Shown: positions 1 to 63,432, counted from the first letter of the whole stretch. The stretch is 63,432 nucleotides of DNA, filler included, from a bacterium (GCA_046331705.1; 3 parts of 3 records of this genome joined end to end with filler, not necessarily neighbours in it); one strand, 5' to 3'. The notes: generated from the letters alone by a model not told the origin. Numbers and translations: made by a program.

Positions 1-2
1 TC

Positions 3-1037
3 GCGCGCGGCTGCGAGAAGCTCGGCTACGCGCACCAGCCGGTGTGGCGCAACGCCCGCGATTGCGATGGACAGGGCGTGTGCGATTGGGGCTGTCCGAC
101 CGACGCCAAGCGCTCGATGAACCTCTCGTACATCCCGTCGGCGCTCAAGAGCAGCGCGACCCTCTTCACCGAGTCGCGCGCCGACCGGGTGTGGATGGAG
201 GGGCGCAATGCCGTCGGCGTCGAGGTGGTGTGCACGACCACCAAGGCGCGCTATCGAATCCGGGCGCGCGCCACGATCCTCGCGGGCGGCGCGTTGCCGA
301 CGCCCGTGCTGCTGCAACGTCAGGGCCTCGCCAACGCCAGCGGGCAGGTGGGGCGGAACCTCTCCGTGCACCCGGCCAGCGCGATCTCGGCGCTCCTGAA
401 CGAGCGCGTCGATCCGTACGATCACGTGCCGCAGGGCTACGCCGTCACCCAGTTCGTTCGCGAGGGCATCTTGATCCTGGGTGCGCTCATGCCGGTGGAC
501 GCGGCGGCGGCCTACTTCCTCGCGCAGGGCCGCTCGTACGTCGATCTCATGGACACGTACGCGAACGTCGCGAGCCTCGGCGTGATGGTCGAGGACCACG
601 CGCGCGGCACGGTGCGCCCCGGTCCGAACGGCTTCCCGATCATTCGCTATCGGATGGCGAAGCAGGACGTCGCGCAGCTCCAGCGCGGGCTCGTCGAGGC
701 AGGGCGCGTGTATCTCGCGGCCGGCGCCACGAAGCTCATGCCTTCGGTGCTCGGCCACCCGATGCTCGACGGCACGCGAGGCCTCGAGGAATTCGCCCGC
801 GCCGACATCGGCGCGCACCAATTCCTCATGATCGGCTTCCACCCCCTCGGCACGTGCCGCATGGGGAACGATCCGCGTACCAGCGTCGTCGACTCGGACC
901 ACGCCGCCCACGACGTCCCCGGCCTCTTCATCGTCGACGGCTCGGTCGTCCCGAGCCCACCCGGGGTCAACCCCCAGATGACGATCATGGCGCTGGCGCA
1001 CCGCGCCGCCAGCCGGATCGCCGCGCGCGTCGCCTGA
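3..1037 (+). CDS. GMC family oxidoreductase (long-chain alcohol oxidase-like), 5'-truncated by window edge
   Basis: Frame open from position 3; CDWGCPTDAKRS, TILAGGALPTPVLL, VGRNLSVHP, HPLGTCRMG, VDGSVVP..GVNPQMTIMALA are GMC N/C motifs. Confidence 0.93.
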   Translation, partial: ARGCEKLGYAHQPVWRNARDCDGQGVCDWGCPTDAKRSMNLSYIPSALKSSATLFTESRADRVWMEGRNAVGVEVVCTTTKARYRIRARATILAGGALPTPVLLQRQGLANASGQVGRNLSVHPASAISALLNERVDPYDHVPQGYAVTQFVREGILILGALMPVDAAAAYFLAQGRSYVDLMDTYANVASLGVMVEDHARGTVRPGPNGFPIIRYRMAKQDVAQLQRGLVEAGRVYLAAGATKLMPSVLGHPMLDGTRGLEEFARADIGAHQFLMIGFHPLGTCRMGNDPRTSVVDSDHAAHDVPGLFIVDGSVVPSPPGVNPQMTIMALAHRAASRIAARVA

Positions 1038-1279
1038 ACCCTGACGAGCGGGGCGGCGCCCGGTGAAACGCGGTGCTCGCTGCCGGATTGGCCGGTGCCA
1101 GCGGCACCGCGCCGAGCGTCAGCGAGGCGGCTCGGGGGTGGGCCCCGGCGAAAGCCGCGCCTTTCGCCGGGCGGGGGGCTGGAACAGCCCCCCGAGGAAA
1201 CACCGGAATCCCCAGATGACGATCATGGCGCTGGCGCACCGCGCGGCGGACCGGATCGCTGCGCGTCTAGCCTGAGCCC
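969..1279 (+). repeat. Imperfect 73-bp direct repeat of the GMC gene 3' end (969-1041 / 1207-1279) flanking a palindrome-rich 165-bp insert
   Basis: 63/73 identical by manual alignment; NPQMTIMALAHRAASRIAARVA* vs NPQMTIMALAHRAADRIAARLA*; hairpins at 1069-1111, 1144-1171, 1172-1194. Confidence 0.85.
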
Positions 1280-1291
1280 GCCCCGCGGCGC

Positions 1292-3133
1292 TCAGCTCGC
1301 GAGGCTCGCGGGCTCGTGCGCGTCGAGCGCGTCCGTGGCGGCGCTCGCGTGGGTGCCGGTCACGGCGACGCTCGGCAGCAAGATCGTGAACGTCGTGCCC
1401 AGGCCGAACGTGCTCTGCACGCGCAGCGTGCCGCGGTGCGCGCGCACGATTCCGAGCAGCGCCGAGAGGCCGAGACCTCGCCCGTTCGACTTGGTGGTGA
1501 AGAACGGATCGAACGCGCGCGCCAGCGTCGCTTCGTCCATGCCGCAGCCATCGTCGCTCACCTCGATCGCCACGTAGCGCCCCGCTTGCAGCGGATCGTC
1601 GAGGTAGCCGCCGGGCACCGGGCCTCCCGGCAGATCCACGGCGCGGGTACGGACGCGCACGGTGCCGGTGCGCGCGCCGATCGCCTCGCCGGCGTTGGTG
1701 ATGAGGTTCATCACCACCTGGCGGAGCTGGTTGCGATCGGCGCGAACCTCCGGTAGCGCGATGGCGAGATCGGTCTCGATCTCCACGTCCGGCGGCACGG
1801 CGGTGTCGAGCAGCCGCGCCATGTCGCTCACGATCCCGTTCACGTCGAGCGGCTCCACCCGCCGCTCGCCCTGGCCGGCGTACGCGAGGAGCTGCCGCGT
1901 CAGCTCGGCGGCGTGGTGGGTCGCGAGCTCGATGCGTCGTGCGCGCTCGTGCTTGGAGTCGCCGGGTGCGAGCTGGCGCAGCAGCAGGCTGGTGTTGCCG
2001 GCGATGGTGGTGAGCAGGTTGTTGAAGTCGTGCGCGACGCGGCTCGACAGCAGCCCGAGCGTCTCGAGCTTCTGCGCGTGCTGCAGCCGGTGCTCGAACG
2101 CCGCGCGCTCGTGCTCCGCGCGGCGTCGCAGCGTGACGTCCTCGATGAGCGCCTCGGCGCCGTGAATCTCGCTCGAGCGCCTCCTGAGCGGCGCCAGCCG
2201 CAGCGCGAGCGTGCGGCGCGTCCCGTCGGCGCACTCGATCTCGAGCTCCTCCTCGATCACGGCGCGGGTGGCCAGGCAACGCGCGAAGACCGCGGTGATG
2301 CCCGCGGCGGCGAGGCGCGGCTCGCGCTCCAGGTTGTCGAGGCCGGCGACGTCGATCGCCAATCGCTCGAGGATCCGCTGCGCGCTCGCGTTTGCGATCA
2401 GCACGTTGCCGTCCGCGTCGCAGGCGAGGATCCCGAGCGGCGAGCTCTCCGCGAGCACCCGGTAGCGGCTCTCGCTCTCCGCGAGGTCGGTGAGCACCGC
2501 GTCCTTGAGCGACTCGTGGAGCAAGGCGATCAGCGCCAGCCACATCACCACCACGCCGGTGGCGCGGAACTTGGCCGCCGCCACGAACTCGGGGTCGGTG
2601 GCGAGGGGAAACCGCGTTCCGAGGCTCGCGAGGTGCGCCACACAGAAGAGCCCCGCGCACGTCAGCAGCGCCCACGCCAGCGCGGCGCGCCGTCCGGCGA
2701 TGAGCGCCGCGAGCGCCGGGACGATCGGCAGAAAGACCAGCGCACCTACGTATCCCCCGCCGCTCGCCGCCGTGACTCCCATCGCCAGGAGAAAGACCAG
2801 CCCCGCCAGCAAGTTGCCGACCAGCGGCAACGAGCTGGTGGCGCGCAACACCCAACCGATGCCGAGCAACACGGGGATGAGGCTCGCCGCGAGCGCCGGG
2901 AAGAGCCGTGTCCCCAGGATGCGTTCCTGGGTGGCCGACCACGCCACCGAGGCGAGCGCCGCCGCGATGATCCCGATCGCCAGCCGCGCGCGGCGCAAGG
3001 AATCCGGCCCGCGCACCGCGAGGGCGGCGGGAATCAGCAGGTCGATGCAGCGCAGCCAAGCGGGCGCGCGGCGTGGCCGAGCGCTGGCGCGTGGCACGGC
3101 GTCAGCGCCGAGGTTCGCGGTCCGCGTCGTCAC
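1292..3133 (-). CDS. Membrane sensor histidine kinase (TM region, PAS, HisKA, HATPase)
   Basis: N-terminal hydrophobic helices; QKLETLGLLSSRVAHDFNNLL H-box; NLITNA, DDGCGM, FDPFFTTK..GRGLGLS. Confidence 0.95.
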   Translation of the reverse strand: MTTRTANLGADAVPRASARPRRAPAWLRCIDLLIPAALAVRGPDSLRRARLAIGIIAAALASVAWSATQERILGTRLFPALAASLIPVLLGIGWVLRATSSLPLVGNLLAGLVFLLAMGVTAASGGGYVGALVFLPIVPALAALIAGRRAALAWALLTCAGLFCVAHLASLGTRFPLATDPEFVAAAKFRATGVVVMWLALIALLHESLKDAVLTDLAESESRYRVLAESSPLGILACDADGNVLIANASAQRILERLAIDVAGLDNLEREPRLAAAGITAVFARCLATRAVIEEELEIECADGTRRTLALRLAPLRRRSSEIHGAEALIEDVTLRRRAEHERAAFEHRLQHAQKLETLGLLSSRVAHDFNNLLTTIAGNTSLLLRQLAPGDSKHERARRIELATHHAAELTRQLLAYAGQGERRVEPLDVNGIVSDMARLLDTAVPPDVEIETDLAIALPEVRADRNQLRQVVMNLITNAGEAIGARTGTVRVRTRAVDLPGGPVPGGYLDDPLQAGRYVAIEVSDDGCGMDEATLARAFDPFFTTKSNGRGLGLSALLGIVRAHRGTLRVQSTFGLGTTFTILLPSVAVTGTHASAATDALDAHEPASLAS

Positions 3134-3284
3134 CGTCGGTCTCCGAGGCCCACCATCTCGAGTCTCGTGCCCTCGCGGGTCGATCCAGCGATGGCGGGGA
3201 TTAGGATGCTAGCCACGCTTCGGAAAGCGCCGCAAACGAAATCATTGGTGGCGTACGACGCGGTGCGCCACGCGCATGCACGCC

Positions 3285-3602
3285 ATGAGCGACGACCGGT
3301 ACGACAACGAGATTCCCGATTGCGTGGAAGTACCGATCGAGGATTCGATCGATCTGCACGCGTTCGCGCCGCGCGACGTTCCCGACGTCGTGCGCTCGTA
3401 CCTGGAGGCCGCGCACGAGGCGGGATTTCGCGAGGTGCGGCTGATTCACGGACGCGGGATCGGCGTGCAGCGCCAGCGCGTCCGCGCCGCCCTCGCCGAG
3501 CATCCGCTGGTCACGCGCTTCGGCGATGCACCGCCGGAGCGCGGCGGCTTCGGTGCCACCATCGCGTGGCTGGTGCCGGCCGGGAACGCGTCGCGCGGGT
3601 GA
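3285..3602 (+). CDS. Standalone Smr domain protein
   Basis: IDLHAF, VRLIHGRGIG, GGFGAT Smr motifs. Confidence 0.9.
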   Translation: MSDDRYDNEIPDCVEVPIEDSIDLHAFAPRDVPDVVRSYLEAAHEAGFREVRLIHGRGIGVQRQRVRAALAEHPLVTRFGDAPPERGGFGATIAWLVPAGNASRG

Positions 3603-3624
3603 GCGGGAGCGGCGGCTCCCGTGC

Positions 3625-4773
3625 TCACGCCAGCGTGAACAGGTCGCCGCGGCCCACCCGCTTCGATCCGGAGGCGCGTACCCGCGCGACCCGCTCGGGC
3701 TCGCAGAGCAGCAGCTCGGCACCGCCGGTCTTGCGCAGGGGGTCGCTCACCACGCGCCGCACGCGCGGCGCAGGCTCTGGCGACGGATCGCCCGCTGCGG
3801 TGAGCCAGAGGTAGCTGTACTTGAGCCAGCTTCGCTCCGAGCCGAGCCCGCGGGAGAAGAACGCGAACCACTGGCCCGGGATCTGCGCCGGCACCGAGAG
3901 GTGGCACCAGTCTCGACCCTCGGCGAGCGGGCAGCCTCCGGCGTGCAGGCAGGGACCCCAGAAGGCCGTGGAGTCCGCAGGGATCGTCCCCGTCGCGACG
4001 AGCTCGTCGCGCACTCGCGAGAGCCGCTGGGCGTTGCCCTTGCTCGCCGGCTCGACGACCAAGAGCCCACCGCCGCGCGCGCAGCGATCGAGGAGACGCT
4101 TCCAGACGGCGGCTGGCGGAGTGCGTCCCTCGTTGAGGGTGTGGCCGAGGAACGCGAGCGACCACGACTCGGGGATCGCGCGCGGCGCCTCCGCCCACGC
4201 CTCCACGTGACGCTCGATCCGCACGTGGCCGCGCAGCGACGGCACACGCTCGATGAGCGCGCTCGCGATCTCGATCCCGTCGTTCAGGATGCGCCGCTCC
4301 TGGTCGAACCAGTGCATCACCGTCGACGGGATCCGCTTGCCGCGCGCGCTGCGGCGCGCCAGCTCGAGCAACAAGGCGATCGAAGCCGTGCCCGGGCCGG
4401 CACCGAGGTCGGCGATCACCATCGTGCCGCGCCGCTCGCCGTCGGCGATCGCCGCGTGTACCGCCGCGGCGTGCTCGTTCAGCAGCTGGGCGAACTTCGC
4501 TGCCTGCAGCGGCAGGAAATAGAGGAGGTACGCGGCGCGGAAGCGGGCTTGCTCCAGGTAGCCCTTCGACTGCGGGCGGCCACCGGCGCTCACGCGCTCG
4601 ACGGTGAGCCGCGTGGAGAGCTCGCGAATCGCCTTGATCTGGAAGATCGCGTCCTGGCGTGTGAACGGGCGAGCGCGCCACGCCTCGCGCGGGCTGTACG
4701 CGCGCTTGACGTGCGCGGGCACGACTTCGTCGAAGAGCCACGACCAGTTGGGTTCCAGCTCGCTCAGGGCCAT
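3625..4773 (-). CDS. Rsm22/METTL17-family SAM-dependent methyltransferase
   Basis: AYLLYFLP, DLGAGPGT SAM motif, VEP, PCLHAGGCPL..WCH Cys motif, KYSYL. Confidence 0.85.
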   Translation of the reverse strand: MALSELEPNWSWLFDEVVPAHVKRAYSPREAWRARPFTRQDAIFQIKAIRELSTRLTVERVSAGGRPQSKGYLEQARFRAAYLLYFLPLQAAKFAQLLNEHAAAVHAAIADGERRGTMVIADLGAGPGTASIALLLELARRSARGKRIPSTVMHWFDQERRILNDGIEIASALIERVPSLRGHVRIERHVEAWAEAPRAIPESWSLAFLGHTLNEGRTPPAAVWKRLLDRCARGGGLLVVEPASKGNAQRLSRVRDELVATGTIPADSTAFWGPCLHAGGCPLAEGRDWCHLSVPAQIPGQWFAFFSRGLGSERSWLKYSYLWLTAAGDPSPEPAPRVRRVVSDPLRKTGGAELLLCEPERVARVRASGSKRVGRGDLFTLA

Positions 4774-4850
4774 CCCCCCAGCCTAGATGACCGGACGCGA
4801 TTTGGATCGACCGAGCTCGGTCGCGGGCCGGATGTGCGCGAGCTCGCGAC

Positions 4851-5693
4851 TCAGCGCGGGCTCGTCGAGGCTCGAGGCTCGCTCGCCATGGGCAACGCGA
4901 GAATGGCGGCGGTGGTCGGGCTGGTTCCGTGGACGAAGGCGAGGATGCGATCGCCCGGTTGGGCGGCGACGGTGATCGCTGGCGTCGCGGGCACACCACG
5001 ACAGCCGCTGTCCGTGCCGCGGAAAGCGACGATCTCCCCGGTGCCGGGCTCGGCTAGGTACGAGACGGCGAACGTGCCGGAGATGGGGCTGGTGCGATCT
5101 TCCTCGCGGAGCTTTCTCAGGCAGCCGCCCTTGGCGCGACCCAGCTCGAAGGTCGGCGAGCCAGGCCACACGTGCTGGGTCGCGAGGACGTCGCCGATCA
5201 CGAGCACCTTGCCGGCAGGGGGCGCGGGGAGCGGATGGTCGGCGTCGAAGCTGATCTCGCGATGGATCTTGAACGCGACCGTCGGTTGGCCCTCCATCGA
5301 GGCTTCGCCGCGCGCCAGCAGCACCGTCGCAGCTTCGCCAGCCGCGAGCGTGATCGACTGATCGCCGAGGACGTCGTCGTTGCCGGTCTTTCCCGCGGGC
5401 GTGACGAGCACGGTGGTCCGGCCCGGCGGCACGCTCAGGTGCTCGCTCGCGTGGCCGAAGGCCAAGGCGGCGGCGAGCATCGGCCCGTCGGCGCGGAATC
5501 CGGTGTGCACGTCGAGCGCGCTCGGCTCGCCCGTGGGCGCGAAGGCAAGGTTCACGAGACGCAAGCGGGCGGGAGGCCCGTCGGCGGGCGGCACATCGCC
5601 GTCTTGCGCGCCCACGCGGGCAGCGACCAACGCCGCGACGAATCCGATCGCCAGTCGAAGCCAGGGCGTGGAGCCTCGTCCGTTCTGCCGCAT
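4851..5693 (-). CDS. Secreted DUF4397-like protein
   Basis: GGAGG RBS before ATG 5693; signal peptide; RLRLVNL..ALDV..LAFGHASEHLSVPPG. Confidence 0.65.
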   Translation of the reverse strand: MRQNGRGSTPWLRLAIGFVAALVAARVGAQDGDVPPADGPPARLRLVNLAFAPTGEPSALDVHTGFRADGPMLAAALAFGHASEHLSVPPGRTTVLVTPAGKTGNDDVLGDQSITLAAGEAATVLLARGEASMEGQPTVAFKIHREISFDADHPLPAPPAGKVLVIGDVLATQHVWPGSPTFELGRAKGGCLRKLREEDRTSPISGTFAVSYLAEPGTGEIVAFRGTDSGCRGVPATPAITVAAQPGDRILAFVHGTSPTTAAILALPMASEPRASTSPR

Positions 5694-5819
5694 CGTTGCC
5701 TCCGTGTGCGCAGCGTTCCACCGCTCCCGCTCGGTCGCGCGGGGGACCGCCAGCGGTTGCACCGCACCGTTCGCCCGGGTTATCACCGACCGACTCGGGT
5801 CGGCACGGTGGAGGGAATC

Positions 5820-6275
5820 ATGCGACGGATGCGCAAGCTCGGACGGCGAGTGATCGTGCTGCTCGCGCTCGGCGCGCTGGGGGCGACGGTCTCGTTCGCC
5901 GGCGAGTTCAAGCCCTATCCCAACGCCCAGCTCGATGCGAAGGCGTCGCAGGACGCGACGGCCGCGGCTGCCGGCGCGGGTCTTTCGCAGCGGAGCACCA
6001 TCTACACCAGCACCGATTCGTTCGAGAAGGTGGTCGCTTTCTACAAGCCGCTCGCCACCGAGATCGCGCTTCCCGCATCGCTGGCGAAAGGCGTCCAGCT
6101 GCCGGATGGCCGTTCGACCCGCGTGGCGTGGCTCGCGGTCGATGGGGCGAAGTCGATCGCCGAATCGAAGCGCTGGCTCGCGATCCAGTTCCCGTACGTC
6201 GGTTCCGTGGGTGCGGGCGGCAAGTTTCAGGACATTCGAGACGTCACCTCCATCACGCTCACGGAGTCGAAGTGA
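5820..6275 (+). CDS. Secreted hypothetical protein
   Basis: GGAGGG RBS; signal peptide MRRMRKLGRRVIVLLALGALGATVSFA; coding-like codon usage. Confidence 0.75.
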   Translation: MRRMRKLGRRVIVLLALGALGATVSFAGEFKPYPNAQLDAKASQDATAAAAGAGLSQRSTIYTSTDSFEKVVAFYKPLATEIALPASLAKGVQLPDGRSTRVAWLAVDGAKSIAESKRWLAIQFPYVGSVGAGGKFQDIRDVTSITLTESK

Positions 6276-6298
6276 GCACGGACGGAAAGGCCGAGACC

Positions 6299-6802
6299 AT
6301 GACGACGCGCCGCGCGCAGGGCTTCTCCTGGAGTTGGGCCATGGCGCTCGCCGTCGTGCTGGCGGCCGCTGCCGGCTGCGGCGGCTCGAGCTCGGACGGT
6401 GGCAGCGCGCCCTCGATCGGTGACGTCACGGGCACCTGGCACGAGGAGCCGGGCGGATTGAGCTGCAGCTTCGCCGAGCTGGGCAACGTTCCGACCTCGG
6501 CGGATTTCGGCGATTTCGACTTCGACGTGGTGAGCGTGGGCGGTGGGGCGTTGCTGATCGACGGGCTCACCGGTCAGGCGCAGGCCGCCGGCTCGAACCT
6601 CGAGGCCGTCACGAGCACGCAGTTCGGAACGGGATTTCCGTGCGTCGACGGCAGCGAGCTGCTCGCCCGGTTCACCAACCGCTACGTGTTCCGATCCGAC
6701 GCGGCGACGGGTTACGTGAATCACCAGTGGATCGCCGCCTGCGCCTCGGGTAACGGCTCCTGCAGCCGTGAGATCAACGACGACATCCACAAGCTCGAAT
6801 GA
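6299..6802 (+). CDS. Putative lipoprotein
   Basis: Lipobox-like AAAGC followed by GGSSS linker. Confidence 0.7.
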   Translation: MTTRRAQGFSWSWAMALAVVLAAAAGCGGSSSDGGSAPSIGDVTGTWHEEPGGLSCSFAELGNVPTSADFGDFDFDVVSVGGGALLIDGLTGQAQAAGSNLEAVTSTQFGTGFPCVDGSELLARFTNRYVFRSDAATGYVNHQWIAACASGNGSCSREINDDIHKLE

Positions 6803-9800
6803 GCGCACGTCGCGCCCGCCGGCGCGCCGTGGCGGGCGGGCTGTCGTCGTTCTCGCCGCGCTGCTGATCGGAGGCGCGGTCGGCGTCGTTGCGCGCGCCG
6901 GCGAGCCGAGCTGCGTTCCCGACCGCGAGCCCAACGACCGCCCGGAGAGCGGCATGCCGATCGCGGGCACCGCGTGCGTGGCCGGCACGTTCGCGGACGG
7001 CGATCAGGACGTCTTCCTGTGGACCGTGAGCGCGGCCGATGCTGCCGAGCGCTGGGCGGTGGATCTGAACGGCATCCCGGGTCAGCAGACCAAGTTCCAG
7101 CTCCACCGCCTCGAAGAGCCGGCGACGGGTGGCGCGCCTGCCGTGGTGGGGCCAGCGCTTCTCGAGATCGCGACGTCGCCCGGCGATTCGCACGCCGCCA
7201 GCGACGACGTCTTCGTGGCGGCGGGCACCTACGTGATCGGACTCTCGGTGAGCGGCGGCGCGGGACCGTATCGGCTTCGTCTCGGACGCGCCGCGGCGGT
7301 CGAGCGCGTCGAGACCGAGCCGAACGACGACCCGGTTCACGCCACGCCCGTGGCTGGCGCGTTCGCGGTGCGCGGCGATCTGGCGGCGTCGGAGGACGTG
7401 TTCGCCTGGAACCTCGACGGCGTGAGCGCGGCGCAGCGCTGGTCGATCGGCGCGAGCGGTCCACTCGGCGGTCGGCTCGCGCTCACGCTCACGGACGGGA
7501 GCGGACGCGTGCTCGCCACCGCGAGCGGCGGCGGCGCGGAACCGCTCTCGTTGCCCGACCTCGGGCTCGATCCGGGTACCTGGGTGGTTCGCCTGGGGCC
7601 AGCCGCGGGTGCGAGCGCGCCTTACGTGTTGCGCGCCGTGACGGCGGGGCCACGCGTCCCCGGTCGTGAGGAGGAGCCGAACGACGACGTGGCGCATGCG
7701 CGCCCGATCGCGCTCGGGCGCGCCGTCGCCGGACGCATCGCCGTGGACGGCGACGTGGATTGCTACGCGTTCGCCGGCAACGCGTCGCTTGCGGAGAAGC
7801 GTCTCGAGGTGGCGCTCGACTCGCCAGGCCGCAGTTTTCGGAAGCTCTGCTTGGTCGATGCCGCCGGCGTGGAGCGGACCTGCCGCGCCGGAATCTCGCC
7901 CCGCCTCTCCGACTTGGTGCTCGCGCCGGCTCCGTACGCGTTGTGCGTGTCGGGCACGCGCGATCCGAGGAGCACGTATTCGCTCGCGGTGAATCTCGCG
8001 GGACGCCGCCAACCGGACGGCGAGGCGGAGCCGAACGACGCCTCGGCAGATGCCAACCCGTTGCCCGCGAACGGCGCCGTCCACGGGCGCTGGGTGGGTG
8101 CCGAGACGGACGCCTTTCGCCTCGACGTGACGGGCGAGCCAAAGCTCTGGAAGGCCACGCTCTCGGCGCCGGGCGAGATCCGGATTCTCGACGGTCGCTC
8201 CGGTGTCGAGGCCCAGCGCAAGGCCGCGCCCGCCGCGCCCGACGTGGAGATCGCCGACCTCTTCCTGCTGCCCGGGCCGCACGTCGTCGAGGTCGCGGGC
8301 GAGAACGCCTCGTACGACCTGCACGTCGAAGCCACCGGTGTTCCCGATCCGATGGCCGAGCGCGAGCCGAACGATCGTCCGGCGCAAGCTCAACGCATTC
8401 GATTCGGCGAGACGCGCAAGGGCGTGCTCGAAGGAAGCGACCGCGACAGTTATCGCTTCTCGCTGGCGGCCGAGGAGCACGTCACCCTTCGGCTCGAGCC
8501 CGCTCCCGCTGCGGACGTGCGCTTCACCTTGGACTGGTCCGCGCCCTCGGTGGAGCGGCCCACCGCGATCGCGCGCGGCGAGCCGCTCGTGTACGACGCC
8601 CTGCTCGCACCGGGCGATTACGTGGTGGCGCTCACCACCGAGGGCTCGAGCGCCGGCGACTACTCGCTCTCGCTCGAGCGACGCGATCCCTTCGATGTGG
8701 CGGTCGATCAGGAGCCGAACGACATCCCGGGTCAAGCGCGACCGGTGCCTGCGTCGTTCGAGATCCGCGGGTCGGTGGGCGAGTGGAAGGACTCCGATTA
8801 CTACGCGCTGCCACGTGTCGCCGTCGCTACCGAGGTGCGCGTGCGCGCCACCGGCGACGTCGAGCTCGAGCTGAGCGAGAACGGGGTCCCGCTACCGTCG
8901 CGAGTGAGCGCTGGCGCGCTCGAGGGCACGTTGCCCCCGGATCACGTCGTGGCGCTCGCGGTTCGTGGCGAGGGCGCGTACACGGCATCGCTGCGATTCG
9001 AGCCCGGCCCGGCGCCGGCGACCGCGTCGGCGAGCGCCGGCCTCGCCGTCGCGCTCGAGCTCGATTCGTCGGCTGCGCTGGCGTATGGGGTGCGCGCGCA
9101 GCGCGTGACCGGGTCCGTGGCTCTGGCGAACTCGAGCCAGCGCCCCATCGATCTGCGGCTGGAGGCGGCCGCCAGCCATTTCGCGCTCGTGCCGACCCTC
9201 GCGCGCGGCGCGGTGCGCCTCGCGCCGGGCGCGCGTGAACGGGTGCCGATCGCCGTCGAGATCGGCGCGGACGCGTGGGCCGATCCGGCGGCGCAGATCG
9301 CGGTCCGCGCCCTGGCTGCGGACGGCAACGCCCGCTCGGCCACGGCGCGGCTGGCACTCGCCGGCGACGCCGCACCCGTGGGCGAGCATCCATTCGCGCC
9401 GCTGCCACCCGCCTTGCTCGGCGGCTGGAACCTGGCATGGTCGGCGCTCGGGTCGCGCGTGCTCGCCGCGCCCGGTGACGACGACGCCAGCGCGCAAGCC
9501 CTGCTCTTCGACGAGCTCACGTCCACGGCGGGGTTCGCGCGGCCCGCGGCGGCACTGCCCTTCGACACCACGGTGGCGTTCGCCGGCGATCGGGCGTGGC
9601 CCGTCGCCGGCGTGGTGCTCGATCCGGAGATTCCCGGTGGGCTCGCGATGGCGGAGCGATTGCGCGACTTCGAGCTCTGGTTGGCCGAGGACGGCGAGCA
9701 TTTCGAGCGCGTGTTGAGCGGCTCGTTGAGCCCGCTCTCGATCGAGCAACCGTTCGTTCTGGATCGGGTGCGGCCTGCGCGCGCGGCGCGCTTGCGCTGG

Positions 9801-12191
9801 CTCTCGAACCAAGCGCGCCAGCAGGGCGATGTCGGACCCGCGGCGCTGGGGCTCGGCGAGTGGCGCGTGGGGCTCGGCGAATGGAAGGTCGTCGCGCCAC
9901 CCGGCGAGCCCGCGGGAGTGAGTCTCGACGTCGCCGAGCGCAGTCGCGGCGGACACGTCGTGCGCGCCGTGCCCACCCTCGGTCGCGCACCCGACGTGGC
10001 GGAGGGTCTCTTCGAGGCTGGCGGCTATCCGGCCGTGGAGGAGATCGAGAAAGGCGCGCGACCCGAGCTGGTGATCGGGTTCCACGAGGACCGAGCGGCG
10101 CAGCTCACGTCGCTCGAATGGGTCGAGGCGTCGAGCAGCTCGAGCGAGCTGCGCTTCACCTCGTTCGACGTGAGCGTGAGCGAGCAAAGCCCGCTTGGTC
10201 CGTGGCGGGCCATCGGTCCGTGGAAGCTCGAGCGTGACGCCAAGGGTGTCGCGAGCTTCCGTTTCCCCCAGCCCGAGTGGGCGCGCTTCGTGCGTCTGCT
10301 CGCGTCCGCGCCGCTCACGAGCGGCGGCAAGTACGCGTACCCCGTGACGCTGCGGGCGCTCGAGCGCGCCAACGACGCGTCCTACCGCTCGATCCTGGGT
10401 GAATGGGGGCATCTGGGTCGCGATGCGATCCGCGAAGCGCTCGCCGCGCCGCCGCCCAAGCGCGCCGAGCTGCCGGCGGGCGAGGCGACGAGCCGCGATC
10501 GTCCGCGCACCCTCGCGCTCGGCGAGGAGATCGCCGCCCAGGCCCTCGTGGGTGAGCGCGACGGCTGGTTTCGGGTCGACGTTCCCGCGGGGAAGAACAC
10601 CCTCACGCTGCACGTGACGGGGGCTCCCACCGTGGACGTCGACGTGAGCGTCGAAGACGTCACCGGCGCGCCGGTGACGCTGCGCTCGTCGTGGGGCGGC
10701 CCGGCCGAGCTCATGCTCGAAGCCGACGCCGAGCCCGGGCACGGCTACCTCGTGCACGTCGTCGAGCCGCCGCGATCGGTGGCGATCGCCTACGACACCA
10801 GCCTCAGCCTCGCGGCGTACACGCCCTTGATCCTGCGTGGCCTCGAGGCGTTCGCAGCGGGCGTGCGCCCCGGCGTGGAAGCCGTGAACTTCCTGCCCTT
10901 CGAGCGGCCGTTCCTGATGGAGTCCTGGAGCGATCAGCCGTTCGCGTTGCTGGCGGCGCTCGCGAAGCTCGACGCGGAGAATCCGTCGAGCGCGCTCGAG
11001 AAGACCGTGGCGGAGGCCGCGCGGGCGCTCGCCGAGCGACGCGGCTCGCGCGCGCTGCTGGTGCTCACCGACGCGGCGACACCGGGATACCTCGATCAGG
11101 AAGCGCAGTGGGCGATGGTGGCGAGCGCGCGGCCGCGGATCTTCGCGTCGCACATCGGCGCCGACGCCGATCCGATTCGCGAGAAGCAGCTCCTGCAAGA
11201 TCTCGCGGCGGTCAACGGCGGCGTTTACGTTTCGGCGCGCACGCAGGCCGAGATGGACACGTCGTTCGAGCGGGTCGCGGCGTGGTTGCGACGGCCGGCC
11301 CGCTATCGGCTGATGGCCGAGGCGCGGAACCAGGCGCCGCTCGAGCCGGGCACCCTCGTCGTGACGACCCGCGCCGCGGCGCCGCCCGCGGTGGGCGTGC
11401 CGCGGCCCACGGCCGCGATCGAGCTGATCCTCGACGCCTCGGGCAGCATGCTCGGGCGAATGGAGGGACGACGCCGAATCGAGATCGCGCGCGCGGTGCT
11501 CGGCGAGCTCGTCACGCGGAATCTTCCGCCCGCGACGCCGCTCGCGCTACGGGTCTTCGGCGACGATCGGCCGGGCTCGTGCGAGACCCGCCTCGCGCAA
11601 CCGCTCGCTCCCGTGGACGCGCCGGCGCTGGTGAAGCGGATCGGCGCGGTCCAGCCGCAGAACCTGGCGCGCACCCCGATCGCCGCGTCGCTCGCCAAGG
11701 TCGCGGAGGATCTTCGCGACGCGAGCGGACCGCGGACCGTGGTGCTCGTCACCGACGGCGAGGAGACCTGCGGCGGCGACCCGCGCGCCGAGATCCAGGC
11801 GCTGGTCGCGGCGGGGATCGACGTGCGCGTGAACATCGTGGGCTTCGCGGTCGCGGATGCCGAGCTCACGCAGACGTTCGAGGCCTGGGCGCGCGAGGGC
11901 CACGGCCGCTATTTCCCCGCTGGCACGAGCAGCGCCCTCGAGGCGGCGCTGCGCGCGGCGGTGCGAGCGCCGTTTCAGGTCTTCGGCGAGAGCGGCGCGC
12001 TCGCGGCGAGCGGTGTGGTGGATGGAGACGCCGTGACGCTGCCTGCGGGGCGCTACCGCGTCGTGGTGGGTGGGCGTGGCGACGGAGCGTCGCCCGCTGC
12101 CGGTGCTGCGGCGCCCACCGCGTTCGAGGCCGTCGTGGTGGAGCCGGCGCGCAAGACCGAGCTCACCTGGACGTCGCCGTTGGGAGGCTGA
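6768..12191 (+). CDS. Large secreted protein: six EPND/PPC-like beta-sandwich repeats, discoidin-like modules, two vWA domains
   Basis: Six EPND motifs; MIDAS YDTSLS and LDASGSM, TPIA, LVTDGEETCGGDP. True start may be ATG 6799 with an indel. Confidence 0.85.
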   Translation: MRSTTTSTSSNERTSRPPARRGGRAVVVLAALLIGGAVGVVARAGEPSCVPDREPNDRPESGMPIAGTACVAGTFADGDQDVFLWTVSAADAAERWAVDLNGIPGQQTKFQLHRLEEPATGGAPAVVGPALLEIATSPGDSHAASDDVFVAAGTYVIGLSVSGGAGPYRLRLGRAAAVERVETEPNDDPVHATPVAGAFAVRGDLAASEDVFAWNLDGVSAAQRWSIGASGPLGGRLALTLTDGSGRVLATASGGGAEPLSLPDLGLDPGTWVVRLGPAAGASAPYVLRAVTAGPRVPGREEEPNDDVAHARPIALGRAVAGRIAVDGDVDCYAFAGNASLAEKRLEVALDSPGRSFRKLCLVDAAGVERTCRAGISPRLSDLVLAPAPYALCVSGTRDPRSTYSLAVNLAGRRQPDGEAEPNDASADANPLPANGAVHGRWVGAETDAFRLDVTGEPKLWKATLSAPGEIRILDGRSGVEAQRKAAPAAPDVEIADLFLLPGPHVVEVAGENASYDLHVEATGVPDPMAEREPNDRPAQAQRIRFGETRKGVLEGSDRDSYRFSLAAEEHVTLRLEPAPAADVRFTLDWSAPSVERPTAIARGEPLVYDALLAPGDYVVALTTEGSSAGDYSLSLERRDPFDVAVDQEPNDIPGQARPVPASFEIRGSVGEWKDSDYYALPRVAVATEVRVRATGDVELELSENGVPLPSRVSAGALEGTLPPDHVVALAVRGEGAYTASLRFEPGPAPATASASAGLAVALELDSSAALAYGVRAQRVTGSVALANSSQRPIDLRLEAAASHFALVPTLARGAVRLAPGARERVPIAVEIGADAWADPAAQIAVRALAADGNARSATARLALAGDAAPVGEHPFAPLPPALLGGWNLAWSALGSRVLAAPGDDDASAQALLFDELTSTAGFARPAAALPFDTTVAFAGDRAWPVAGVVLDPEIPGGLAMAERLRDFELWLAEDGEHFERVLSGSLSPLSIEQPFVLDRVRPARAARLRWLSNQARQQGDVGPAALGLGEWRVGLGEWKVVAPPGEPAGVSLDVAERSRGGHVVRAVPTLGRAPDVAEGLFEAGGYPAVEEIEKGARPELVIGFHEDRAAQLTSLEWVEASSSSSELRFTSFDVSVSEQSPLGPWRAIGPWKLERDAKGVASFRFPQPEWARFVRLLASAPLTSGGKYAYPVTLRALERANDASYRSILGEWGHLGRDAIREALAAPPPKRAELPAGEATSRDRPRTLALGEEIAAQALVGERDGWFRVDVPAGKNTLTLHVTGAPTVDVDVSVEDVTGAPVTLRSSWGGPAELMLEADAEPGHGYLVHVVEPPRSVAIAYDTSLSLAAYTPLILRGLEAFAAGVRPGVEAVNFLPFERPFLMESWSDQPFALLAALAKLDAENPSSALEKTVAEAARALAERRGSRALLVLTDAATPGYLDQEAQWAMVASARPRIFASHIGADADPIREKQLLQDLAAVNGGVYVSARTQAEMDTSFERVAAWLRRPARYRLMAEARNQAPLEPGTLVVTTRAAAPPAVGVPRPTAAIELILDASGSMLGRMEGRRRIEIARAVLGELVTRNLPPATPLALRVFGDDRPGSCETRLAQPLAPVDAPALVKRIGAVQPQNLARTPIAASLAKVAEDLRDASGPRTVVLVTDGEETCGGDPRAEIQALVAAGIDVRVNIVGFAVADAELTQTFEAWAREGHGRYFPAGTSSALEAALRAAVRAPFQVFGESGALAASGVVDGDAVTLPAGRYRVVVGGRGDGASPAAGAAAPTAFEAVVVEPARKTELTWTSPLGG

Positions 12192-12209
12192 GTGGATCGA
12201 GGTCGAGCC

Positions 12210-15200
12210 ATGTCCGACAGGTCGGGATCGTTCCGTGTAGCGGGGACGGCACTTTTCACCGCGTGGTTCGCGCTCGCGTCGACCGGTCTTCCGGGAACGG
12301 CACGGGCCGTCGCGACGAGCGACGAGGAGCGCGCGGCGCGCTTCGCCACCGCGCTTAGGCAGAGCCTGACGGCGGTCGAGGATGGTGAGCGAGAGCTGGC
12401 GCGCGATCGTTGGGACCCGCAGTACGTGGTCAACGAGGTCGGCGTCGAGCCGGAAGCGCTCTTCGCATGGGTGCGCGACCGGACCCGATGGGTTCCGTAT
12501 CGTGGTCTCTTGCGCGGACCGGTCGGCGTGCTCAGCGATCGGGTGGGGTCGAGCCTCGACCGTGCGGTGTTGCTGGGCACGCTGCTCACGCGTGCCGGCG
12601 AGGAGGTTCGCCTCGCGCACGCCGAGCTGCCCGGCGCGCGCGCCCGGAGCTTGCTCGAGACGCTGATCCTCGATCGCCGCGTGGCCAGCGCGGCGGCCGC
12701 GGGCGCTGCCACGGCGGCCGTCGCATCCCTGCCCGTGTCCCTCGCCGGCGACTCGACGTCGATCGCAACGCAGTATTCGCTCGACCCCGTCGCGGTCGCG
12801 CAGGTGCTGCACGACTCGGCCCGCGAGTCCGATGCGATCGCCGCACGCCTCGCCGGCGACGTCGACGACCAATCCGCGCGCTTGGCCGTGGCCCTCGACG
12901 CGGCGACGCCCGACGCCGCGGAGCTCGAGCGCGCGACGCAAGCGCTCGCCGACCATTGGTGGGTGCAGGTGAAGCTCGCTGGGAGGTGGCAGGACTACGA
13001 CTTGCTCGCAGCCGCCGCGAAACCTGGCACGGCGCTCGCCCCGGCGCTCGCCACCCACGCGCTCGACGCGGTGCCTGCGGATCTCGTGCACCGTGTGACG
13101 GTGCGGGTGATCGCGGAGCAGTGGAAGGACGGCAAGGTCTCGGAGCGCGTGGTCTCCGAGAAGGCCTTCGCGGCGCACGAGGCGATCGGTCAGCGAATCG
13201 TGCTGCGCAACCTGCCCACGGTCTGGCCCGAGGACTGGCCCGCGGTCACTCCCGCCGACGTCCAGGTGCGGCTCAAGGCGGCGGTGCTGACCCAGCACGA
13301 ATGGATCCCGGTGCTCGTGGTGGACGATACGCCGTATGCCTCGCGCAGCATCCGTGACTCGGGCGAGGTGAACGAGAAGCCGTCGCCACGCAATCCGTTC
13401 GCATCGCTCGGCATCCCCGCCGCCGGCATCGCGGGCAAGGCCGCCGACGCGTTCAATGCGCCGCCTCCCGACGAGCCGGCAGCGGCGTCGGCTGCCGCCA
13501 GCGCCGCAAAGCGCGCCGTCGATCCGGCCGGCGAGCTGACCGCCGAGTGGCTGGAGCTCGTGATCGAGACACCGACCGGTGCGAGGCGAGCCATCCGTCG
13601 CGAGCTCTTCGATCTCCTGGGGCCGGCGCGGCGCGCCGCGTCCGGGCCCATCCCCTTCGAGATGACCGACGCGCTGGCGCTCGCGCGCTCCACCGCTCAG
13701 CTCGCCGAGACCGAGATCCTGATCACACCCTGCGCCCTCGCCTCCGAGCTGGTGGCGCATCTGGGGGCGCAGGCGCTGCTCGCGAACAAGGACTTGCTCG
13801 ACGAGCTGGCGCGCGACCCGTTCGCCAAGGCCGCCGCCAACTACACCGAGGTCTTCACCAGGCTGAAACCGCTCCCGGGGCCGCTCTACGGCTTCGCGTT
13901 GCTGCGCTTCGACGCGAGCGCGGTACGCGAAGCGGTGTTCGTCGACCGGCCCAACGTCTTCGTCCAGCACGCCGAGCTCGTCGCCGACGCACGTGGAGAC
14001 TTTCGCCCGCGCGTCGCGCTCGACGTGGTCGCCAACGACGTCGGCGTGGATCCCGCGCTCTCCGACGCGCGCCGGGCGCGGCTGGTTCAGGGCGTGGTGG
14101 ACACCAACGCCGAGGACGCGGCGCTCGCGGGCTCCGAGAGCGGACGCGGACCGGCGCGCGCGTTCGCCGCGGCCGGCGACACCGGGCAGCGCTGGCTGCT
14201 CGCGCGTCCCGGTGACGAGAGCAAGGTTGCCGCGCTGGGTCTGGATCCGGACCTCGGCGCGCGGGTTGCCGCCGAGCTTCGCGATGGACAGGTGGTGGTC
14301 GTGCCCGCTCCCGATCCGTCCGCGCCTGGCGTCGCCCCCGCGGGCTGGTGGCGAATCGATCCGCGCACCGGTTCGACGTTGGGCCTCGGCTCGAACGGCT
14401 GGGGCCAGGCGATGGTCGAATACATGTTCGTGTTCCTGTTCGAGTTCACGATCAATCAAGCGATCTGCATGCTCGAGACGGCGCCGATGGGGAACACCAA
14501 GGCGGCGCACGCCGCGGCGCGCTCGTGCTTGATCGGGTCGCTGTGGGGAGCAGGACGCTCGCTGCTCACCATGGGGCTCATGTCGAAGATGCGCGGCGGC
14601 GCGGGCGCCGGCCGCGGCGCTGCCGCCGCGGAGGAAGGAGCGGCGACCGCTGGGCGCGCGAGCACGGGGCGTGGGGGCGGTGCCGGCGGTGGCCGGTGGC
14701 GCGGGCGGCGCCACCGGCGGGACGCGCGGCGGAGGACGCACGCAGCCGCTGCCGCGCGGCGAGAGTCCCACCTCGCCGATGGCGTCGACGCAACCCGGCG
14801 CGGGGAAATCCCCCACCTCGCCCATGGCCTCGACGCTGCCGGATCATGGCCCGTCGAGCGGATCGAAGAGCGGTCGGCCCGGAAGCGTCGATCCGCTCGG
14901 CGACACGCATCCAGGTGCGCCAAGTGGCGGTCGTCCAGGCGGTGCGGCCAGCGGCGCGGGCGGTGACCCGGCGGCCGCCGTCGAGGCGGCGCGCCGAGCG
15001 GCACAAGACGCCGCCGCACGCGAGCAAGCGGCACTGGATCGGTACCGCCGCGAGGGGACGGAAGAGGCGAAACGAGAGGCGATGAAGGCATGGAAGGACG
15101 CTGGCGACGCGCGCTGGAACTACAGCGATGCCTGGGGAAAGGCCGGCCGGCCGGGCTTTCCGCCGGAGCTCCCGGGAAGCCCGGCGACGGCGACGCCCGC

Positions 15201-15711
15201 ACCGCGCGGACCCTCACCCTCGGCGGACCCGTACGGCCGCACCTCGCCCGGCGTGGATCCGTACGACAAGACCGCCCCAGGAATCGACCCGTACGGTCGC
15301 ACCGCGCCGGGCATCGATCCGCTCGGGCAGACGTCACCCGGTGGGCCGCCGACCCAGAAGAGTCCTCAGCCCGCACCCGCGGGCAGCGCCGGCGGCGGAT
15401 CTTCGTCTGCGGGCGCGCCCGGTGCGCCCGGTGCGCCTCCCCTCGGCAATCCCGCCCCCGGTACGCGGCTCGGTGACACGCGCCCCGCTCCTTATGGACC
15501 GAGCTCGCCGTCCGGCGCTCGCCCGACGCAGCCGGGGATCGGTCAGGCACCGAGCGCATCGCCGGCCGCACGGCCCGGCGCGGGCGCAGGCGGCTGTCCC
15601 GCGGGCATCGATTGCGAGGCCGCCACCGAGCGCGCGCCCTCGGGGCTCGGCGCGCTGGTGACGGGCTTCGCGGGATTCGGCTCGTCGCTCGGCAGTCTCG
15701 GCCCGCCGTGA
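12210..15711 (+). CDS. Secreted transglutaminase-like protein with Gly/Pro/Thr-rich tail; apparent 1-nt insertion frameshift near 14691
   Basis: LFAWVRD..VPYRGLLRGP..GSSLDRAVLL, HWWVQV..WQDYD; ORFs 12192-14966 and 14671-15711 join if one G is removed in ggtggccggtggc. Confidence 0.7.
15223..15342 (+). repeat. Four 30-bp coding tandem repeats (xDPYGRT[SA]PG)
   Basis: ADPYGRTSPG/VDPYDKTAPG/IDPYGRTAPG/IDPLGQTSPG; Asp codons at 15226, 15256, 15286, 15316. Confidence 0.9.
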
Positions 15712-15736
15712 GCGTCGCGCCGAACTTGGATTCAGC

Positions 15737-16336
15737 TCACTCCGGATCGGCGCCGCAGAGGACGTCGATCGAGATCTCGATGGCGTCGAAGGGTTCGGCG
15801 CGGACCTTGTCGGGGCGGGCGGCGTTCACCGCCACGGTGTAGTGGCCGTTCTCCCAGCGATACACGGTGAGCGTGCCGCGCTCCGGCTCGACCAGCCAGT
15901 AGTGCGGGATCTGGTGGCGCTCGAAGACCTGGAATTTGTGGACGGTGTCGTTGGCGGCGTTGCTCTCGGAGACGATCTCGCAGATCCAGTCGGGGCGCAC
16001 GCGCACGGGCCTGCCGCGGGGCCGCTCGGCGAGGCGGTCGCGCCTGAAGCCGACGACGTCCGGGCGCACCACCTGATGGGGCTCGAGCTCGATGTCGCAC
16101 TCGGTGACGATCCACCAGCCGCCCGGTGCGTCGCCGCCGCCTCCGCCATCGCCGCGTCCGTGGAAATGGAGCCCCACGGTTCGGTCGATGAGGCTCTGCG
16201 CGAGGCTGTGCTCGAAGCTGGGCGCCGCCTTCTCGACGATCACGCCGTCGAGGATCTCGGCGCGCACGTCGTCCGGCAGCTCGAGGAGGTCCTCGAACGT
16301 CGCGAGCCGATCCCGCTTCCGCGCGGTGCTCTCCAT
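15737..16336 (-). CDS. Uma2 family (PD-(D/E)xK) endonuclease
   Basis: RAEILDG, PSFEH, VRPDV, PDWICEIVSES..DTVHK..YWLVEP. Confidence 0.92.
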   Translation of the reverse strand: MESTARKRDRLATFEDLLELPDDVRAEILDGVIVEKAAPSFEHSLAQSLIDRTVGLHFHGRGDGGGGGDAPGGWWIVTECDIELEPHQVVRPDVVGFRRDRLAERPRGRPVRVRPDWICEIVSESNAANDTVHKFQVFERHQIPHYWLVEPERGTLTVYRWENGHYTVAVNAARPDKVRAEPFDAIEISIDVLCGADPE

Positions 16337-16528
16337 GGCGTGCCCATCGTAAACCACGCCGCCGGCCGCCGGTACCGGCGAGCGCGGCGCGCGGCGCGTG
16401 TGCGGGATTGTTCGCAATCGTCAAACAATGCACCAACGCGCGGGAAGTGCCTTGACTCGCGGGAATCGCGCGGGGTAGAGCAGCGGCACACGTACGCGTT
16501 CACCGTTTCACATCCAGGCGAGGGGAAC

Positions 16529-17254
16529 ATGATTCGACATCACATTCGGAAGGTCGGAAGTGCCGTGGCGCTGGTCTCGTTGCTGGGCGGGTGCTCGGCC
16601 ATGCAGCCGTCGGACGAGGGCACGATCTCGAAGAGCGCCGACGTCGACTTGCAGCCGATTCCCAAGGTCAGCCCGCCGCACGCTGGCAAGAAGGTCGCCG
16701 CGGTGGCGTTCGTGAACCGTTCGATCTCCCAGTACGCGTTCCTGGGCGACTCGGCGCCCGACTTCCTGGCCGAGTTCCTGCGCGAGGCCGGCTTCCGCGT
16801 GGTCGAGGGCACCGGGGCTCAGCTCGCGGCGGTGAACAAGGAGCTCGAGTACAACACCTCGGGCCTCGTGGATCCGGCGACGGCGGCCACCCTCGGCAAG
16901 CAGCTCGGCACCGACTACGTGTTCGTGGGCTCGGTGACGGACTACGAGGAAGTGAAGGCCAAGGGCGGCGGCGGTCTCAACGTGATGGGCTGGGGCCTCG
17001 GCTCGGGCTCGGGTGGCATCACCTACAACATTCAGGTGTCCGGCCGGCTCGTGGACATCCGCACCCGCGAGATCCTCGCGTCGAAGAGCACCTCGTTCAA
17101 GAAGACCTTCAACGTGAAGGGCGGCAGCATCGAGACGCCGTGGGGCGGCGCCAACATGGACCAGGAGGTCGAGGTCTCGAACCAGACCGGCGGCAAGGTC
17201 CTGCAGGTGTGCCTGAACCGGCTCATGATCGAGATCGTCGGTCAGCTCAAGTGA
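16529..17254 (+). CDS. CsgG/HfaB family lipoprotein
   Basis: LGGC lipobox; VAAVAFVN, FRVVE, SGLVDPATAATLGKQLGTDY..GSVTDY, RLVDIRTREIL. Confidence 0.85.
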   Translation: MIRHHIRKVGSAVALVSLLGGCSAMQPSDEGTISKSADVDLQPIPKVSPPHAGKKVAAVAFVNRSISQYAFLGDSAPDFLAEFLREAGFRVVEGTGAQLAAVNKELEYNTSGLVDPATAATLGKQLGTDYVFVGSVTDYEEVKAKGGGGLNVMGWGLGSGSGGITYNIQVSGRLVDIRTREILASKSTSFKKTFNVKGGSIETPWGGANMDQEVEVSNQTGGKVLQVCLNRLMIEIVGQLK

Positions 17255-17991
17255 ATCGCGTTCGTTCCTTCCCTACGTTCGTCACGCGGCGGTCCGCCTT
17301 CGCGGCCGCCGCGTTCGTCCTGTCGGGCGTCGGCGTGGAGCGCGCGTTCGCGCAGGTGCCGTACGGCTCGCCGAGCAACTCGGTCAGCTCCACCCGGGTT
17401 CAGCCCAACTCGACCTTCACCACCACGGTGCAGCACGTGATGCCGAACGGCACGATCGTCCTCGGCAACGGCCTCACGGTGACCCTGGGCGGCATGTCGC
17501 CCTTCGGCGGCGGCAGCTGGGGTTCCACGGGTGTCCAGGGCGGCTCGGACTTCGCCGGCTATCTGTCTCCGATGCTGATGGGCCAGTCGGTGCGCGTGAC
17601 GACGTTGCCCGTCGGCCAGGACCAGCCGGCGAGCGGTCCCGTGCCTGTGCTCATGTACTACGGCAGCGGTTACGACTCGCTGGTGAATCAAGCGGTGGTG
17701 CAGCGCGGTCTCGCTCGTTATCAGGGCCAGTATTTCCAAGCGGCGCCGGACGTCCGCGAGCAGATGCGGCAAGCCGAGATCGACGCCAAGAACCGGGCAT
17801 CCGGCATGTGGTCGGGCACCGGCAGCGGCACCACGCTCGAGACGCTGCCGCCCAGCGAGCAGCGCAAGCGCATCGAAGAGCACAACAAGCGCGTCGAGGC
17901 AGCGCAGAAGAAGGCCGCCGCCGAGGCCGCTGAGGCGGCGCCTCCCGCAGCGCCGACGGCGCCGGAGGCGCCCGCCGCGCCCGAACGATGA
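17251..17991 (+). CDS. Thermonuclease (SNase)-fold protein, catalytic residues apparently missing
   Basis: GTGA overlap with the CsgG-family gene; C-terminal SLVNQAVVQRGLA..AEIDAKNRASGMWS SNase signature. Confidence 0.7.
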   Translation: MNRVRSFPTFVTRRSAFAAAAFVLSGVGVERAFAQVPYGSPSNSVSSTRVQPNSTFTTTVQHVMPNGTIVLGNGLTVTLGGMSPFGGGSWGSTGVQGGSDFAGYLSPMLMGQSVRVTTLPVGQDQPASGPVPVLMYYGSGYDSLVNQAVVQRGLARYQGQYFQAAPDVREQMRQAEIDAKNRASGMWSGTGSGTTLETLPPSEQRKRIEEHNKRVEAAQKKAAAEAAEAAPPAAPTAPEAPAAPER

Positions 17992-18467
17992 GCGGGCAGC
18001 GCGAGATCCCACGGGAAGAGCTCGATCCCCTCGGCCAATCGCCGATTCTCTTCGACGCCCTCGTCCGGGAAGACCTGGACGGGGGCGTCTTCGTATTCCG
18101 CAAGCGCATCACGCTCGACGATCCCGGCGTGGCGGATCAGCGCACCACGCCGCGCTGGCCGCACCATCTCCCCGGTGAGCTGGTGATCGGTTTCACGGGG
18201 CAGGCGGGGACGATCGCGCTGCACCGCAAGGGGCTGATCGAGGTGGGCTGGCGCGGCCACGGCGTGCGCATCAACGACGCGCGCTTCTCGGCCTCGGTGC
18301 TGATCGGGGAGACGGTCTACGTGCAGGCGCGGCTCAAGCGCGCGCGCAAGCTCGGCGGAAGCATTCACGTGCGATTCGCGTTTCGCATGTGGAAGCACGG
18401 CGAGGATGGTGCCGAGATCGAGACCTACGCGAGCGAGCAGGACGCGATCTTCTTTCCGGGAGAGTGA
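17988..18467 (+). CDS. Hotdog-fold (thioesterase/dehydratase-like) protein
   Basis: ATGA overlap; HLPGEL..GQAG, ARFSASVLIGETV. Confidence 0.65.
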   Translation: MSGQREIPREELDPLGQSPILFDALVREDLDGGVFVFRKRITLDDPGVADQRTTPRWPHHLPGELVIGFTGQAGTIALHRKGLIEVGWRGHGVRINDARFSASVLIGETVYVQARLKRARKLGGSIHVRFAFRMWKHGEDGAEIETYASEQDAIFFPGE

Positions 18468-18526
18468 GCGCGCGCGTCGTGGCGACGCGCGCGGCGAGGT
18501 GCGTTCGCGTTGGGGCGGGGGAATCC

Positions 18527-19624
18527 GTGAGCATTCGAGCGCAGGACGTCCGAGTCGTGGTGGGTTTCGCCCTGGTCCTCGGGGGGATGGCGCTGGTCTC
18601 CGGTTGCACGCCCATCTCGCCGCTCGCGGTCACGCCGCCGGCGGCGCCGGAGCTCACCGGCGTGCTCGCGCCGAACGAGGAGCTGGCGCGGGTCGAGAAG
18701 CTCGCGCTCGACGGCGCCAGGGGCCCGGAGGAGACGGCGTTCGATGCCCAGGGGCGCGTCTACACGGGCACCATCGACGGTCGCATCCTGCGGCTCACTC
18801 CGAGTGCTTCCGGTGGAGCTGCCGCGGTCGAGACGCTCGCCAACACCGGCGGCCGCCCGCTCGGGCTGATGCACGACGCCGGAGGGCGGTTGATCGTGTG
18901 CGATGCGGTGAAAGGGCTGCTGGCCATCGACCCGGCGGGAACGATCCAGACGCTCACGGCGGAGGCGGACGGCGTCCCGTACAAGTTCACCGACGCCCTC
19001 GACATCGGCGCGGACGGATCGATCTATTTCTCGGACGCCAGCTCCAAATGGGGCGTCCACGACTTCATGCTCGATTACCTGGAAGGGCGGCCGTTGGGAC
19101 GCCTCATCCGCTACTCGCCGCAGACCGGCCAGGCGGAGGTGCTCGCCAAGGATCTCTACTTCGCGAACGGTGTCGCGCTCTCCGCGCAAGGCGACTTCGT
19201 GCTCGTGAACGAGACCTGGGCGTACCGCGTGCGGCGGTACTGGCTGAGCGGCCCCAAGGCCGGCACGCTCGAGCCCTTCGTGGAGAATCTTCCCGGCTTT
19301 CCCGACGGGATCTCGCGCAGCCCGCGCGGCACCTTCTGGGTGGCGCTCTTCACCGTGCGCGATCCGCTCGGGGATTGGCTCGCGCCGCATCCCACGCTCA
19401 AGTGGATCGTCGCCAATCTGCCCAAGTTCCTGATGCCGGGGCCGAAGCCCTATGGCTTCACCGTCGAGGTCGACGCCGACGGCAAGATCCTGCGCAGCCT
19501 TCACGATCCGTCGGGTGAGCACATCCAGCACGTGAGCAGCGTCCACGAGGACCACGGCGCGCTCTATCTCGGCACCCTCGACGGGCCGCACATCGGCCGC
19601 TTGCCGCTCGCCAACCCCGGCTGA
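18527..19624 (+). CDS. Strictosidine synthase / SMP-30-gluconolactonase family beta-propeller
   Basis: GPEE, GGRPLGL, FTDALDI, YFSDAS, LYFANGVALS, NLPGFPDGI; start uncertain. Confidence 0.92.
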   Translation: MSIRAQDVRVVVGFALVLGGMALVSGCTPISPLAVTPPAAPELTGVLAPNEELARVEKLALDGARGPEETAFDAQGRVYTGTIDGRILRLTPSASGGAAAVETLANTGGRPLGLMHDAGGRLIVCDAVKGLLAIDPAGTIQTLTAEADGVPYKFTDALDIGADGSIYFSDASSKWGVHDFMLDYLEGRPLGRLIRYSPQTGQAEVLAKDLYFANGVALSAQGDFVLVNETWAYRVRRYWLSGPKAGTLEPFVENLPGFPDGISRSPRGTFWVALFTVRDPLGDWLAPHPTLKWIVANLPKFLMPGPKPYGFTVEVDADGKILRSLHDPSGEHIQHVSSVHEDHGALYLGTLDGPHIGRLPLANPG

Positions 19625-19677
19625 TCGGCAGTCGGGTTCGTCGTCATCACGCATCTCCATTCCGCGAAAGGACCGCA

Positions 19678-21210
19678 ATGCGCGACGCAATTCTGAGACG
19701 TGATTTTCTGCGCCTGGCCTCGGCGGCCGGCGCGGGGCTGTGGTTGGGCGGCTGTGGCAACGACCAATCGAACGGTGGCTCGGGCAACGCAGAGGTGGTC
19801 GTGCTCGGCGCAGGGATGGCCGGGCTCACGGCGGCATTCGAGCTGGTGAAGGCGGGTCACCGCGTGCTGGTCCTGGAGGCGCAGGAGCGGGTGGGCGGGC
19901 GCGTGCTCACCTCGCGCGGCTTTCCGGGAGGTGCGTACGGCGAGCTCGGAGCGACGCGGATCCCCGACGTGCACGAGCAGACGCTCGGCTACGTCGACGA
20001 GCTCGGGCTGACGCTCGAGGAATTCGATTCCGGCGACCCGCTCTACTACTTGAAGGGCAACCGCTTCGTGCACCACGACGGCGATGCCTACCCGCTCGAC
20101 CTCCTGCCCCTCGAGCAGGAAAAGGGTCTGGGGATGTGGGAGGACTACATCGCCGCGTATTTCGACGCATTCGGCAACGTGCGGGACGGGAGCTTTCCCG
20201 CGCCCGGCGCGATCGCCGCGTTCGACGAGCTGGTGTACGTCGACTTCCTGCGTCGAAACGGCGCCAGCGAGGATTGGCTCCGGCTCTACGGCGCGGATCA
20301 GGGCTCGGAGATCGCGAAGATCGGCACGCTGGCGTGGATGGTGCTCGAGGTCGCCGATCAGCTGTGGGACAAGACCTTCCACATCCAGGGCGGCAACGAT
20401 CGTCTGCCGGAGGCGCTCGCCGCACGGCTCGGCGATCGCATCCAGCTCGGCGCCGCGGTGCAGGCGATCGAGAACGGCGTGGATTCGGTGTCCGTCGTCT
20501 ACACGCAAGGCGGGAAGACGCGCCGTGTCGCCGCGGATCAGGTGGTGTGCACGCTGCCGTTCTCGATCCTGCGCGACATCCCGGTCACGCCGGGATTCTC
20601 CGCCGACAAGCAGCGGGTGATCGACGAGCTCTACATGATGCCGGCGTCGCGCGCCTGCTTGTCGACGCGAACGCGATTCTGGAAGGACGAGGGAATCGGC
20701 GGCCTCAAGATCGCCAAGACCGACTCGCCCATCGAGCGGCTGTGGGATCTGGGCTCGGCGGTGGGCGGCGAGACCGGCATGATCCAGGCCTACATGCAGT
20801 ACCAGAACGCCGAAGCCTTCGCGGCGGTCGCGCCGGCCGAGCGCCAGGAATACGCGCTCTCCCAGATCGAGGCGTTCTTCCCGCAGATTCGCGACGAGCT
20901 CACCGGCTACAGCGAGCACGTCTGGGGCGAGGACCCGTTCGTGAAGGGGGCGTGGACGGATTTGCTGCCCGGTCAGGCCGGTTTCTTCTCGATCCTCGGC
21001 GCCCCGGAAGGGCGCGTGCATTTCGCCGGCGAGCACACCTCGGTGTGGGCCGGGTGGATCCAGGGTGCGATCGAGTCCGGGAAGCGCGCCGCTCACGAGA
21101 TCGACTCTTCGATCTCGTTCCCCTATCCGCTCATCGATACGTCAGGCGGTGCTGCTCGTGCGATCGCGCGCGCCGCGCGACGACCCACGTACAAGTCCTG
21201 GACCCGCTGA
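19678..21210 (+). CDS. Flavin monoamine oxidase family protein with Tat-lipoprotein signal
   Basis: RRDFL + LGGC; GAGMAGL, EAQERVGGR, ELGA, HFAGEHT..WIQGAIESG. Confidence 0.92.
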   Translation: MRDAILRRDFLRLASAAGAGLWLGGCGNDQSNGGSGNAEVVVLGAGMAGLTAAFELVKAGHRVLVLEAQERVGGRVLTSRGFPGGAYGELGATRIPDVHEQTLGYVDELGLTLEEFDSGDPLYYLKGNRFVHHDGDAYPLDLLPLEQEKGLGMWEDYIAAYFDAFGNVRDGSFPAPGAIAAFDELVYVDFLRRNGASEDWLRLYGADQGSEIAKIGTLAWMVLEVADQLWDKTFHIQGGNDRLPEALAARLGDRIQLGAAVQAIENGVDSVSVVYTQGGKTRRVAADQVVCTLPFSILRDIPVTPGFSADKQRVIDELYMMPASRACLSTRTRFWKDEGIGGLKIAKTDSPIERLWDLGSAVGGETGMIQAYMQYQNAEAFAAVAPAERQEYALSQIEAFFPQIRDELTGYSEHVWGEDPFVKGAWTDLLPGQAGFFSILGAPEGRVHFAGEHTSVWAGWIQGAIESGKRAAHEIDSSISFPYPLIDTSGGAARAIARAARRPTYKSWTR

Positions 21211-21275
21211 GCGGGTCCGCGCGCGCTCCCCTGCCGCGGCCTCGGCTGCCGCGGCGTGGGAGCGCCGCTCGCCGA

Positions 21276-21665
21276 TCACGGCGCGGTGAGCTTCGGTATC
21301 ACCGCCGCCGGATCCCAGAACGCGCGCAGCGAGGCGATCCTCCCGGCCGCGTCGAGAACCACGACGTCGATGCCGTCGAAGCTCACGTCCACGCCGTTCT
21401 TGCCCCGGCCCTTCGCTTCCCACACCAGCCCGATCTCGTCGCCGCACGCGTGGACCCGCGTGGGGCGAAGCTCGATCGACGCGAGCATCCCGCCGAGCTG
21501 GGTCAGAAAGACTTCGACCTCCGCCGGGCCGCGCCGCACTCCGCCGCCCACGGGATCCTCCTGGAGCCCGTCCGGGGCGAAACAACTCGCGACGCCGTGG
21601 AAGTCGAGGCGGCACAGGCTGTCGAAATACGTTCGTAGCGTCGGGTGTAGCGTGGCATCCGTCAT
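21276..21665 (-). CDS. NTF2/SnoaL (ketosteroid isomerase-like) protein
   Basis: FAPDGLQEDPVG, GIDV..DAAGRIASLRAFWD. Confidence 0.85.
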   Translation of the reverse strand: MTDATLHPTLRTYFDSLCRLDFHGVASCFAPDGLQEDPVGGGVRRGPAEVEVFLTQLGGMLASIELRPTRVHACGDEIGLVWEAKGRGKNGVDVSFDGIDVVVLDAAGRIASLRAFWDPAAVIPKLTAP

Positions 21666-21754
21666 CGCGAGGCTCCTCTCGGTCGATCGTGTCGCCCCCT
21701 TCTACGCGCGTCGCCTTGCGCTGGATTTCCCGTGCGCCTGCGGCGCCGCCGCGC

Positions 21755-22687
21755 TCACCCCTTGAAGGTCGAGGGGCCGGGATCGCCGAAGGGCTCGTCG
21801 CGCTCGCGCACGGCCTGCCGGAAGCCGACCTCGGCGGCGCGCTGCTGGAAGGCGTAGCCCTCGCGGGTGTGGCGCGCCGCGCCGTCGAAGACCGTCCCCA
21901 GGATCTGCGTGGTGTGAAGCCCCTGCTGCATCACGGTCTGGTTGAGGACGAGCTTCATCATGACGAGCTGGTTGATGGGCATGCGGGCGATCCGCTGAAG
22001 CAGGACCTCGAAGCGCTCGTCGAGCTTCTCGGGCGGGGGCGCTTCGATGGCGAGCCCCCATTCGTGCGCCTCGCGACCCGAGAGGCAATCGCCGGTGAAG
22101 AGCAGGCGCTTGGCCTTCTCGATGCCGATGCGGTGAACCCACACCATGGTCGTCGGCACTCCCCAGACCCGCGCCGGCGGATAGCCGATCTTGGCGTCCT
22201 CGGCGATCACCAGCAGATCCGAGCACAGCGCCATGTCCGTTCCGCCCGCGACACAGAAGCCGTGGACCTTGCAGACCACGGGCTTGTCCGAGTGGAAGAG
22301 GCTCATGAAGCCGCGCACGTTGCGGCTCATCATCTGGTAGTCGACCACCGGGTCCCAGGTGTCGCCGGGCACGTGATTGGCGGCCTGCACCAGCGGGTCC
22401 ATGGGCGATCCGGCGGGCCAGAAGCTCACCTCGCGATCGCCGGTGAGCATCTTCTCCGCGGACGCCACCAGGTCGTAGCCGCCGCAGAAGCCCTTGCCGT
22501 TGCCGGCGAGCGCGATCACGTGGACGTGGGGATCGAGGTTGGCGCGCTCGACCGCCGCGGCGAGCTCGCGCGGCATGTCGAAGGTGATGCCGTTGCCGCG
22601 CTCGGGCCGGTCGAGGGTGATGCGCGCGATCCGTCCGTCGCGTGCGTACGTGAGCGTCTCGAAGCGATCGTCTGCGTCCGTGGCCAT
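21755..22687 (-). CDS. Crotonase/enoyl-CoA hydratase family protein
   Basis: ITLDRPERGN, GFCGGYDL, KPVVCKVHGFCVAGG; GGAGG RBS. Confidence 0.95.
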   Translation of the reverse strand: MATDADDRFETLTYARDGRIARITLDRPERGNGITFDMPRELAAAVERANLDPHVHVIALAGNGKGFCGGYDLVASAEKMLTGDREVSFWPAGSPMDPLVQAANHVPGDTWDPVVDYQMMSRNVRGFMSLFHSDKPVVCKVHGFCVAGGTDMALCSDLLVIAEDAKIGYPPARVWGVPTTMVWVHRIGIEKAKRLLFTGDCLSGREAHEWGLAIEAPPPEKLDERFEVLLQRIARMPINQLVMMKLVLNQTVMQQGLHTTQILGTVFDGAARHTREGYAFQQRAAEVGFRQAVRERDEPFGDPGPSTFKG

Positions 22688-22824
22688 GGCGCCTCCTCCG
22701 CGCGCCAATCTGGAGAGCGGGTCGGGCGCTTGTCGACCGCGGCGGCGTCGTCCTTCGAGTGGATGGTTGAGCGTGGGGAGCGGAGCTATCGTCGCTTCCG
22801 CCCGCCGCGCCGTGAGCCGTCCCG

Positions 22825-23448
22825 ATGAGCGCCCTCGCCATTCGCACGATCCTGACGCTCTTCGTGGTGCTCAATCCGGTGGGGTTGGCGCCGGTCTTCG
22901 TGGGGCTGGCGGGCTCGCGACCGGCTCGCGAGCAGGAGCGAATCGCGCGCAAGGCGGTGTTCGTCGCCGGCGGCGTGCTGATCTCGTTCTGGCTCGGCGG
23001 CTCGTGGTTGCTCGGCAAGCTCGGCATCACCCTCGACGCGTTCCGGTGCGCCGGCGGTCTGCTGCTCTTCCGCATCGCCGTGGGCATGCTCTTCGCGAAA
23101 GAGGAGCGGCGCACCGACGAGGAAGAGGAGGAAGCGCGGCTGCGCTCGGACATCGCCGTCTTCCCGCTCGGCATCCCGCTCATCGCCGGTCCGGGCGCGG
23201 TGGCGAGTGTCATGATTCTCTCGGGCGAGGCGTCTCAGTTCCGGTGGGGAACCCTGATCGTGCCGATCGCGGTGGCGCTGGTGCTGACCCTCAACTACTG
23301 GAGCCTCCGGATCTCCGGCTGGGTCACCGAGCTGATGGGGAAGACCGGCGTCAACGTCATCACCCGCGTCCTGGGCCTTCTGCTCGCGGCGCTCGCGGTC
23401 CAATACGTCGCCGACGGCGCCCGCCCGCTCTTGCACTTGTCCGGGTGA
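22825..23448 (+). CDS. MarC family integral membrane protein
   Basis: LFVVLNPVG, IAVFPLGIPLIAGPGA, TRVLGLLLAA. Confidence 0.93.
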   Translation: MSALAIRTILTLFVVLNPVGLAPVFVGLAGSRPAREQERIARKAVFVAGGVLISFWLGGSWLLGKLGITLDAFRCAGGLLLFRIAVGMLFAKEERRTDEEEEEARLRSDIAVFPLGIPLIAGPGAVASVMILSGEASQFRWGTLIVPIAVALVLTLNYWSLRISGWVTELMGKTGVNVITRVLGLLLAALAVQYVADGARPLLHLSG

Positions 23449-23543
23449 ACGTGAGCCCGGGGCGTGGCGCTCGCTGGGCGAAACCATCGACGCCTGCGGG
23501 ACGGCGGTAGACTCGCGGACGCGAGCTCGCGGAGGAGGCGATC

Positions 23544-24159
23544 ATGCCCCGGAGTCGGAACGCACGCGTGCAATCGAGCGACGAGGACGGCGACGCCGTG
23601 GTGCCGGTCGCCACGGGCTCGATCCTGAGCCCCTACACGCCCACCATCTACCTGCACGGCGAGCTCAACGCGATCGTCGCGCGCCAGTTCGTCGAAGCCG
23701 TCGAGATCCTCACCTACGAGCGCAAGGTGAGCGCGGCGGTGGTGGACATCGCGACGGATGGTGGGGACTATTTCGCGGTGAGCGTGATCTTGAGCGCCAT
23801 GGCGGGAAGCGCCATCGCGTTCTCGACCTACGCTTCCGGGCAGGCGTACTCGGCGGGGGCGTTGGTGTTGAGCGCGGGGAAGCCCGGCGCGCGCTTCATC
23901 AGCCCGTACGGCGCGGCGATGATCCACGGCATGCTGATCGCCGTTTCGGCGCAAGGCGTCGAGGACGCCGCCGGTCAGGCGCGCTTCGACGAGCGCTTGA
24001 ACGAATCGATGATGGCCACGTTCGCGAAGAACTGCGGCCTGAGTCGTGGGGAGCTGATGGAGCGCATCGCCAAGACCGGCGGACGGTGTCTCTGGCTCAC
24101 GCCCGAGGAAGCCCTGGCGATGAAGCTCGTGGACCACATCGGGATCCCGCACGTCACCA
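23544..24159 (+). CDS. ClpP-family (S14) protease-like protein, 3' end at contig break
   Basis: IYLHGE, TDGGD, AYSAG (Ser), MIHG (His), WLTPEEALAMKLVDHI. Confidence 0.8.
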
Positions 24160-24259
24160 NNNNNNNNNNNNNNNNNNNNNNNNNNNNNNNNNNNNNNNNN
24201 NNNTTAATTAATTAANNNNNNNNNNNNNNNNNNNNNNNNNNNNNNNNNNNNNNNNNNNN
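24160..24259. other. Artificial contig-joining linker (N44-TTAATTAATTAA-N44)
   Basis: N runs flanking a six-frame stop palindrome at 24204-24215. Confidence 0.98.
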
Positions 24260-24476
24260 CGGCACCGCCCGCACCGGGCCGTGCGGTTGCGCCGACGCCA
24301 CGTCACCCAGCCCCCGAATCACTCGCACCCCGAACCGAGGCGGGGCCAACTCACAACTCAGCGCGTGCTCCCTTCCGAGGGGAACTGCGCCCAGCGACTC
24401 CGAGCGCGCCCCCGGCGCGCCTCGGACCCGAGTCCCCGCCGGTCGCTGCGGAGCCTCTGCCGCGCGAACGCGCGCC

Positions 24477-24505
24477 TTGACGATCGTCGATCGGGTCTTT
24501 AGTGT
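24477..24505 (+). promoter_or_regulatory. Putative sigma70 promoter of leu leader/leuA
   Basis: TTGACG (24477-82), 17-nt spacer, TAGTGT (24500-05). Confidence 0.6.
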
Positions 24506-24515
24506 GGGGGCCGTC

Positions 24516-24590
24516 ATGAGCGCGTTCGCGATCTCCAACCTCGGTGCCCTCTCTCTCCTCCTTAGCGAGGCGGGGGAAGGGACCGCCTGA
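24516..24590 (+). CDS. Leucine-rich attenuator leader peptide (24 aa)
   Basis: MSAFAISNLGALSLLLSEAGEGTA*, between promoter and terminator, upstream of leuA. Confidence 0.75.
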   Translation: MSAFAISNLGALSLLLSEAGEGTA

Positions 24591-24631
24591 GCGAGGCCGC
24601 GAGCAAGCGCACGCGACGCACCCACTCAGCC

Positions 24632-24667
24632 AACCCTCTCCCGCCGAATCCGGCCGGAGAGGGTTTT
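24632..24667 (+). terminator. Attenuator terminator hairpin
   Basis: AACCCTCTCC..GGAGAGGGTT stem followed by a short T run. Confidence 0.75.
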
Positions 24668-24740
24668 GCGCTCCTGGGGCATGGGGCTCCAACGATCGCA
24701 CCGCCCACCGGCCGATTCCTCGGCGGAAAGGAGCGATGCG

Positions 24741-25949
24741 ATGTCCAGCCAGTCGAAGTCCACGCAGTCGAGCCCCGTCATCATCTTCGATACCACCCTG
24801 CGCGACGGCGAGCAGTCCGCGGGGGTCGCCTTCTCGCTCGCCGACAAGATCGAGATCGCCCGCGACCTGGCCGCGATGCGGGTGGACGTGATCGAGGTCG
24901 GCTTTCCGGCGGCCTCGCCCGCCGAGCACGAGGCCGTGGCGGCGATCGTGCGCGCGGTCCGCGGGGTTCGCGTCGCGGCGCTGGCGCGCGCCGTGGAGAG
25001 CGACGTCGACGCCGCCGGCGCGGCGCTCGAAGGCGCGGAGGCGCCGCGCATCCACGTGTTCTTGTCGGCGAGCGAGGTCCATCTGCGCCACCAATTGCGC
25101 AAGGACCGCGAGCAGGTGCTGCGCATGACCGACGCCATGGTGCGGCGCGCGCGTCGCTACACCGACGACGTGGAGTTCAGCCCGATGGACGCCACTCGCT
25201 CGGACGTGGCGTTCGTCGCGGAGGTGGTGCGCGTGGCGATTCGCGCCGGCGCGAGCACGATCAACGTGCCGGACACGGTGGGGTGGGTCACGCCGATGGT
25301 GCTGGCCGCGCGCATCGAGGAGCTGCGCCGGCGCGTGCCGGAGATCGACGCGGCGGTGATCTCGTTCCACGGCCACGACGATCTGGGCTTGGCCACCGCC
25401 AACGCGCTGGCGGCCGTCGGCGCGGGCGCGCGCCAGGTCGAGGTCACGGTGAACGGCATCGGCGAGCGCGCCGGCAACACGCCGTTGGAGGAAGTGGTGA
25501 TGGCGATCCACGTCCATGGCGAGGCGATGGGCGTCCACACCCACGTCGACACCCGCGGCATCCACCCGATCTCGCGCAAGGTCGCGGAACGCAGCGGCAT
25601 CGGAGTCGCGGCGAACAAGGCGGTCGTCGGCCGCAACGCCTTTCGGCACGCGTCGGGCATCCACCAGGACGGAGTCGTGAAGTTCCGCGAGACCTACGAG
25701 GTGCTGGATCCCGCCGCGGTCGGGAACGAGCGCGGCAGCGAGATCGTGCTGGGCAAGCTCTCGGGGCGCGCCGGCTTCCGTGCCCGCGCCGCCGAGCTGG
25801 GCATGGCGCTGGCCGATCACGAGCTGGACGCGGCGTTCGAGCGGTTCCAGGAGATCGCGGACCGCTCGCGCGAGGTCGGCGACGACGTGGTGCGCGAGAT
25901 CGTGCGCTTCGCGCGCGGCGAGGCGGAGTGTCATGCATCCGTGGCATGA
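24741..25949 (+). CDS. leuA: 2-isopropylmalate synthase, short form lacking the C-terminal regulatory domain
   Basis: IFDTTLRDGEQ, HGHDDLG, GIGERAGN, NKAVVG.NAF.HASGIHQDG, LGKLSGR; AGGAG RBS; Leu-rich leader. Confidence 0.9.
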   Translation: MSSQSKSTQSSPVIIFDTTLRDGEQSAGVAFSLADKIEIARDLAAMRVDVIEVGFPAASPAEHEAVAAIVRAVRGVRVAALARAVESDVDAAGAALEGAEAPRIHVFLSASEVHLRHQLRKDREQVLRMTDAMVRRARRYTDDVEFSPMDATRSDVAFVAEVVRVAIRAGASTINVPDTVGWVTPMVLAARIEELRRRVPEIDAAVISFHGHDDLGLATANALAAVGAGARQVEVTVNGIGERAGNTPLEEVVMAIHVHGEAMGVHTHVDTRGIHPISRKVAERSGIGVAANKAVVGRNAFRHASGIHQDGVVKFRETYEVLDPAAVGNERGSEIVLGKLSGRAGFRARAAELGMALADHELDAAFERFQEIADRSREVGDDVVREIVRFARGEAECHASVA

Positions 25950-26013
25950 TGCGCGGCGATCGTGCGGCGCGCGCCGTGCGAGCCGCACCACGATTCTTGG
26001 GGAGGTCCCCGCC

Positions 26014-28035
26014 GTGAGCGATTCGACCGCCGAGCTCCAGGCCTTGCTGTTGCGTCTCGAAGCGCGCTTCAGCGATCTCGAGCGTCGCTACGATGCGCTG
26101 CTTCGTCAGGTCGAGGGAGCGCCGCCGGCGGCGAGCGACGACGAGCCGCCGGATGCGGTCGAGCTGCTCGCCACCCTCGCGAACGGCAGCGACGAAGAAC
26201 GCCTGGACGCGGAAGCGCGGCTCGCCGCCCTCGGCCCCGAGGCGGTGGTGGGGCTCGCGGTGGGATTGGTCGATCGCCGCGCCGAGCTGCGCGCGAGCGC
26301 GGCGCAGGCGCTCGCCAAGCTGGGCGCCGCCGCGCGCGCGGCACTTCCCGGGCTGATCGCGGCGCTCAAGGATCCCGACGCCGACGTGCGGCGCGCCGCC
26401 GCGGCGGCGCTCGAGGCCCAGGGCCCGGCGGCGAAGGTGGCGGTGCCGGCGCTCGTGGAGATGAGCATCAAGGACGCCGACGGGGGCGCGCGCAGCCGCG
26501 CGGCGCTGGCGCTCGCGGCGATCGGCCCGGGAGTGCGGGCTGCCGTGCCCGCGCTCATCGGCGCCCTCGGCGATCCTGCCGCGGACGTGCGCCAGGGCGC
26601 GGCGCAGGTGCTCGGCGAGATCGGCCCGCCGGCGGAGGCGGCGCTCGGCGCGCTGGTCGTGGCGCTCAAGGACGAGAACTGGCGGGTGCGGCGCAGCGCC
26701 GCGTGGGCGCTCGCCGAGATCGGAGTCGAGGGCGACGGCGTCGTCGCTGCGTTGCTCGAGGCGGTGCGCGACAGCGAGTGGGGCGTGCGCAAGTCGGCAG
26801 CGTGGGCGTTGGGCCGCGTGCGCGGCGAGTCGAAGATGCTGGTTCCCGCGCTCGGCGAGCGGCTTCGCGACGAGGTCGCCGACGTGCGCTACTGGGCCGC
26901 GCAGGCGCTCGGCGACCTCGGTCCCCACGCGCGTGCCGCGGTGCCGTGGCTGATCGACGCGCTCAAGGACGTGGACCATCACGTGCGACGGCGCGCGGGG
27001 GAAGCGCTGGTTGCGATCGGTGCCGACGCGGTCGTGGGATTGGGCGCGGCGCTCAAGGACGACGCCCCGGAGGTGCGACAGGCGGCGGCGCAGGCGCTGG
27101 CGGAGATCGGACCGGCGGCCAAGGCCGCGGTCCCGGCGCTCATCGAAGCGGCGCTCACCGACCCCGACGTGGCCGCGCGCAGCCGCGCCGGCATGGCGCT
27201 CGGCGCCATCGGGCCCGCGGCGCGCAACGCGATCTTGCCGCTGGTCGAGGCGCTCAAGGACGAGCTCGGCGAGGTGCGGCAGGCGGCGGCCCGCGCGCTC
27301 GGGGACATCGGCCCGGTCGCGAAAGGCGCCGTGCCGGACCTGATCGAAGCGCTCAAGGACCCGCTCTGGAGCGTGCGGCGCAGCGCCGCGTGGGCGCTCG
27401 CCGAGATCGGACGCGAGGCCAAGGACGCGGTGCCGGCGCTCATCGAGGCGCTCCGGGATCGCGAGTGGGGCGTGCGCAAGTCCGCGGCCTGGGCGCTCGG
27501 CACGATCCATCCCGATCCGGCAGAGGCGGTGCCGGCGCTGATCGCGGCGCTGGGCGATTCGGCGAGTGACGTGCGCTACTGGGCCGCGCAAGCGCTCGGC
27601 CAGCTCGGCTCCGATGCGCGCGCGGCGCTGCCGGCGCTGGTCAAGGCGCTCGAGGACGCCGACGCGCACGTGCGCCGCCGCGCCGCTCAGGCGGTGGGCT
27701 CGCTCCACGCCGGCGCGGCGAGCGCCGTGCCCGCGCTGGTGCATTTGCTGGAGGACGCGGCGGTCGAGGTTCGCGTGGCGGCCGCCCAGGCCCTCGGCGA
27801 CGTCGGCGGAGAAGCGCACTCCGCCGTGCCCGCGCTCACCGACGCCCTCGGCGACGCGGCCACCGAGGTCCGGCAAGTGGCCGCCCAGGCGCTCGGTTCG
27901 ATCGGAGCGCAGGCCGCGTCGGCGATTCCCGCGCTCGATCACGCGCTTCAGGACGAGATCGCGTGGGTCCGGCAGGAAGCCGCGCAGGCGATCGAGCGGA
28001 TCCGCGCCACCGTGGGCGGCGGCGCCGTGACCTGA
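26014..28035 (+). CDS. HEAT/PBS-lyase repeat protein
   Basis: Many AVPALIxALxDxxxxVRxxAAxAL repeats; GGAGG RBS. Confidence 0.92.
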   Translation: MSDSTAELQALLLRLEARFSDLERRYDALLRQVEGAPPAASDDEPPDAVELLATLANGSDEERLDAEARLAALGPEAVVGLAVGLVDRRAELRASAAQALAKLGAAARAALPGLIAALKDPDADVRRAAAAALEAQGPAAKVAVPALVEMSIKDADGGARSRAALALAAIGPGVRAAVPALIGALGDPAADVRQGAAQVLGEIGPPAEAALGALVVALKDENWRVRRSAAWALAEIGVEGDGVVAALLEAVRDSEWGVRKSAAWALGRVRGESKMLVPALGERLRDEVADVRYWAAQALGDLGPHARAAVPWLIDALKDVDHHVRRRAGEALVAIGADAVVGLGAALKDDAPEVRQAAAQALAEIGPAAKAAVPALIEAALTDPDVAARSRAGMALGAIGPAARNAILPLVEALKDELGEVRQAAARALGDIGPVAKGAVPDLIEALKDPLWSVRRSAAWALAEIGREAKDAVPALIEALRDREWGVRKSAAWALGTIHPDPAEAVPALIAALGDSASDVRYWAAQALGQLGSDARAALPALVKALEDADAHVRRRAAQAVGSLHAGAASAVPALVHLLEDAAVEVRVAAAQALGDVGGEAHSAVPALTDALGDAATEVRQVAAQALGSIGAQAASAIPALDHALQDEIAWVRQEAAQAIERIRATVGGGAVT

Positions 28036-28106
28036 GCGGGCCGAGCGCGGCCCGAACGGAGCACGGACCGAGCGCGCGGGGGATCGGGGCCGCGCGCTAA
28101 CCTCGG

Positions 28107-29216
28107 GTGACCGTGCAATCGTCGGATTACCGGGTTCGTTATCTCGAGCGGACGCTCGCCGGGCGCTACGCGTTTCGGCGCTGGGTCGGTGAGGGCGGCT
28201 TCGCCGCGGTCTACGAGGTCGAGCACGTTCCCTCGGGACGCCGTGAGGCGCTCAAGATCCTGCTGCGCGATCACCGCGACGAGCAGGTCTTCGCGCGGCG
28301 CTTCGAGCGCGAGGCGCGCTTGGCGGCGAGCCTCGATCACCCCAACATCGTGTCGATCCACGAGTACGGGGATGCCCACGGCATCTTCTGGTACTCGATG
28401 CCGTTCATCGAAGGCGCGTCGCTGGCGAGCGTCCTCGCGCGCGGGCCGCTCGCGTGGTGGGAGGCCGTGGCCCTCGCGCTGCCGATCGTGGATGCGCTCC
28501 ACCATTGCCACGTGCGGGGCGTGGTCCATCGCGACGTGAAGCCCGAGAACGTGCTCGTCGGCACCGACGGCGAGCCGCATCTGATGGATTTCGGGTTGGC
28601 GAAATCGGCGCAGGACCCGGACCTCACGCGCAAGGGGCTCCTGGTGGGGACGCCCGCGTACGTCGCGCCCGAGCAACTCGCCGGAACGGGGGTGGATGGG
28701 CGCGCCGATCTCTACGCGGTCGGCGTGATGCTCTACGAGATGGTGAGCGGAGGGCTGCCGTTCGTCGCCGATGGTTCCACGAAGGCGCTGCTCGCGCGGC
28801 TCGAACAGGAGCCCACGCCCATCGCGGAGCGGGTCGTGGGGATCGCGCCGAGCCTCGCGCAGGCGATCCACACCGCGCTCGCACGCGAGCCCGCGGCGCG
28901 GTTCGCCGACGCCGCGACGATGCGCGCTGCGCTCGCGGAGCTGTTGCCTCACGACGGTGACGCCGAGTCCCGGCGCCGCGCGGCCGTGCGCGCCCGCGTC
29001 GAGGCGGCGCGTGACGCGCCGGCTCCCGACGAGTCACGATGCTCGACCACGGGAACGCTCACGATCGCAGATTCCCCGGTCGCGGCGCACCGAGGCAATC
29101 GGCGGCCGGTCGTCGCCGTGGCGCTGACGGCGATCGGCGGTCTGCTCGCCGCGCGGCTCGTCGCCGCGCTTCGCGAGAGTCGCGCGGCTCGCGCCCAGCC
29201 GCGACGCGAGCCGTGA
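28107..29216 (+). CDS. Hanks-type Ser/Thr protein kinase
   Basis: GEGGFAAV, ALK, HRDVKPEN, DFG, GTPAYVAPE, DLYAVG. Confidence 0.95.
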   Translation: MTVQSSDYRVRYLERTLAGRYAFRRWVGEGGFAAVYEVEHVPSGRREALKILLRDHRDEQVFARRFEREARLAASLDHPNIVSIHEYGDAHGIFWYSMPFIEGASLASVLARGPLAWWEAVALALPIVDALHHCHVRGVVHRDVKPENVLVGTDGEPHLMDFGLAKSAQDPDLTRKGLLVGTPAYVAPEQLAGTGVDGRADLYAVGVMLYEMVSGGLPFVADGSTKALLARLEQEPTPIAERVVGIAPSLAQAIHTALAREPAARFADAATMRAALAELLPHDGDAESRRRAAVRARVEAARDAPAPDESRCSTTGTLTIADSPVAAHRGNRRPVVAVALTAIGGLLAARLVAALRESRAARAQPRREP

Positions 29217-29228
29217 GGTGCGCTCGCC

Positions 29229-29672
29229 TCAGGCCGCTGGCGTCGTCTCGCGGCGCAGACGATCCCAGGCGCGTTGCGCGCGGACCAGGAGCGCGTTCCG
29301 CGCATCGTAGGTCTCGTTGGCCTTGGCCCAGCTCACGCAGTTGAACTGAGCGCAGAGCTCCGGGTAGTCGTGCGCGTCGTGGATCGTGCAGCGGTAGCTC
29401 GGTTGCGCGCCGTCGCCGCCGATCTCGAGATGCCTGCACCAGCCCGCGTCCACGGTCACGGGATGGCGCTCCTTGCAGCAATCGTCGGCGCCGGTGGCGG
29501 GCGCGGGATCGAGCGTGTAGCCGACGCGACGAAGGAAACGCCGGTAGCGTGGCGTCGTCTCGCGCAGCCGGAGCGTGATCCTGCAGCAGCCGCCGCACGC
29601 GCGACACAGCGCGGACCCGATGTCGCGCTCGTGGAGGTCGAGCCGGATCGACGGAATCTCGCTGGTGCTCAT
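29229..29672 (-). CDS. CxxCxxCC (YkgJ-like) cysteine cluster protein
   Basis: CRACGGCC..CRHL..CTIHD..YPELCAQFNC; ATGA overlap with the upstream gene. Confidence 0.85.
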   Translation of the reverse strand: MSTSEIPSIRLDLHERDIGSALCRACGGCCRITLRLRETTPRYRRFLRRVGYTLDPAPATGADDCCKERHPVTVDAGWCRHLEIGGDGAQPSYRCTIHDAHDYPELCAQFNCVSWAKANETYDARNALLVRAQRAWDRLRRETTPAA

Positions 29673-31479
29673 GGCACGGACCGCGTCCACGCATCGAGAT
29701 CGCCGTAATCGAAGTCGTCCTCGAAGATCACGGTGCCGCAGCGCGTGAAGAAGATCATGGACGGGAAGCGGGGCGGCAGCGTCGCGGCGGTATCCACCGT
29801 GCCGGCGAGCGCCGTGTTGAAGCGGAGCGTGAGATCCGGATCGTCCGCCAGCCATGCGCTGGTGCGGACATCGATCTTCCCGGGCGTGGAGAAGGTCGCG
29901 TTGCTCGGCAAGCGCAGCGCGCCGAACACGGCGAGCTCCGTCGACGCCTTGATCGTGAGCGGACCCGTCGCCGTCAGCGCGACGTCCTCGGGCACCCAGA
30001 AGCACGTGTACTGAAAGGAGCCGGTGAACGCCGTTCCGGGAGAAGGGTGCGGGTGCCGTCGCCATCGCCGTCCGCGAGCTCGGGATCGCCGCCGCAGAGA
30101 CCATCGCCGTTGGTGTCGGCCTCGAGCGCCGGATCGGCGTCGCAGTTGCGAAAAAACGGCCCCACGGGAGTCGGCACGGTGACGGATTGGGCGGTGGCGT
30201 AGGTCGGATCGGGCGACGCCACCAGCGCTCGCGCGTCGATCGCGGTGGCGGCGCGTGCGGCGCCTCCCACGGCGCCTCCCACGCCCAGTGCCAGCGCGAC
30301 GCAGCCGAGCTGGTAGAGCCAGCGGATGGCGGCGTTGAGGCTGGCCCGCGCGACGCGTCGGCGATCCTCGGTGGGATTCGAGACCAGGTCGAGCGCGCAG
30401 GTGTCCTGTGTAGCGCAATCCGTGGGGCTCGAGTCCGATCGGCACAGGTCGTTGCCGCACGTCGAGGACCCGTCGGCGACGCACAGGTCGGAGACGAAGC
30501 AGGCGCCGGAGGAGTCCGAGAGGCAGCGGTCGGGGCCGCAGCTGCCGGCGGAATCGCTGGCGCAGGTGTCGCTCGAGCAGGTGCCGGATTGGTCGGAGGT
30601 GCAGAAGTCCTCCGTGCAGTGTCCGGACGCGTCCGCGGTGCAGCCATCGCTCAGGCACGTGCCGGAGGAGTCGGATAGGCACGCGTCGTCGATGCACGAC
30701 CCCGAGGCGTCCGCGCTGCATTCGCCGCTGGCGTCGGCGAGACACTCGTCCGGACAGGCCGGACCGCCGTCATTCGCGCAATCTCCGGAGGTATCGGATC
30801 GGCAGCGGTCCGACAGGCAGGTGCCGGACGAGTCGCTCAGGCAGGTGTCGGTTTCGCAGCTCTTCGAGGAATCGGAGGTGCAGCCGTCGCCCGTGCAGCT
30901 TCCGGACTTGTCGGAGACGCACCCGTCGTCCCCGCAATCCCCGGACTTGTCCGAGATGCAGGCGCCCGAGAGGTCGCTCGGGCACTCGCCGCTGGCGCTG
31001 GGGCCGGCGTCCAGCGTGCACGCCCCCGAGGAGTCGGCGACGCATCGGTCGGTGACGCAGTGCTTGGACGCGTCGCTCACGCATGCGTCGGTGGTGCAAT
31101 CCCCCGAGGCATCCGACTGGCACGTGCCGCTCGTGTCCGCGCCGCAAGCGTAGGTGTCGTCGCTCGAGCACGCGGGGCCGGTGTCGAGGGTGCACGCCCC
31201 CGAGGAATCGGAGACGCAACGATCGATCGTGCAGTCCAGCGATCCATCGACGTCGCAGAGGTCTTGGGTGGTGCAGGTGTGTCCGGCATCGCCGCTCGCG
31301 CAGGCATCGGCGGTGCTGCAGACGTCGTCACCGCACGGCGCCCGTGCCCGCGCCGGCGTCGCGGTTGCGAGTCGCGAGAGGTTCACGCGAGCGAGCGCTG
31401 GCTTGGCGGGCGCGAGCCCGATCGCCAGCCAGCCACCCGTGAGCCGTGCCAAGCCTGCCAAGAAACGTCGCCGGAACAT
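29669..31479 (-). CDS. Tat-signal protein with 46 Cys-X2/3-Asp(Glu) motifs, putative radical-SAM-modified (ranthipeptide-type) substrate; apparent 1-nt deletion near 30042
   Basis: MFRRRFL..PALA; GGAGG 6 nt upstream; frame of ORF 29974-32580 continues in the frame of ORF 29669-30745 (PGTAFTGSF..IFEDDFDYGDLDAWTRSVP*). Confidence 0.8.
30388..31335 (-). repeat. Coding CxxD repeat array (316 aa)
   Basis: Manual count: 40 CxxD, 5 CxxxD, 1 CxxE; frequent unit CxSDxSGxCxxDx. Confidence 0.92.
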
Positions 31480-31481
31480 GT

Positions 31482-32948
31482 TCATCCTCCCGGCGCGGCC
31501 ACGGGCCGGACGAAGGCATCGTCGGGAACTCCGAGCGCCGCGTTGATGCTCATCGCGCACTCGATCTGGTGGCGGATGAGCCGGCAGCTCCGCGCCTGAT
31601 CGGGCTGCTCGAGGCCGCCGCTCGCGTCGACGGCGTGCTTCCAGCAGCCTCCCCCGCATTGGTAGCGAGCCCAGCAAGCGTTGCAGCCGGGACGTGCATC
31701 GACCGTGAGCGACCGCATCCGCTTCGCGAGTCGATCGTCGCAGCCGGTCCACACGTCGCCCATCCGATAGTCGGGCATGCCCACGAAGCGGTGACAGGGA
31801 TAGAAGGCGCCGTCCTGCGCCAGCGCCAGGTAGCTCCGCGCGGCCCCGCAGTGGTGGGCGAGGCGCTCCTCGACGACGCGGGTGCTGCGCACGAAGCGCA
31901 CCAGGTTGGTGAAGGGCAGCGGTCGGTTGCGTCGGACGCGGTCGACGAGAACGGCGGCGAGCCGCTCGGTCTGTTGCTCCAGCGCGGCGATGTCGTCGGG
32001 GCCGACGCACGCCGGGCTCGCGCCGATCGCGGGCTCGACGTGGACCGAGCCGAACCCGAGCCTGAGCAGATGGTCCACGATCACGGGCACGTCGACGAGG
32101 CCGCTGGCGACCGTCACTCGTGCCGGCACGCGCCCGGGGCGCGCGGCGACGAGCCGCCGGACGCCGGGCAAGATCTGGTCGTAGGTCGGCGCGCCGCCGG
32201 CGAACCGCCGATTGGCGTCGTGAATCATCGCCGGACCGTCGATCGAGACCTGGCAGCCCACGCGCTCGGCGATCAGGAACGAGACGACGTCCTCGTCGAG
32301 CAATGCGCCGTTCGTCGACAGCGAGAAGCCGAGGCGCTTGCCGCGGGCACGCGCCAGCGCGCGCGCCTCGGGCACCAGCGTCCGGATCAGCTCGAACGCG
32401 AGCAGCGGCTCGCCGCCGAAGAACACGACGTCCACGTCCCGCGCTCTTCCCGACGCATCGAGGAGAAAGGCGATCCCGGCGCGCGCGGTCTCGATCGACA
32501 TGCCGCACTCGTCGGACCCGTAGAGGTGCGCCGTCGAGCGCCCGGGCTCGTGCTCCTCGGCGCCGTAGCAATAGCGGCAACGCATGTTGCAGCCGTGCGT
32601 CACCATCAGCTCGAGGTGGCGCAGACCGCGCGAGCGCGCAGCCGCGCGGGATGCCGCGCGCGGCGCGCGGCCGAGGATTCCGCGGGTGCGGAGCAAGGCG
32701 AGCCCCGCCTCCACGTCCCTGCGACGATATCGGTACGCGAGCGAGCGCGCCGGATCTCCGCTATCGGGCGTCGCCAGCGCGGCGATCAGCTCCGCGACCA
32801 GCGGCGTGATCTCGTAGAAGAGCTGCGAGGCGACGTCGAAGAGGATCTGCCTGCCGAGACGCTCGAAGACGTGCACTTCGGCGAGGCGCTCGCGAGGAAT
32901 GTGCGCCGTGGGCCTGCGCCGCACGACGCGCTGGAGCCAGCTGCCCAT
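31482..32948 (-). CDS. Radical SAM/SPASM peptide maturase with N-terminal RRE-like domain (PapB/CteB/QhpD-like)
   Basis: VHVFE..ILFDVAS..FYEIT RRE-like start; CNMRCRYC; FFGGEPLL; SIDGP; SPASM CGAARSY..YPCHRF..CNACWARYQCGGGC..SC. Confidence 0.93.
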   Translation of the reverse strand: MGSWLQRVVRRRPTAHIPRERLAEVHVFERLGRQILFDVASQLFYEITPLVAELIAALATPDSGDPARSLAYRYRRRDVEAGLALLRTRGILGRAPRAASRAAARSRGLRHLELMVTHGCNMRCRYCYGAEEHEPGRSTAHLYGSDECGMSIETARAGIAFLLDASGRARDVDVVFFGGEPLLAFELIRTLVPEARALARARGKRLGFSLSTNGALLDEDVVSFLIAERVGCQVSIDGPAMIHDANRRFAGGAPTYDQILPGVRRLVAARPGRVPARVTVASGLVDVPVIVDHLLRLGFGSVHVEPAIGASPACVGPDDIAALEQQTERLAAVLVDRVRRNRPLPFTNLVRFVRSTRVVEERLAHHCGAARSYLALAQDGAFYPCHRFVGMPDYRMGDVWTGCDDRLAKRMRSLTVDARPGCNACWARYQCGGGCWKHAVDASGGLEQPDQARSCRLIRHQIECAMSINAALGVPDDAFVRPVAAPGG

Positions 32949-33115
32949 CTCGCGCTCCCGGGCGAGAGGATCGATTCCACCCAATGCAGCAAGGACCGCG
33001 CCGGGGAGCGCGCGGCGCGTTCACGGTCCCTTGCGCCGACTCGCGTCACGCGGGCGTGACCTGGCTCGGCGCGCGCCGTCGACGCCGGTAACGGGTCCCG
33101 ATCCGTTCCGCCTCG

Positions 33116-34894
33116 TCACCCGCCGCCGGCCTGGAAGCGCCGTACGAACGCGAGGAAATCGAGCCAGCTTCCGTCCACCGAGAGCTTGCCGCTAGCGAGC
33201 GCCGCGGCGGGGTTCTCGAGCTTGAGCGCCAGCTTCTTCCAGGTGAGCGAATCGGTGGTGAGCGTGGCCACGGGAGTCGGCGTGCCGGGCAGCGGCTCGC
33301 CGGCGACGACCTCGGCGATGCCGCGCCGCACGGTCACCACGAAGCGCTCGCCGGTGTCCGAGAAGCGCCACACGACGGACTCGTGGAGGTCGAGCGTGCT
33401 CGCGGCATCGAGTCGCGTGGCCATCGTGCGGAAGAAGAGATCCAGCGGAATCGGCGCCAGCGCCTCGTCGTCCGGGTGGGACTCCGCGCTGGCCGCGAGG
33501 CCGTGCTCGGCCTCGTAGGCGCTCTCGAGGAGGTAGGCACGTCCGTTGGTGTTGGCCGTACCCGCGGCGAGCCGACGCAGCGCGCGCGCGAACGTCGCGT
33601 CGATGTCTGCGCTCGTGCTGCTCGGTCCGGCGCTCGCGCGGAGCTTGCCGAGCAGATGGACCGCCCAGCGCGCATCGCCGCCGTCGAGGGCTTGCTTCGC
33701 CTGCGCGAGGACGGCGTCCGGCCCGCCCATGAGCCCCACCTCGCGGCGCGCGATCTCGTCGGGCGGCAGCGGGTAGAGGGCTTCCGGACGGCCGTCGAAC
33801 CAGCCAAGCGCGTTGGTGTAGATCGCGCGCGCCGACCAGCCGATCTCGCCGTAGGTCTCGGCGAGGAACGGGCTCGCCCGCAGGTGCTCGGGCAGCACGA
33901 TCGACGCCGCGAGCGCGTCGAGGGGCTGGCCTCGGTTGGCGCCGCGCACGACCGCGTCACGCACCCACTGGATCCCGTCGCGGTAGGTGGTGAGCGTGGT
34001 GGCGATCTCGTCGCGACCGTGAAGCGGCCCCGTGTGCGAGGGAACCAAGTGCGCGGGCGCCTTGCGGCGCATGGCATCGAGGCTCGCGATCCACTCGTCC
34101 ACGGGGCGCGGGCGCGTGCCGCGGATGGTGTAGAGGTTGGGGAAGGCGCGGTAGAGGTTGTCGCCGGAGAGCAGCGTGGACTCGCTGGGAATCCACACGA
34201 AGAGCTGGTCGTCGGTCTCGCCGTGGGCCTCCACCAGCTCGAAACGCACGCCGCCGAGCTCGAAGCTGGTCTCGCCGCGGAAGGTGCGCGTCGGCATGCG
34301 CAGGCCGGAGTGAAGCGCCGCTTCGAGGTCGGGGCGCCGTCCGAGCGACGAGCACGGCAGCTCGCTCTCGCTCACGTGGCGGCCGAACTGCCGCCAGCCG
34401 CGGGTGCGCTGCGCGGCCTGGAACACCCCGTATTGCTCCACCAGGTGCTGGGTGAACGCCTGGGTGGCCCAGATCTCGGTGCCCGGCTCGACCCACGCCG
34501 AGGCTCCGCCCACGTGGTCGATGTGGCTGTGCGTGAAGATCACGGCGCGCACCGGTCCGGGTGCCCGCGCCAGCAGCGCCGCGCGGATGGGCGTGGCGCG
34601 CGCGGGGGACATGGAGGTGTCCACGACCACGTTTCCGTCGTCGGTGCGCACGAGGATCGTGTTCGCCAAGTCTTGGCCGAGCGCCACCCAGACGCGCGGC
34701 GTGACCTGCTCGACTCGCGGGTCGCCGGCGTTGGCGCGACAGAGCTCCGCGAGCTCGGGCGGCGCTTGCGCCATGTCCGCCGGGGGGGCGGCGCCTCGCG
34801 GGCGATCGCACGCGCACGACAGCAAGCCGACGAGCACGAATGCTCCGCGCGCGAGCGCGCGGCCGGTGAAGAGCGAAGGCCGTGGACGACGCAT
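33116..34894 (-). CDS. Alkyl sulfatase (SdsA1-like: MBL fold, dimerisation, SCP2)
   Basis: THSHIDHVGG, HGETDDQ, FPNLYTIRGT, PSH, GWFDG. Confidence 0.92.
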   Translation of the reverse strand: MRRPRPSLFTGRALARGAFVLVGLLSCACDRPRGAAPPADMAQAPPELAELCRANAGDPRVEQVTPRVWVALGQDLANTILVRTDDGNVVVDTSMSPARATPIRAALLARAPGPVRAVIFTHSHIDHVGGASAWVEPGTEIWATQAFTQHLVEQYGVFQAAQRTRGWRQFGRHVSESELPCSSLGRRPDLEAALHSGLRMPTRTFRGETSFELGGVRFELVEAHGETDDQLFVWIPSESTLLSGDNLYRAFPNLYTIRGTRPRPVDEWIASLDAMRRKAPAHLVPSHTGPLHGRDEIATTLTTYRDGIQWVRDAVVRGANRGQPLDALAASIVLPEHLRASPFLAETYGEIGWSARAIYTNALGWFDGRPEALYPLPPDEIARREVGLMGGPDAVLAQAKQALDGGDARWAVHLLGKLRASAGPSSTSADIDATFARALRRLAAGTANTNGRAYLLESAYEAEHGLAASAESHPDDEALAPIPLDLFFRTMATRLDAASTLDLHESVVWRFSDTGERFVVTVRRGIAEVVAGEPLPGTPTPVATLTTDSLTWKKLALKLENPAAALASGKLSVDGSWLDFLAFVRRFQAGGG

Positions 34895-35024
34895 GAGCGA
34901 ACCCCCCGTCGCGGCCGCCGTCGCGACCGGGTTTGGATGAGTCAACGAGGCGCGGCATGTTAGCGCCCGCGCGCGCGATCGTCCGCGCCGCGTGCTCGTC
35001 GACTCTCGCCGCCCGTCCACCCGC

Positions 35025-36431
35025 GTGAACTCCTCTCCGTCGTTCCAGCGTTCACGGTCCGGTCGTGACCCACGCTTCGCGTTGGCGCTCGTCGCGCTCG
35101 CGCTGAGCTGGGCGAGCGCCCGCGCGCAGACCGCTGCGGCGCCGGCGCCCGAGGCGCCGAAGGACATCCTGCTCGTGAGCTTCGATGCGCTCCGTCAGGA
35201 TCATCTCTCGGTGTTCGGTTACGCACGGCAGACGAGCCCCACGCTCGAATGGCTGGCGAGCCAGGGGACGGCGCTGCGCGACGTGGTGCCCGCCGGGCTC
35301 TCGACCAAGACGTCGCTCACCTCGCTGGTGACCGCCCTCGAGTACCGCACCCATCACATCCTGCAGAAGAACGAGCACCTGCCGGCGAGCATCGTCACGG
35401 TGGCCGAGGCGCTGCGCGATCAGGGTTACGCGACGGCGGGGTTCGTCGCGACACCGCACCTCGCCGCGGAGCTCGGTTACGACCAGGGCTTCGATCGCTA
35501 CGAGGACTTCGCCGGCGCCGGCAAGCACGCGGTCAGCGCCGCCGAGGTGCGCGATCGCGTGCTCGCGTACCTCGACGAGCCGCTGCCGGCGGGCCGCCGC
35601 GCGCGCTTCGTCTACGTGCACATCCTCGAGCCGCACCCGCCGTGGCTCGATCCTTCGCCGTGGCTCACGACGAAAGAGCCGGGGAAGCGCATCTTCGCGT
35701 GTGTCGAGCTGCCGCCGCCCGAGAAGGTGGCGAAGATCACGCCCCAGCGGCTCACCAACCTCGTGGCCAAGTACGACGGCGCGATCCTCGCGGGCGATCG
35801 GGCGCTGGGCGCGGTCGTGGACAAGCTGCGCACGCAAGGACGGCTCGCGCGCACGGTCATCGGCGTCACCACCGATCACGGGCTCGAGCTGCTCGATCGC
35901 TACTCGGCGAGCCACGGCTGGAACCCGTTCGACGAGGTGGCGCGCGGGTTTCTGGTGCTCTACGACGGGTCGCGTCCCTGGGGGCCTGCGCCCAGGATCC
36001 AGGCGCGCAACGTCGACGTGCTGCCGACCTTGCTGGCGCGAGCCGGTGCGTCGCTGGTGCCGAGCTTCCAGGGCGTCGACGTCTTCGGTGCCACCGCCAA
36101 GGTGCCCGAGATCGCCTTCAGCCGCGGCAACCATTGCGTCGCGGTGCGCACGCTCACGCACAAGCTGATCTGGATCGACTTTCCCGCCGACGTCCCGTTC
36201 CCGGCGAGCCTGACGCGCGGCTTCTCGCTCTTCGACCTGCGCACCGATCCCGGCGAGCGCCGCGACGTGAAGGGCGAGCAACCGGAAGTCTTCGCCAAGC
36301 TCCGCGACGCGTTCCTGGCGTTTCAGCGCGACGAGGGCGCGAAGGCCGAGGATCCCGCCGATCCCAAGCACACCCAGGGCCTGAGCCCCGAAGCGCGCGA
36401 ACGCCTCGAAGCGCTCGGTTACGTCGAATAG
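35025..36431 (+). CDS. Sulfatase/alkaline-phosphatase superfamily protein
   Basis: LLVSFDALRQDHL, STKTS (degenerate FGly motif), EPHPP, YDGAI, TDHG, DVLPTL, LEALGYVE. Confidence 0.88.
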   Translation: MNSSPSFQRSRSGRDPRFALALVALALSWASARAQTAAAPAPEAPKDILLVSFDALRQDHLSVFGYARQTSPTLEWLASQGTALRDVVPAGLSTKTSLTSLVTALEYRTHHILQKNEHLPASIVTVAEALRDQGYATAGFVATPHLAAELGYDQGFDRYEDFAGAGKHAVSAAEVRDRVLAYLDEPLPAGRRARFVYVHILEPHPPWLDPSPWLTTKEPGKRIFACVELPPPEKVAKITPQRLTNLVAKYDGAILAGDRALGAVVDKLRTQGRLARTVIGVTTDHGLELLDRYSASHGWNPFDEVARGFLVLYDGSRPWGPAPRIQARNVDVLPTLLARAGASLVPSFQGVDVFGATAKVPEIAFSRGNHCVAVRTLTHKLIWIDFPADVPFPASLTRGFSLFDLRTDPGERRDVKGEQPEVFAKLRDAFLAFQRDEGAKAEDPADPKHTQGLSPEARERLEALGYVE

Positions 36432-36449
36432 CGCGGCGCGCGGGCCGCG

Positions 36450-37160
36450 CTACCAGCTGGTGTGCAGCGCGAAGTGGCCGCGGCTCGGCTCGATCGCGAG
36501 GAATTGGTGCTCGCCCTGCGAGCACGAGCCGCTGTTCAGGAAGAGCTTGTCGCCGTGCTCGGCGCGGGTGCCGATGTGGGTGTGGCCGGTGACGATCACG
36601 TCGGCCTGCTTCATGCGCGCGAGGCCGATCGCCCAGCGCTGGAACGCGCAGTGCTCGGGGTCGGGGCGCGCGCCGCGCACGCGGTTGTCGATGCGGTCGA
36701 AGGTGCGGAAGATCGCCCGCAAGCGCATGCGCAGCAGCCAGCCTCCGGCCCAGGATCCGAACTCGCCGAGCCAGCGCGCGCGCTGCCAATGCCAGTCGTA
36801 GTCGTGGCCGTGGGTGAAATAGAGGTTGGTGGTGCCGAGCGTGGTTACCCAGCTCGATGGCGCGCGATCGACGGCGGCGCTCACGAGGTCGTGGTTGCCG
36901 TGGACGTAGCGATACTTGGGCCCGCGAAAGCGCGCGGCGATCTCGGGATGGGTGGCGCGGACCTGGGCGAGCTCGTGGGCTTGCGCGCGCGGCCACCGTG
37001 AGCGCAGCGTCTCCCAGATGTCGCCGAGGAGCACGATCGAGCTGAAGCTGTCCTCGAGGAAGTCCAGGAAACGCAGGAACTCGTCGTCCTCGTGACGGAA
37101 CGCGTCGGAACGATCGCGGCGTCCCAGGTGCAGATCGGAGATGACGGCGATGGCGCTCAC
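36450..37160 (-). CDS. Calcineurin-like metallophosphoesterase (LpxH-like)
   Basis: ISDLHLG, LGDIWE, GNHD, THGH, TGHTH, NSGS. Confidence 0.9.
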   Translation of the reverse strand: MSAIAVISDLHLGRRDRSDAFRHEDDEFLRFLDFLEDSFSSIVLLGDIWETLRSRWPRAQAHELAQVRATHPEIAARFRGPKYRYVHGNHDLVSAAVDRAPSSWVTTLGTTNLYFTHGHDYDWHWQRARWLGEFGSWAGGWLLRMRLRAIFRTFDRIDNRVRGARPDPEHCAFQRWAIGLARMKQADVIVTGHTHIGTRAEHGDKLFLNSGSCSQGEHQFLAIEPSRGHFALHTSW

Positions 37161-37481
37161 GGCGAGTGATCCTCTCGAGCTCTTGCACCTCAAGAGTAAC
37201 CTGCCGGTGCGACGTCGGCAGGGAGCTGCAGTGACGGCAGGGTGACGCGGCCGGCGATCGAGCGGGGCGCTCGTCCATGTCGAGCACTGGCAATCGCGAT
37301 GGGTAGCCGTGGTACGATCGCGCGCCTCGTGATCGCTCGCTGCGGCGCTCGCGCCGAAGCGGCCTCCCTTCGCGATCCGCGGGGTGAACACCAATCCGAG
37401 TGGGCGACGCCGCGACTTCCGCCGCGGGGCTGGAAGCCGTAACCAGCGCGTCGCACCTGCGGACCGAGGCGGAACGATCTC

Positions 37482-40028
37482 ATGGCGATCTTCGGTGGTG
37501 GCACGACTCGAGTGATCCGCGGCGACGTAGCCAAACGGGTCCTCGCGAAGGATTGGACCGACGAGGCCTCGCGCGATCAGCTCTTGCAAGAGCTGCAGCG
37601 CACGTCGCGCGATCTCAAGCCGGAAGAGCTGATCGCGCTGGTCGCGCACGGCGACGTGCCGGTGCGGGCGGTCGCCGAGAAGATCGTGCACGATCGGCTC
37701 GACGCGAAGTTCGCCGACGTGCTGTTCAAGGCGACCGAGAAGCTCGATCCCAAGATCCAGTCGATGGTCTTCCACGCCGCGGCGCGCGCCCGGCCCGACG
37801 TGGCGATCGCGCAGCTCACGCGGCTGGTCACCGAAGGTAACCCGAGCACGGCCGTGCGCGCGATGAGCGCGCTGGCGACGGTCCCCGCGTCGCGTTCGGG
37901 CCCGGCTTTCGCGCGCTCGCAGGCGAGCGGTGCCTTCCTGCGTCTTCTCGCGCACGAGAAGCCGCAGATCCGCAGTCTCGCACTCTTCAAGGTGGCGGAG
38001 TCGCGCGAGCTTCTCGCCGACCAGCGGATGCAGCGCGCCGTCGTGGCCATGGCCGACGACGTCGAGGAACGGATCCGCCTCAAGGTCCTCGAGATGCTGG
38101 TCGACATGGACCCGGGCGAGGCGATTCGCGTCTGTCTGCAGCACATCACCGACACCTCGGCGGCGGTGCAGCAGTCGGCGGTGCGGGCGCTGAGCGCCTC
38201 GCTCGATCGCCTAGAGCACAAGGAAGGCGCCGAAGAGCACCTGGTGGCGTTGCTCACCGACGGCACCGAGGTGGTTCGCAACGGCATCCTCGGGATCCTC
38301 CTGAAGCGTCCCGACGCGGGGCGATACCTGCGCAGCCTGCTGGTGGTCTGCAAGAACCTCACGGGCTGGATGCGCGAGCGCACCGTCGATTCGCTGCGCA
38401 GCCACGGCGACCGACTCTCGGGCGACGTCGTCCGGCTCATGGAGGACCCCGACGACGACGTCCGTGCGATGGCCGTCACGCTGGCGGCCGTGCTCACCGC
38501 GCCCGAGGTCCAGCCGGCGCTGCTGCGGCGGCTCAAGGACACCGACTGGATGATCCGGATGCTCGCCGCGGAGGCGCTGGGGCGCTCGGGAGATCGGGCC
38601 GTGGTGCCGGCGCTCATCGAGGGTCTCGGTGATCCGGAGAGCGGCCTCACCTGCCTCGAGGCGCTGGCGATCCTGCGTGATCCCAGCGCCTTGGTGCAGA
38701 TCGTCCAGCAGCTCGGCAGCGCCAGGATGGAGGTGCGAACCGCGGTGCTGGACGCGCTGCGTGCCTTCGACGATCCGCGTGTCCACAGCGTCTACGAAAA
38801 GGTGATCCAGGGCGATCCCGCCGAGGAAGTGCGGCAGCGCGCGGCCCAGCATCTGTCCGAGATCCGCGCCGGTCGCACCGCGGCGGCGCCGCGCCTGCGC
38901 GAGTCGTTGCTCGCCAACTACAAGGCGCGGGTCACCGGCCCGCTGACTCCGATCGAGCAGCTCCTGATCCAGGCCCGCGAGGCCGACGCCTCCGACGTCC
39001 ACGTCTTGGTGGCCGCGCCGCCCATGATGCGCGTTCACGGCAAGCTCCAGAACCTGCCGGGCGAGCCGTACACGGAGGAGTCGAGCCGCGACCTGATCCT
39101 CGCGATCCTCGACGCCGAGCAGCGCGCGCGTCTCGAGAAGGATCGTCAGCTCGACTTCTGTCACTCGATAATCGGCGCGGGTCGCTATCGCTGCAACGTG
39201 TACGTCGAGCGCAAGGGGCTGGCCGGCTCGTTCCGGCTCATCCCCAAGGAAGTGCCGACCATCGTGGACATCGGCTTGCCCAGCCACCTCGCCGACATCG
39301 TCAACTACAACCAAGGGCTGGTGGTGGTGGCGGGTCCGTCGGGCTCGGGCAAATCCACGACGCTCGCGGCGCTGGTGAACCTCATCAACGAGCGCCGCCG
39401 CAGCCACATCCTCATCCTGGAAGACCCCATCGAGTTCGTGCACCCGCCGCGCCTCTGCCTCATCAACCAGCGCCAGACCGTGCTGCACACGCGCTCGTTC
39501 GCCGCGGCGCTGCGCGGCGCCCTGCGCGAGGACCCGGACGTGATCGTGGTGGGCGACATGCGCGATCCCGAGACCGTGCGCCTCGCGATCGAGGCGTCGG
39601 AGACCGGGCACCTCGTGATCGGCACCATGAACACCACGTCCGCGCCCAAGACCGTGGACCGCATCATCGAGTCGTTCCCGCCCGGCGAGCAGTCGCAGAT
39701 CCGCACCATGCTCTCCGAGACGCTGCGCGCGATCGTCTGCCAATCGTTGCTGCCGAGCTCGGACGGCGAGCGGGTGGCGTGCTTCGAGGTGCTCATGGGC
39801 ACGCTGGGAGTGCGGAACCTGATCCGCGAGTCGAAGACCTTCCAGCTGGTGGGCCAGATGCAGATCGGCGAGAAGCAGGGGCACATGACCGTGGACGCGT
39901 CGCTCGCGCGGTTGGTGGAGACGGGCAAGCTCACCGGCGAGCAGGCGTATCTGCGCGCGCAGAACAAGGCGAACTTCGAGGCCATGGTGACGCCCGAGTT
40001 CTTGTCGGGTCGCCTGATCGTGGGATGA
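37482..40028 (+). CDS. HEAT-repeat / PilT-PilU-family ATPase fusion
   Basis: Long N-terminal HEAT region; ASDVH, GPSGSGKST, EDPIE, LREDPD, GDMRD, TMNT. Confidence 0.9.
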   Translation: MAIFGGGTTRVIRGDVAKRVLAKDWTDEASRDQLLQELQRTSRDLKPEELIALVAHGDVPVRAVAEKIVHDRLDAKFADVLFKATEKLDPKIQSMVFHAAARARPDVAIAQLTRLVTEGNPSTAVRAMSALATVPASRSGPAFARSQASGAFLRLLAHEKPQIRSLALFKVAESRELLADQRMQRAVVAMADDVEERIRLKVLEMLVDMDPGEAIRVCLQHITDTSAAVQQSAVRALSASLDRLEHKEGAEEHLVALLTDGTEVVRNGILGILLKRPDAGRYLRSLLVVCKNLTGWMRERTVDSLRSHGDRLSGDVVRLMEDPDDDVRAMAVTLAAVLTAPEVQPALLRRLKDTDWMIRMLAAEALGRSGDRAVVPALIEGLGDPESGLTCLEALAILRDPSALVQIVQQLGSARMEVRTAVLDALRAFDDPRVHSVYEKVIQGDPAEEVRQRAAQHLSEIRAGRTAAAPRLRESLLANYKARVTGPLTPIEQLLIQAREADASDVHVLVAAPPMMRVHGKLQNLPGEPYTEESSRDLILAILDAEQRARLEKDRQLDFCHSIIGAGRYRCNVYVERKGLAGSFRLIPKEVPTIVDIGLPSHLADIVNYNQGLVVVAGPSGSGKSTTLAALVNLINERRRSHILILEDPIEFVHPPRLCLINQRQTVLHTRSFAAALRGALREDPDVIVVGDMRDPETVRLAIEASETGHLVIGTMNTTSAPKTVDRIIESFPPGEQSQIRTMLSETLRAIVCQSLLPSSDGERVACFEVLMGTLGVRNLIRESKTFQLVGQMQIGEKQGHMTVDASLARLVETGKLTGEQAYLRAQNKANFEAMVTPEFLSGRLIVG

Positions 40029-40128
40029 GCGCCGGGGCGACGACGGCGGTGGCGCGTGGCGGCGTGCCGGCGTGGTCCTCGCATCGTCCTGCGGCGTCGC
40101 TCGACGGAATGCCGCGACCGAGGTCGGA

Positions 40129-41208
40129 ATGAACAAGATCGACCGCTTTCTGAAGCTCATGAACGACCGCGGAGGCTCGGACCTGCACCTCTCGGTGGGT
40201 CGCCCGCCGCTGTTGCGCCTGCACGGCGACATCGAGCCGGTGCGCTACGGCAACCTGACCGATACCGACTTCACCGAGCTGGTGCGGCCGGTGGTGGGCG
40301 ACGAGGAGGCGTGGAATCGCTTCCTCGCCGGCGGCGACATGGATCTCGCGTACGAGGTGCCGGAGATGGCGCGCTTCCGCGTCAATCTCTTCAAGCAGTT
40401 TCGGGGGATGGGCGCCGTGTTCCGCCTCATCCCCACGCGCCTCATGACGCTCGCGCAGCTCGGCATGCCGCCCTCGGTCGAGAAGTTCTGCTACTTGCGG
40501 CAGGGGCTGCTCCTCGTCACCGGCCCCACGGGCTCCGGCAAGTCGACCACGCTCTCGGGGATCCTGAATCGCATCAACGAGGAGCAGACGCTGCACATCA
40601 TCACCATCGAGGACCCGATCGAGTTCGTTCACCCGAACAAGCAATCCATCATCAGCCAGCGCGAGATCGGCGCCCACGCCACGCAATTCTCGGAGGCGCT
40701 CAAGGCGGCCGTGCGCGAGGATCCGGACATCATCCTGGTGGGCGAGCTGCGCGACCTCGAGACGATCCGCACCGCCATCAACGCCGCCGAGTCGGGGCTC
40801 ACCGTGTTCGCGACGCTCCACACCAACAGCGCCGCCAAGGCCGTCGACCGCATCCTCAACGTGTTCCCCGAGGAAGAGCAGGAGGCGGTGCGCGGGGCGC
40901 TCGCCGAGTGCTTGCGCGGCGTGCTCGCGCAACAGCTCGTGAAGAAGAAGGGCGGCGGGCGCGTGGCGGCGCTCGAGGTGCTGTTCGCGACCTCGAGCCT
41001 CGGCACGCTGATCCGGGAAGGGAAGACCTCGCAGATCCAATCGTCGATCGCGATGGGCAAGAATCTCGGCATGGTCACCATGGACGAGAGCCTCTTCAAC
41101 CTGGTGGTCGAAGAGCTCGTCGAGCCGCTCGCGGCCTACGAGAAGGCGATCGACAAGGGCGCGTTTCGCGATCGGCTCGCCAGCATCGGCACTCAGGTCG
41201 ACGCGTGA
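40129..41208 (+). CDS. pilT: Type IV pilus retraction ATPase, PilT family
   Basis: GSDLHL, GPTGSGKST, EDPIE, REDPDIILVGELRD, ATLHT. Confidence 0.9.
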   Translation: MNKIDRFLKLMNDRGGSDLHLSVGRPPLLRLHGDIEPVRYGNLTDTDFTELVRPVVGDEEAWNRFLAGGDMDLAYEVPEMARFRVNLFKQFRGMGAVFRLIPTRLMTLAQLGMPPSVEKFCYLRQGLLLVTGPTGSGKSTTLSGILNRINEEQTLHIITIEDPIEFVHPNKQSIISQREIGAHATQFSEALKAAVREDPDIILVGELRDLETIRTAINAAESGLTVFATLHTNSAAKAVDRILNVFPEEEQEAVRGALAECLRGVLAQQLVKKKGGGRVAALEVLFATSSLGTLIREGKTSQIQSSIAMGKNLGMVTMDESLFNLVVEELVEPLAAYEKAIDKGAFRDRLASIGTQVDA

Positions 41209-42071
41209 ACCCGGCCCGGCTCGCGCGCCTGGCGCGGTTCACTCGCAGGTATCTGGGCGAGAAGCGGCCGCTCAGCTACCGGCTCTGCAAGGCGTGGCTC
41301 GGGCTCGTCTATCCGCGTCACGGCCGCCGCGACTCGCACCGGCTCGTGATCGAGCACGACCGCGGGTTGATCCACGTCGACACGGCGAGCTCGATCGAGT
41401 ACGCGGTGCTCTTCCGGGGCGTGTGGGAGCCCGAGGTCGCGCGGCTGTTGGATCGACTGGTGCGGCCGGGCGACGTCTGCCTGGACGTGGGTGCGAGCGT
41501 CGGCGTGCACGCGCTGCGGATGGCGTTTCGGGTGGGCGCCGGCGGGCGCGTGATCGCGTGCGAGCCCCAGCCCGAGCTCGCCGAGCGCATCCGCGCCAAC
41601 GCCGCGCTCAATCGCCTCGCGAACCTGACGGTGGTCGAGGCGGCGGTCGCGGAGCGCGACGGGACGGCCACCTTCTACACCTACCGCGAAGGCGAGTTCG
41701 CCCGTGCGCTCTCGGGGCTCACGCCAGCGAAGGGCGCCGAGCGCGCCATCGAGGTGCGGACGGCGAGCGGCGCGGGGCTCGCTCGCGAGCTCGGCCTCGA
41801 CCGGCTCGATCTCGTGAAGATCGACGCCGAAGGTGCCGACGCCGCCGTGATCGCGACGCTCGATGCGCTCATCGAGAAGCATCGGCCCACGATTCTCTTC
41901 GAGCACCGCGAGCAGCATTGGAGCCGCCTCGGTGCCTCGATCGACGGTGTGGTGACCCGGTTGCGCGCGCTCGGCTATCGGCTCTACGTCATCGCCGACG
42001 ACGCGACCGCGCCGCTCGATGGCGCCGTACCTCCGAGCTGCGAGCTGCTCGCGATCGCCGGCCGCGCGTAG
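41205..42071 (+). CDS. FkbM family methyltransferase
   Basis: GTGA overlap; LDVGASVG, EP, LVKIDAEG, P.ILFE. Confidence 0.9.
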   Translation: MNPARLARLARFTRRYLGEKRPLSYRLCKAWLGLVYPRHGRRDSHRLVIEHDRGLIHVDTASSIEYAVLFRGVWEPEVARLLDRLVRPGDVCLDVGASVGVHALRMAFRVGAGGRVIACEPQPELAERIRANAALNRLANLTVVEAAVAERDGTATFYTYREGEFARALSGLTPAKGAERAIEVRTASGAGLARELGLDRLDLVKIDAEGADAAVIATLDALIEKHRPTILFEHREQHWSRLGASIDGVVTRLRALGYRLYVIADDATAPLDGAVPPSCELLAIAGRA

Positions 42072-42105
42072 CGTCGCGGCGCGGCGAGCGTGTCGCCGCC
42101 GCTCG

Positions 42106-43035
42106 TCACTTCCGCCGCCGGCGCTCGCGGCGATGCCGAGCCCAGGGTGCCTCGAGGGTGAGCGCCGCGGAGGCGCACAGCGATACGCCGAGCACGGCCA
42201 GCGCCTCGCGTGGGCGATCGTCCCAGCCGAGCCCGAGCGCCACCCACGGGAGCGCGAGCGGGAGCACGCGGTGGTGGATGGCGAGCCGGAAGCGCCAGCC
42301 GAACGCGACCACCGCCGTCGCGAGCGCCGGCACGATCCACGGCACCGCCGTCGCGGGCGGAAGCCACCGGGGGGTCAGCCACGCCGCGAACCCGATCGCG
42401 GCGCCGAGTGCCAGCACCCGCGCCCAGCGCAGCCGCGGATCGGGGTCGAGCATCTGGAAGAGCGCGTAAGCGGCCCCGCCCGCGAGCGCCGTGCGCGGCA
42501 GATCCGCGTACGCGAGGGTCGCGAGCGGCAACACGGCGAGCAGCGCGCCCACGCGCGGTACCTGGTCCACGATGCCCCAGATCAGGAGTGCCGCGGCGAG
42601 CGCGATCCCGGGCACGCCGCCAGCGACGATCACCGCGGCGGGCAAGAGCAACGCGCGTGGCGAGAGCAACAGCGCGCGCACCGGGGCGCGGCGGACGCGC
42701 GTCGCCTCGATCGGCGCGAGGCCGAGCACGCCGAGCGCGAGCTCGTGGGCGCGCCGCTCGTTGCGCGACGCCAGGTGCGCCGAGCGTTGGTCGGCGTCGG
42801 CGCCGTCGCCGCGATGGAAGAGCGTGAACGCGTCGTGGTCCAGCGCGCGTCGCTGGGTCGCCCCCTCGGCTCGCCACGCGATCTCGAAGCCGTCGGGTGC
42901 ATCGTCCACGCACAGCGATTCGGCGACGGCGCGGTGCAGCTCCGGCTGCACGCCGCGCTCGGCGGCCACGCGTTCCAGCTGCCGTAGCAGCAAGTGGTGC
43001 AGGGCGCGCGCGTGTGACGCGCTGGATGCGCTCAT
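42106..43035 (-). CDS. Hypothetical multi-pass membrane protein
   Basis: ATGA overlap with the upstream gene; several hydrophobic helices. Confidence 0.65.
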   Translation of the reverse strand: MSASSASHARALHHLLLRQLERVAAERGVQPELHRAVAESLCVDDAPDGFEIAWRAEGATQRRALDHDAFTLFHRGDGADADQRSAHLASRNERRAHELALGVLGLAPIEATRVRRAPVRALLLSPRALLLPAAVIVAGGVPGIALAAALLIWGIVDQVPRVGALLAVLPLATLAYADLPRTALAGGAAYALFQMLDPDPRLRWARVLALGAAIGFAAWLTPRWLPPATAVPWIVPALATAVVAFGWRFRLAIHHRVLPLALPWVALGLGWDDRPREALAVLGVSLCASAALTLEAPWARHRRERRRRK

Positions 43036-44309
43036 CGCGACGAGCCTTTCCCGCCTGCCGGGCGCGCCGTTGCTACGCGGATCTCGGCCGCGATCGCGTG
43101 CAGCTCGTCGGTGCTGGTGGTGCCACGCGCCGTGCTCGGCTGGGCTGCGAGGATCGGTGTGCGGAGCGCACGCGCGGCGAGGCTGATGTCCGCGTAAGGG
43201 CCACGCACGCAGCCCTCGCACGCGGCCACCAGCGGCGCGCACGCGCGCTGGACGACACCATCGCGAAACCAGACGGGAAAGCGTTCGTCGTGGACCGGGA
43301 AGGGTTCCTCGAGCCGGTGGTCTCTGCACGGCGCGACCCGCCCGGCGGGGTCGATGCCGAGATAGAGATTCGGCCCGTCGCACACGTCGCCGTTGAAGCG
43401 TCGCCAGCGCACCGGCTCGCCCAGGGCGAAGCGCTTCACGTCCTCGAGCAACGCGGGCGGCGTGGCGATGCCGTGCCCGCGTCTGCTGAGGCGCGCCAGC
43501 TCGTCGAGGACGGCGCGGACGCGTGCGTGGCTCTCGGGCGCGAAGACGAGCGCGCCGCTCGGATCGAACGCGCGAAAGGCGCGCGGCCGCGTGGTGTCGG
43601 TCAGGTGGACCGGCGCGAGCGAGACCGACCAGCCGATCCGCGCCGCGAATTCCACCACCGCGGTCACGTGCTCGAGGGTTGCCGGCATCAGCGTGGCGTC
43701 GAAGCCGCGCGCTCCATCGGCAGGGAAGGTCTCGTTCACGGCGGCGACCGAGTCGAGGATCGCGTCCCACGATCCCGCGATGCCGTTCAAGCGGTCCTGG
43801 AGCGACGGATCGAGGGTGTCGATGGCGACCTGGATGTCGCGGGCCCCGGCGTCGGCGCACGCGGCGATCGCGTCCCGGCTCGCGAACCCGGCGGTGCGCA
43901 GGCGCGTCGCGATCCCCGCCTCCGTGAACGCGGCGACGATCTCCGCCAGATCGTCCCGCACGAACGGCTCGCGGCCGCCGACATCCACGCGGCTCACGCC
44001 GAGCTCGGCCAGGTTGCGTGCCACGGCGGCCAGCTCGCCCACCGTGAGCTCGGGTGCGTCGCCGTCGGCGTCGACCGCATCGATGCGCTGCCAGCCGGGG
44101 GCGCTGCGCGCCGTCACCAGCAGATCGACCCACACCGGTCCCGTGCGTCGCGCCCGGGAGCGCAGCGCGTTCAACCGATGCCGCCACGCGGGGAGAGGCG
44201 AGCGGGTCACGAGCGACTCGGCGAACGGGGCCGACGCGGGCGACGGCAGCGAAGGACGGATCGAGGCGGCACGCGGTGTTCTCGAGGATCGCGCAGAGCG
44301 CCCGAGCAT
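43032..44309 (-). CDS. Radical SAM-fold protein lacking the CxxxCxxC motif, retains Twitch/SPASM-like Cys
   Basis: PELT..GGREPFVRDDL, IQVAIDTL..QDRLNG, CDGPNLYLGIDPAGRVAPC..CEGC; start uncertain. Confidence 0.72.
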   Translation of the reverse strand: MLGRSARSSRTPRAASIRPSLPSPASAPFAESLVTRSPLPAWRHRLNALRSRARRTGPVWVDLLVTARSAPGWQRIDAVDADGDAPELTVGELAAVARNLAELGVSRVDVGGREPFVRDDLAEIVAAFTEAGIATRLRTAGFASRDAIAACADAGARDIQVAIDTLDPSLQDRLNGIAGSWDAILDSVAAVNETFPADGARGFDATLMPATLEHVTAVVEFAARIGWSVSLAPVHLTDTTRPRAFRAFDPSGALVFAPESHARVRAVLDELARLSRRGHGIATPPALLEDVKRFALGEPVRWRRFNGDVCDGPNLYLGIDPAGRVAPCRDHRLEEPFPVHDERFPVWFRDGVVQRACAPLVAACEGCVRGPYADISLAARALRTPILAAQPSTARGTTSTDELHAIAAEIRVATARPAGGKGSSR

Positions 44310-44450
44310 AGCCGCACGCTCGATCGAGGAGAGGTGCAGCACGGAAGCACCGCGACGACGTGGCGAGGTGCCGCGCACCGCTCGCGAGTGGGCCGCGGCC
44401 GCCGGTCTCCACACGCGAGCGTGCTATCGTGCCGCGCCCGAGGAGGAACC

Positions 44451-44756
44451 ATGGTGGAGCGACCGCACGCCGGCTGGTGGATCTCGATCTTCCTCGGGAT
44501 GGGGCTCACGACGCTCTTGGCCGTGAGCGCCGGTGCCTACGGCTGGTGGCACGATCACGTCACCACGCTCCTGCCGCGTGTGCTCGTCCAAGTGATCGCG
44601 GTCGCCGCGTGGGCGGCGCACCTCGGCGAGGGAATCGCCGCCTATCGACTGGCGCGGCGGCTCGGCCCCACGACGGACGCGTGGGGATGGTTCCTGCAGA
44701 CCGCCGCCCTGGGATTCCCCTCGTTCCGGCTGCTCAAGCAGCGCGCTCAGCGCTGA
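44451..44756 (+). CDS. Small membrane protein (DUF4499/TMEM254-like)
   Basis: AGGAGG RBS; AWAAHLGE..WFLQTAALGFPSF. Confidence 0.8.
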   Translation: MVERPHAGWWISIFLGMGLTTLLAVSAGAYGWWHDHVTTLLPRVLVQVIAVAAWAAHLGEGIAAYRLARRLGPTTDAWGWFLQTAALGFPSFRLLKQRAQR

Positions 44757-44768
44757 CGCCGCCGGCGT

Positions 44769-46292
44769 TCAACCCACGGCGTCGCGATCGGTTCGGCGTC
44801 GCCGCGGCTCGGCGGCGACCTCGGTGGCGCGCGCCGCGCGTCGCGCTCGCCGGCGCGGCGCGGCCGCGCGCGCCCGCTCGATCGGGATGACCTGATGCGG
44901 TTCGTTCGACGGGCGATCCGCGAGCTCGCAGAGCGCAGTGAGGCCGCGCTGGATGCCGTCGGCGAACACGGCGAGATCCGGCACCGCGTCCCAGTCGCCG
45001 CTCAGCCCGAAGTTGATCTGACCATTGTAGGAAAGCACCGCGACGCCGAGCGTGGTGGTGCCCACCAGCGGCACGAAGGGGAACGCCTCGACCATCTCTC
45101 CGCCGCGGAAGTAGAGCGGGAACTGTGGCCCGGGCACGTTGGTCACCACCAGATTCATCACCCACTGGCGCTCGATGGCGCGCGCCGCCAGCGCCATGAT
45201 CGTGGGCGGCGCGAAATCGCTGAGCTGGATGAGCGCGTTGGCGCCCACCGCCTCGCCGGATTGCTTCACGTGCGCCATGCCCTGGTGGATCGAGCGCAAA
45301 CGCTTCTCGGGGTCGGCCTCGCCGACCGGCAGGTGCGCGAACATCACGGCGACCTGATTGCCGTAGGTCATGCGCTCCGAGGGGTCGCGCACCGACACCG
45401 GCACGGCGGCCCGCATCACCAGTCCCGTGACGTTCTCGCCCCGGGATTCGAGGATGTGGCGCAGCCCGGCGGTCACCAGCGCCAGCACCACGTCGTTCAC
45501 CGTGCAGCCGAAGCGGTTCTTGATCACCTTGAGGTCCGCGAGGCGCGTGCGCACCACCTCGAATCGGCGGTGCGGGCCGATCGGCCGATTGAGCGAGGTC
45601 CGCGGCGCGACCTCGAGCGCCGCGCCGCCGAAGCTCGCCAGCCCCTTGGCGACGGCGCCGGCCTGCTCGAGCAGCTTGCGCGGCGTGCGTGTGGCCGCGC
45701 GCACCGAGCGCGCGATCTCCGCCGGCTTGGTCCAGCGCTCGACGATGCTGGCGCGTAGCAGCTCGCCCTTGGTCGGAGCGGGCGCGGGCGTGAACCGGTC
45801 GGGCTCGCTCGGCACGGCGTCCTTCTCCATGTCGAGGAGCACCGTGGCGAGATCCACGCCCGACACGCCGTCGATCAGGCAATGGTGAGTCTTCTGGATG
45901 ACGGCCTTGCGCGCGTGAGGGAGGTCGACCATCCACAGCTCCCACAGCGGCCGCTTGCGGTCGAGCGGCGTGCTCATGAGCCGGCCCATGAGCGTCAGCA
46001 GCTCGCGCTCACCGCCCGGTCGAGGCAAGCCGGTGTGGCGAACGTGGAAGCGCACGTCGAAGTGCGGGTCGTCCACCCACACCGGCCGGCCCTGGCCATA
46101 GGGCACCCACATCAGCTTCTTGCGGAAGCGGGGCACCAGGTCGAGGCGTTGCTCGATGTGGGCGTTGATCTCCTCGGCGCTGAGGCCGGTGTCCTCGAAG
46201 ATCGCCACCGATCCCACGTGCATGTGGGACACCGGGGATTCGAAGTAGAGAAAGGAAGCATCCTGCGGGCTGAGCCGCTCGAATTTCGCCAT
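44769..46292 (-). CDS. Wax ester synthase/diacylglycerol acyltransferase
   Basis: RLSPQDASFL, HMHVG, RPLWE, HHCLIDG, TVNDV, TNVPGP. Confidence 0.95.
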   Translation of the reverse strand: MAKFERLSPQDASFLYFESPVSHMHVGSVAIFEDTGLSAEEINAHIEQRLDLVPRFRKKLMWVPYGQGRPVWVDDPHFDVRFHVRHTGLPRPGGERELLTLMGRLMSTPLDRKRPLWELWMVDLPHARKAVIQKTHHCLIDGVSGVDLATVLLDMEKDAVPSEPDRFTPAPAPTKGELLRASIVERWTKPAEIARSVRAATRTPRKLLEQAGAVAKGLASFGGAALEVAPRTSLNRPIGPHRRFEVVRTRLADLKVIKNRFGCTVNDVVLALVTAGLRHILESRGENVTGLVMRAAVPVSVRDPSERMTYGNQVAVMFAHLPVGEADPEKRLRSIHQGMAHVKQSGEAVGANALIQLSDFAPPTIMALAARAIERQWVMNLVVTNVPGPQFPLYFRGGEMVEAFPFVPLVGTTTLGVAVLSYNGQINFGLSGDWDAVPDLAVFADGIQRGLTALCELADRPSNEPHQVIPIERARAAAPRRRARRAARATEVAAEPRRRRTDRDAVG

Positions 46293-46518
46293 GATGAGCC
46301 TCGGTGCCGGTCGAGACGTTCGGGCCGGCGCGGTCATTCAAGCTCCGACCGATCCGCGGCGCAAACGCGGGGGAAGGGCGGGGCGCAGGGACCGGCGCCG
46401 GCCGCCGCCGGGATCGCGTTGCCACCGATCGCGACCGCTCAATAACCTCGGCGGTTCCGGCCGGGGGGCCGGATTCGGCCGCGCCGGGACGCGCGGTCCA
46501 TCGAGGAGATCGCAGACC

Positions 46519-47088
46519 ATGGACAAGAACACGATCACCGTCGTTTCCGGCCTGCCGCGCTCGGGTACGTCGATGATGATGAAGATGCTGGAGGCGGGTG
46601 GGCTGACGGTCGTCGCCGACGAGAAGCGCGTCGCCGACGACGACAACCCCAAGGGCTACTACGAGGATCAGCGCTTCAAGACGCTCCACAAGGACAACTC
46701 GTGGATCGGCGAGGCGCTCGGGAAGTCGGTGAAGGTGATCTACAACTTCCTGGTCAATCTGCCGCCCGAGTACCGCTACAACATCGTGTTCCTTCGCCGC
46801 GAGATCAGCGAGGTGCTGGCGTCGCAGAAGAAGATGCTGGCGCGCCGCGGCACCGAGGACTCGATCCCCGACGAGAAGATGGCGGCCTTCTTCCGCAAGG
46901 ACCTCGAGCGCGTCGAGGCGTGGCTCGCCAAGCAGCCGAACATCGACGTCCTCTATCTCGGTTATCACGACGTGGTGAAGGATCCGCTGGCGAACGCCGA
47001 GCGCATCAACGGCTTCCTGGGCGGCGGCCTCGACGTGCAGAAGATGGCCGAGGTCGCGGACCCGAAGCTCTATCGCAACCGCGCCTGA
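46519..47088 (+). CDS. Sulfotransferase family protein
   Basis: GAGGAG RBS; VSGLPRSGTS PAPS motif, NPKGYYE. Confidence 0.88.
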   Translation: MDKNTITVVSGLPRSGTSMMMKMLEAGGLTVVADEKRVADDDNPKGYYEDQRFKTLHKDNSWIGEALGKSVKVIYNFLVNLPPEYRYNIVFLRREISEVLASQKKMLARRGTEDSIPDEKMAAFFRKDLERVEAWLAKQPNIDVLYLGYHDVVKDPLANAERINGFLGGGLDVQKMAEVADPKLYRNRA

Positions 47089-47193
47089 TTCACCCTTCGT
47101 CGCGCGCGCGTGCGCGCGAGCGAGCGCCGCGCTCAGCCCGCCGGCTGCGCGTGCGGACCCGTGAGCGACGCTGGCTGGGCGCCGGCGTCGGTC

Positions 47194-47293
47194 NNNNNNN
47201 NNNNNNNNNNNNNNNNNNNNNNNNNNNNNNNNNNNNNTTAATTAATTAANNNNNNNNNNNNNNNNNNNNNNNNNNNNNNNNNNNNNNNNNNNN
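47194..47293. other. Artificial contig-joining linker (N44-TTAATTAATTAA-N44)
   Basis: Same structure as 24160-24259; linker core at 47238-47249. Confidence 0.98.
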
Positions 47294-47295
47294 AG

Positions 47296-48060
47296 CCGGC
47301 AAGCGTGATGCACGCCAAGCAGTTCGGGCGCGACTACGTCGATGCCTGGAGCTGGGAGCCCTTCTGCGTCGAGCTGGATCGCCTCGACCATCCCGAGCGG
47401 GTCCTCGTCTTCACGTCCTTCTTCGAGCGAATCGAGCCGCTTCGACGTCACCTGGTCGGCGAGCTCGCCTGGCTGCGCTCGCTGACGACTTCGGCCATCT
47501 TGCAGCGGCTGTGGGCCGATCACCTGGAGCTCGCTCCCGCGTTGCGGGAGCGCGTCGAGTCGTTCCGCCGAAGGCACTTCACCGCGGAGACGCTCGGAGT
47601 CCACGTGCGTGCCAGCGACCGCCGCACCCGGGTCGAAGCGATCGAGGCGACAGCGGCGCGGCTCGTCGAGCGCCATCCGCGCGTACGCATCTTCCTCGCG
47701 TCGGACAACGCCGAGGTGACTCGACGCTACGTCGCCCGCTTCGGCGACGTGATCACCACCGAGAAGTGGCATCCGCCGCCCGGCGAGCCGATGCACACCC
47801 ACGCCAGCCGCCCAGATCCAACCACGGGTGCGGCGGACGCGCTGATCGACCTGCACTTGCTGGCCGAGTGCGACTGGCTGATCGTCGACAGCCGCTCGTC
47901 GTTCGGGCGTCTCGCGGCGTTGCGCACTCGCGCCGAGGCGGGACACGTGATCGACCTGCACCCGGGCCGCTTCGTGCCGCTCGCGCTACGGCGTCCGCTC
48001 CTGCGCTTCCACAGTTACGCGCGACGCTGCTGGCACCGTCGAGCGTTCCGCGGCACGTGA
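47296..48060 (+). CDS. NodZ-like fucosyltransferase, 5'-truncated by contig break
   Basis: LGVHVRASD, IFLASDN, ALIDLHLLAECD..SSF; adjacent to GDP-fucose synthase. Confidence 0.8.
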   Translation, partial: PASVMHAKQFGRDYVDAWSWEPFCVELDRLDHPERVLVFTSFFERIEPLRRHLVGELAWLRSLTTSAILQRLWADHLELAPALRERVESFRRRHFTAETLGVHVRASDRRTRVEAIEATAARLVERHPRVRIFLASDNAEVTRRYVARFGDVITTEKWHPPPGEPMHTHASRPDPTTGAADALIDLHLLAECDWLIVDSRSSFGRLAALRTRAEAGHVIDLHPGRFVPLALRRPLLRFHSYARRCWHRRAFRGT

Positions 48061-48126
48061 ATCGCCGTGACGGACTCACACGCCTCGGCGAGATCGCTCG
48101 ATTCGAAGGATCATGGACCGGCGGCC

Positions 48127-49101
48127 ATGCGGATCGTCGACAAACGGATCCTGGTCACGGGTGGAAGCGGCTTCCTCGGCACGCACACGGTCGCTGCGCT
48201 GCGCGCCGCCGGCTGCGCCCACACCTTCGTCCCCCGCTCGCGTGACTACGATCTCACCCGCGAGGCGGCGGTCGAGCGGCTCTTTCGCGAGGCCCGGCCC
48301 GAGATCGTGATTCATCTCGCGGCGCGGGTCGGAGGTATCGGAGCGAACCGCGCCAATCCCGGCAGGTTCTTCTACGAGAACCTGATGATGGGCGCGCTCG
48401 TCCTCGAGCACGCGCGACGCGCCCAGGTGGAGAAGCTGATCGCCGTTGGCACGGCGTGCTCCTACCCGCGCGTCGTGCCGGTCCCGTTCCGCGAGGAGAG
48501 CCTGTGGGACGGCTACCCCGAGCCAACCAATGCTCCGTACGCGCTCGCGAAGAAGATGCTCCTCGTGCAGGGCGAGGCCTATCGCCGGCAATACGGCTTG
48601 CGGAGCGTCTTCTTGCTGCCGACCAACCTGTACGGCCCAGGAGACAGCCTGGATCCGGATTCGTCGCACGTGATCCCGGCGCTCATCGTCAAATGCCTCG
48701 ATGCGGTCGAGCGCGGCGAACGGAGCATCCACTGCTGGGGCGACGGCTCGGCGAGCCGCGAGTTCCTGTACGTCGAGGACTGCGCGCGCGCGATCGTGCT
48801 CGCGACCGCGCGCTACGACGGCGAGGAGCCGGTGAACCTCGGCATGGGAGCCGAGTGTCGCATCGCCGATCTCGTCGCGCGGATCGCCGCGATCACGGGC
48901 TTCCGCGGCGACATCGAGTGGGACGTGAGCAAACCGAACGGGCAGCCACGTCGCTGTCTGGACGTGACCCGCGCAGCGGAGCGCTTCGGCTTTCGGGCCG
49001 AGATCGCCCTGGATGACGGCCTCCGTCGAACGATCGACTGGGTGCGCGAGGCGAGGCGCCAACACGATGAGGTCGCGACGCCCAGCGGACCTGGGACGTG
49101 A
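48127..49101 (+). CDS. fcl: GDP-L-fucose synthase
   Basis: [59 protein letters not shown]. Confidence 0.95.
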
Positions 49102-49195
49102 TCTCCGCGCGACGGTCGCGCCGTGCCACGAGCGTCGCGAGGCTGCAACCGGGACACCGCCAGACGGCCCACCCGCGTCCGGCGGCGCGCCGGGA

Positions 49196-49645
49196 TCAGC
49201 AATCCACGTCGGGCACGCAACGCGTCAGCGTCTGGCCACCGAGGTCGAACGGGTCCGTCACGTTGATCTGCGTGATCTGCGACGAGTCCCAGGTCAGCGC
49301 GCCTCCGCTCACGTCGACGCTCGCGGGGATCTCCATGCAGCCTGCGACGGAATCCGGCACCGGCGTCGCCGGACAGTCCGGCGCCCAGAACGTGAGGCTG
49401 ATCAGGTCGATCGAGGCCGAGCACCCGAGAACCTGGGCGCCGCAGAGATACCCGCTGCGAACCTCGAAGATGCTGTACGCGTAGTCGACCGCCGCCTCGG
49501 GCGGCTCGCCGGCGACGTCCAAGGTGAACGCGAGCCGGATCCCCCCCGGCCACTCGTGCAGAATCTGGTAGTGGCCTTCCCAGCTCTGACAGCCCGCCGA
49601 AGCCACGAGAACCAGCGCACCGACCCACATCCCGCGTGCGTTCAT
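49196..49645 (-). CDS. Putative lipoprotein
   Basis: Purine-rich RBS; signal ending SAGC. Confidence 0.65.
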   Translation of the reverse strand: MNARGMWVGALVLVASAGCQSWEGHYQILHEWPGGIRLAFTLDVAGEPPEAAVDYAYSIFEVRSGYLCGAQVLGCSASIDLISLTFWAPDCPATPVPDSVAGCMEIPASVDVSGGALTWDSSQITQINVTDPFDLGGQTLTRCVPDVDC

Positions 49646-50429
49646 GATCCCCCCTTTCGTCCTTCTGGACGGCTGTTCGCGATCCGCGATTCCGCTCGCA
49701 CCGCCGATCCCTCCTCGCCACGGGAGTCTTCCCCGCTCGCGATGGCGCACCGGGAGGACGCCGCCAGCGACCGGAACTGCGCCGCCCCGAGAGGTCGATG
49801 GGACGCAGGTCGCACGACAGGCAGAGCAGCAGCGACTGGGCGCCGCGCCCCACGAGCGCGTTCGTAAGCGACCCCGGTCGCATCGAACCTCTCGGACGCC
49901 GCCCCACGTGCACGGTCCGGGCGTCGCACGGCGACTCCCCGATCGCGAGGGACTACGCGTTTACTGCGATACCCGTGCCGCCGGCGGCCGTCGCGGCTGC
50001 CGCGCGACTCCGCGCTACGACCGAGGATTTCGCGTCGGCCGAAGACCACGTCGACGGCGCGGCTTCCCGCCCGTGACGCGCCGGCCCCACGTGGTTACGC
50101 GGATGTCACCGCGGGCTCGCGGTGGCGGCCGCACGATGTCGGCCGCCGGGCCGCCCTGGCTACTGGCTCGACCACGTGACCGACCTCGGCCACGGGCGGC
50201 CAGCGGGACGACGTCGTAACGCAGCCACGTGGATGGCCGGACCTCTCCCGCCCCGAGAGCACGTCGCCGATCGACGACCGCCTGCGGAAACGGGAGGGTC
50301 TGGCTCCAAGCAGCAGTCGGTGGGAGCGCCAACGATTCCGGCGCTCGCGCCAACCGTGACCGGTGACGGGTGGAGACGTGGTGATCGAATGAAGATGCGC
50401 GGCGCGTTGGCACCGGTGGTGCGGATCCG

Positions 50430-50837
50430 TTACGGCCGCGTCGCCGTTCCTTGAACCGGCGCCACGGCTGGCGCGGCGGGCTGAGCGGGCTGAGCGATGG
50501 GCGGCTTGGTGGGCAGCACCGCCGTGCCTCCGAGGACGCCCTTCGTGGGGGTGGCCGTGGGGGGCTGGGCCGGCTGCGCCACGATCTCGACTTTGCAGAC
50601 GCAATTGGCGCCCTTGTCGTCGCAGTTCACCGCGCCTTTCCCGCAGACCTTGTTCTTCTTCATCAGGTCGCAGTCTTCCTTGGTGTCGCAACTGCAGTTG
50701 TCCCCCACGCAGACGTAGCTGCCTGCCGACGACCTTCCGGCGCCTGCCAGCAGCACCGCCACGGCGAGCGCCAAGACAACGAGCACGCGTCTCGCGGGAG
50801 CGGCCGCGCGGACCGCCGGTGACAGGGTCGCGATCAT
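50430..50837 (-). CDS. Small secreted 8-Cys protein with Pro-rich tail
   Basis: GAGGAGG RBS; signal peptide; CVGDNCSC..C..C..C..CVC; ends QGTATRP*. Confidence 0.8.
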   Translation of the reverse strand: MIATLSPAVRAAAPARRVLVVLALAVAVLLAGAGRSSAGSYVCVGDNCSCDTKEDCDLMKKNKVCGKGAVNCDDKGANCVCKVEIVAQPAQPPTATPTKGVLGGTAVLPTKPPIAQPAQPAAPAVAPVQGTATRP

Positions 50838-51009
50838 TCTGCACCTCCTCATGGCTTCCAGCCGGGAAGCCGGGTCGAGCTCCTCACGACGGCACGCACC
50901 GAGCGAGCCCGATGCTCCGCGCGCTGCACAGCGCCATCGCCTTGGAGCGTTTTCAGCGGATGGTTGACCGAACCGGCCGCGTCGCTCGACGGCGACGCGC
51001 CGTCCGCCT

Positions 51010-51384
51010 CTACGGAGCGCGCGTGCCGCCGCTGCCCGGCGTCTGGATGTACCCCGGCGTGGGCGGCGAACGTGGCGATGGTGGTGTCGGGGGCGGAAGC
51101 GAGACGCATTTGGTGGTATCGGCGGTGCTGCAGCACTTTCCGTTCTTGATCTTGCCCGCCTCCTTCCCGCCTCCGGTCTTGTCGAGGGTGCAAGCGGCGC
51201 CCTCCGTGCCGTTCGCGGGCTGGGTCGGGTTGTCCGCGGCTCGCGCCGCGCTCGAACCGACGGCAAGCAGCAGGGCGAGCGCCACCGAGGAGATCCGGCC
51301 GTGCGCCCTCCGCGGGTGAGTCGATGAGCTCGGCGAGGAGCAGTTCCTGTCGCTCGCCGAGCGGTACACGTCGAGTTCGTTCAC
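51010..51384 (-). CDS. Small secreted Cys-containing protein with Pro-rich tail
   Basis: GGGGGAG RBS before GTG; signal ..AARA; C..CC..C core. Confidence 0.65.
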   Translation of the reverse strand: MNELDVYRSASDRNCSSPSSSTHPRRAHGRISSVALALLLAVGSSAARAADNPTQPANGTEGAACTLDKTGGGKEAGKIKNGKCCSTADTTKCVSLPPPTPPSPRSPPTPGYIQTPGSGGTRAP

Positions 51385-51484
51385 GTGAGCTCCCCCGGTC
51401 CCTCGGTGCGAACCGAGCGGATCCGTCGTTCGAGTTCGAAGAAAGCCGAGCAAGGAAGAGAGAAACGCCACGCCGATCCAGCGC

Positions 51485-51910
51485 TCAGCGCGACGGGGTG
51501 ATCGGCGGCGTGGTCGGAGGGGTGGTCGGAGGCGTGACCGGGGCCGTGCCCGGAGTGAGCTTCGGTAGCGTCCCCACGTTCGGCGACACGGTCGGCGCGG
51601 TCACAGCCGCCGGTCCTTTGTCCTCGCACTTCTTCACGACGTAGTCGTCCCGCATCGTGCCATCCGCGCTTCGGCAGTAGTCGTGCGGCGCGCCGGACAC
51701 CTGACCGATCGAGAGGATCGCGCACGATTCGGCGTTGAACTCGTTCAACGTGCCCGAGTACTGCTGCCCCATGTGGACGAACGTGCAGGTACACGCGCAT
51801 CGCCGGAGCGACTGCTGCTTGGGCGGCAGCGCGGCCGCGATCGCGGCGAACACGAGCACCAAGGCCACAGAGACGATCGGGATCTGCACCCACTTCGTCG
51901 GCATTTGCAT
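51485..51910 (-). CDS. Small secreted CxCxC protein with Pro/Thr tail (paralog of 56168-56659)
   Basis: RBS, signal peptide, LRRCACTC..SCAILSIGQVSGAP..C..C. Confidence 0.82.
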   Translation of the reverse strand: MQMPTKWVQIPIVSVALVLVFAAIAAALPPKQQSLRRCACTCTFVHMGQQYSGTLNEFNAESCAILSIGQVSGAPHDYCRSADGTMRDDYVVKKCEDKGPAAVTAPTVSPNVGTLPKLTPGTAPVTPPTTPPTTPPITPSR

Positions 51911-52035
51911 CGTCCCCCCTCTTGGGATCGTGTCGACCGCGACGGGATCACCGGCACGTGGAAGCGACCCCGTCTCGTTTCGAATCCACTCCGCCCTCGG
52001 AGCGAGTCGGAAATCACTCCGACCGTCACTTCCTA

Positions 52036-52063
52036 AATCGAAGTGGGGAGGCGAAAGACGACA
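52036..52063 (-). promoter_or_regulatory. Conserved ECF-type promoter-like motif, copy A
   Basis: TGTCGTCTTTCG-N11-CGATT upstream of the gene starting at 51910. Confidence 0.7.
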
Positions 52064-52110
52064 CGGGGCGCTCGGGGACCGAATGCAAGCGCGTCCCGCG
52101 GCGCTGAGCT

Positions 52111-53541
52111 TCACGGCGAAGCCGGCACCGCGGCCGGGCTCGCCCCCGTCGATCCGGGCGGCGCGACGGATCCCGCAATCTTGAGCTTCCGCCACTCCGA
52201 CTCGGTGATCGGCGTCCGCTCTGCGCCGAGACCGACGATCCGCCACCACAACGCGCCGTCCGGGCCGGCGTAGCTCTCGATCCCCGGTGCCGTCCGATAG
52301 CTCGTCGCCCCGGCGCCCACCAGCGCGAGTGCGTGAATCGGCGCCGTGTCCGCGTCGGCGCTGCGCACCTCGATCCGCTGGGCGCGCACGTCCGGCGATG
52401 CGGTCCAGCGCAGCTCGAGGCTCTCGCCACGCGCAAACGACGCCCCCGCCGCGGGCGCGAGGAGGCGAACCCCGCCAGCGGTGGGATCACCTGCGCCTCG
52501 CGCTCCTGCGCCCACCACGTAGTAGCGAAGCGGAGGGATCGGGAACCCGGCCACCGCACCGGTGTGCACGATCCCGTTACCCGCGCCCACCTGCTCGAGG
52601 TCGGTGTCGGCCTCCTTGTCGTCGCTGGCCTCGATCCGCAGCAAGAGCTGGTAGGCGCCCTCGGCTTCGGTGGGAATGCGCTCCGGGCTCGGTCCACGGA
52701 GCTCGTAGCGGCCCGTGGGCGGGAGGAACACGTTGAATCGCTCGAGCTCGAGGAAGCGGCGCTGTGTCGCGCGCTCGTCGATCGGCAGGCTGCCCTCGGT
52801 CCGCAGATCGTGCTCGGTCGGGCCGGCCTCGCCTGGACGCACGATTTCCCACCGGCCCTTGAGCCGGCCCGTGCCGTTGTACTGGAGGATCGCGCGAACC
52901 GCCGGCGCCGGCTGTCCCTGCCGGATCGAGGGAACCGGCCGATCGTTCTGGAACGCGATCCTCACGTCGGTGAGGGCGAGCGGCACGCGCGCGCCGCCAG
53001 CGGTGAGGCGGCAGGTCACGGGTACGAACTCGTCGGGTCCACCGACCCGGCTTTGGAAGCGGCGCACGTAGAAGAATGCCGACGGCTTTCCGCGCTGGGC
53101 GTCCTGGTAGGCGCGCCGCGCCACCGACGGCGGGATCGTCATGACGTCGGTGAAGGAGGTGGTGCCGTGGAGGCGCGACTGATCGAAGCGCGCCGGCAAT
53201 CGCCCGAAGATCGTCGCCGGGTCGCACTTGAGCCCCACGTCCGGCTCGGCGGGAACGACCGCTCCACACCAGATGCCTTCGGCGGGCGTCTGCTCGCGGA
53301 GCTCGCCGAAGGTGAGGAACGCGCTCGTCGCTCCCTGGCTGCGCACGTTGACGCCGGTCGGGTTGACGCGAATCGCGTGGGCGGGCCGTGCACCCCAGAG
53401 GACGAGCAGCGCCAACGCGCGGAGGAGCGTGCGGCGGTCACACGACGTGAGCACGGCACGGTGAACCCGGCGCGGACCGCGAGCCTGGCGCTCGGTGAGC
53501 CACCCGCGCACTCGGCGTGCACGTCTTCGGACGCTCGTCAT
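52111..53541 (-). CDS. Exported hypothetical protein (Ig/chaperone-like domains predicted)
   Basis: RRTLL..PAHA signal; beta-rich; directly downstream of the OM protein gene; start uncertain. Confidence 0.75.
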   Translation of the reverse strand: MTSVRRRARRVRGWLTERQARGPRRVHRAVLTSCDRRTLLRALALLVLWGARPAHAIRVNPTGVNVRSQGATSAFLTFGELREQTPAEGIWCGAVVPAEPDVGLKCDPATIFGRLPARFDQSRLHGTTSFTDVMTIPPSVARRAYQDAQRGKPSAFFYVRRFQSRVGGPDEFVPVTCRLTAGGARVPLALTDVRIAFQNDRPVPSIRQGQPAPAVRAILQYNGTGRLKGRWEIVRPGEAGPTEHDLRTEGSLPIDERATQRRFLELERFNVFLPPTGRYELRGPSPERIPTEAEGAYQLLLRIEASDDKEADTDLEQVGAGNGIVHTGAVAGFPIPPLRYYVVGAGARGAGDPTAGGVRLLAPAAGASFARGESLELRWTASPDVRAQRIEVRSADADTAPIHALALVGAGATSYRTAPGIESYAGPDGALWWRIVGLGAERTPITESEWRKLKIAGSVAPPGSTGASPAAVPASP

Positions 53542-53548
53542 CGATACC

Positions 53549-55762
53549 TCACAGGATCCCAAGCGAGCCTCCGAGATTGACCGACCAACCCTCGGTGCGC
53601 TGGTCGAGCCCAAAGATCTCGTCTCGCTGATCGGCGGAGACGCGCGCGTAGCGGACGAAGAAGCGCGAGCTCACGCCCTCGACGACCTCGTAGCCTTGCG
53701 AGAGCTCGAGCGAGAGGTCGTGGTTTCTCGTGTGCGTGGTGTCGCGTTCGTCGCCGCCGAACGTGACGCTTCCGGCTGCGGCCAGCCCCCCGTCCTGCCA
53801 CGGTACCAGGGAGACGAGGAAGCCGACCCGCTGGGTGTCGTCGGTGCGATCGAGCTCGCGGTTGCGCGCGCTCTCGAGCGTGTAGTCGAGGCCAAGCGTC
53901 ACCTCGGGCGCGGGGCTCCACGAACCGGCCACCGTGTGGACCCGGTTGACGAGGTCCGCGCGGTCCCGATCCTGCTGGCGGTTGTTCTGGTCGGAGACGC
54001 CGTATTGATAGCCGAAGCTGAAACCGTCACCCGCCCAGCGGATGCCAGGTCCGTGGACCGTGCTGATCTGGTCGGGGACCTGCGACTCGTTGAAGCTGCC
54101 GTCCTGCGGCAACGAGGTCCCGTACTGGTGGACCCACGTCAGGCTGTAGTCGAACGTGGGCCACCACGGCTCGAGCTCGCCCGGTGTGCCGAGCCACGAT
54201 TGGGTCGGCACCGCGAGCACGGCGGCCGCCTGCCGCGTACGCGTCGTGAGCAGGGAACGAACGCGGCCCAGGTTGTCGTGGGCAAAGGAGCCGCTCAGCA
54301 CCAGCGAGATGTCCCCGGCGGATCCCTGGAGCGCCACCACGTGTTGCTCGAGGTCGGCGAGTGTCGTGGCACCGATGCTGCGGAAGAGCGGCTCGATGCG
54401 CTCGCCCTGATACGAGACCGTCAGGCCGACCGGCCGTGTCGCGGTGAGCTGCCAGTCGCGCACGAGGTCGTAGGCGGCGTCCAGGTAGTACGCGTTGCGA
54501 ACGGCCGCGCGGGTCGGCACCACCGTGAGCCCCTGATCCAGGAGCGGGTCGGAGGGGTTGTCGAACCGGCTGCGCGTGAAGCCGGCGTCCACGCGCGCCC
54601 GGGACTCGGTGTCGTTGGCGATGATGCGCACGCTGCCGCCGACGCTCTCTTCCGCGTCCGTCACCGACGCCTGATTGAAGTCGTCCGCGGGCCGCGCCTG
54701 GGCCTCGAGGAGGCTGCCTTCGACGCGGGCCGATCCCCACTCGGCGAGCGTGTGCCCGAGCCCCACCGTGCCGCTGAACACGCGGTTCCGGCTTTCCTGG
54801 AAGCCCGTGAAGTTCGACCAGCCGACGATGCTCTGCGCGTTGCCACCGGCGAGGGTCAGGTCGCCGATCGTGGAGAGGGGCACCTGAATCGTCGCGCCGC
54901 GGGACGCGAAGCCGTTCACGAGGTGCCGGCTGGTGCCGTACGCGAACGAGCCGACCGTCACCGTCGAGCCCCACTTCTGCAAGCTGAGCGCGTAGTCGGC
55001 GAGGTCGAGGCGAGGGGCGTCGTCGCCCTCGGTCGGCGCGCGGAGGGTGTCGTGCGCGTGCGTGGTTCCCTGCACGCTCAGGACGCCGCTCGCCGCGAAG
55101 TCGTCTCGGCGAAGGACGCCGGATCCGTCTGCGCGCAGCGTCCAATCCGCGAAGGTTTCGCGAGCGCCAGTGCTCGGGTCGGGCCGCGGAGACGTGTGCG
55201 AGGCCGCCTGCGACTGGACACCGAGCGCGAGCGTGGGCCGGAGCTCGGCACTCTCCCAGGCCTGGCCCGCGAACATCGTGAGCACCCGAAGCGGCACGCG
55301 TCCGATCTCGGTCCACGAGCCATCGGCGCCCACCAGCGCGACCACGATCTCGGTCTGGCCGGTGGGTAGCGGGACGGCGCCGCCGTCGTAGCGCAGCCGA
55401 TCCGCTACCGGTGTGAAGAGGCCGGTGACGTCGGTTTCGCCGAACCGCACACCGATCGTGCCCTGCTCGGGAGTGGGCCACGGCGTGACGCCGACCTCGA
55501 GCACGAAGTCGCTGGCGATCCAGGAGTCGGCACCGACGTTGGTGGAAACGGCGAAGGGCGGCTGCGCCGAGGCCTCCGGCGATGGTTCGGTGGCTCCCGC
55601 GTCGACCGGCGCGGTGACCGGCGCAGTCGCCGGCGCAGTCGCCGCCGCGGAAGCCTCGGGCGCGGCAGGTTCGATGGAATCGCCGGCGCGCGCATCGACG
55701 AGCCAGGCGCAGCACGCGAGGACCACCGAGGCCGCAAGCGCGGGCGACCATCGCATCGCCAT
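53549..55762 (-). CDS. Putative outer-membrane beta-barrel protein
   Basis: Signal peptide; long run of amphipathic beta strands; C-terminal WSVNLGGSLGIL. Confidence 0.75.
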   Translation of the reverse strand: MAMRWSPALAASVVLACCAWLVDARAGDSIEPAAPEASAAATAPATAPVTAPVDAGATEPSPEASAQPPFAVSTNVGADSWIASDFVLEVGVTPWPTPEQGTIGVRFGETDVTGLFTPVADRLRYDGGAVPLPTGQTEIVVALVGADGSWTEIGRVPLRVLTMFAGQAWESAELRPTLALGVQSQAASHTSPRPDPSTGARETFADWTLRADGSGVLRRDDFAASGVLSVQGTTHAHDTLRAPTEGDDAPRLDLADYALSLQKWGSTVTVGSFAYGTSRHLVNGFASRGATIQVPLSTIGDLTLAGGNAQSIVGWSNFTGFQESRNRVFSGTVGLGHTLAEWGSARVEGSLLEAQARPADDFNQASVTDAEESVGGSVRIIANDTESRARVDAGFTRSRFDNPSDPLLDQGLTVVPTRAAVRNAYYLDAAYDLVRDWQLTATRPVGLTVSYQGERIEPLFRSIGATTLADLEQHVVALQGSAGDISLVLSGSFAHDNLGRVRSLLTTRTRQAAAVLAVPTQSWLGTPGELEPWWPTFDYSLTWVHQYGTSLPQDGSFNESQVPDQISTVHGPGIRWAGDGFSFGYQYGVSDQNNRQQDRDRADLVNRVHTVAGSWSPAPEVTLGLDYTLESARNRELDRTDDTQRVGFLVSLVPWQDGGLAAAGSVTFGGDERDTTHTRNHDLSLELSQGYEVVEGVSSRFFVRYARVSADQRDEIFGLDQRTEGWSVNLGGSLGIL

Positions 55763-55919
55763 CGCGCCTTTGCGGCGGTCGCTGCCGTCGTTGCAGTCGC
55801 GGTGAGACACGGGCACGGGTTCGGGCATGCGCGCCGGCGGGTGAGTGCGTGAGCGGGCGAGGCCGCACGCGCCCATCACGCGCCACCCCTGCGGACACAC
55901 CGGCCGCTTTCATTCCTTC

Positions 55920-55947
55920 AATCGAAACCCGCGCGCGAAAGACGACA
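55920..55947 (-). promoter_or_regulatory. Conserved ECF-type promoter-like motif, copy B
   Basis: TGTCGTCTTTCG-N11-CGATT upstream of the barrel gene. Confidence 0.7.
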
Positions 55948-56028
55948 CGCACCAGCGACGAATCCCGTCGCCGAAGTCGAGAGCCCTCGAGCCGGATGTG
56001 TGTCCGGCGGATCACGCGGCCCGCGACG

Positions 56029-56056
56029 TGTCGTGTTCGGGGCGCCGTTTTCGATT
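56029..56056 (+). promoter_or_regulatory. Conserved ECF-type promoter-like motif, copy D (variant)
   Basis: TGTCGTGTTCGG-N11-CGATT upstream of the gene starting at 56168. Confidence 0.6.
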
Positions 56057-56167
56057 CCAGCAATGGCGCGTGGATGCGTGCCGATCGGAAAGCCCCGGCG
56101 CCATTCGAACGGCCCCGAGCGACGGGACCACGCTGGGACGAGCCTCGTTCACCCCAGGGAGGGATTC

Positions 56168-56659
56168 ATGCGACGGATGGCGAAGGGACTCGGGATGTCA
56201 GTCCTCGGCGTGGCCGGATTGCTCGTGTGCGCGACGGCGGCCACCGCCCAACAGCCGAAGCAGCCGCTCAGGAAATGCCGGTGCACTTGCTACTTCTTCC
56301 ACCTGGGGTCGAAGTGGGAGGGCACGCTCGAGGACTTCGCTGCTCCCTCGTGCGACATCCTGTCCATCGGCCAGGTCTCGGGTGCCCCGCCCGGGTTCTG
56401 CAAGTCCGGCGACTACACCGAGGACAAATACACCATCGATAGCTGCAAAGACCTCGGCGCGGATTCCTCTGGCATCAGCTTGCCGCCAGCCACACTGCCA
56501 CCGACCGGGACGTTGCCGACACTACAACCGGCGAAGCCGCCCGTGCCGCCCGTCAAGCTCCCGCCGTCCTCGGTGACGTTGCAGCCGGCGCAGCCGGTCG
56601 CGCCGCCGAAGACGCCAGCGACCACGACGGTGCCGCAGGGTTCCGCAACCAGGCCCTGA
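56168..56659 (+). CDS. Small secreted CxCxC protein with Pro-rich tail (paralog of 51485-51910)
   Basis: GGGAGGG RBS; signal peptide; LRKCRCTC..SCDILSIGQVSGAP..C..C; ends QGSATRP*. Confidence 0.85.
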   Translation: MRRMAKGLGMSVLGVAGLLVCATAATAQQPKQPLRKCRCTCYFFHLGSKWEGTLEDFAAPSCDILSIGQVSGAPPGFCKSGDYTEDKYTIDSCKDLGADSSGISLPPATLPPTGTLPTLQPAKPPVPPVKLPPSSVTLQPAQPVAPPKTPATTTVPQGSATRP

Positions 56660-56700
56660 CGCCGAGCCCCTTGGCGATTTCGTTCTCCCAGACGCCCGCA

Positions 56701-56728
56701 TGTCGTCTTTCGGGCGCGGATGGCGATT
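56701..56728 (+). promoter_or_regulatory. Conserved ECF-type promoter-like motif, copy C
   Basis: TGTCGTCTTTCG-N11-CGATT upstream of the gene starting at 56836. Confidence 0.7.
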
Positions 56729-56835
56729 CCTCTTGTGAAACGATCCCAGCGCGGGTCGGCGTGGTGCCGGTCCCGACGACGGGTTCTGGGTCACCGCGTC
56801 GACGACGCCGTGACGTGCACCACGAAGGAGCCCCG

Positions 56836-57144
56836 ATGAACCGATCCTCGAGACTGAACCGGACGCTCGGCGCCGCGCTTGCCCTCTTGGGACTGGCCGT
56901 CGCCGCCCAAGCGGTCCCCGTGAATCAGACCATCACCACCTACTACAGCGACAAGACGCTCACCACCGAGGTGGGCACCTTCACGCTCGCCTGCAACGGC
57001 CAACAGAAACGCACCGGCACCACCAGCAAGTTCTCCATCAAGCAATCCATCCCGTGCAATCCCGGCACGACACCCCCGCCCGGCGGCTGCACCTGCTACC
57101 TGGACGGCCGACTCGCCACCTGCCCGCCTCACGCCTGCGACTGA
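56836..57144 (+). CDS. Small secreted Cys-rich protein (DUF6289-like)
   Basis: AAGGAG RBS; signal peptide; TYYSDKTLTTEVG..CNG..TGTTS; C-terminal CTC..C..C. Confidence 0.78.
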   Translation: MNRSSRLNRTLGAALALLGLAVAAQAVPVNQTITTYYSDKTLTTEVGTFTLACNGQQKRTGTTSKFSIKQSIPCNPGTTPPPGGCTCYLDGRLATCPPHACD

Positions 57145-57372
57145 AGGCTCCCGTGCCCAGCGCGGACGAAACCACCGTGACCCTCCACGCCCGACGATGT
57201 CGCCTCGAGAACGGCGGCGCCGTCGGGCGTCGCCTGGCTTCGCTTCGCTCCGTGCCGACGCCGGGCCCCCGCGCGCATCGGGTTGAGCGCCCGCGTCAAC
57301 TGATTCACAATGCTTCGCCTCTTGCTTGCGGGCCCCTGCAATCCCTTCGTCCCAACCAAGCCCCCGATCCAC

Positions 57373-57948
57373 GTGTTGCCGTCCGTCGCCTCGCTGGTCA
57401 CCGCGGTGGAGAACCGCGAGCCGCGTGCCGTGGAGGCGCTCTTCACGGCGCTCTACCAGGAGCTCCACCGGGTGGCGAACCGGGAGCTGGGACGGCTCGG
57501 CCGGGGTGCCACCATCGGCCCCACCACCGTGCTTCACGAGGCCTACCTGGACATGGCGGGCCGCGACGGAGTCGCCTTTCCCGACCGGCCGCGCTTCCTG
57601 CGTTACGCCTCGCGGGTCATGCGGGGGCTCATCATCGACCACGCGCGTAGCCGTCACGCGCTGAAGCGCGGCGGCGGCATCGAGATCACGTCGTTCGATA
57701 CCGACCTGCACGGCGCCGAGATCGACTCCCGCGAGGCGGAGCGTCTGGCCTCGATCGGCGCGGCCCTCGACCAGCTCGGCGAGTCCGACCCCGCGCTCGC
57801 GGAGGTGGTCGATCTCAAGTTCTTCTGCGGCTTCTCGTTCGTGGAGATCGCCGAGGCCCAGGGCGTCGCCGAGCGCACGGTGCAACGCCGCTGGGAGAAG
57901 GCGCGACTCTTCCTGCACCGCACCCTCGGTGCCGCTGCCGTCGAGTGA
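57373..57948 (+). CDS. ECF sigma factor of the kinase-associated type (ECF43/TIGR02999-like)
   Basis: LYQELHRVA, PTTVLHEAYL, MRGLIIDHAR..KRGGG, VDLKFFCG..EIAE..ERTVQRRW; start uncertain (57310 or 57373). Confidence 0.92.
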   Translation: MLPSVASLVTAVENREPRAVEALFTALYQELHRVANRELGRLGRGATIGPTTVLHEAYLDMAGRDGVAFPDRPRFLRYASRVMRGLIIDHARSRHALKRGGGIEITSFDTDLHGAEIDSREAERLASIGAALDQLGESDPALAEVVDLKFFCGFSFVEIAEAQGVAERTVQRRWEKARLFLHRTLGAAAVE

Positions 57949-60721
57949 CGCCGTCGTGGCGGAGCTCGATCCCGGGTGGTGGGCCATCGCGAGCCCATTG
58001 CTCGACGAGGTCCTCGAGCTCGCGGAGGCCGAACGGGCTCGCTGGCTCGCGGGCTTGCGCGAGCGCGACCCCGCCACGGCGGAACTCGTCGAGAGCTTGC
58101 TGGCCGAGCAGCGCGCCATCGACGCCGAGGGCTTCCTCGAGTCCCAGCCGATTCAACTGCCCGCATCGCCACCGGTGCACGCGCCGACCGCGGGCCAGAT
58201 CGTCGGCACCTACACGCTGGTGGAGCCACTCGGCCAGGGCGGCATGGGCGTGGTGTGGCTCGCGAGCCGGAACGACGGGCGTTTCGAGCGACACGCCGCC
58301 GTCAAGCTGCTGAACGTCGCGCGCGTCGGACGTGGCGCCGAGGAACGGTTTCGGCGCGAGGGTGCGCTGCTGGCGCGGCTCACGCATCCGCACATCGCCG
58401 GGCTCGTCGATGCCGGAGTCACCGCCAGCGGTCAGCCCTACCTGGTTCTCGAGCACGTGCGCGGCGAGCCCATCGACCGCTTCGCCGACGCACGCATGCT
58501 CGACCTCACGGCGCGCCTTCAGCTCTTCCTCGACGTGCTCGCCGCGGTCTCCCACGCGCACGCGAACCTGATCGTGCACCGCGACATCAAGCCGTCGAAC
58601 GTGATGGTGCGGGACGACGGCGAGGTGAAGCTCCTCGACTTCGGGATCGCCAAGCTGCTCGACGAGTCCTCGGGCGAGAACGGTGTCACCCACCTCACCC
58701 GCGACTGGGGCGCCGCGCTGACGCCCGGCTACGCCGCGCCCGAGCAGCTCGTCGACCAGCCCGTCACGACGGTGACCGACGTCTACGCGCTCGGCGTCTT
58801 GCTCTACGTGCTGCTCACCGGGCGGCACCCGCTGCGGGAGATCGCGGCGACGCCCGCGGATCACTTGCGCGCGGTGGTCGAGGTGGAGTTCCCGCCGCCG
58901 TCGGCGGTGGTGATCGGCACGGACGCGGACGCGGCGACCGCCGCCGAAGCCGCCGCGCGCCGCGGCACCACGCCCACCAGGCTGATGCGTTCGCTGCGGG
59001 GCGATCTCGACACCATCGTCGCCAAAGCCCTCAAGAAGGACCCGCGCGAGCGCTACGGCTCGGTCGAGGCTTTCGCCGACGACCTGCGTCATTACCTTGC
59101 GGACGAGCCGATCACGGCGCGCCCGGACACCTTCGCCTACCGCGCCGTGAAGCTGGCGCGCCGCAACCCGGTGGCGGTGGCGTTGGCCACGCTGGCGATC
59201 ACCGCCACCCTCGTGGGAGCGCTGAGCACCGCGTTCCAAGCGCGCCGCGCCAACGCGCAGCGCGACTTTGCGCTGCGCCAGCTCTGGCGCGCGGAGGCGA
59301 TCAACGACCTCGACGTGTTCCTGCTCTCCGACGCCGCTCCCTCGGGCAAGCCCTTCACCGTGAGCGAGCTGCTGGCGGATGCGGGGCGAATCACCGAACG
59401 CCAGCACGGCGACGACGCCGTCGGACACGTCGAGCTCCTGCTTTCGATCGGAGATCAGTACGCGACCCTCGACGAGGACGCCGAGGCGCGCCGGCTCCTC
59501 GAGCAGGCCTATTCGTTGTCGCGGCCGATCCACGAGCCTGCGACCCGGGCGCGTGCCGCGTGCGCGCTCGCGAAGAGCCTCGCGCGCGCGGGCGAGCACG
59601 ATCGCGCCGAGACGCTCATCGCCGAGGGTCTCGCCGACCTGCCCCAGGAGGTCGCGTTCGTGCTCGCGCGTGTGAGCTGTCTGCGCAACGCCAGCTCGGT
59701 CGCAGGGCACCGCAACGCGGTCCAGGAAGCCATCGAGCGCACCCACGAAGCACAGCGAGTGCTCGCGTCGGCGCCGCTTCGCTCCGAGCTCATGGAGCTG
59801 CGCCTCTACATGGACCTGGCGGAGCACCTGCGCGGCGCCGGCCGTAACCGCGAGGCGTGCGCCGCATTCGAGCAAGCCGCGCAACGGCTCGCCTCCCTCG
59901 GGCGCGACGACACCCAAACTGCCGGCACGCTCTACAACAACTGGGGCATGGCACTCTACGGCCTCGGACACCCGGCCGAGGCGGAGCCCATCCTGCGCCG
60001 CGCGATCACGCTCTCGAGCAGCGATGCGAACGAGGAGAGCGTGTCGCCGATGCTGCTCCTCAACTACGGTTGGGTGTTACGCGACCTGGCGCGGACAGCC
60101 GAGGCGGCGGGATACGCCGAGCGAGCGCTCGCGCGGGCGCGCCGCGCCGGCGATCAGGTGGTGATCTACCAGGCGCTGACCGTGCGGGGCGCGATCCTCG
60201 ACGAGCTGCACCAGCCCGACCAGGCGGAAGCCGTGCTTGCCGAGCTGGAGCCGATCCTGGCGCGCGAGGTTCCCGCCCATCACCCGAGCCACGCGTCGGT
60301 CCGGCTCGAGCGCTCGTACATCGCCGAGGCGCGCGGGAATCTGGAGGAAGCGAGCGCCCACGTCGAGGCCGCCCGAGCGATACTCGAAGCGTCGATCGCG
60401 GAGGGCGGAGCAGGCACCCAGTTCATCCCGACGATCCTGGTGCGCCGCGCGGATCTCGCACTCGAGCGAGGGCGGCCTGGCGACGCGGCGGCCGACGCAC
60501 GTCGGGCGGTCGATGCAGTCGCGTCCGAGCTCGGTCCGGATGGCTTCAGCCGCCACCTCGGGTCGGCATACCTGACCCTGGCGCGCGCACTCGACAAGCA
60601 GGGGGAACACCGCGAAGCACGCGCGGCTGCCCAGAACGCCGCGACCCAGCTCGAGAAATCGCTCGGCGCCGACCATCCCCAGACGCGCGCCGCCCGTGAG
60701 CTGCTCGGCAAATCCGCGTAG
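57929..60721 (+). CDS. Membrane Ser/Thr kinase with C-terminal TPR repeats
   Basis: GQGGMGVV, AVK, HRDIKPSN, DFG, TPGYAAPE, LRGDLDTI, TM helix, TPR-like C-terminus. Confidence 0.95.
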   Translation: MPLPSSDAVVAELDPGWWAIASPLLDEVLELAEAERARWLAGLRERDPATAELVESLLAEQRAIDAEGFLESQPIQLPASPPVHAPTAGQIVGTYTLVEPLGQGGMGVVWLASRNDGRFERHAAVKLLNVARVGRGAEERFRREGALLARLTHPHIAGLVDAGVTASGQPYLVLEHVRGEPIDRFADARMLDLTARLQLFLDVLAAVSHAHANLIVHRDIKPSNVMVRDDGEVKLLDFGIAKLLDESSGENGVTHLTRDWGAALTPGYAAPEQLVDQPVTTVTDVYALGVLLYVLLTGRHPLREIAATPADHLRAVVEVEFPPPSAVVIGTDADAATAAEAAARRGTTPTRLMRSLRGDLDTIVAKALKKDPRERYGSVEAFADDLRHYLADEPITARPDTFAYRAVKLARRNPVAVALATLAITATLVGALSTAFQARRANAQRDFALRQLWRAEAINDLDVFLLSDAAPSGKPFTVSELLADAGRITERQHGDDAVGHVELLLSIGDQYATLDEDAEARRLLEQAYSLSRPIHEPATRARAACALAKSLARAGEHDRAETLIAEGLADLPQEVAFVLARVSCLRNASSVAGHRNAVQEAIERTHEAQRVLASAPLRSELMELRLYMDLAEHLRGAGRNREACAAFEQAAQRLASLGRDDTQTAGTLYNNWGMALYGLGHPAEAEPILRRAITLSSSDANEESVSPMLLLNYGWVLRDLARTAEAAGYAERALARARRAGDQVVIYQALTVRGAILDELHQPDQAEAVLAELEPILAREVPAHHPSHASVRLERSYIAEARGNLEEASAHVEAARAILEASIAEGGAGTQFIPTILVRRADLALERGRPGDAAADARRAVDAVASELGPDGFSRHLGSAYLTLARALDKQGEHREARAAAQNAATQLEKSLGADHPQTRAARELLGKSA

Positions 60722-61046
60722 GCACGCTCGGAACCGCCACCGGCGATTGGCGCGCAGGTCACGACCCGGCCCTGCACTCCAACTCACTCCACGACGCGTC
60801 GTGCTCGAGCGCAAGCCCCGCGCGCAAGGGGCGCACGATCGCGGGCGAGAATCGCGCGCTGCAAGCACTTCCCGCACGGCAAGCCGCGTCCGCGCCGGCC
60901 CGGCGTCGCGGCGCGATGCCGCATTGTTAAGATGACTGCACGACCGTCACGCGACCGCAGGCACGAGGATTGCCTCGGTGAAGCGCTGCCGAACCGCGGC
61001 ACGAGACGGCGACAGGCCTGCGGAATCGCGTGATTGGAGACGAACG

Positions 61047-62573
61047 ATGAGCGGTCGATGGATCTCCAAGTGCTTGGTCTGGCTCAGCGGGCTCGGCGCA
61101 ATGGCTAGTTCGATCGTGGCAGTCGCTGCACGGGCCGAGATCGTACAGGTTGGCCCACAGGTGCAGATCGCGGACGTCGGCAGCTTGGGGTACGCAGCGC
61201 CGCAGAGCTTGGCGGTCCGCGAGGATGGACGGTTCGTGGTCGGTTGGAACGTCAGCGCCGACCTGTTTCCTCGCATCCGCGTCTTCGATCCGGATGCCAG
61301 TCCACGGAGTGCCGAGATCACCTTGCCCCAGCGCGGTTTGCTCGGCGCCGTCGCCTTCACGTCTCCCGATCGATTCTTGGTGACGTGGCCGGGCACCGAC
61401 CGCGCCGTCATCTTTCTCGAAGCCTTCACCGCCGACGGCGTGCCGCTCGGTCCGCCGATGGAGTTCGCCGAGACCCTGGCGGGCGTCGACTACGTGACGG
61501 CGACGGACCTCGAGCCCACGGGAGACGGGGGCACGGTCCTGGTGTTTGCCGGCGTGAGCACCGCGAATGGTTCCTACGTCAGCACCATCCAGAGCGTGCT
61601 GGTCGACGCCAGCGGTGAACCCATCGGTGGCCCCAACGTCGTGGCGCAAAGCCTCCTCGGCGACCAGCGGGTCACCGACGCTCCCCAGATCGCACGCGCC
61701 TCCGACGGGTTCCTCGTCACGTGGCAGGTCGAAGACCAAACCCCGACGAACCTCCCGCCGCAGGCGTGGGCGCGGCCCCTCGGGATGGACGGCAAGCCCC
61801 GCGGGCTCGGGTTGCTCGTGGACCTCACCGGCTACGCGCCGCGCCTGGCGCCACTGCCGGACGACGAGTTCATGATCGCGTACGAGCGGTGGAACAACCC
61901 GGGGGTGTTCCTGAATCGCCTCAACGCGAGTGGCCTCGTCCAGGGACTGCCCTCCCAGCTCGGCACGAGCGCGGCGTCGGCCCCGCTGCTGGCGTCCAAC
62001 GCGAAGGCTGTCGTAGCAGCGTGGGAGTCGTTCTCAGACGCTGGAGGATCGGTCGTCGCGCGGGACCTCGACATCGCGGGCACGCCATCCGGGGCCGAGG
62101 TCAGGTTCAACGATTCGGGTGATCCCGTGGCGTACTCCCATGCGATCGGGCTCACCTCCGCGGGGCGGATCGTCGCCGCCTGGACGTCACGGGCGAGCAC
62201 CCCTTCGGGTGACGCGTACTCGATCCAGGTGCAGCTGGCCCGAGTCCTATGCACCGACGCCGATGCCGATGGCTACGCAACCGAGGGCGGGTCGTGTGGA
62301 CCGGTGGACTGCAACGATCACGATCTGGCCGTGAATCCGGGAACCACCGAGATTCCGGGCGACGGCATCGACAACGACTGCAACACAGCCACACCCGGCG
62401 GTTGCTCGTCGCAGCTGGCGACGGCTTCTACGGAACGCAGCCCGTACGAAAGCGGAGGTCCTCGCGCGGATCTCCTGGCCCTGGCGCTCGCGCTGTTCGG
62501 AATGCGCACGCTGACGACGACGGCGCGACGTCGACTCCTCCGCGCGAGAGTCACGCGAGGCTGCTCGCGCTGA
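61047..62573 (+). CDS. Secreted beta-rich protein with MopE-related metal-binding motif and C-terminal anchor
   Basis: Signal peptide; DADADGY..DCNDHDLAVNPGTTEIPGDGIDNDCN; GGC, TM helix, RRR tail. Confidence 0.8.
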   Translation: MSGRWISKCLVWLSGLGAMASSIVAVAARAEIVQVGPQVQIADVGSLGYAAPQSLAVREDGRFVVGWNVSADLFPRIRVFDPDASPRSAEITLPQRGLLGAVAFTSPDRFLVTWPGTDRAVIFLEAFTADGVPLGPPMEFAETLAGVDYVTATDLEPTGDGGTVLVFAGVSTANGSYVSTIQSVLVDASGEPIGGPNVVAQSLLGDQRVTDAPQIARASDGFLVTWQVEDQTPTNLPPQAWARPLGMDGKPRGLGLLVDLTGYAPRLAPLPDDEFMIAYERWNNPGVFLNRLNASGLVQGLPSQLGTSAASAPLLASNAKAVVAAWESFSDAGGSVVARDLDIAGTPSGAEVRFNDSGDPVAYSHAIGLTSAGRIVAAWTSRASTPSGDAYSIQVQLARVLCTDADADGYATEGGSCGPVDCNDHDLAVNPGTTEIPGDGIDNDCNTATPGGCSSQLATASTERSPYESGGPRADLLALALALFGMRTLTTTARRRLLRARVTRGCSR

Positions 62574-62783
62574 GCGAGCCGGCAGAGCGCTCGGCGATCG
62601 GCTCGAGCGGCGGATGACGTCTACCGTGTCGTGGCGCTCGCCTGTACGCGTTCACGCTTCGTAGCGCAGCGCCTCCACCAGGAGCGCGAACGCCGGCGAG
62701 TGCTGTCGGCGGCTCGGATAGTCGTCGCAGAAGCGCCGTGCGCGAGCACCAGCTCGCGGAGCGGACTCCACGCATCGCGCGGG

Positions 62784-63260
62784 CTATTTGCCGGTGCTCC
62801 AGGCCCAGCCGGTCATCGTCCAACCGGAGACGCCCTTCTGCATCGCGATGGTGAGCGTGGCGCCCGTCTGCTCGGTCGACTTGCCTTTCTCCTTGTACGT
62901 GTAGCTCGCGGGAACGACGAGGTATCCGCGGTCGCCGGTGGCAGTCGTGTGCAACGGCTTGCCCAGCGACACGATCGCGTCGGTGATCCCGTTTTCCTTG
63001 GCATTGGCGTCGAAGTCGTCCATCCACTTCGCGCAGGCACCGGCGCCGTGCCACTCGTGTGGCGGAAACTCGTCGATGATCGATGTCGTTTCGGCGCAGC
63101 CCGCTTTCGCGGCTGCCGCTTCGCCTTTGTTGAAGGATTCGACCCACTTCTTCACGGGCGCAACCAGCTCGGCTTCCGTGGCAGCCGCGTCGCCAGCAAA
63201 GGCGGGGCGAGTCCCCGCGAGGGAAAGGAGCAACGCGCTCGCCAGCAACGTTCGATTCAT
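62784..63260 (-). CDS. Secreted NTF2/SnoaL-like protein
   Basis: GGAGG RBS; signal peptide; FNKG, IIDEFPPHEWHG, W..WAWS. Confidence 0.8.
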   Translation of the reverse strand: MNRTLLASALLLSLAGTRPAFAGDAAATEAELVAPVKKWVESFNKGEAAAAKAGCAETTSIIDEFPPHEWHGAGACAKWMDDFDANAKENGITDAIVSLGKPLHTTATGDRGYLVVPASYTYKEKGKSTEQTGATLTIAMQKGVSGWTMTGWAWSTGK

Positions 63261-63432
63261 CGAATCCTCCACGGAAACGGGTTGGACGATCTCGATAGCA
63301 CGAGCGCCGACGCTGCCGGGAGGAGAATCATCGCAGGGCGCTGGTTCACCTCGGCCGAGATGCAGCGGTCGCGTCGCGCGGGTTCCGCACCACGACTGGA
63401 TCACTGCCCGTGACAGGATCCGCAGGCGTCGC

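Follow-up and report, generated by a model that had tools for sequence, protein, structure and literature searches.

A bacterial radical SAM/SPASM maturase paired with a Cys-Asp array protein: a candidate system for protein-scale thioether stapling

The window analyzed here, by which we mean the whole stretch of 63,432 nucleotides (filler included) from a bacterium (GCA_046331705.1), contains three adjacent genes on its minus strand between positions 29,229 and 32,948. The first of these (31482..32948) encodes a 488-aa radical SAM (rSAM)/SPASM maturase with an N-terminal RRE-like domain, which is identical to a 488-aa NCBI-called protein. It is followed by the gene of the array protein (29669..31485) and by a gene for a small Cys-cluster protein of 147 aa, apparently a distant YkgJ-like accessory (29229..29672). 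The array protein begins with 50 residues carrying RRxFL, a GG-containing weakly hydrophobic stretch, and PLxR(I/V)N (31336..31485), which precede a 316-residue array of Cys-x2/3-Asp/Glu motifs (residues 51-366, 30388..31335), the predicted modification core. Next is an internal segment resembling a signal peptide or membrane anchor (30223..30387), consisting of a basic stretch, WLY, a hydrophobic run of 12-15 residues, and an AxA-like site, and last a conserved, beta-rich, and weakly beta-solenoid-like C-terminal domain (29669..30222), which also holds a frame break. The original prediction described the three genes as chained by ATGA overlaps, and both ATGA junctions are indeed present (31485-31482 and 29672-29669), but the first overlap is probably a 2-nt gap. 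A GGAGG sequence (31490-31486) directly abuts the first ATG and is situated 6 nt ahead of a second ATG at 31479, which is the equivalent of the start used by the intact 610-aa homologue in locus L001. Judging from this spacing and from the L001 start, the true start of the array gene is probably 31479, which would give 603 codons instead of the 605 counted from 31485.

It should be noted that the array gene as written in the window is split, a defect that had been overlooked earlier. Reading from 31485 runs into a stop at 29974-29976, and the ATGA at 29669 closes a frame that is offset by one base. When aligned with L001 and L002, the window is one base short at 30041..30042, and contigs from three sludge runs of three different studies (X1, X6, and X7) all contain an extra G on the plus strand behind 30041, with a second X7 contig having the extra base behind 30037. 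Because the additional base recurs in three independent runs, the natural array gene is one intact frame of 605 codons.

The array itself is highly regular. When the minus strand is translated beginning at 31485, 46 Cys appear between residues 51 and 363, and every one of them has an acidic residue at +3 or +4. Our recount returned the same division that was first reported, 40 CxxD, 5 CxxxD (Cys 56, 62, 71, 329, and 357), and 1 CxxE (Cys 244), and when the 316 residues were shuffled 20,000 times at constant composition, no shuffle reached 46 motifs (mean 15.9, maximum 27). Among the 45 Cys-to-Cys gaps, 23 span 8 residues and 14 span 5 residues, resulting in a 13-residue unit. The same spacing of acid to Cys is found across 52 homologues, in which 1,607 of the 1,704 Cys located ahead of the C-terminal domain (94%) have an acid at +3 or +4, including 1,396 at +3, and the arrays of relatives contain up to 60 motifs. 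AlphaFold2 gave the array no confident fold (pLDDT <50), and the modelled geometry lends no support to ring formation. At the DNA level, a weak 39-nt period was detectable at 30872-30961.

The third gene encodes an invariant CxxCxxCC, a CC pair, and four further invariant Cys, for a total of 10 invariant Cys in 12 homologues. Its match to Pfam PF03692 is below the cut-off (E 0.42, 11.8 bits versus 23, profile positions 2-72 of 85), whereas its atlas feature score to PF03692 clusters is 0.94 and 29 of 30 matches are in PF03692 clusters. It is found in 4 of the 8 related loci and in 3 of 5 genomes; being absent from half of these loci, it is not essential.

The maturase is a member of the radical SAM superfamily (PF04055 Radical_SAM, 42.1 bits versus a cut-off of 29.5) and of its SPASM subgroup (TIGR04085, 53.8 bits versus 27). 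The CX3CX2C cluster motif (C120/C124/C127) is invariant in 37 family members, and the Cys of a seven-Cys SPASM pattern for two auxiliary clusters (C367-x12-G-x4-C385, C422xxC425x5C431x3C435, and C455) all align with Cys of CteB. CteB is also the closest solved structure (5wgg_A), matching along its full length (E 1e-54, query 22-470), and residues 22 to ~110 align with the CteB N-terminal domain, which is described as a leader-binding RRE in the review PMC8326336. The CxxxCxxC and the SPASM Cys initially proposed for the maturase were recovered, and its N-terminus is a candidate RRE. With respect to specific families, the best NCBIfam match is the nif11-like rSAM model TIGR04064 at 269.9 bits, about half of its cut-off of 518.7, followed by the models for QhpD (TIGR03906, 256.9 bits versus 453), the SCIFF maturase (TIGR03974, 250.4 versus 425), and PapB (NF047865, 246.7 versus 340), while those for anSME (TIGR03942, 85.9 versus 349.45) and CrpC (TIGR04463, 77.9 versus 525) score far lower. 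Since the enzyme falls under every named equivalog cut-off, its product is not readable from family membership.

We also constructed a tree from the 37 family members and 78 more distant rSAMs. The family forms a single clade (support 0.999), which groups (support 1.0) with 8 QhpD-like or PapB/nif11-like sequences and apart from 70 others, of which all 15 labelled representatives are SCIFF maturases above cut-off. Short peptides with C-x2-3-D/E motifs (4-8 Cys each) are encoded next to three of the 8 neighbouring rSAMs, and a QhpC-like gene next to one; the flanks of the window rSAM contain no QHNDH subunit genes. The proposed phylogenetic check places the enzyme in a QhpD/PapB-like clade and not with anSME, in agreement with the NCBIfam scores (247-270 versus 86 bits). 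These comparisons support assigning it to the thioether-forming QhpD/PapB/SCIFF radiation, as what appears to be a separate clade within the QhpD/PapB-like ranthisynthases.

A search of the rSAM neighbourhoods for (CxxD)n proteins showed that the enzyme-array pairing is conserved. The array gene is located beside the rSAM in all 8 related loci (L001-L006, L108, and L109), whose records are labelled in four ways (Deltaproteobacteria, Brocadiaceae, Thermodesulfovibrionales, and Syntrophobacter). By contrast, no array gene accompanies the rSAM in any of the 80 loci examined whose enzymes share 26-39% identity; it was likewise absent from two distant loci, L007 and L008. Within the order of G001, both genes occur in the same four of five genomes, and the fifth returned neither with these queries. 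In addition, the longest contig of 22 of the 51 array-protein clusters is equal in size to that of an rSAM cluster, from which co-location is presumed rather than looked up. Taken together with the clade of the enzyme, the conserved pairing makes an enzyme-substrate relationship with Cys-to-Asp thioether stapling the best reading, and we consider it reasonably probable, on the sequence evidence, that the locus is a two- to three-gene maturation module that staples such thioethers onto the array protein.

In this module, the conserved N-terminal part of the array protein, as presumptive leader, would be bound by the RRE-like domain of the rSAM, which would then move through the acidic array of 316 residues. 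The enzyme would take a hydrogen from the Asp side chain of every Cys-x-x-Asp and join the Cys sulfur there, and the predicted outcome is up to 46 small thioether rings, approximately one per 5 to 8 residues, on a ~600-residue protein. The YkgJ-like Cys-cluster protein may assist on an optional basis, possibly as a redox partner. The opposite end of the protein from the predicted modified array is formed by a beta-rich domain of secreted/surface type, with the far end in relatives carrying TIG, fn3, dockerin, CARDB, or an IPTL-CTERM anchor. We infer the Asp beta-carbon as the acceptor by analogy, because of the motif and the chemistry of PapB and QhpD. PapB joins Cys S to Asp C-beta, also takes Glu, and works with Cys and Asp placed 0 to 6 residues apart, and a conserved Asn in its leader is proposed to contact the RRE (PMC9413430); the array proteins have an invariant Asn within PLxR(I/V)N. 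The sactisynthases GggB and QmpB resemble ranthisynthases in sequence (PMC10288494), and given this resemblance an alpha-carbon link is conceivable as well.

Several characterized systems share parts of this arrangement. One is CrpC/CrpA of Methanococcus voltae, in which ranthionines are formed on the 28.8-kDa repeat protein CrpA at C-X-X-Q/D motifs (PMC13692751, September 2026). There, as in the window locus with its RRE-like enzyme, an RRE-rSAM-SPASM enzyme is found beside a Cys-rich repeat protein together with a small companion gene. The crosslinks are on a protein and not a peptide, as predicted for the window array, and a conserved N-terminal region serves as leader, the role proposed for the start of the window array protein. 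The two systems also differ: CrpC belongs to TIGR04463, for which the window rSAM is far below cut-off, CrpA has 10 repeats of 17 residues, whereas the window array has 46 motifs in 13-residue units, and CrpC/CrpA is archaeal, whereas the window family is bacterial. In further contrast to CrpA, proteins of the window family start with a twin-arginine-like region, carry a signal-like segment in their interior, and finish with a C-terminal domain of secreted type. The bacterial family appears to be undescribed, although bacterial CrpA relatives, among which it may figure, are listed in Supplemental Data set 1 of PMC13692751. The original claim that the modification would be far larger than in known ranthipeptides holds for peptides, but protein-scale ranthionine crosslinking had already been published for CrpC/CrpA. 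Compared to PapB and its substrate PapA (freyrasin), the window system has similar Cys-x(n)-Asp motifs, an RRE-like domain, and the conserved Asn, and PapB makes Cys S-Asp beta-carbon thioethers; PapA, however, acquires six rings at CX3D in a short peptide, versus up to 46 predicted at mostly CX2D in a ~600-residue protein. QhpD, an rSAM/SPASM enzyme with an RRE, makes Cys-Asp and Cys-Glu thioethers in a periplasm-destined protein subunit, but QhpC, the gamma subunit of quinohemoprotein amine dehydrogenase, receives three crosslinks in a subunit of ~100 residues within an enzyme, versus the 46 sites of the array. CteB is the closest solved structure, yet the SCIFF maturases are a separate clade (70 sequences), and their substrates are ~45-residue peptides with a Cys-Thr gamma-thioether (PMC8326336). 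The occurrence of the enzyme-array pair in several bacterial lineages suggests that peptide-style ring stapling may have been applied to a whole protein.

The original prediction further held that Tat exports the array once modified, and here the evidence points in two directions. In favor of this, the N-terminus contains RRRFL followed by a weakly hydrophobic stretch (mean hydropathy 0.6-1.3), with a basic residue and an AxA-like site ~45 residues into the protein. An alignment of 41 proteins shows no variation at R6, F8, and N35; among 55 N-termini selected for carrying both motifs, 42 have RR and 13 have KR; and TatC is encoded in all five carrier genomes. The N-terminal 50 residues are therefore a candidate Tat signal, a candidate RRE-bound leader, or both. 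TIGR01409 and PF10518, which we take to be the relevant Tat-signal models, were among the Pfam/NCBIfam Tat-signal profiles that matched none of seven array-protein N-termini. The internal segment, by comparison, implies the opposite topology. Across 38 homologues, an average of 4.8 K/R occupy the 20 residues before the hydrophobic run versus 0.37 after it, 30 of the 38 have an AxA-like site there, and AlphaFold2 modelled the segment as a lone helix (residues 384-412 of the L001 protein). This charge bias together with a single membrane crossing would put the array on the cytoplasmic side.

Accordingly, an alternative for the export step only is that the array is not exported by Tat: RRxFL...R(I/V)N would be an RRE leader alone, and the internal segment a real signal peptide or signal-anchor that sends the C-terminal domain out, leaving a stapled array in the cytoplasm, tethered or freed by signal peptidase. 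We view this as a serious possibility, albeit not quite a probable one. The C-terminal domain is confidently modelled (pLDDT ~90, residues 418-575 of the L001 protein, AlphaFold2), with a best structural neighbour at Z 5.5. The alternative is favored by what follows the segment, as precomputed Pfam annotation of the 51 homologous clusters returned domains of extracellular type (TIG in 23 clusters, IPTL-CTERM in 5, and a single cluster each for dockerin, fn3, and CARDB), of which dockerin, fn3, and IPTL-CTERM were confirmed by our own profile search of the homologues. Moreover, P0187, P0190, and P0191 have the same array-plus-segment cassette ahead of a different passenger, and P0204, a stand-alone relative of the C-terminal domain, bears the same WLY motif in its N-terminal signal. 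A short paralogue in L003 terminates immediately behind the hydrophobic run, which thus resembles a tail anchor whose basic side faces the array. Arguing against this alternative, besides the Tat-like N-terminus and TatC, is P0185, in which the array is joined directly to the C-terminal domain and a C-terminal anchor without the internal segment, such that the N-terminal signal must export everything, although this is a single protein and possibly an assembly artefact. A polyanionic array retained in the cytoplasm would also have no obvious use. Hydrogenase small subunits, which are Tat substrates, carry a twin-arginine signal at the N-terminus and a tail anchor at the C-terminus, and their cofactor- or modification-bearing domain is completed in the cytoplasm. 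Their layout is matched by the L003 short paralogue, whereas the full-length array proteins differ in having 200-400 residues of extracellular-type domains after the hydrophobic segment and a basic flank on the array side, a misfit with tail-anchor topology. More speculatively, and in our estimate improbably, the twin-arginine signal could double as the leader, with the RRE holding the Tat signal like a proofreading chaperone until ~46 rings are made and the stapled polyanionic rod is then exported, while the cassette of array and internal signal would be portable and sit ahead of diverse surface passengers (beta-helix, TIG, fn3, dockerin, or IPTL-CTERM). If true, a single reading frame would combine a pair of export signals with two parts that take different routes.

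A second alternative concerns the chemistry. The array could be a disulfide-bonded or metal/calcium-binding acidic repeat, with the rSAM making another change (an alpha-carbon thioether, epimerisation, or Cys oxidation), modifying few sites, or acting on another target. The array composition (14.6% Cys, 17.7% Asp, 18.7% Ser, net charge -51) would suit cation binding, and an acidic, Ser/Gly-rich repeat whose Cys count is even would also be suitable for a stalk that is disulfide-bonded or binds calcium or another metal. The scores below every equivalog cut-off and the resemblance of some sactisynthases to ranthisynthases agree with this reading as well, and the authors of the CrpA study suspected a metal-related role (PMC13692751). 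However, the near-uniform placement of an acid at +3 or +4 corresponds to the donor-acceptor pattern of PapB and QhpD substrates, which disulfides do not require, and no Pfam or NCBIfam repeat family (e.g., TSP type 3 or LDL-A) matched the array at E up to 10. The strict pairing and the C-x2-3-D/E peptides or QhpC-like gene adjoining the nearest rSAM clades argue in the same direction, and we regard this alternative as unlikely.

Lastly, a sulfatase-family gene is situated two genes upstream (34992-36431), and it is highly improbable that the rSAM serves it as an anaerobic sulfatase-maturating enzyme. In favor of such a role, genes for a protein matching Pfam Sulfatase (93.8 bits) and for an MBL-type alkyl sulfatase are found just upstream of the rSAM, and in L003 a sulfatase-like ORF adjoins the rSAM of that locus (27.75% identity over 400 residues). 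On the other side, the anSME model score is poor, PDB anSME matched only the rSAM core (E 2.5e-11, versus the full-length CteB match), the neighbouring sulfatase has no C/S-x-P-x-R near its N-terminus (the sole pattern match is CVAVR at residue 382), and the flanks fetched for L004, L005, L006, L108, and L109 contain no sulfatase genes. Contigs from one RNA-library run covered part of the rSAM gene, providing a weak hint of its transcription.

The three genes of the candidate modification system lie closely spaced on the minus strand of the window, which has a G+C content of ~71%. They encode a radical SAM/SPASM protein of 488 aa (31482-32948, hereafter rSAM), a Cys-rich array protein starting at either 31485 or 31479, and a Cys-cluster protein of 147 aa (29229-29672). 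Both of the ATGA stop/start overlaps proposed to link these genes are present in the sequence, and translation from 31485 reproduced the previously counted 40 CxxD, 5 CxxxD, and 1 CxxE motifs, with the 46 Cys located at residues 51-363. When the 316-residue array (30388-31335) was shuffled 20,000 times, 46 Cys with an acidic residue at +3 or +4 were never reached (mean 15.9, maximum 27). Gaps between consecutive Cys are 8 residues in 23/45 cases and 5 residues in 14/45, and these alternate, indicating a 13-residue unit. The array has a net charge of -51 and consists of 14.6% Cys, 17.7% Asp, and 18.7% Ser. A GGAGG sequence abuts the first ATG of the array gene and is 6 nt ahead of the second ATG at 31479, while the intact homologue at the related locus L001 begins at the equivalent of this second ATG. 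Given this spacing and the L001 start site, 31479 is the likelier predicted start. Neither tRNA genes nor Rfam families were found across the window, and a sigma-70-like promoter was likewise not found; the sole terminator-like site falls within the gene and is at chance level.

In the window, the array frame from 31485 terminates at 29974-29976, and the frame reaching the ATGA at 29669 is offset from it by one. Alignment with two close relatives placed the discrepancy at 30041-30042, where the window is one base short. The stretch is represented in 14 DNA runs holding 60-78% of its sampled words, all of which are sludge, wastewater, or digester metagenomes, and contigs from three runs of three studies contain an extra base behind 30041 that restores a single 605-codon frame. 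Since this base is present in three independent runs, the break is an error or rare variant of the window record and the natural gene is intact. Aside from this one-base defect, which the original prediction did not mention, its overall observation was borne out. Metatranscriptome contigs from the sludge run X16 cover only 31469-31766 and 32294-32500 with at least 99% match, falling in the rSAM gene and its junction with the array gene; these are a weak hint of transcription, as DNA carry-over is possible.

The association of the enzyme with an array protein is conserved. A search over one genome per species identified eight loci, and the expected (CxxD)n neighbors were indeed found beside the rSAM at all six loci having 50-80% identical enzymes, with 33-56 Cys per ORF. 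The two distant loci (rSAM identities of 23% and 35%) have no adjacent (CxxD)n giant. The records of the six loci carry four different labels: Deltaproteobacteria, Brocadiaceae, Thermodesulfovibrionales, and Syntrophobacter. The pair is also present in two further genomes from the order of the closest relative, for a total of 8/8 related loci. A metagenome scan using the rSAM alignment, the patterns of which were very general, returned only relatives of 26-39% identity. These were used as controls and tree outgroups and were not counted as family, and a (CxxD)n ORF was found beside the rSAM at none of 80 such loci. Within the order of the closest relative, both genes occur in the same four of five genomes, and the fifth has neither using these queries. 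Among 401 sampled genomes from the phylum of the Syntrophobacter MAG, the array protein was found in that MAG only. Searching 1.84 billion representatives with a profile yielded 131 proteins at E<=0.001 and 44 at E<=1e-30, and the weak matches include low-complexity false positives (e.g. P0205, P0213, P0219, P0221, and P0233). The array-protein family is real, rare, and patchy in its distribution. Of the 1,704 Cys that precede the C-domain in 52 homologues, 1,607 have Asp/Glu at +3/+4, and the number of motifs in full-length members has a median of 40 and a maximum of 60. The source names examined for the family proteins are all "hypothetical", "uncharacterized", or "SPASM domain-containing". 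Some genomes contain tandem array genes, as at L003 (7469-8518 and 8576-10585) and L004 (9704-10993 and from 11076). The first L003 copy (350 aa) terminates directly after the hydrophobic segment, and the L004 copy terminates within the WLY motif, with two beta-propeller-repeat genes between this copy and the rSAM.

The rSAM contains a CX3CX2C cluster motif (C120/124/127) and a canonical seven-Cys SPASM pattern, and the cluster and SPASM Cys are invariant in 37 homologues. It aligned over its full length with the SCIFF maturase CteB (5wgg_A, E 1e-54, query 22-470 to chain 4-450), including the N-terminal domain. Scores were under the cut-off for all of the best curated family models: nif11-type maturase (269.9 bits), QhpD (256.9 bits), SCIFF maturase (250.4 bits), PapB (246.7 bits), anSME (85.9 bits), and TIGR04463, the CrpC family (77.9 bits). 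With scores below all of these cut-offs, the enzyme belongs to none of the PapB, QhpD, or CrpC curated families. In a tree of the 37 family members and 78 more distant metagenome rSAMs, for which 20 + 6 representatives were labelled with NCBIfam, the family formed a single clade (support 0.999) and grouped (support 1.0) with eight sequences that are QhpD-like or unclassified PapB/nif11-like; the QhpD-like neighbors score 391-423 bits, below the cut-off of 453. The remaining 70 rSAMs are separate from the family, and all 15 of their labelled representatives are SCIFF maturases above cut-off. Clustering of the rSAM with the anaerobic sulfatase maturases, which would have spoken against the original prediction, was not observed in this tree. 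Three of the eight neighbor rSAMs are adjoined by short peptides whose 4-8 Cys lie in C-x2-3-D/E motifs, and one by a QhpC-like gene. From the tree placement and these neighboring genes, we can conclude that the nearest relatives of the enzyme have Cys...Asp/Glu pairs as their actual or predicted targets. Short Cys ORFs of this kind beside unclassified PapB/nif11/QhpD-like metagenome rSAMs, at L023 (4384-4497), L074 (2211-2369), and L076 (7388-7588 and 7616-7786), are candidates for new ranthipeptide precursors.

The comparison of loci, the tree, and the profiles all support the pairing and enzyme class of the earlier interpretation, while for its chemistry, and for every step past the conserved pairing, we infer a route that we consider reasonably probable. 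By analogy with CteB, whose N-terminal domain is described as a leader-binding RRE (PMC8326336), the RRE domain of the rSAM would bind a leader within the N-terminal 50 residues of the array protein. This region includes invariant Arg, Phe, and Asn residues (RRxF...PLxR(I/V)N), with the R(I/V)N conservation resting upon the invariant Asn column of two alignments, and a conserved leader Asn of PapA has been proposed as an RRE contact (PMC9413430). The rSAM would then join each array Cys to the Asp three residues further, proceeding along the array. QhpD links Cys to either Asp or Glu within a protein subunit. PapB is described as making a Cys-Asp bond at CX3D and as accepting Glu and spacings of 0 to 6 residues (PMC9413430), and CrpC was shown in September 2026 to install ranthionines on CrpA, a 28.8-kDa repeat protein that contains C-X-X-Q/D motifs (PMC13692751). 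The window system would work like PapB/freyrasin and QhpD/QhpC, with CrpC/CrpA as its closest likeness.

Protein-scale ranthionine stapling is already published as a concept, and the CrpA/CrpC paper is the only protein-scale precedent found in the literature searched. The novelty lies in the clade of the enzyme, the scale of 46-60 motifs, a 13-residue unit with two Cys, and a fusion architecture with two signals. No prior description of the bacterial array family was found in the freely accessible main texts searched; it should be noted that bacterial relatives of CrpA are listed in Supplemental Data set 1 of PMC13692751, which may bear upon this novelty. If the proposed chemistry is true, no ranthionine substrate proposed to date would be as heavily crosslinked as the array protein, which has 46 motifs (up to 60 in relatives), compared with 6 rings in freyrasin, 3 crosslinks in QhpC, and, for the sole characterized protein-scale case of CrpA, 10 repeats. 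Stapling by an rSAM at protein scale would also be extended beyond methanogens to bacteria living in wastewater sludge and anaerobic sediments, via a different enzyme clade. The natural 13-residue repeat unit could serve enzymology as a minimal substrate and could aid the engineering of rigid, acidic, protease-resistant polymers. Candidate roles for the product include a stalk, a cation or mineral binder, or an adhesin spacer.

The two-signal architecture poses a testable question of how a protein whose modification has to be completed in the cytoplasm is routed to the surface. The N-terminus of the array protein is Tat-like: RR, replaced by KR in one subfamily, is accompanied by a GG-containing stretch of weak hydrophobicity, a basic residue, and, at ~residue 45, an AxA-like site. 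TatC was found in 5/5 carrier genomes tested. Tat-signal profiles matched 0/7 array-protein N-termini, although matches this short and weak may be removed by the HMMER filters. Directly after the array is a conserved internal segment (30223-30387) in which a basic stretch and a WLY motif precede a run of 12-15 hydrophobic residues and an AxA-like site, with an average of 4.8 K/R before the run and 0.37 after. Assuming a single membrane crossing, the N-terminal and internal signals place the array on opposite sides. It is quite possible that the array remains inside, since this signal-peptide-like segment sits right behind it and the modules beyond it in relatives are of extracellular type (TIG, fn3, dockerin, CARDB, or IPTL-CTERM). 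Export of the array through the N-terminal signal is favored by P0185, a single array protein that has no internal segment. The same array and internal-segment cassette precedes a different, repeat-rich passenger in P0187, P0190, and P0191. P0204 is related to the C-domain but lacks an array, and its N-terminus is an ordinary signal bearing the WLY motif. When the N-terminal signal region and the internal segment were compared profile to profile, the probability was 17.8%, which does not show homology. An AlphaFold2 model of the L001 array protein built with 40 sequences had a mean pLDDT of 52.6, with the array <50 throughout, the internal segment as a lone helix, and the C-domain (29669-30222 in the window) as a beta-rich structure at pLDDT ~90. 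Foldseek returned no PDB matches at E<=0.001 for the modelled structure, and no usable match of the C-domain was found in the Atlas. A VIA wide search placed the EtpA adhesin beta-helix first (Z 5.5), followed by TPS domains and ice-binding proteins (Z 4.2-4.5), a weak resemblance of the common beta-solenoid type that carries no functional implication. In the KRGFLKW subfamily (e.g. P0130 and P0134), the basic stretch before the internal segment is also KR with a conserved Met ahead, and several database genes are called from this Met onward, which may reflect either truncation of the call or a real internal start.

In the 147-aa product of the third gene, 10 Cys are invariant, among them those of a CxxCxxCC motif and of a CC pair. 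It matched the Pfam CxxCxxCC family below threshold (E 0.42) and YkgJ-type clusters with an Atlas feature score of 0.94. The gene was found in 4/8 related loci and 3/5 genomes, and its product is probably an accessory protein, possibly a redox partner. No conserved protease or transporter was found across the related loci. The gene immediately upstream of the rSAM, likewise on the minus strand, encodes an MBL-fold alkyl sulfatase (Alkyl_sulf_dimr, Lactamase_B, Alkyl_sulf_C; 33116-35167), beside which is a divergent sulfatase-family protein (34992-36431, plus) without a C/SxPxR motif. A sulfatase-like ORF (27.75% identity) is also found beside the L003 rSAM, and none at the more distant loci. 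A role for the rSAM as a sulfatase maturase was rejected because the upstream sulfatase has no C/SxPxR target and the sulfatase genes are absent from the more distant loci. The surroundings otherwise look Myxococcota-like, with a 751-aa all-HEAT-repeat protein (25780-28035), two Ser/Thr kinases (28107-29216 and 57929-60721), one of which has TPR repeats, and a T2SSE-type ATPase-HEAT fusion (37482-40028), all on the plus strand. The window also encodes a VWA protein of 1807 aa (6768-12191) as well as one that is CsgG-like (15842-17254).
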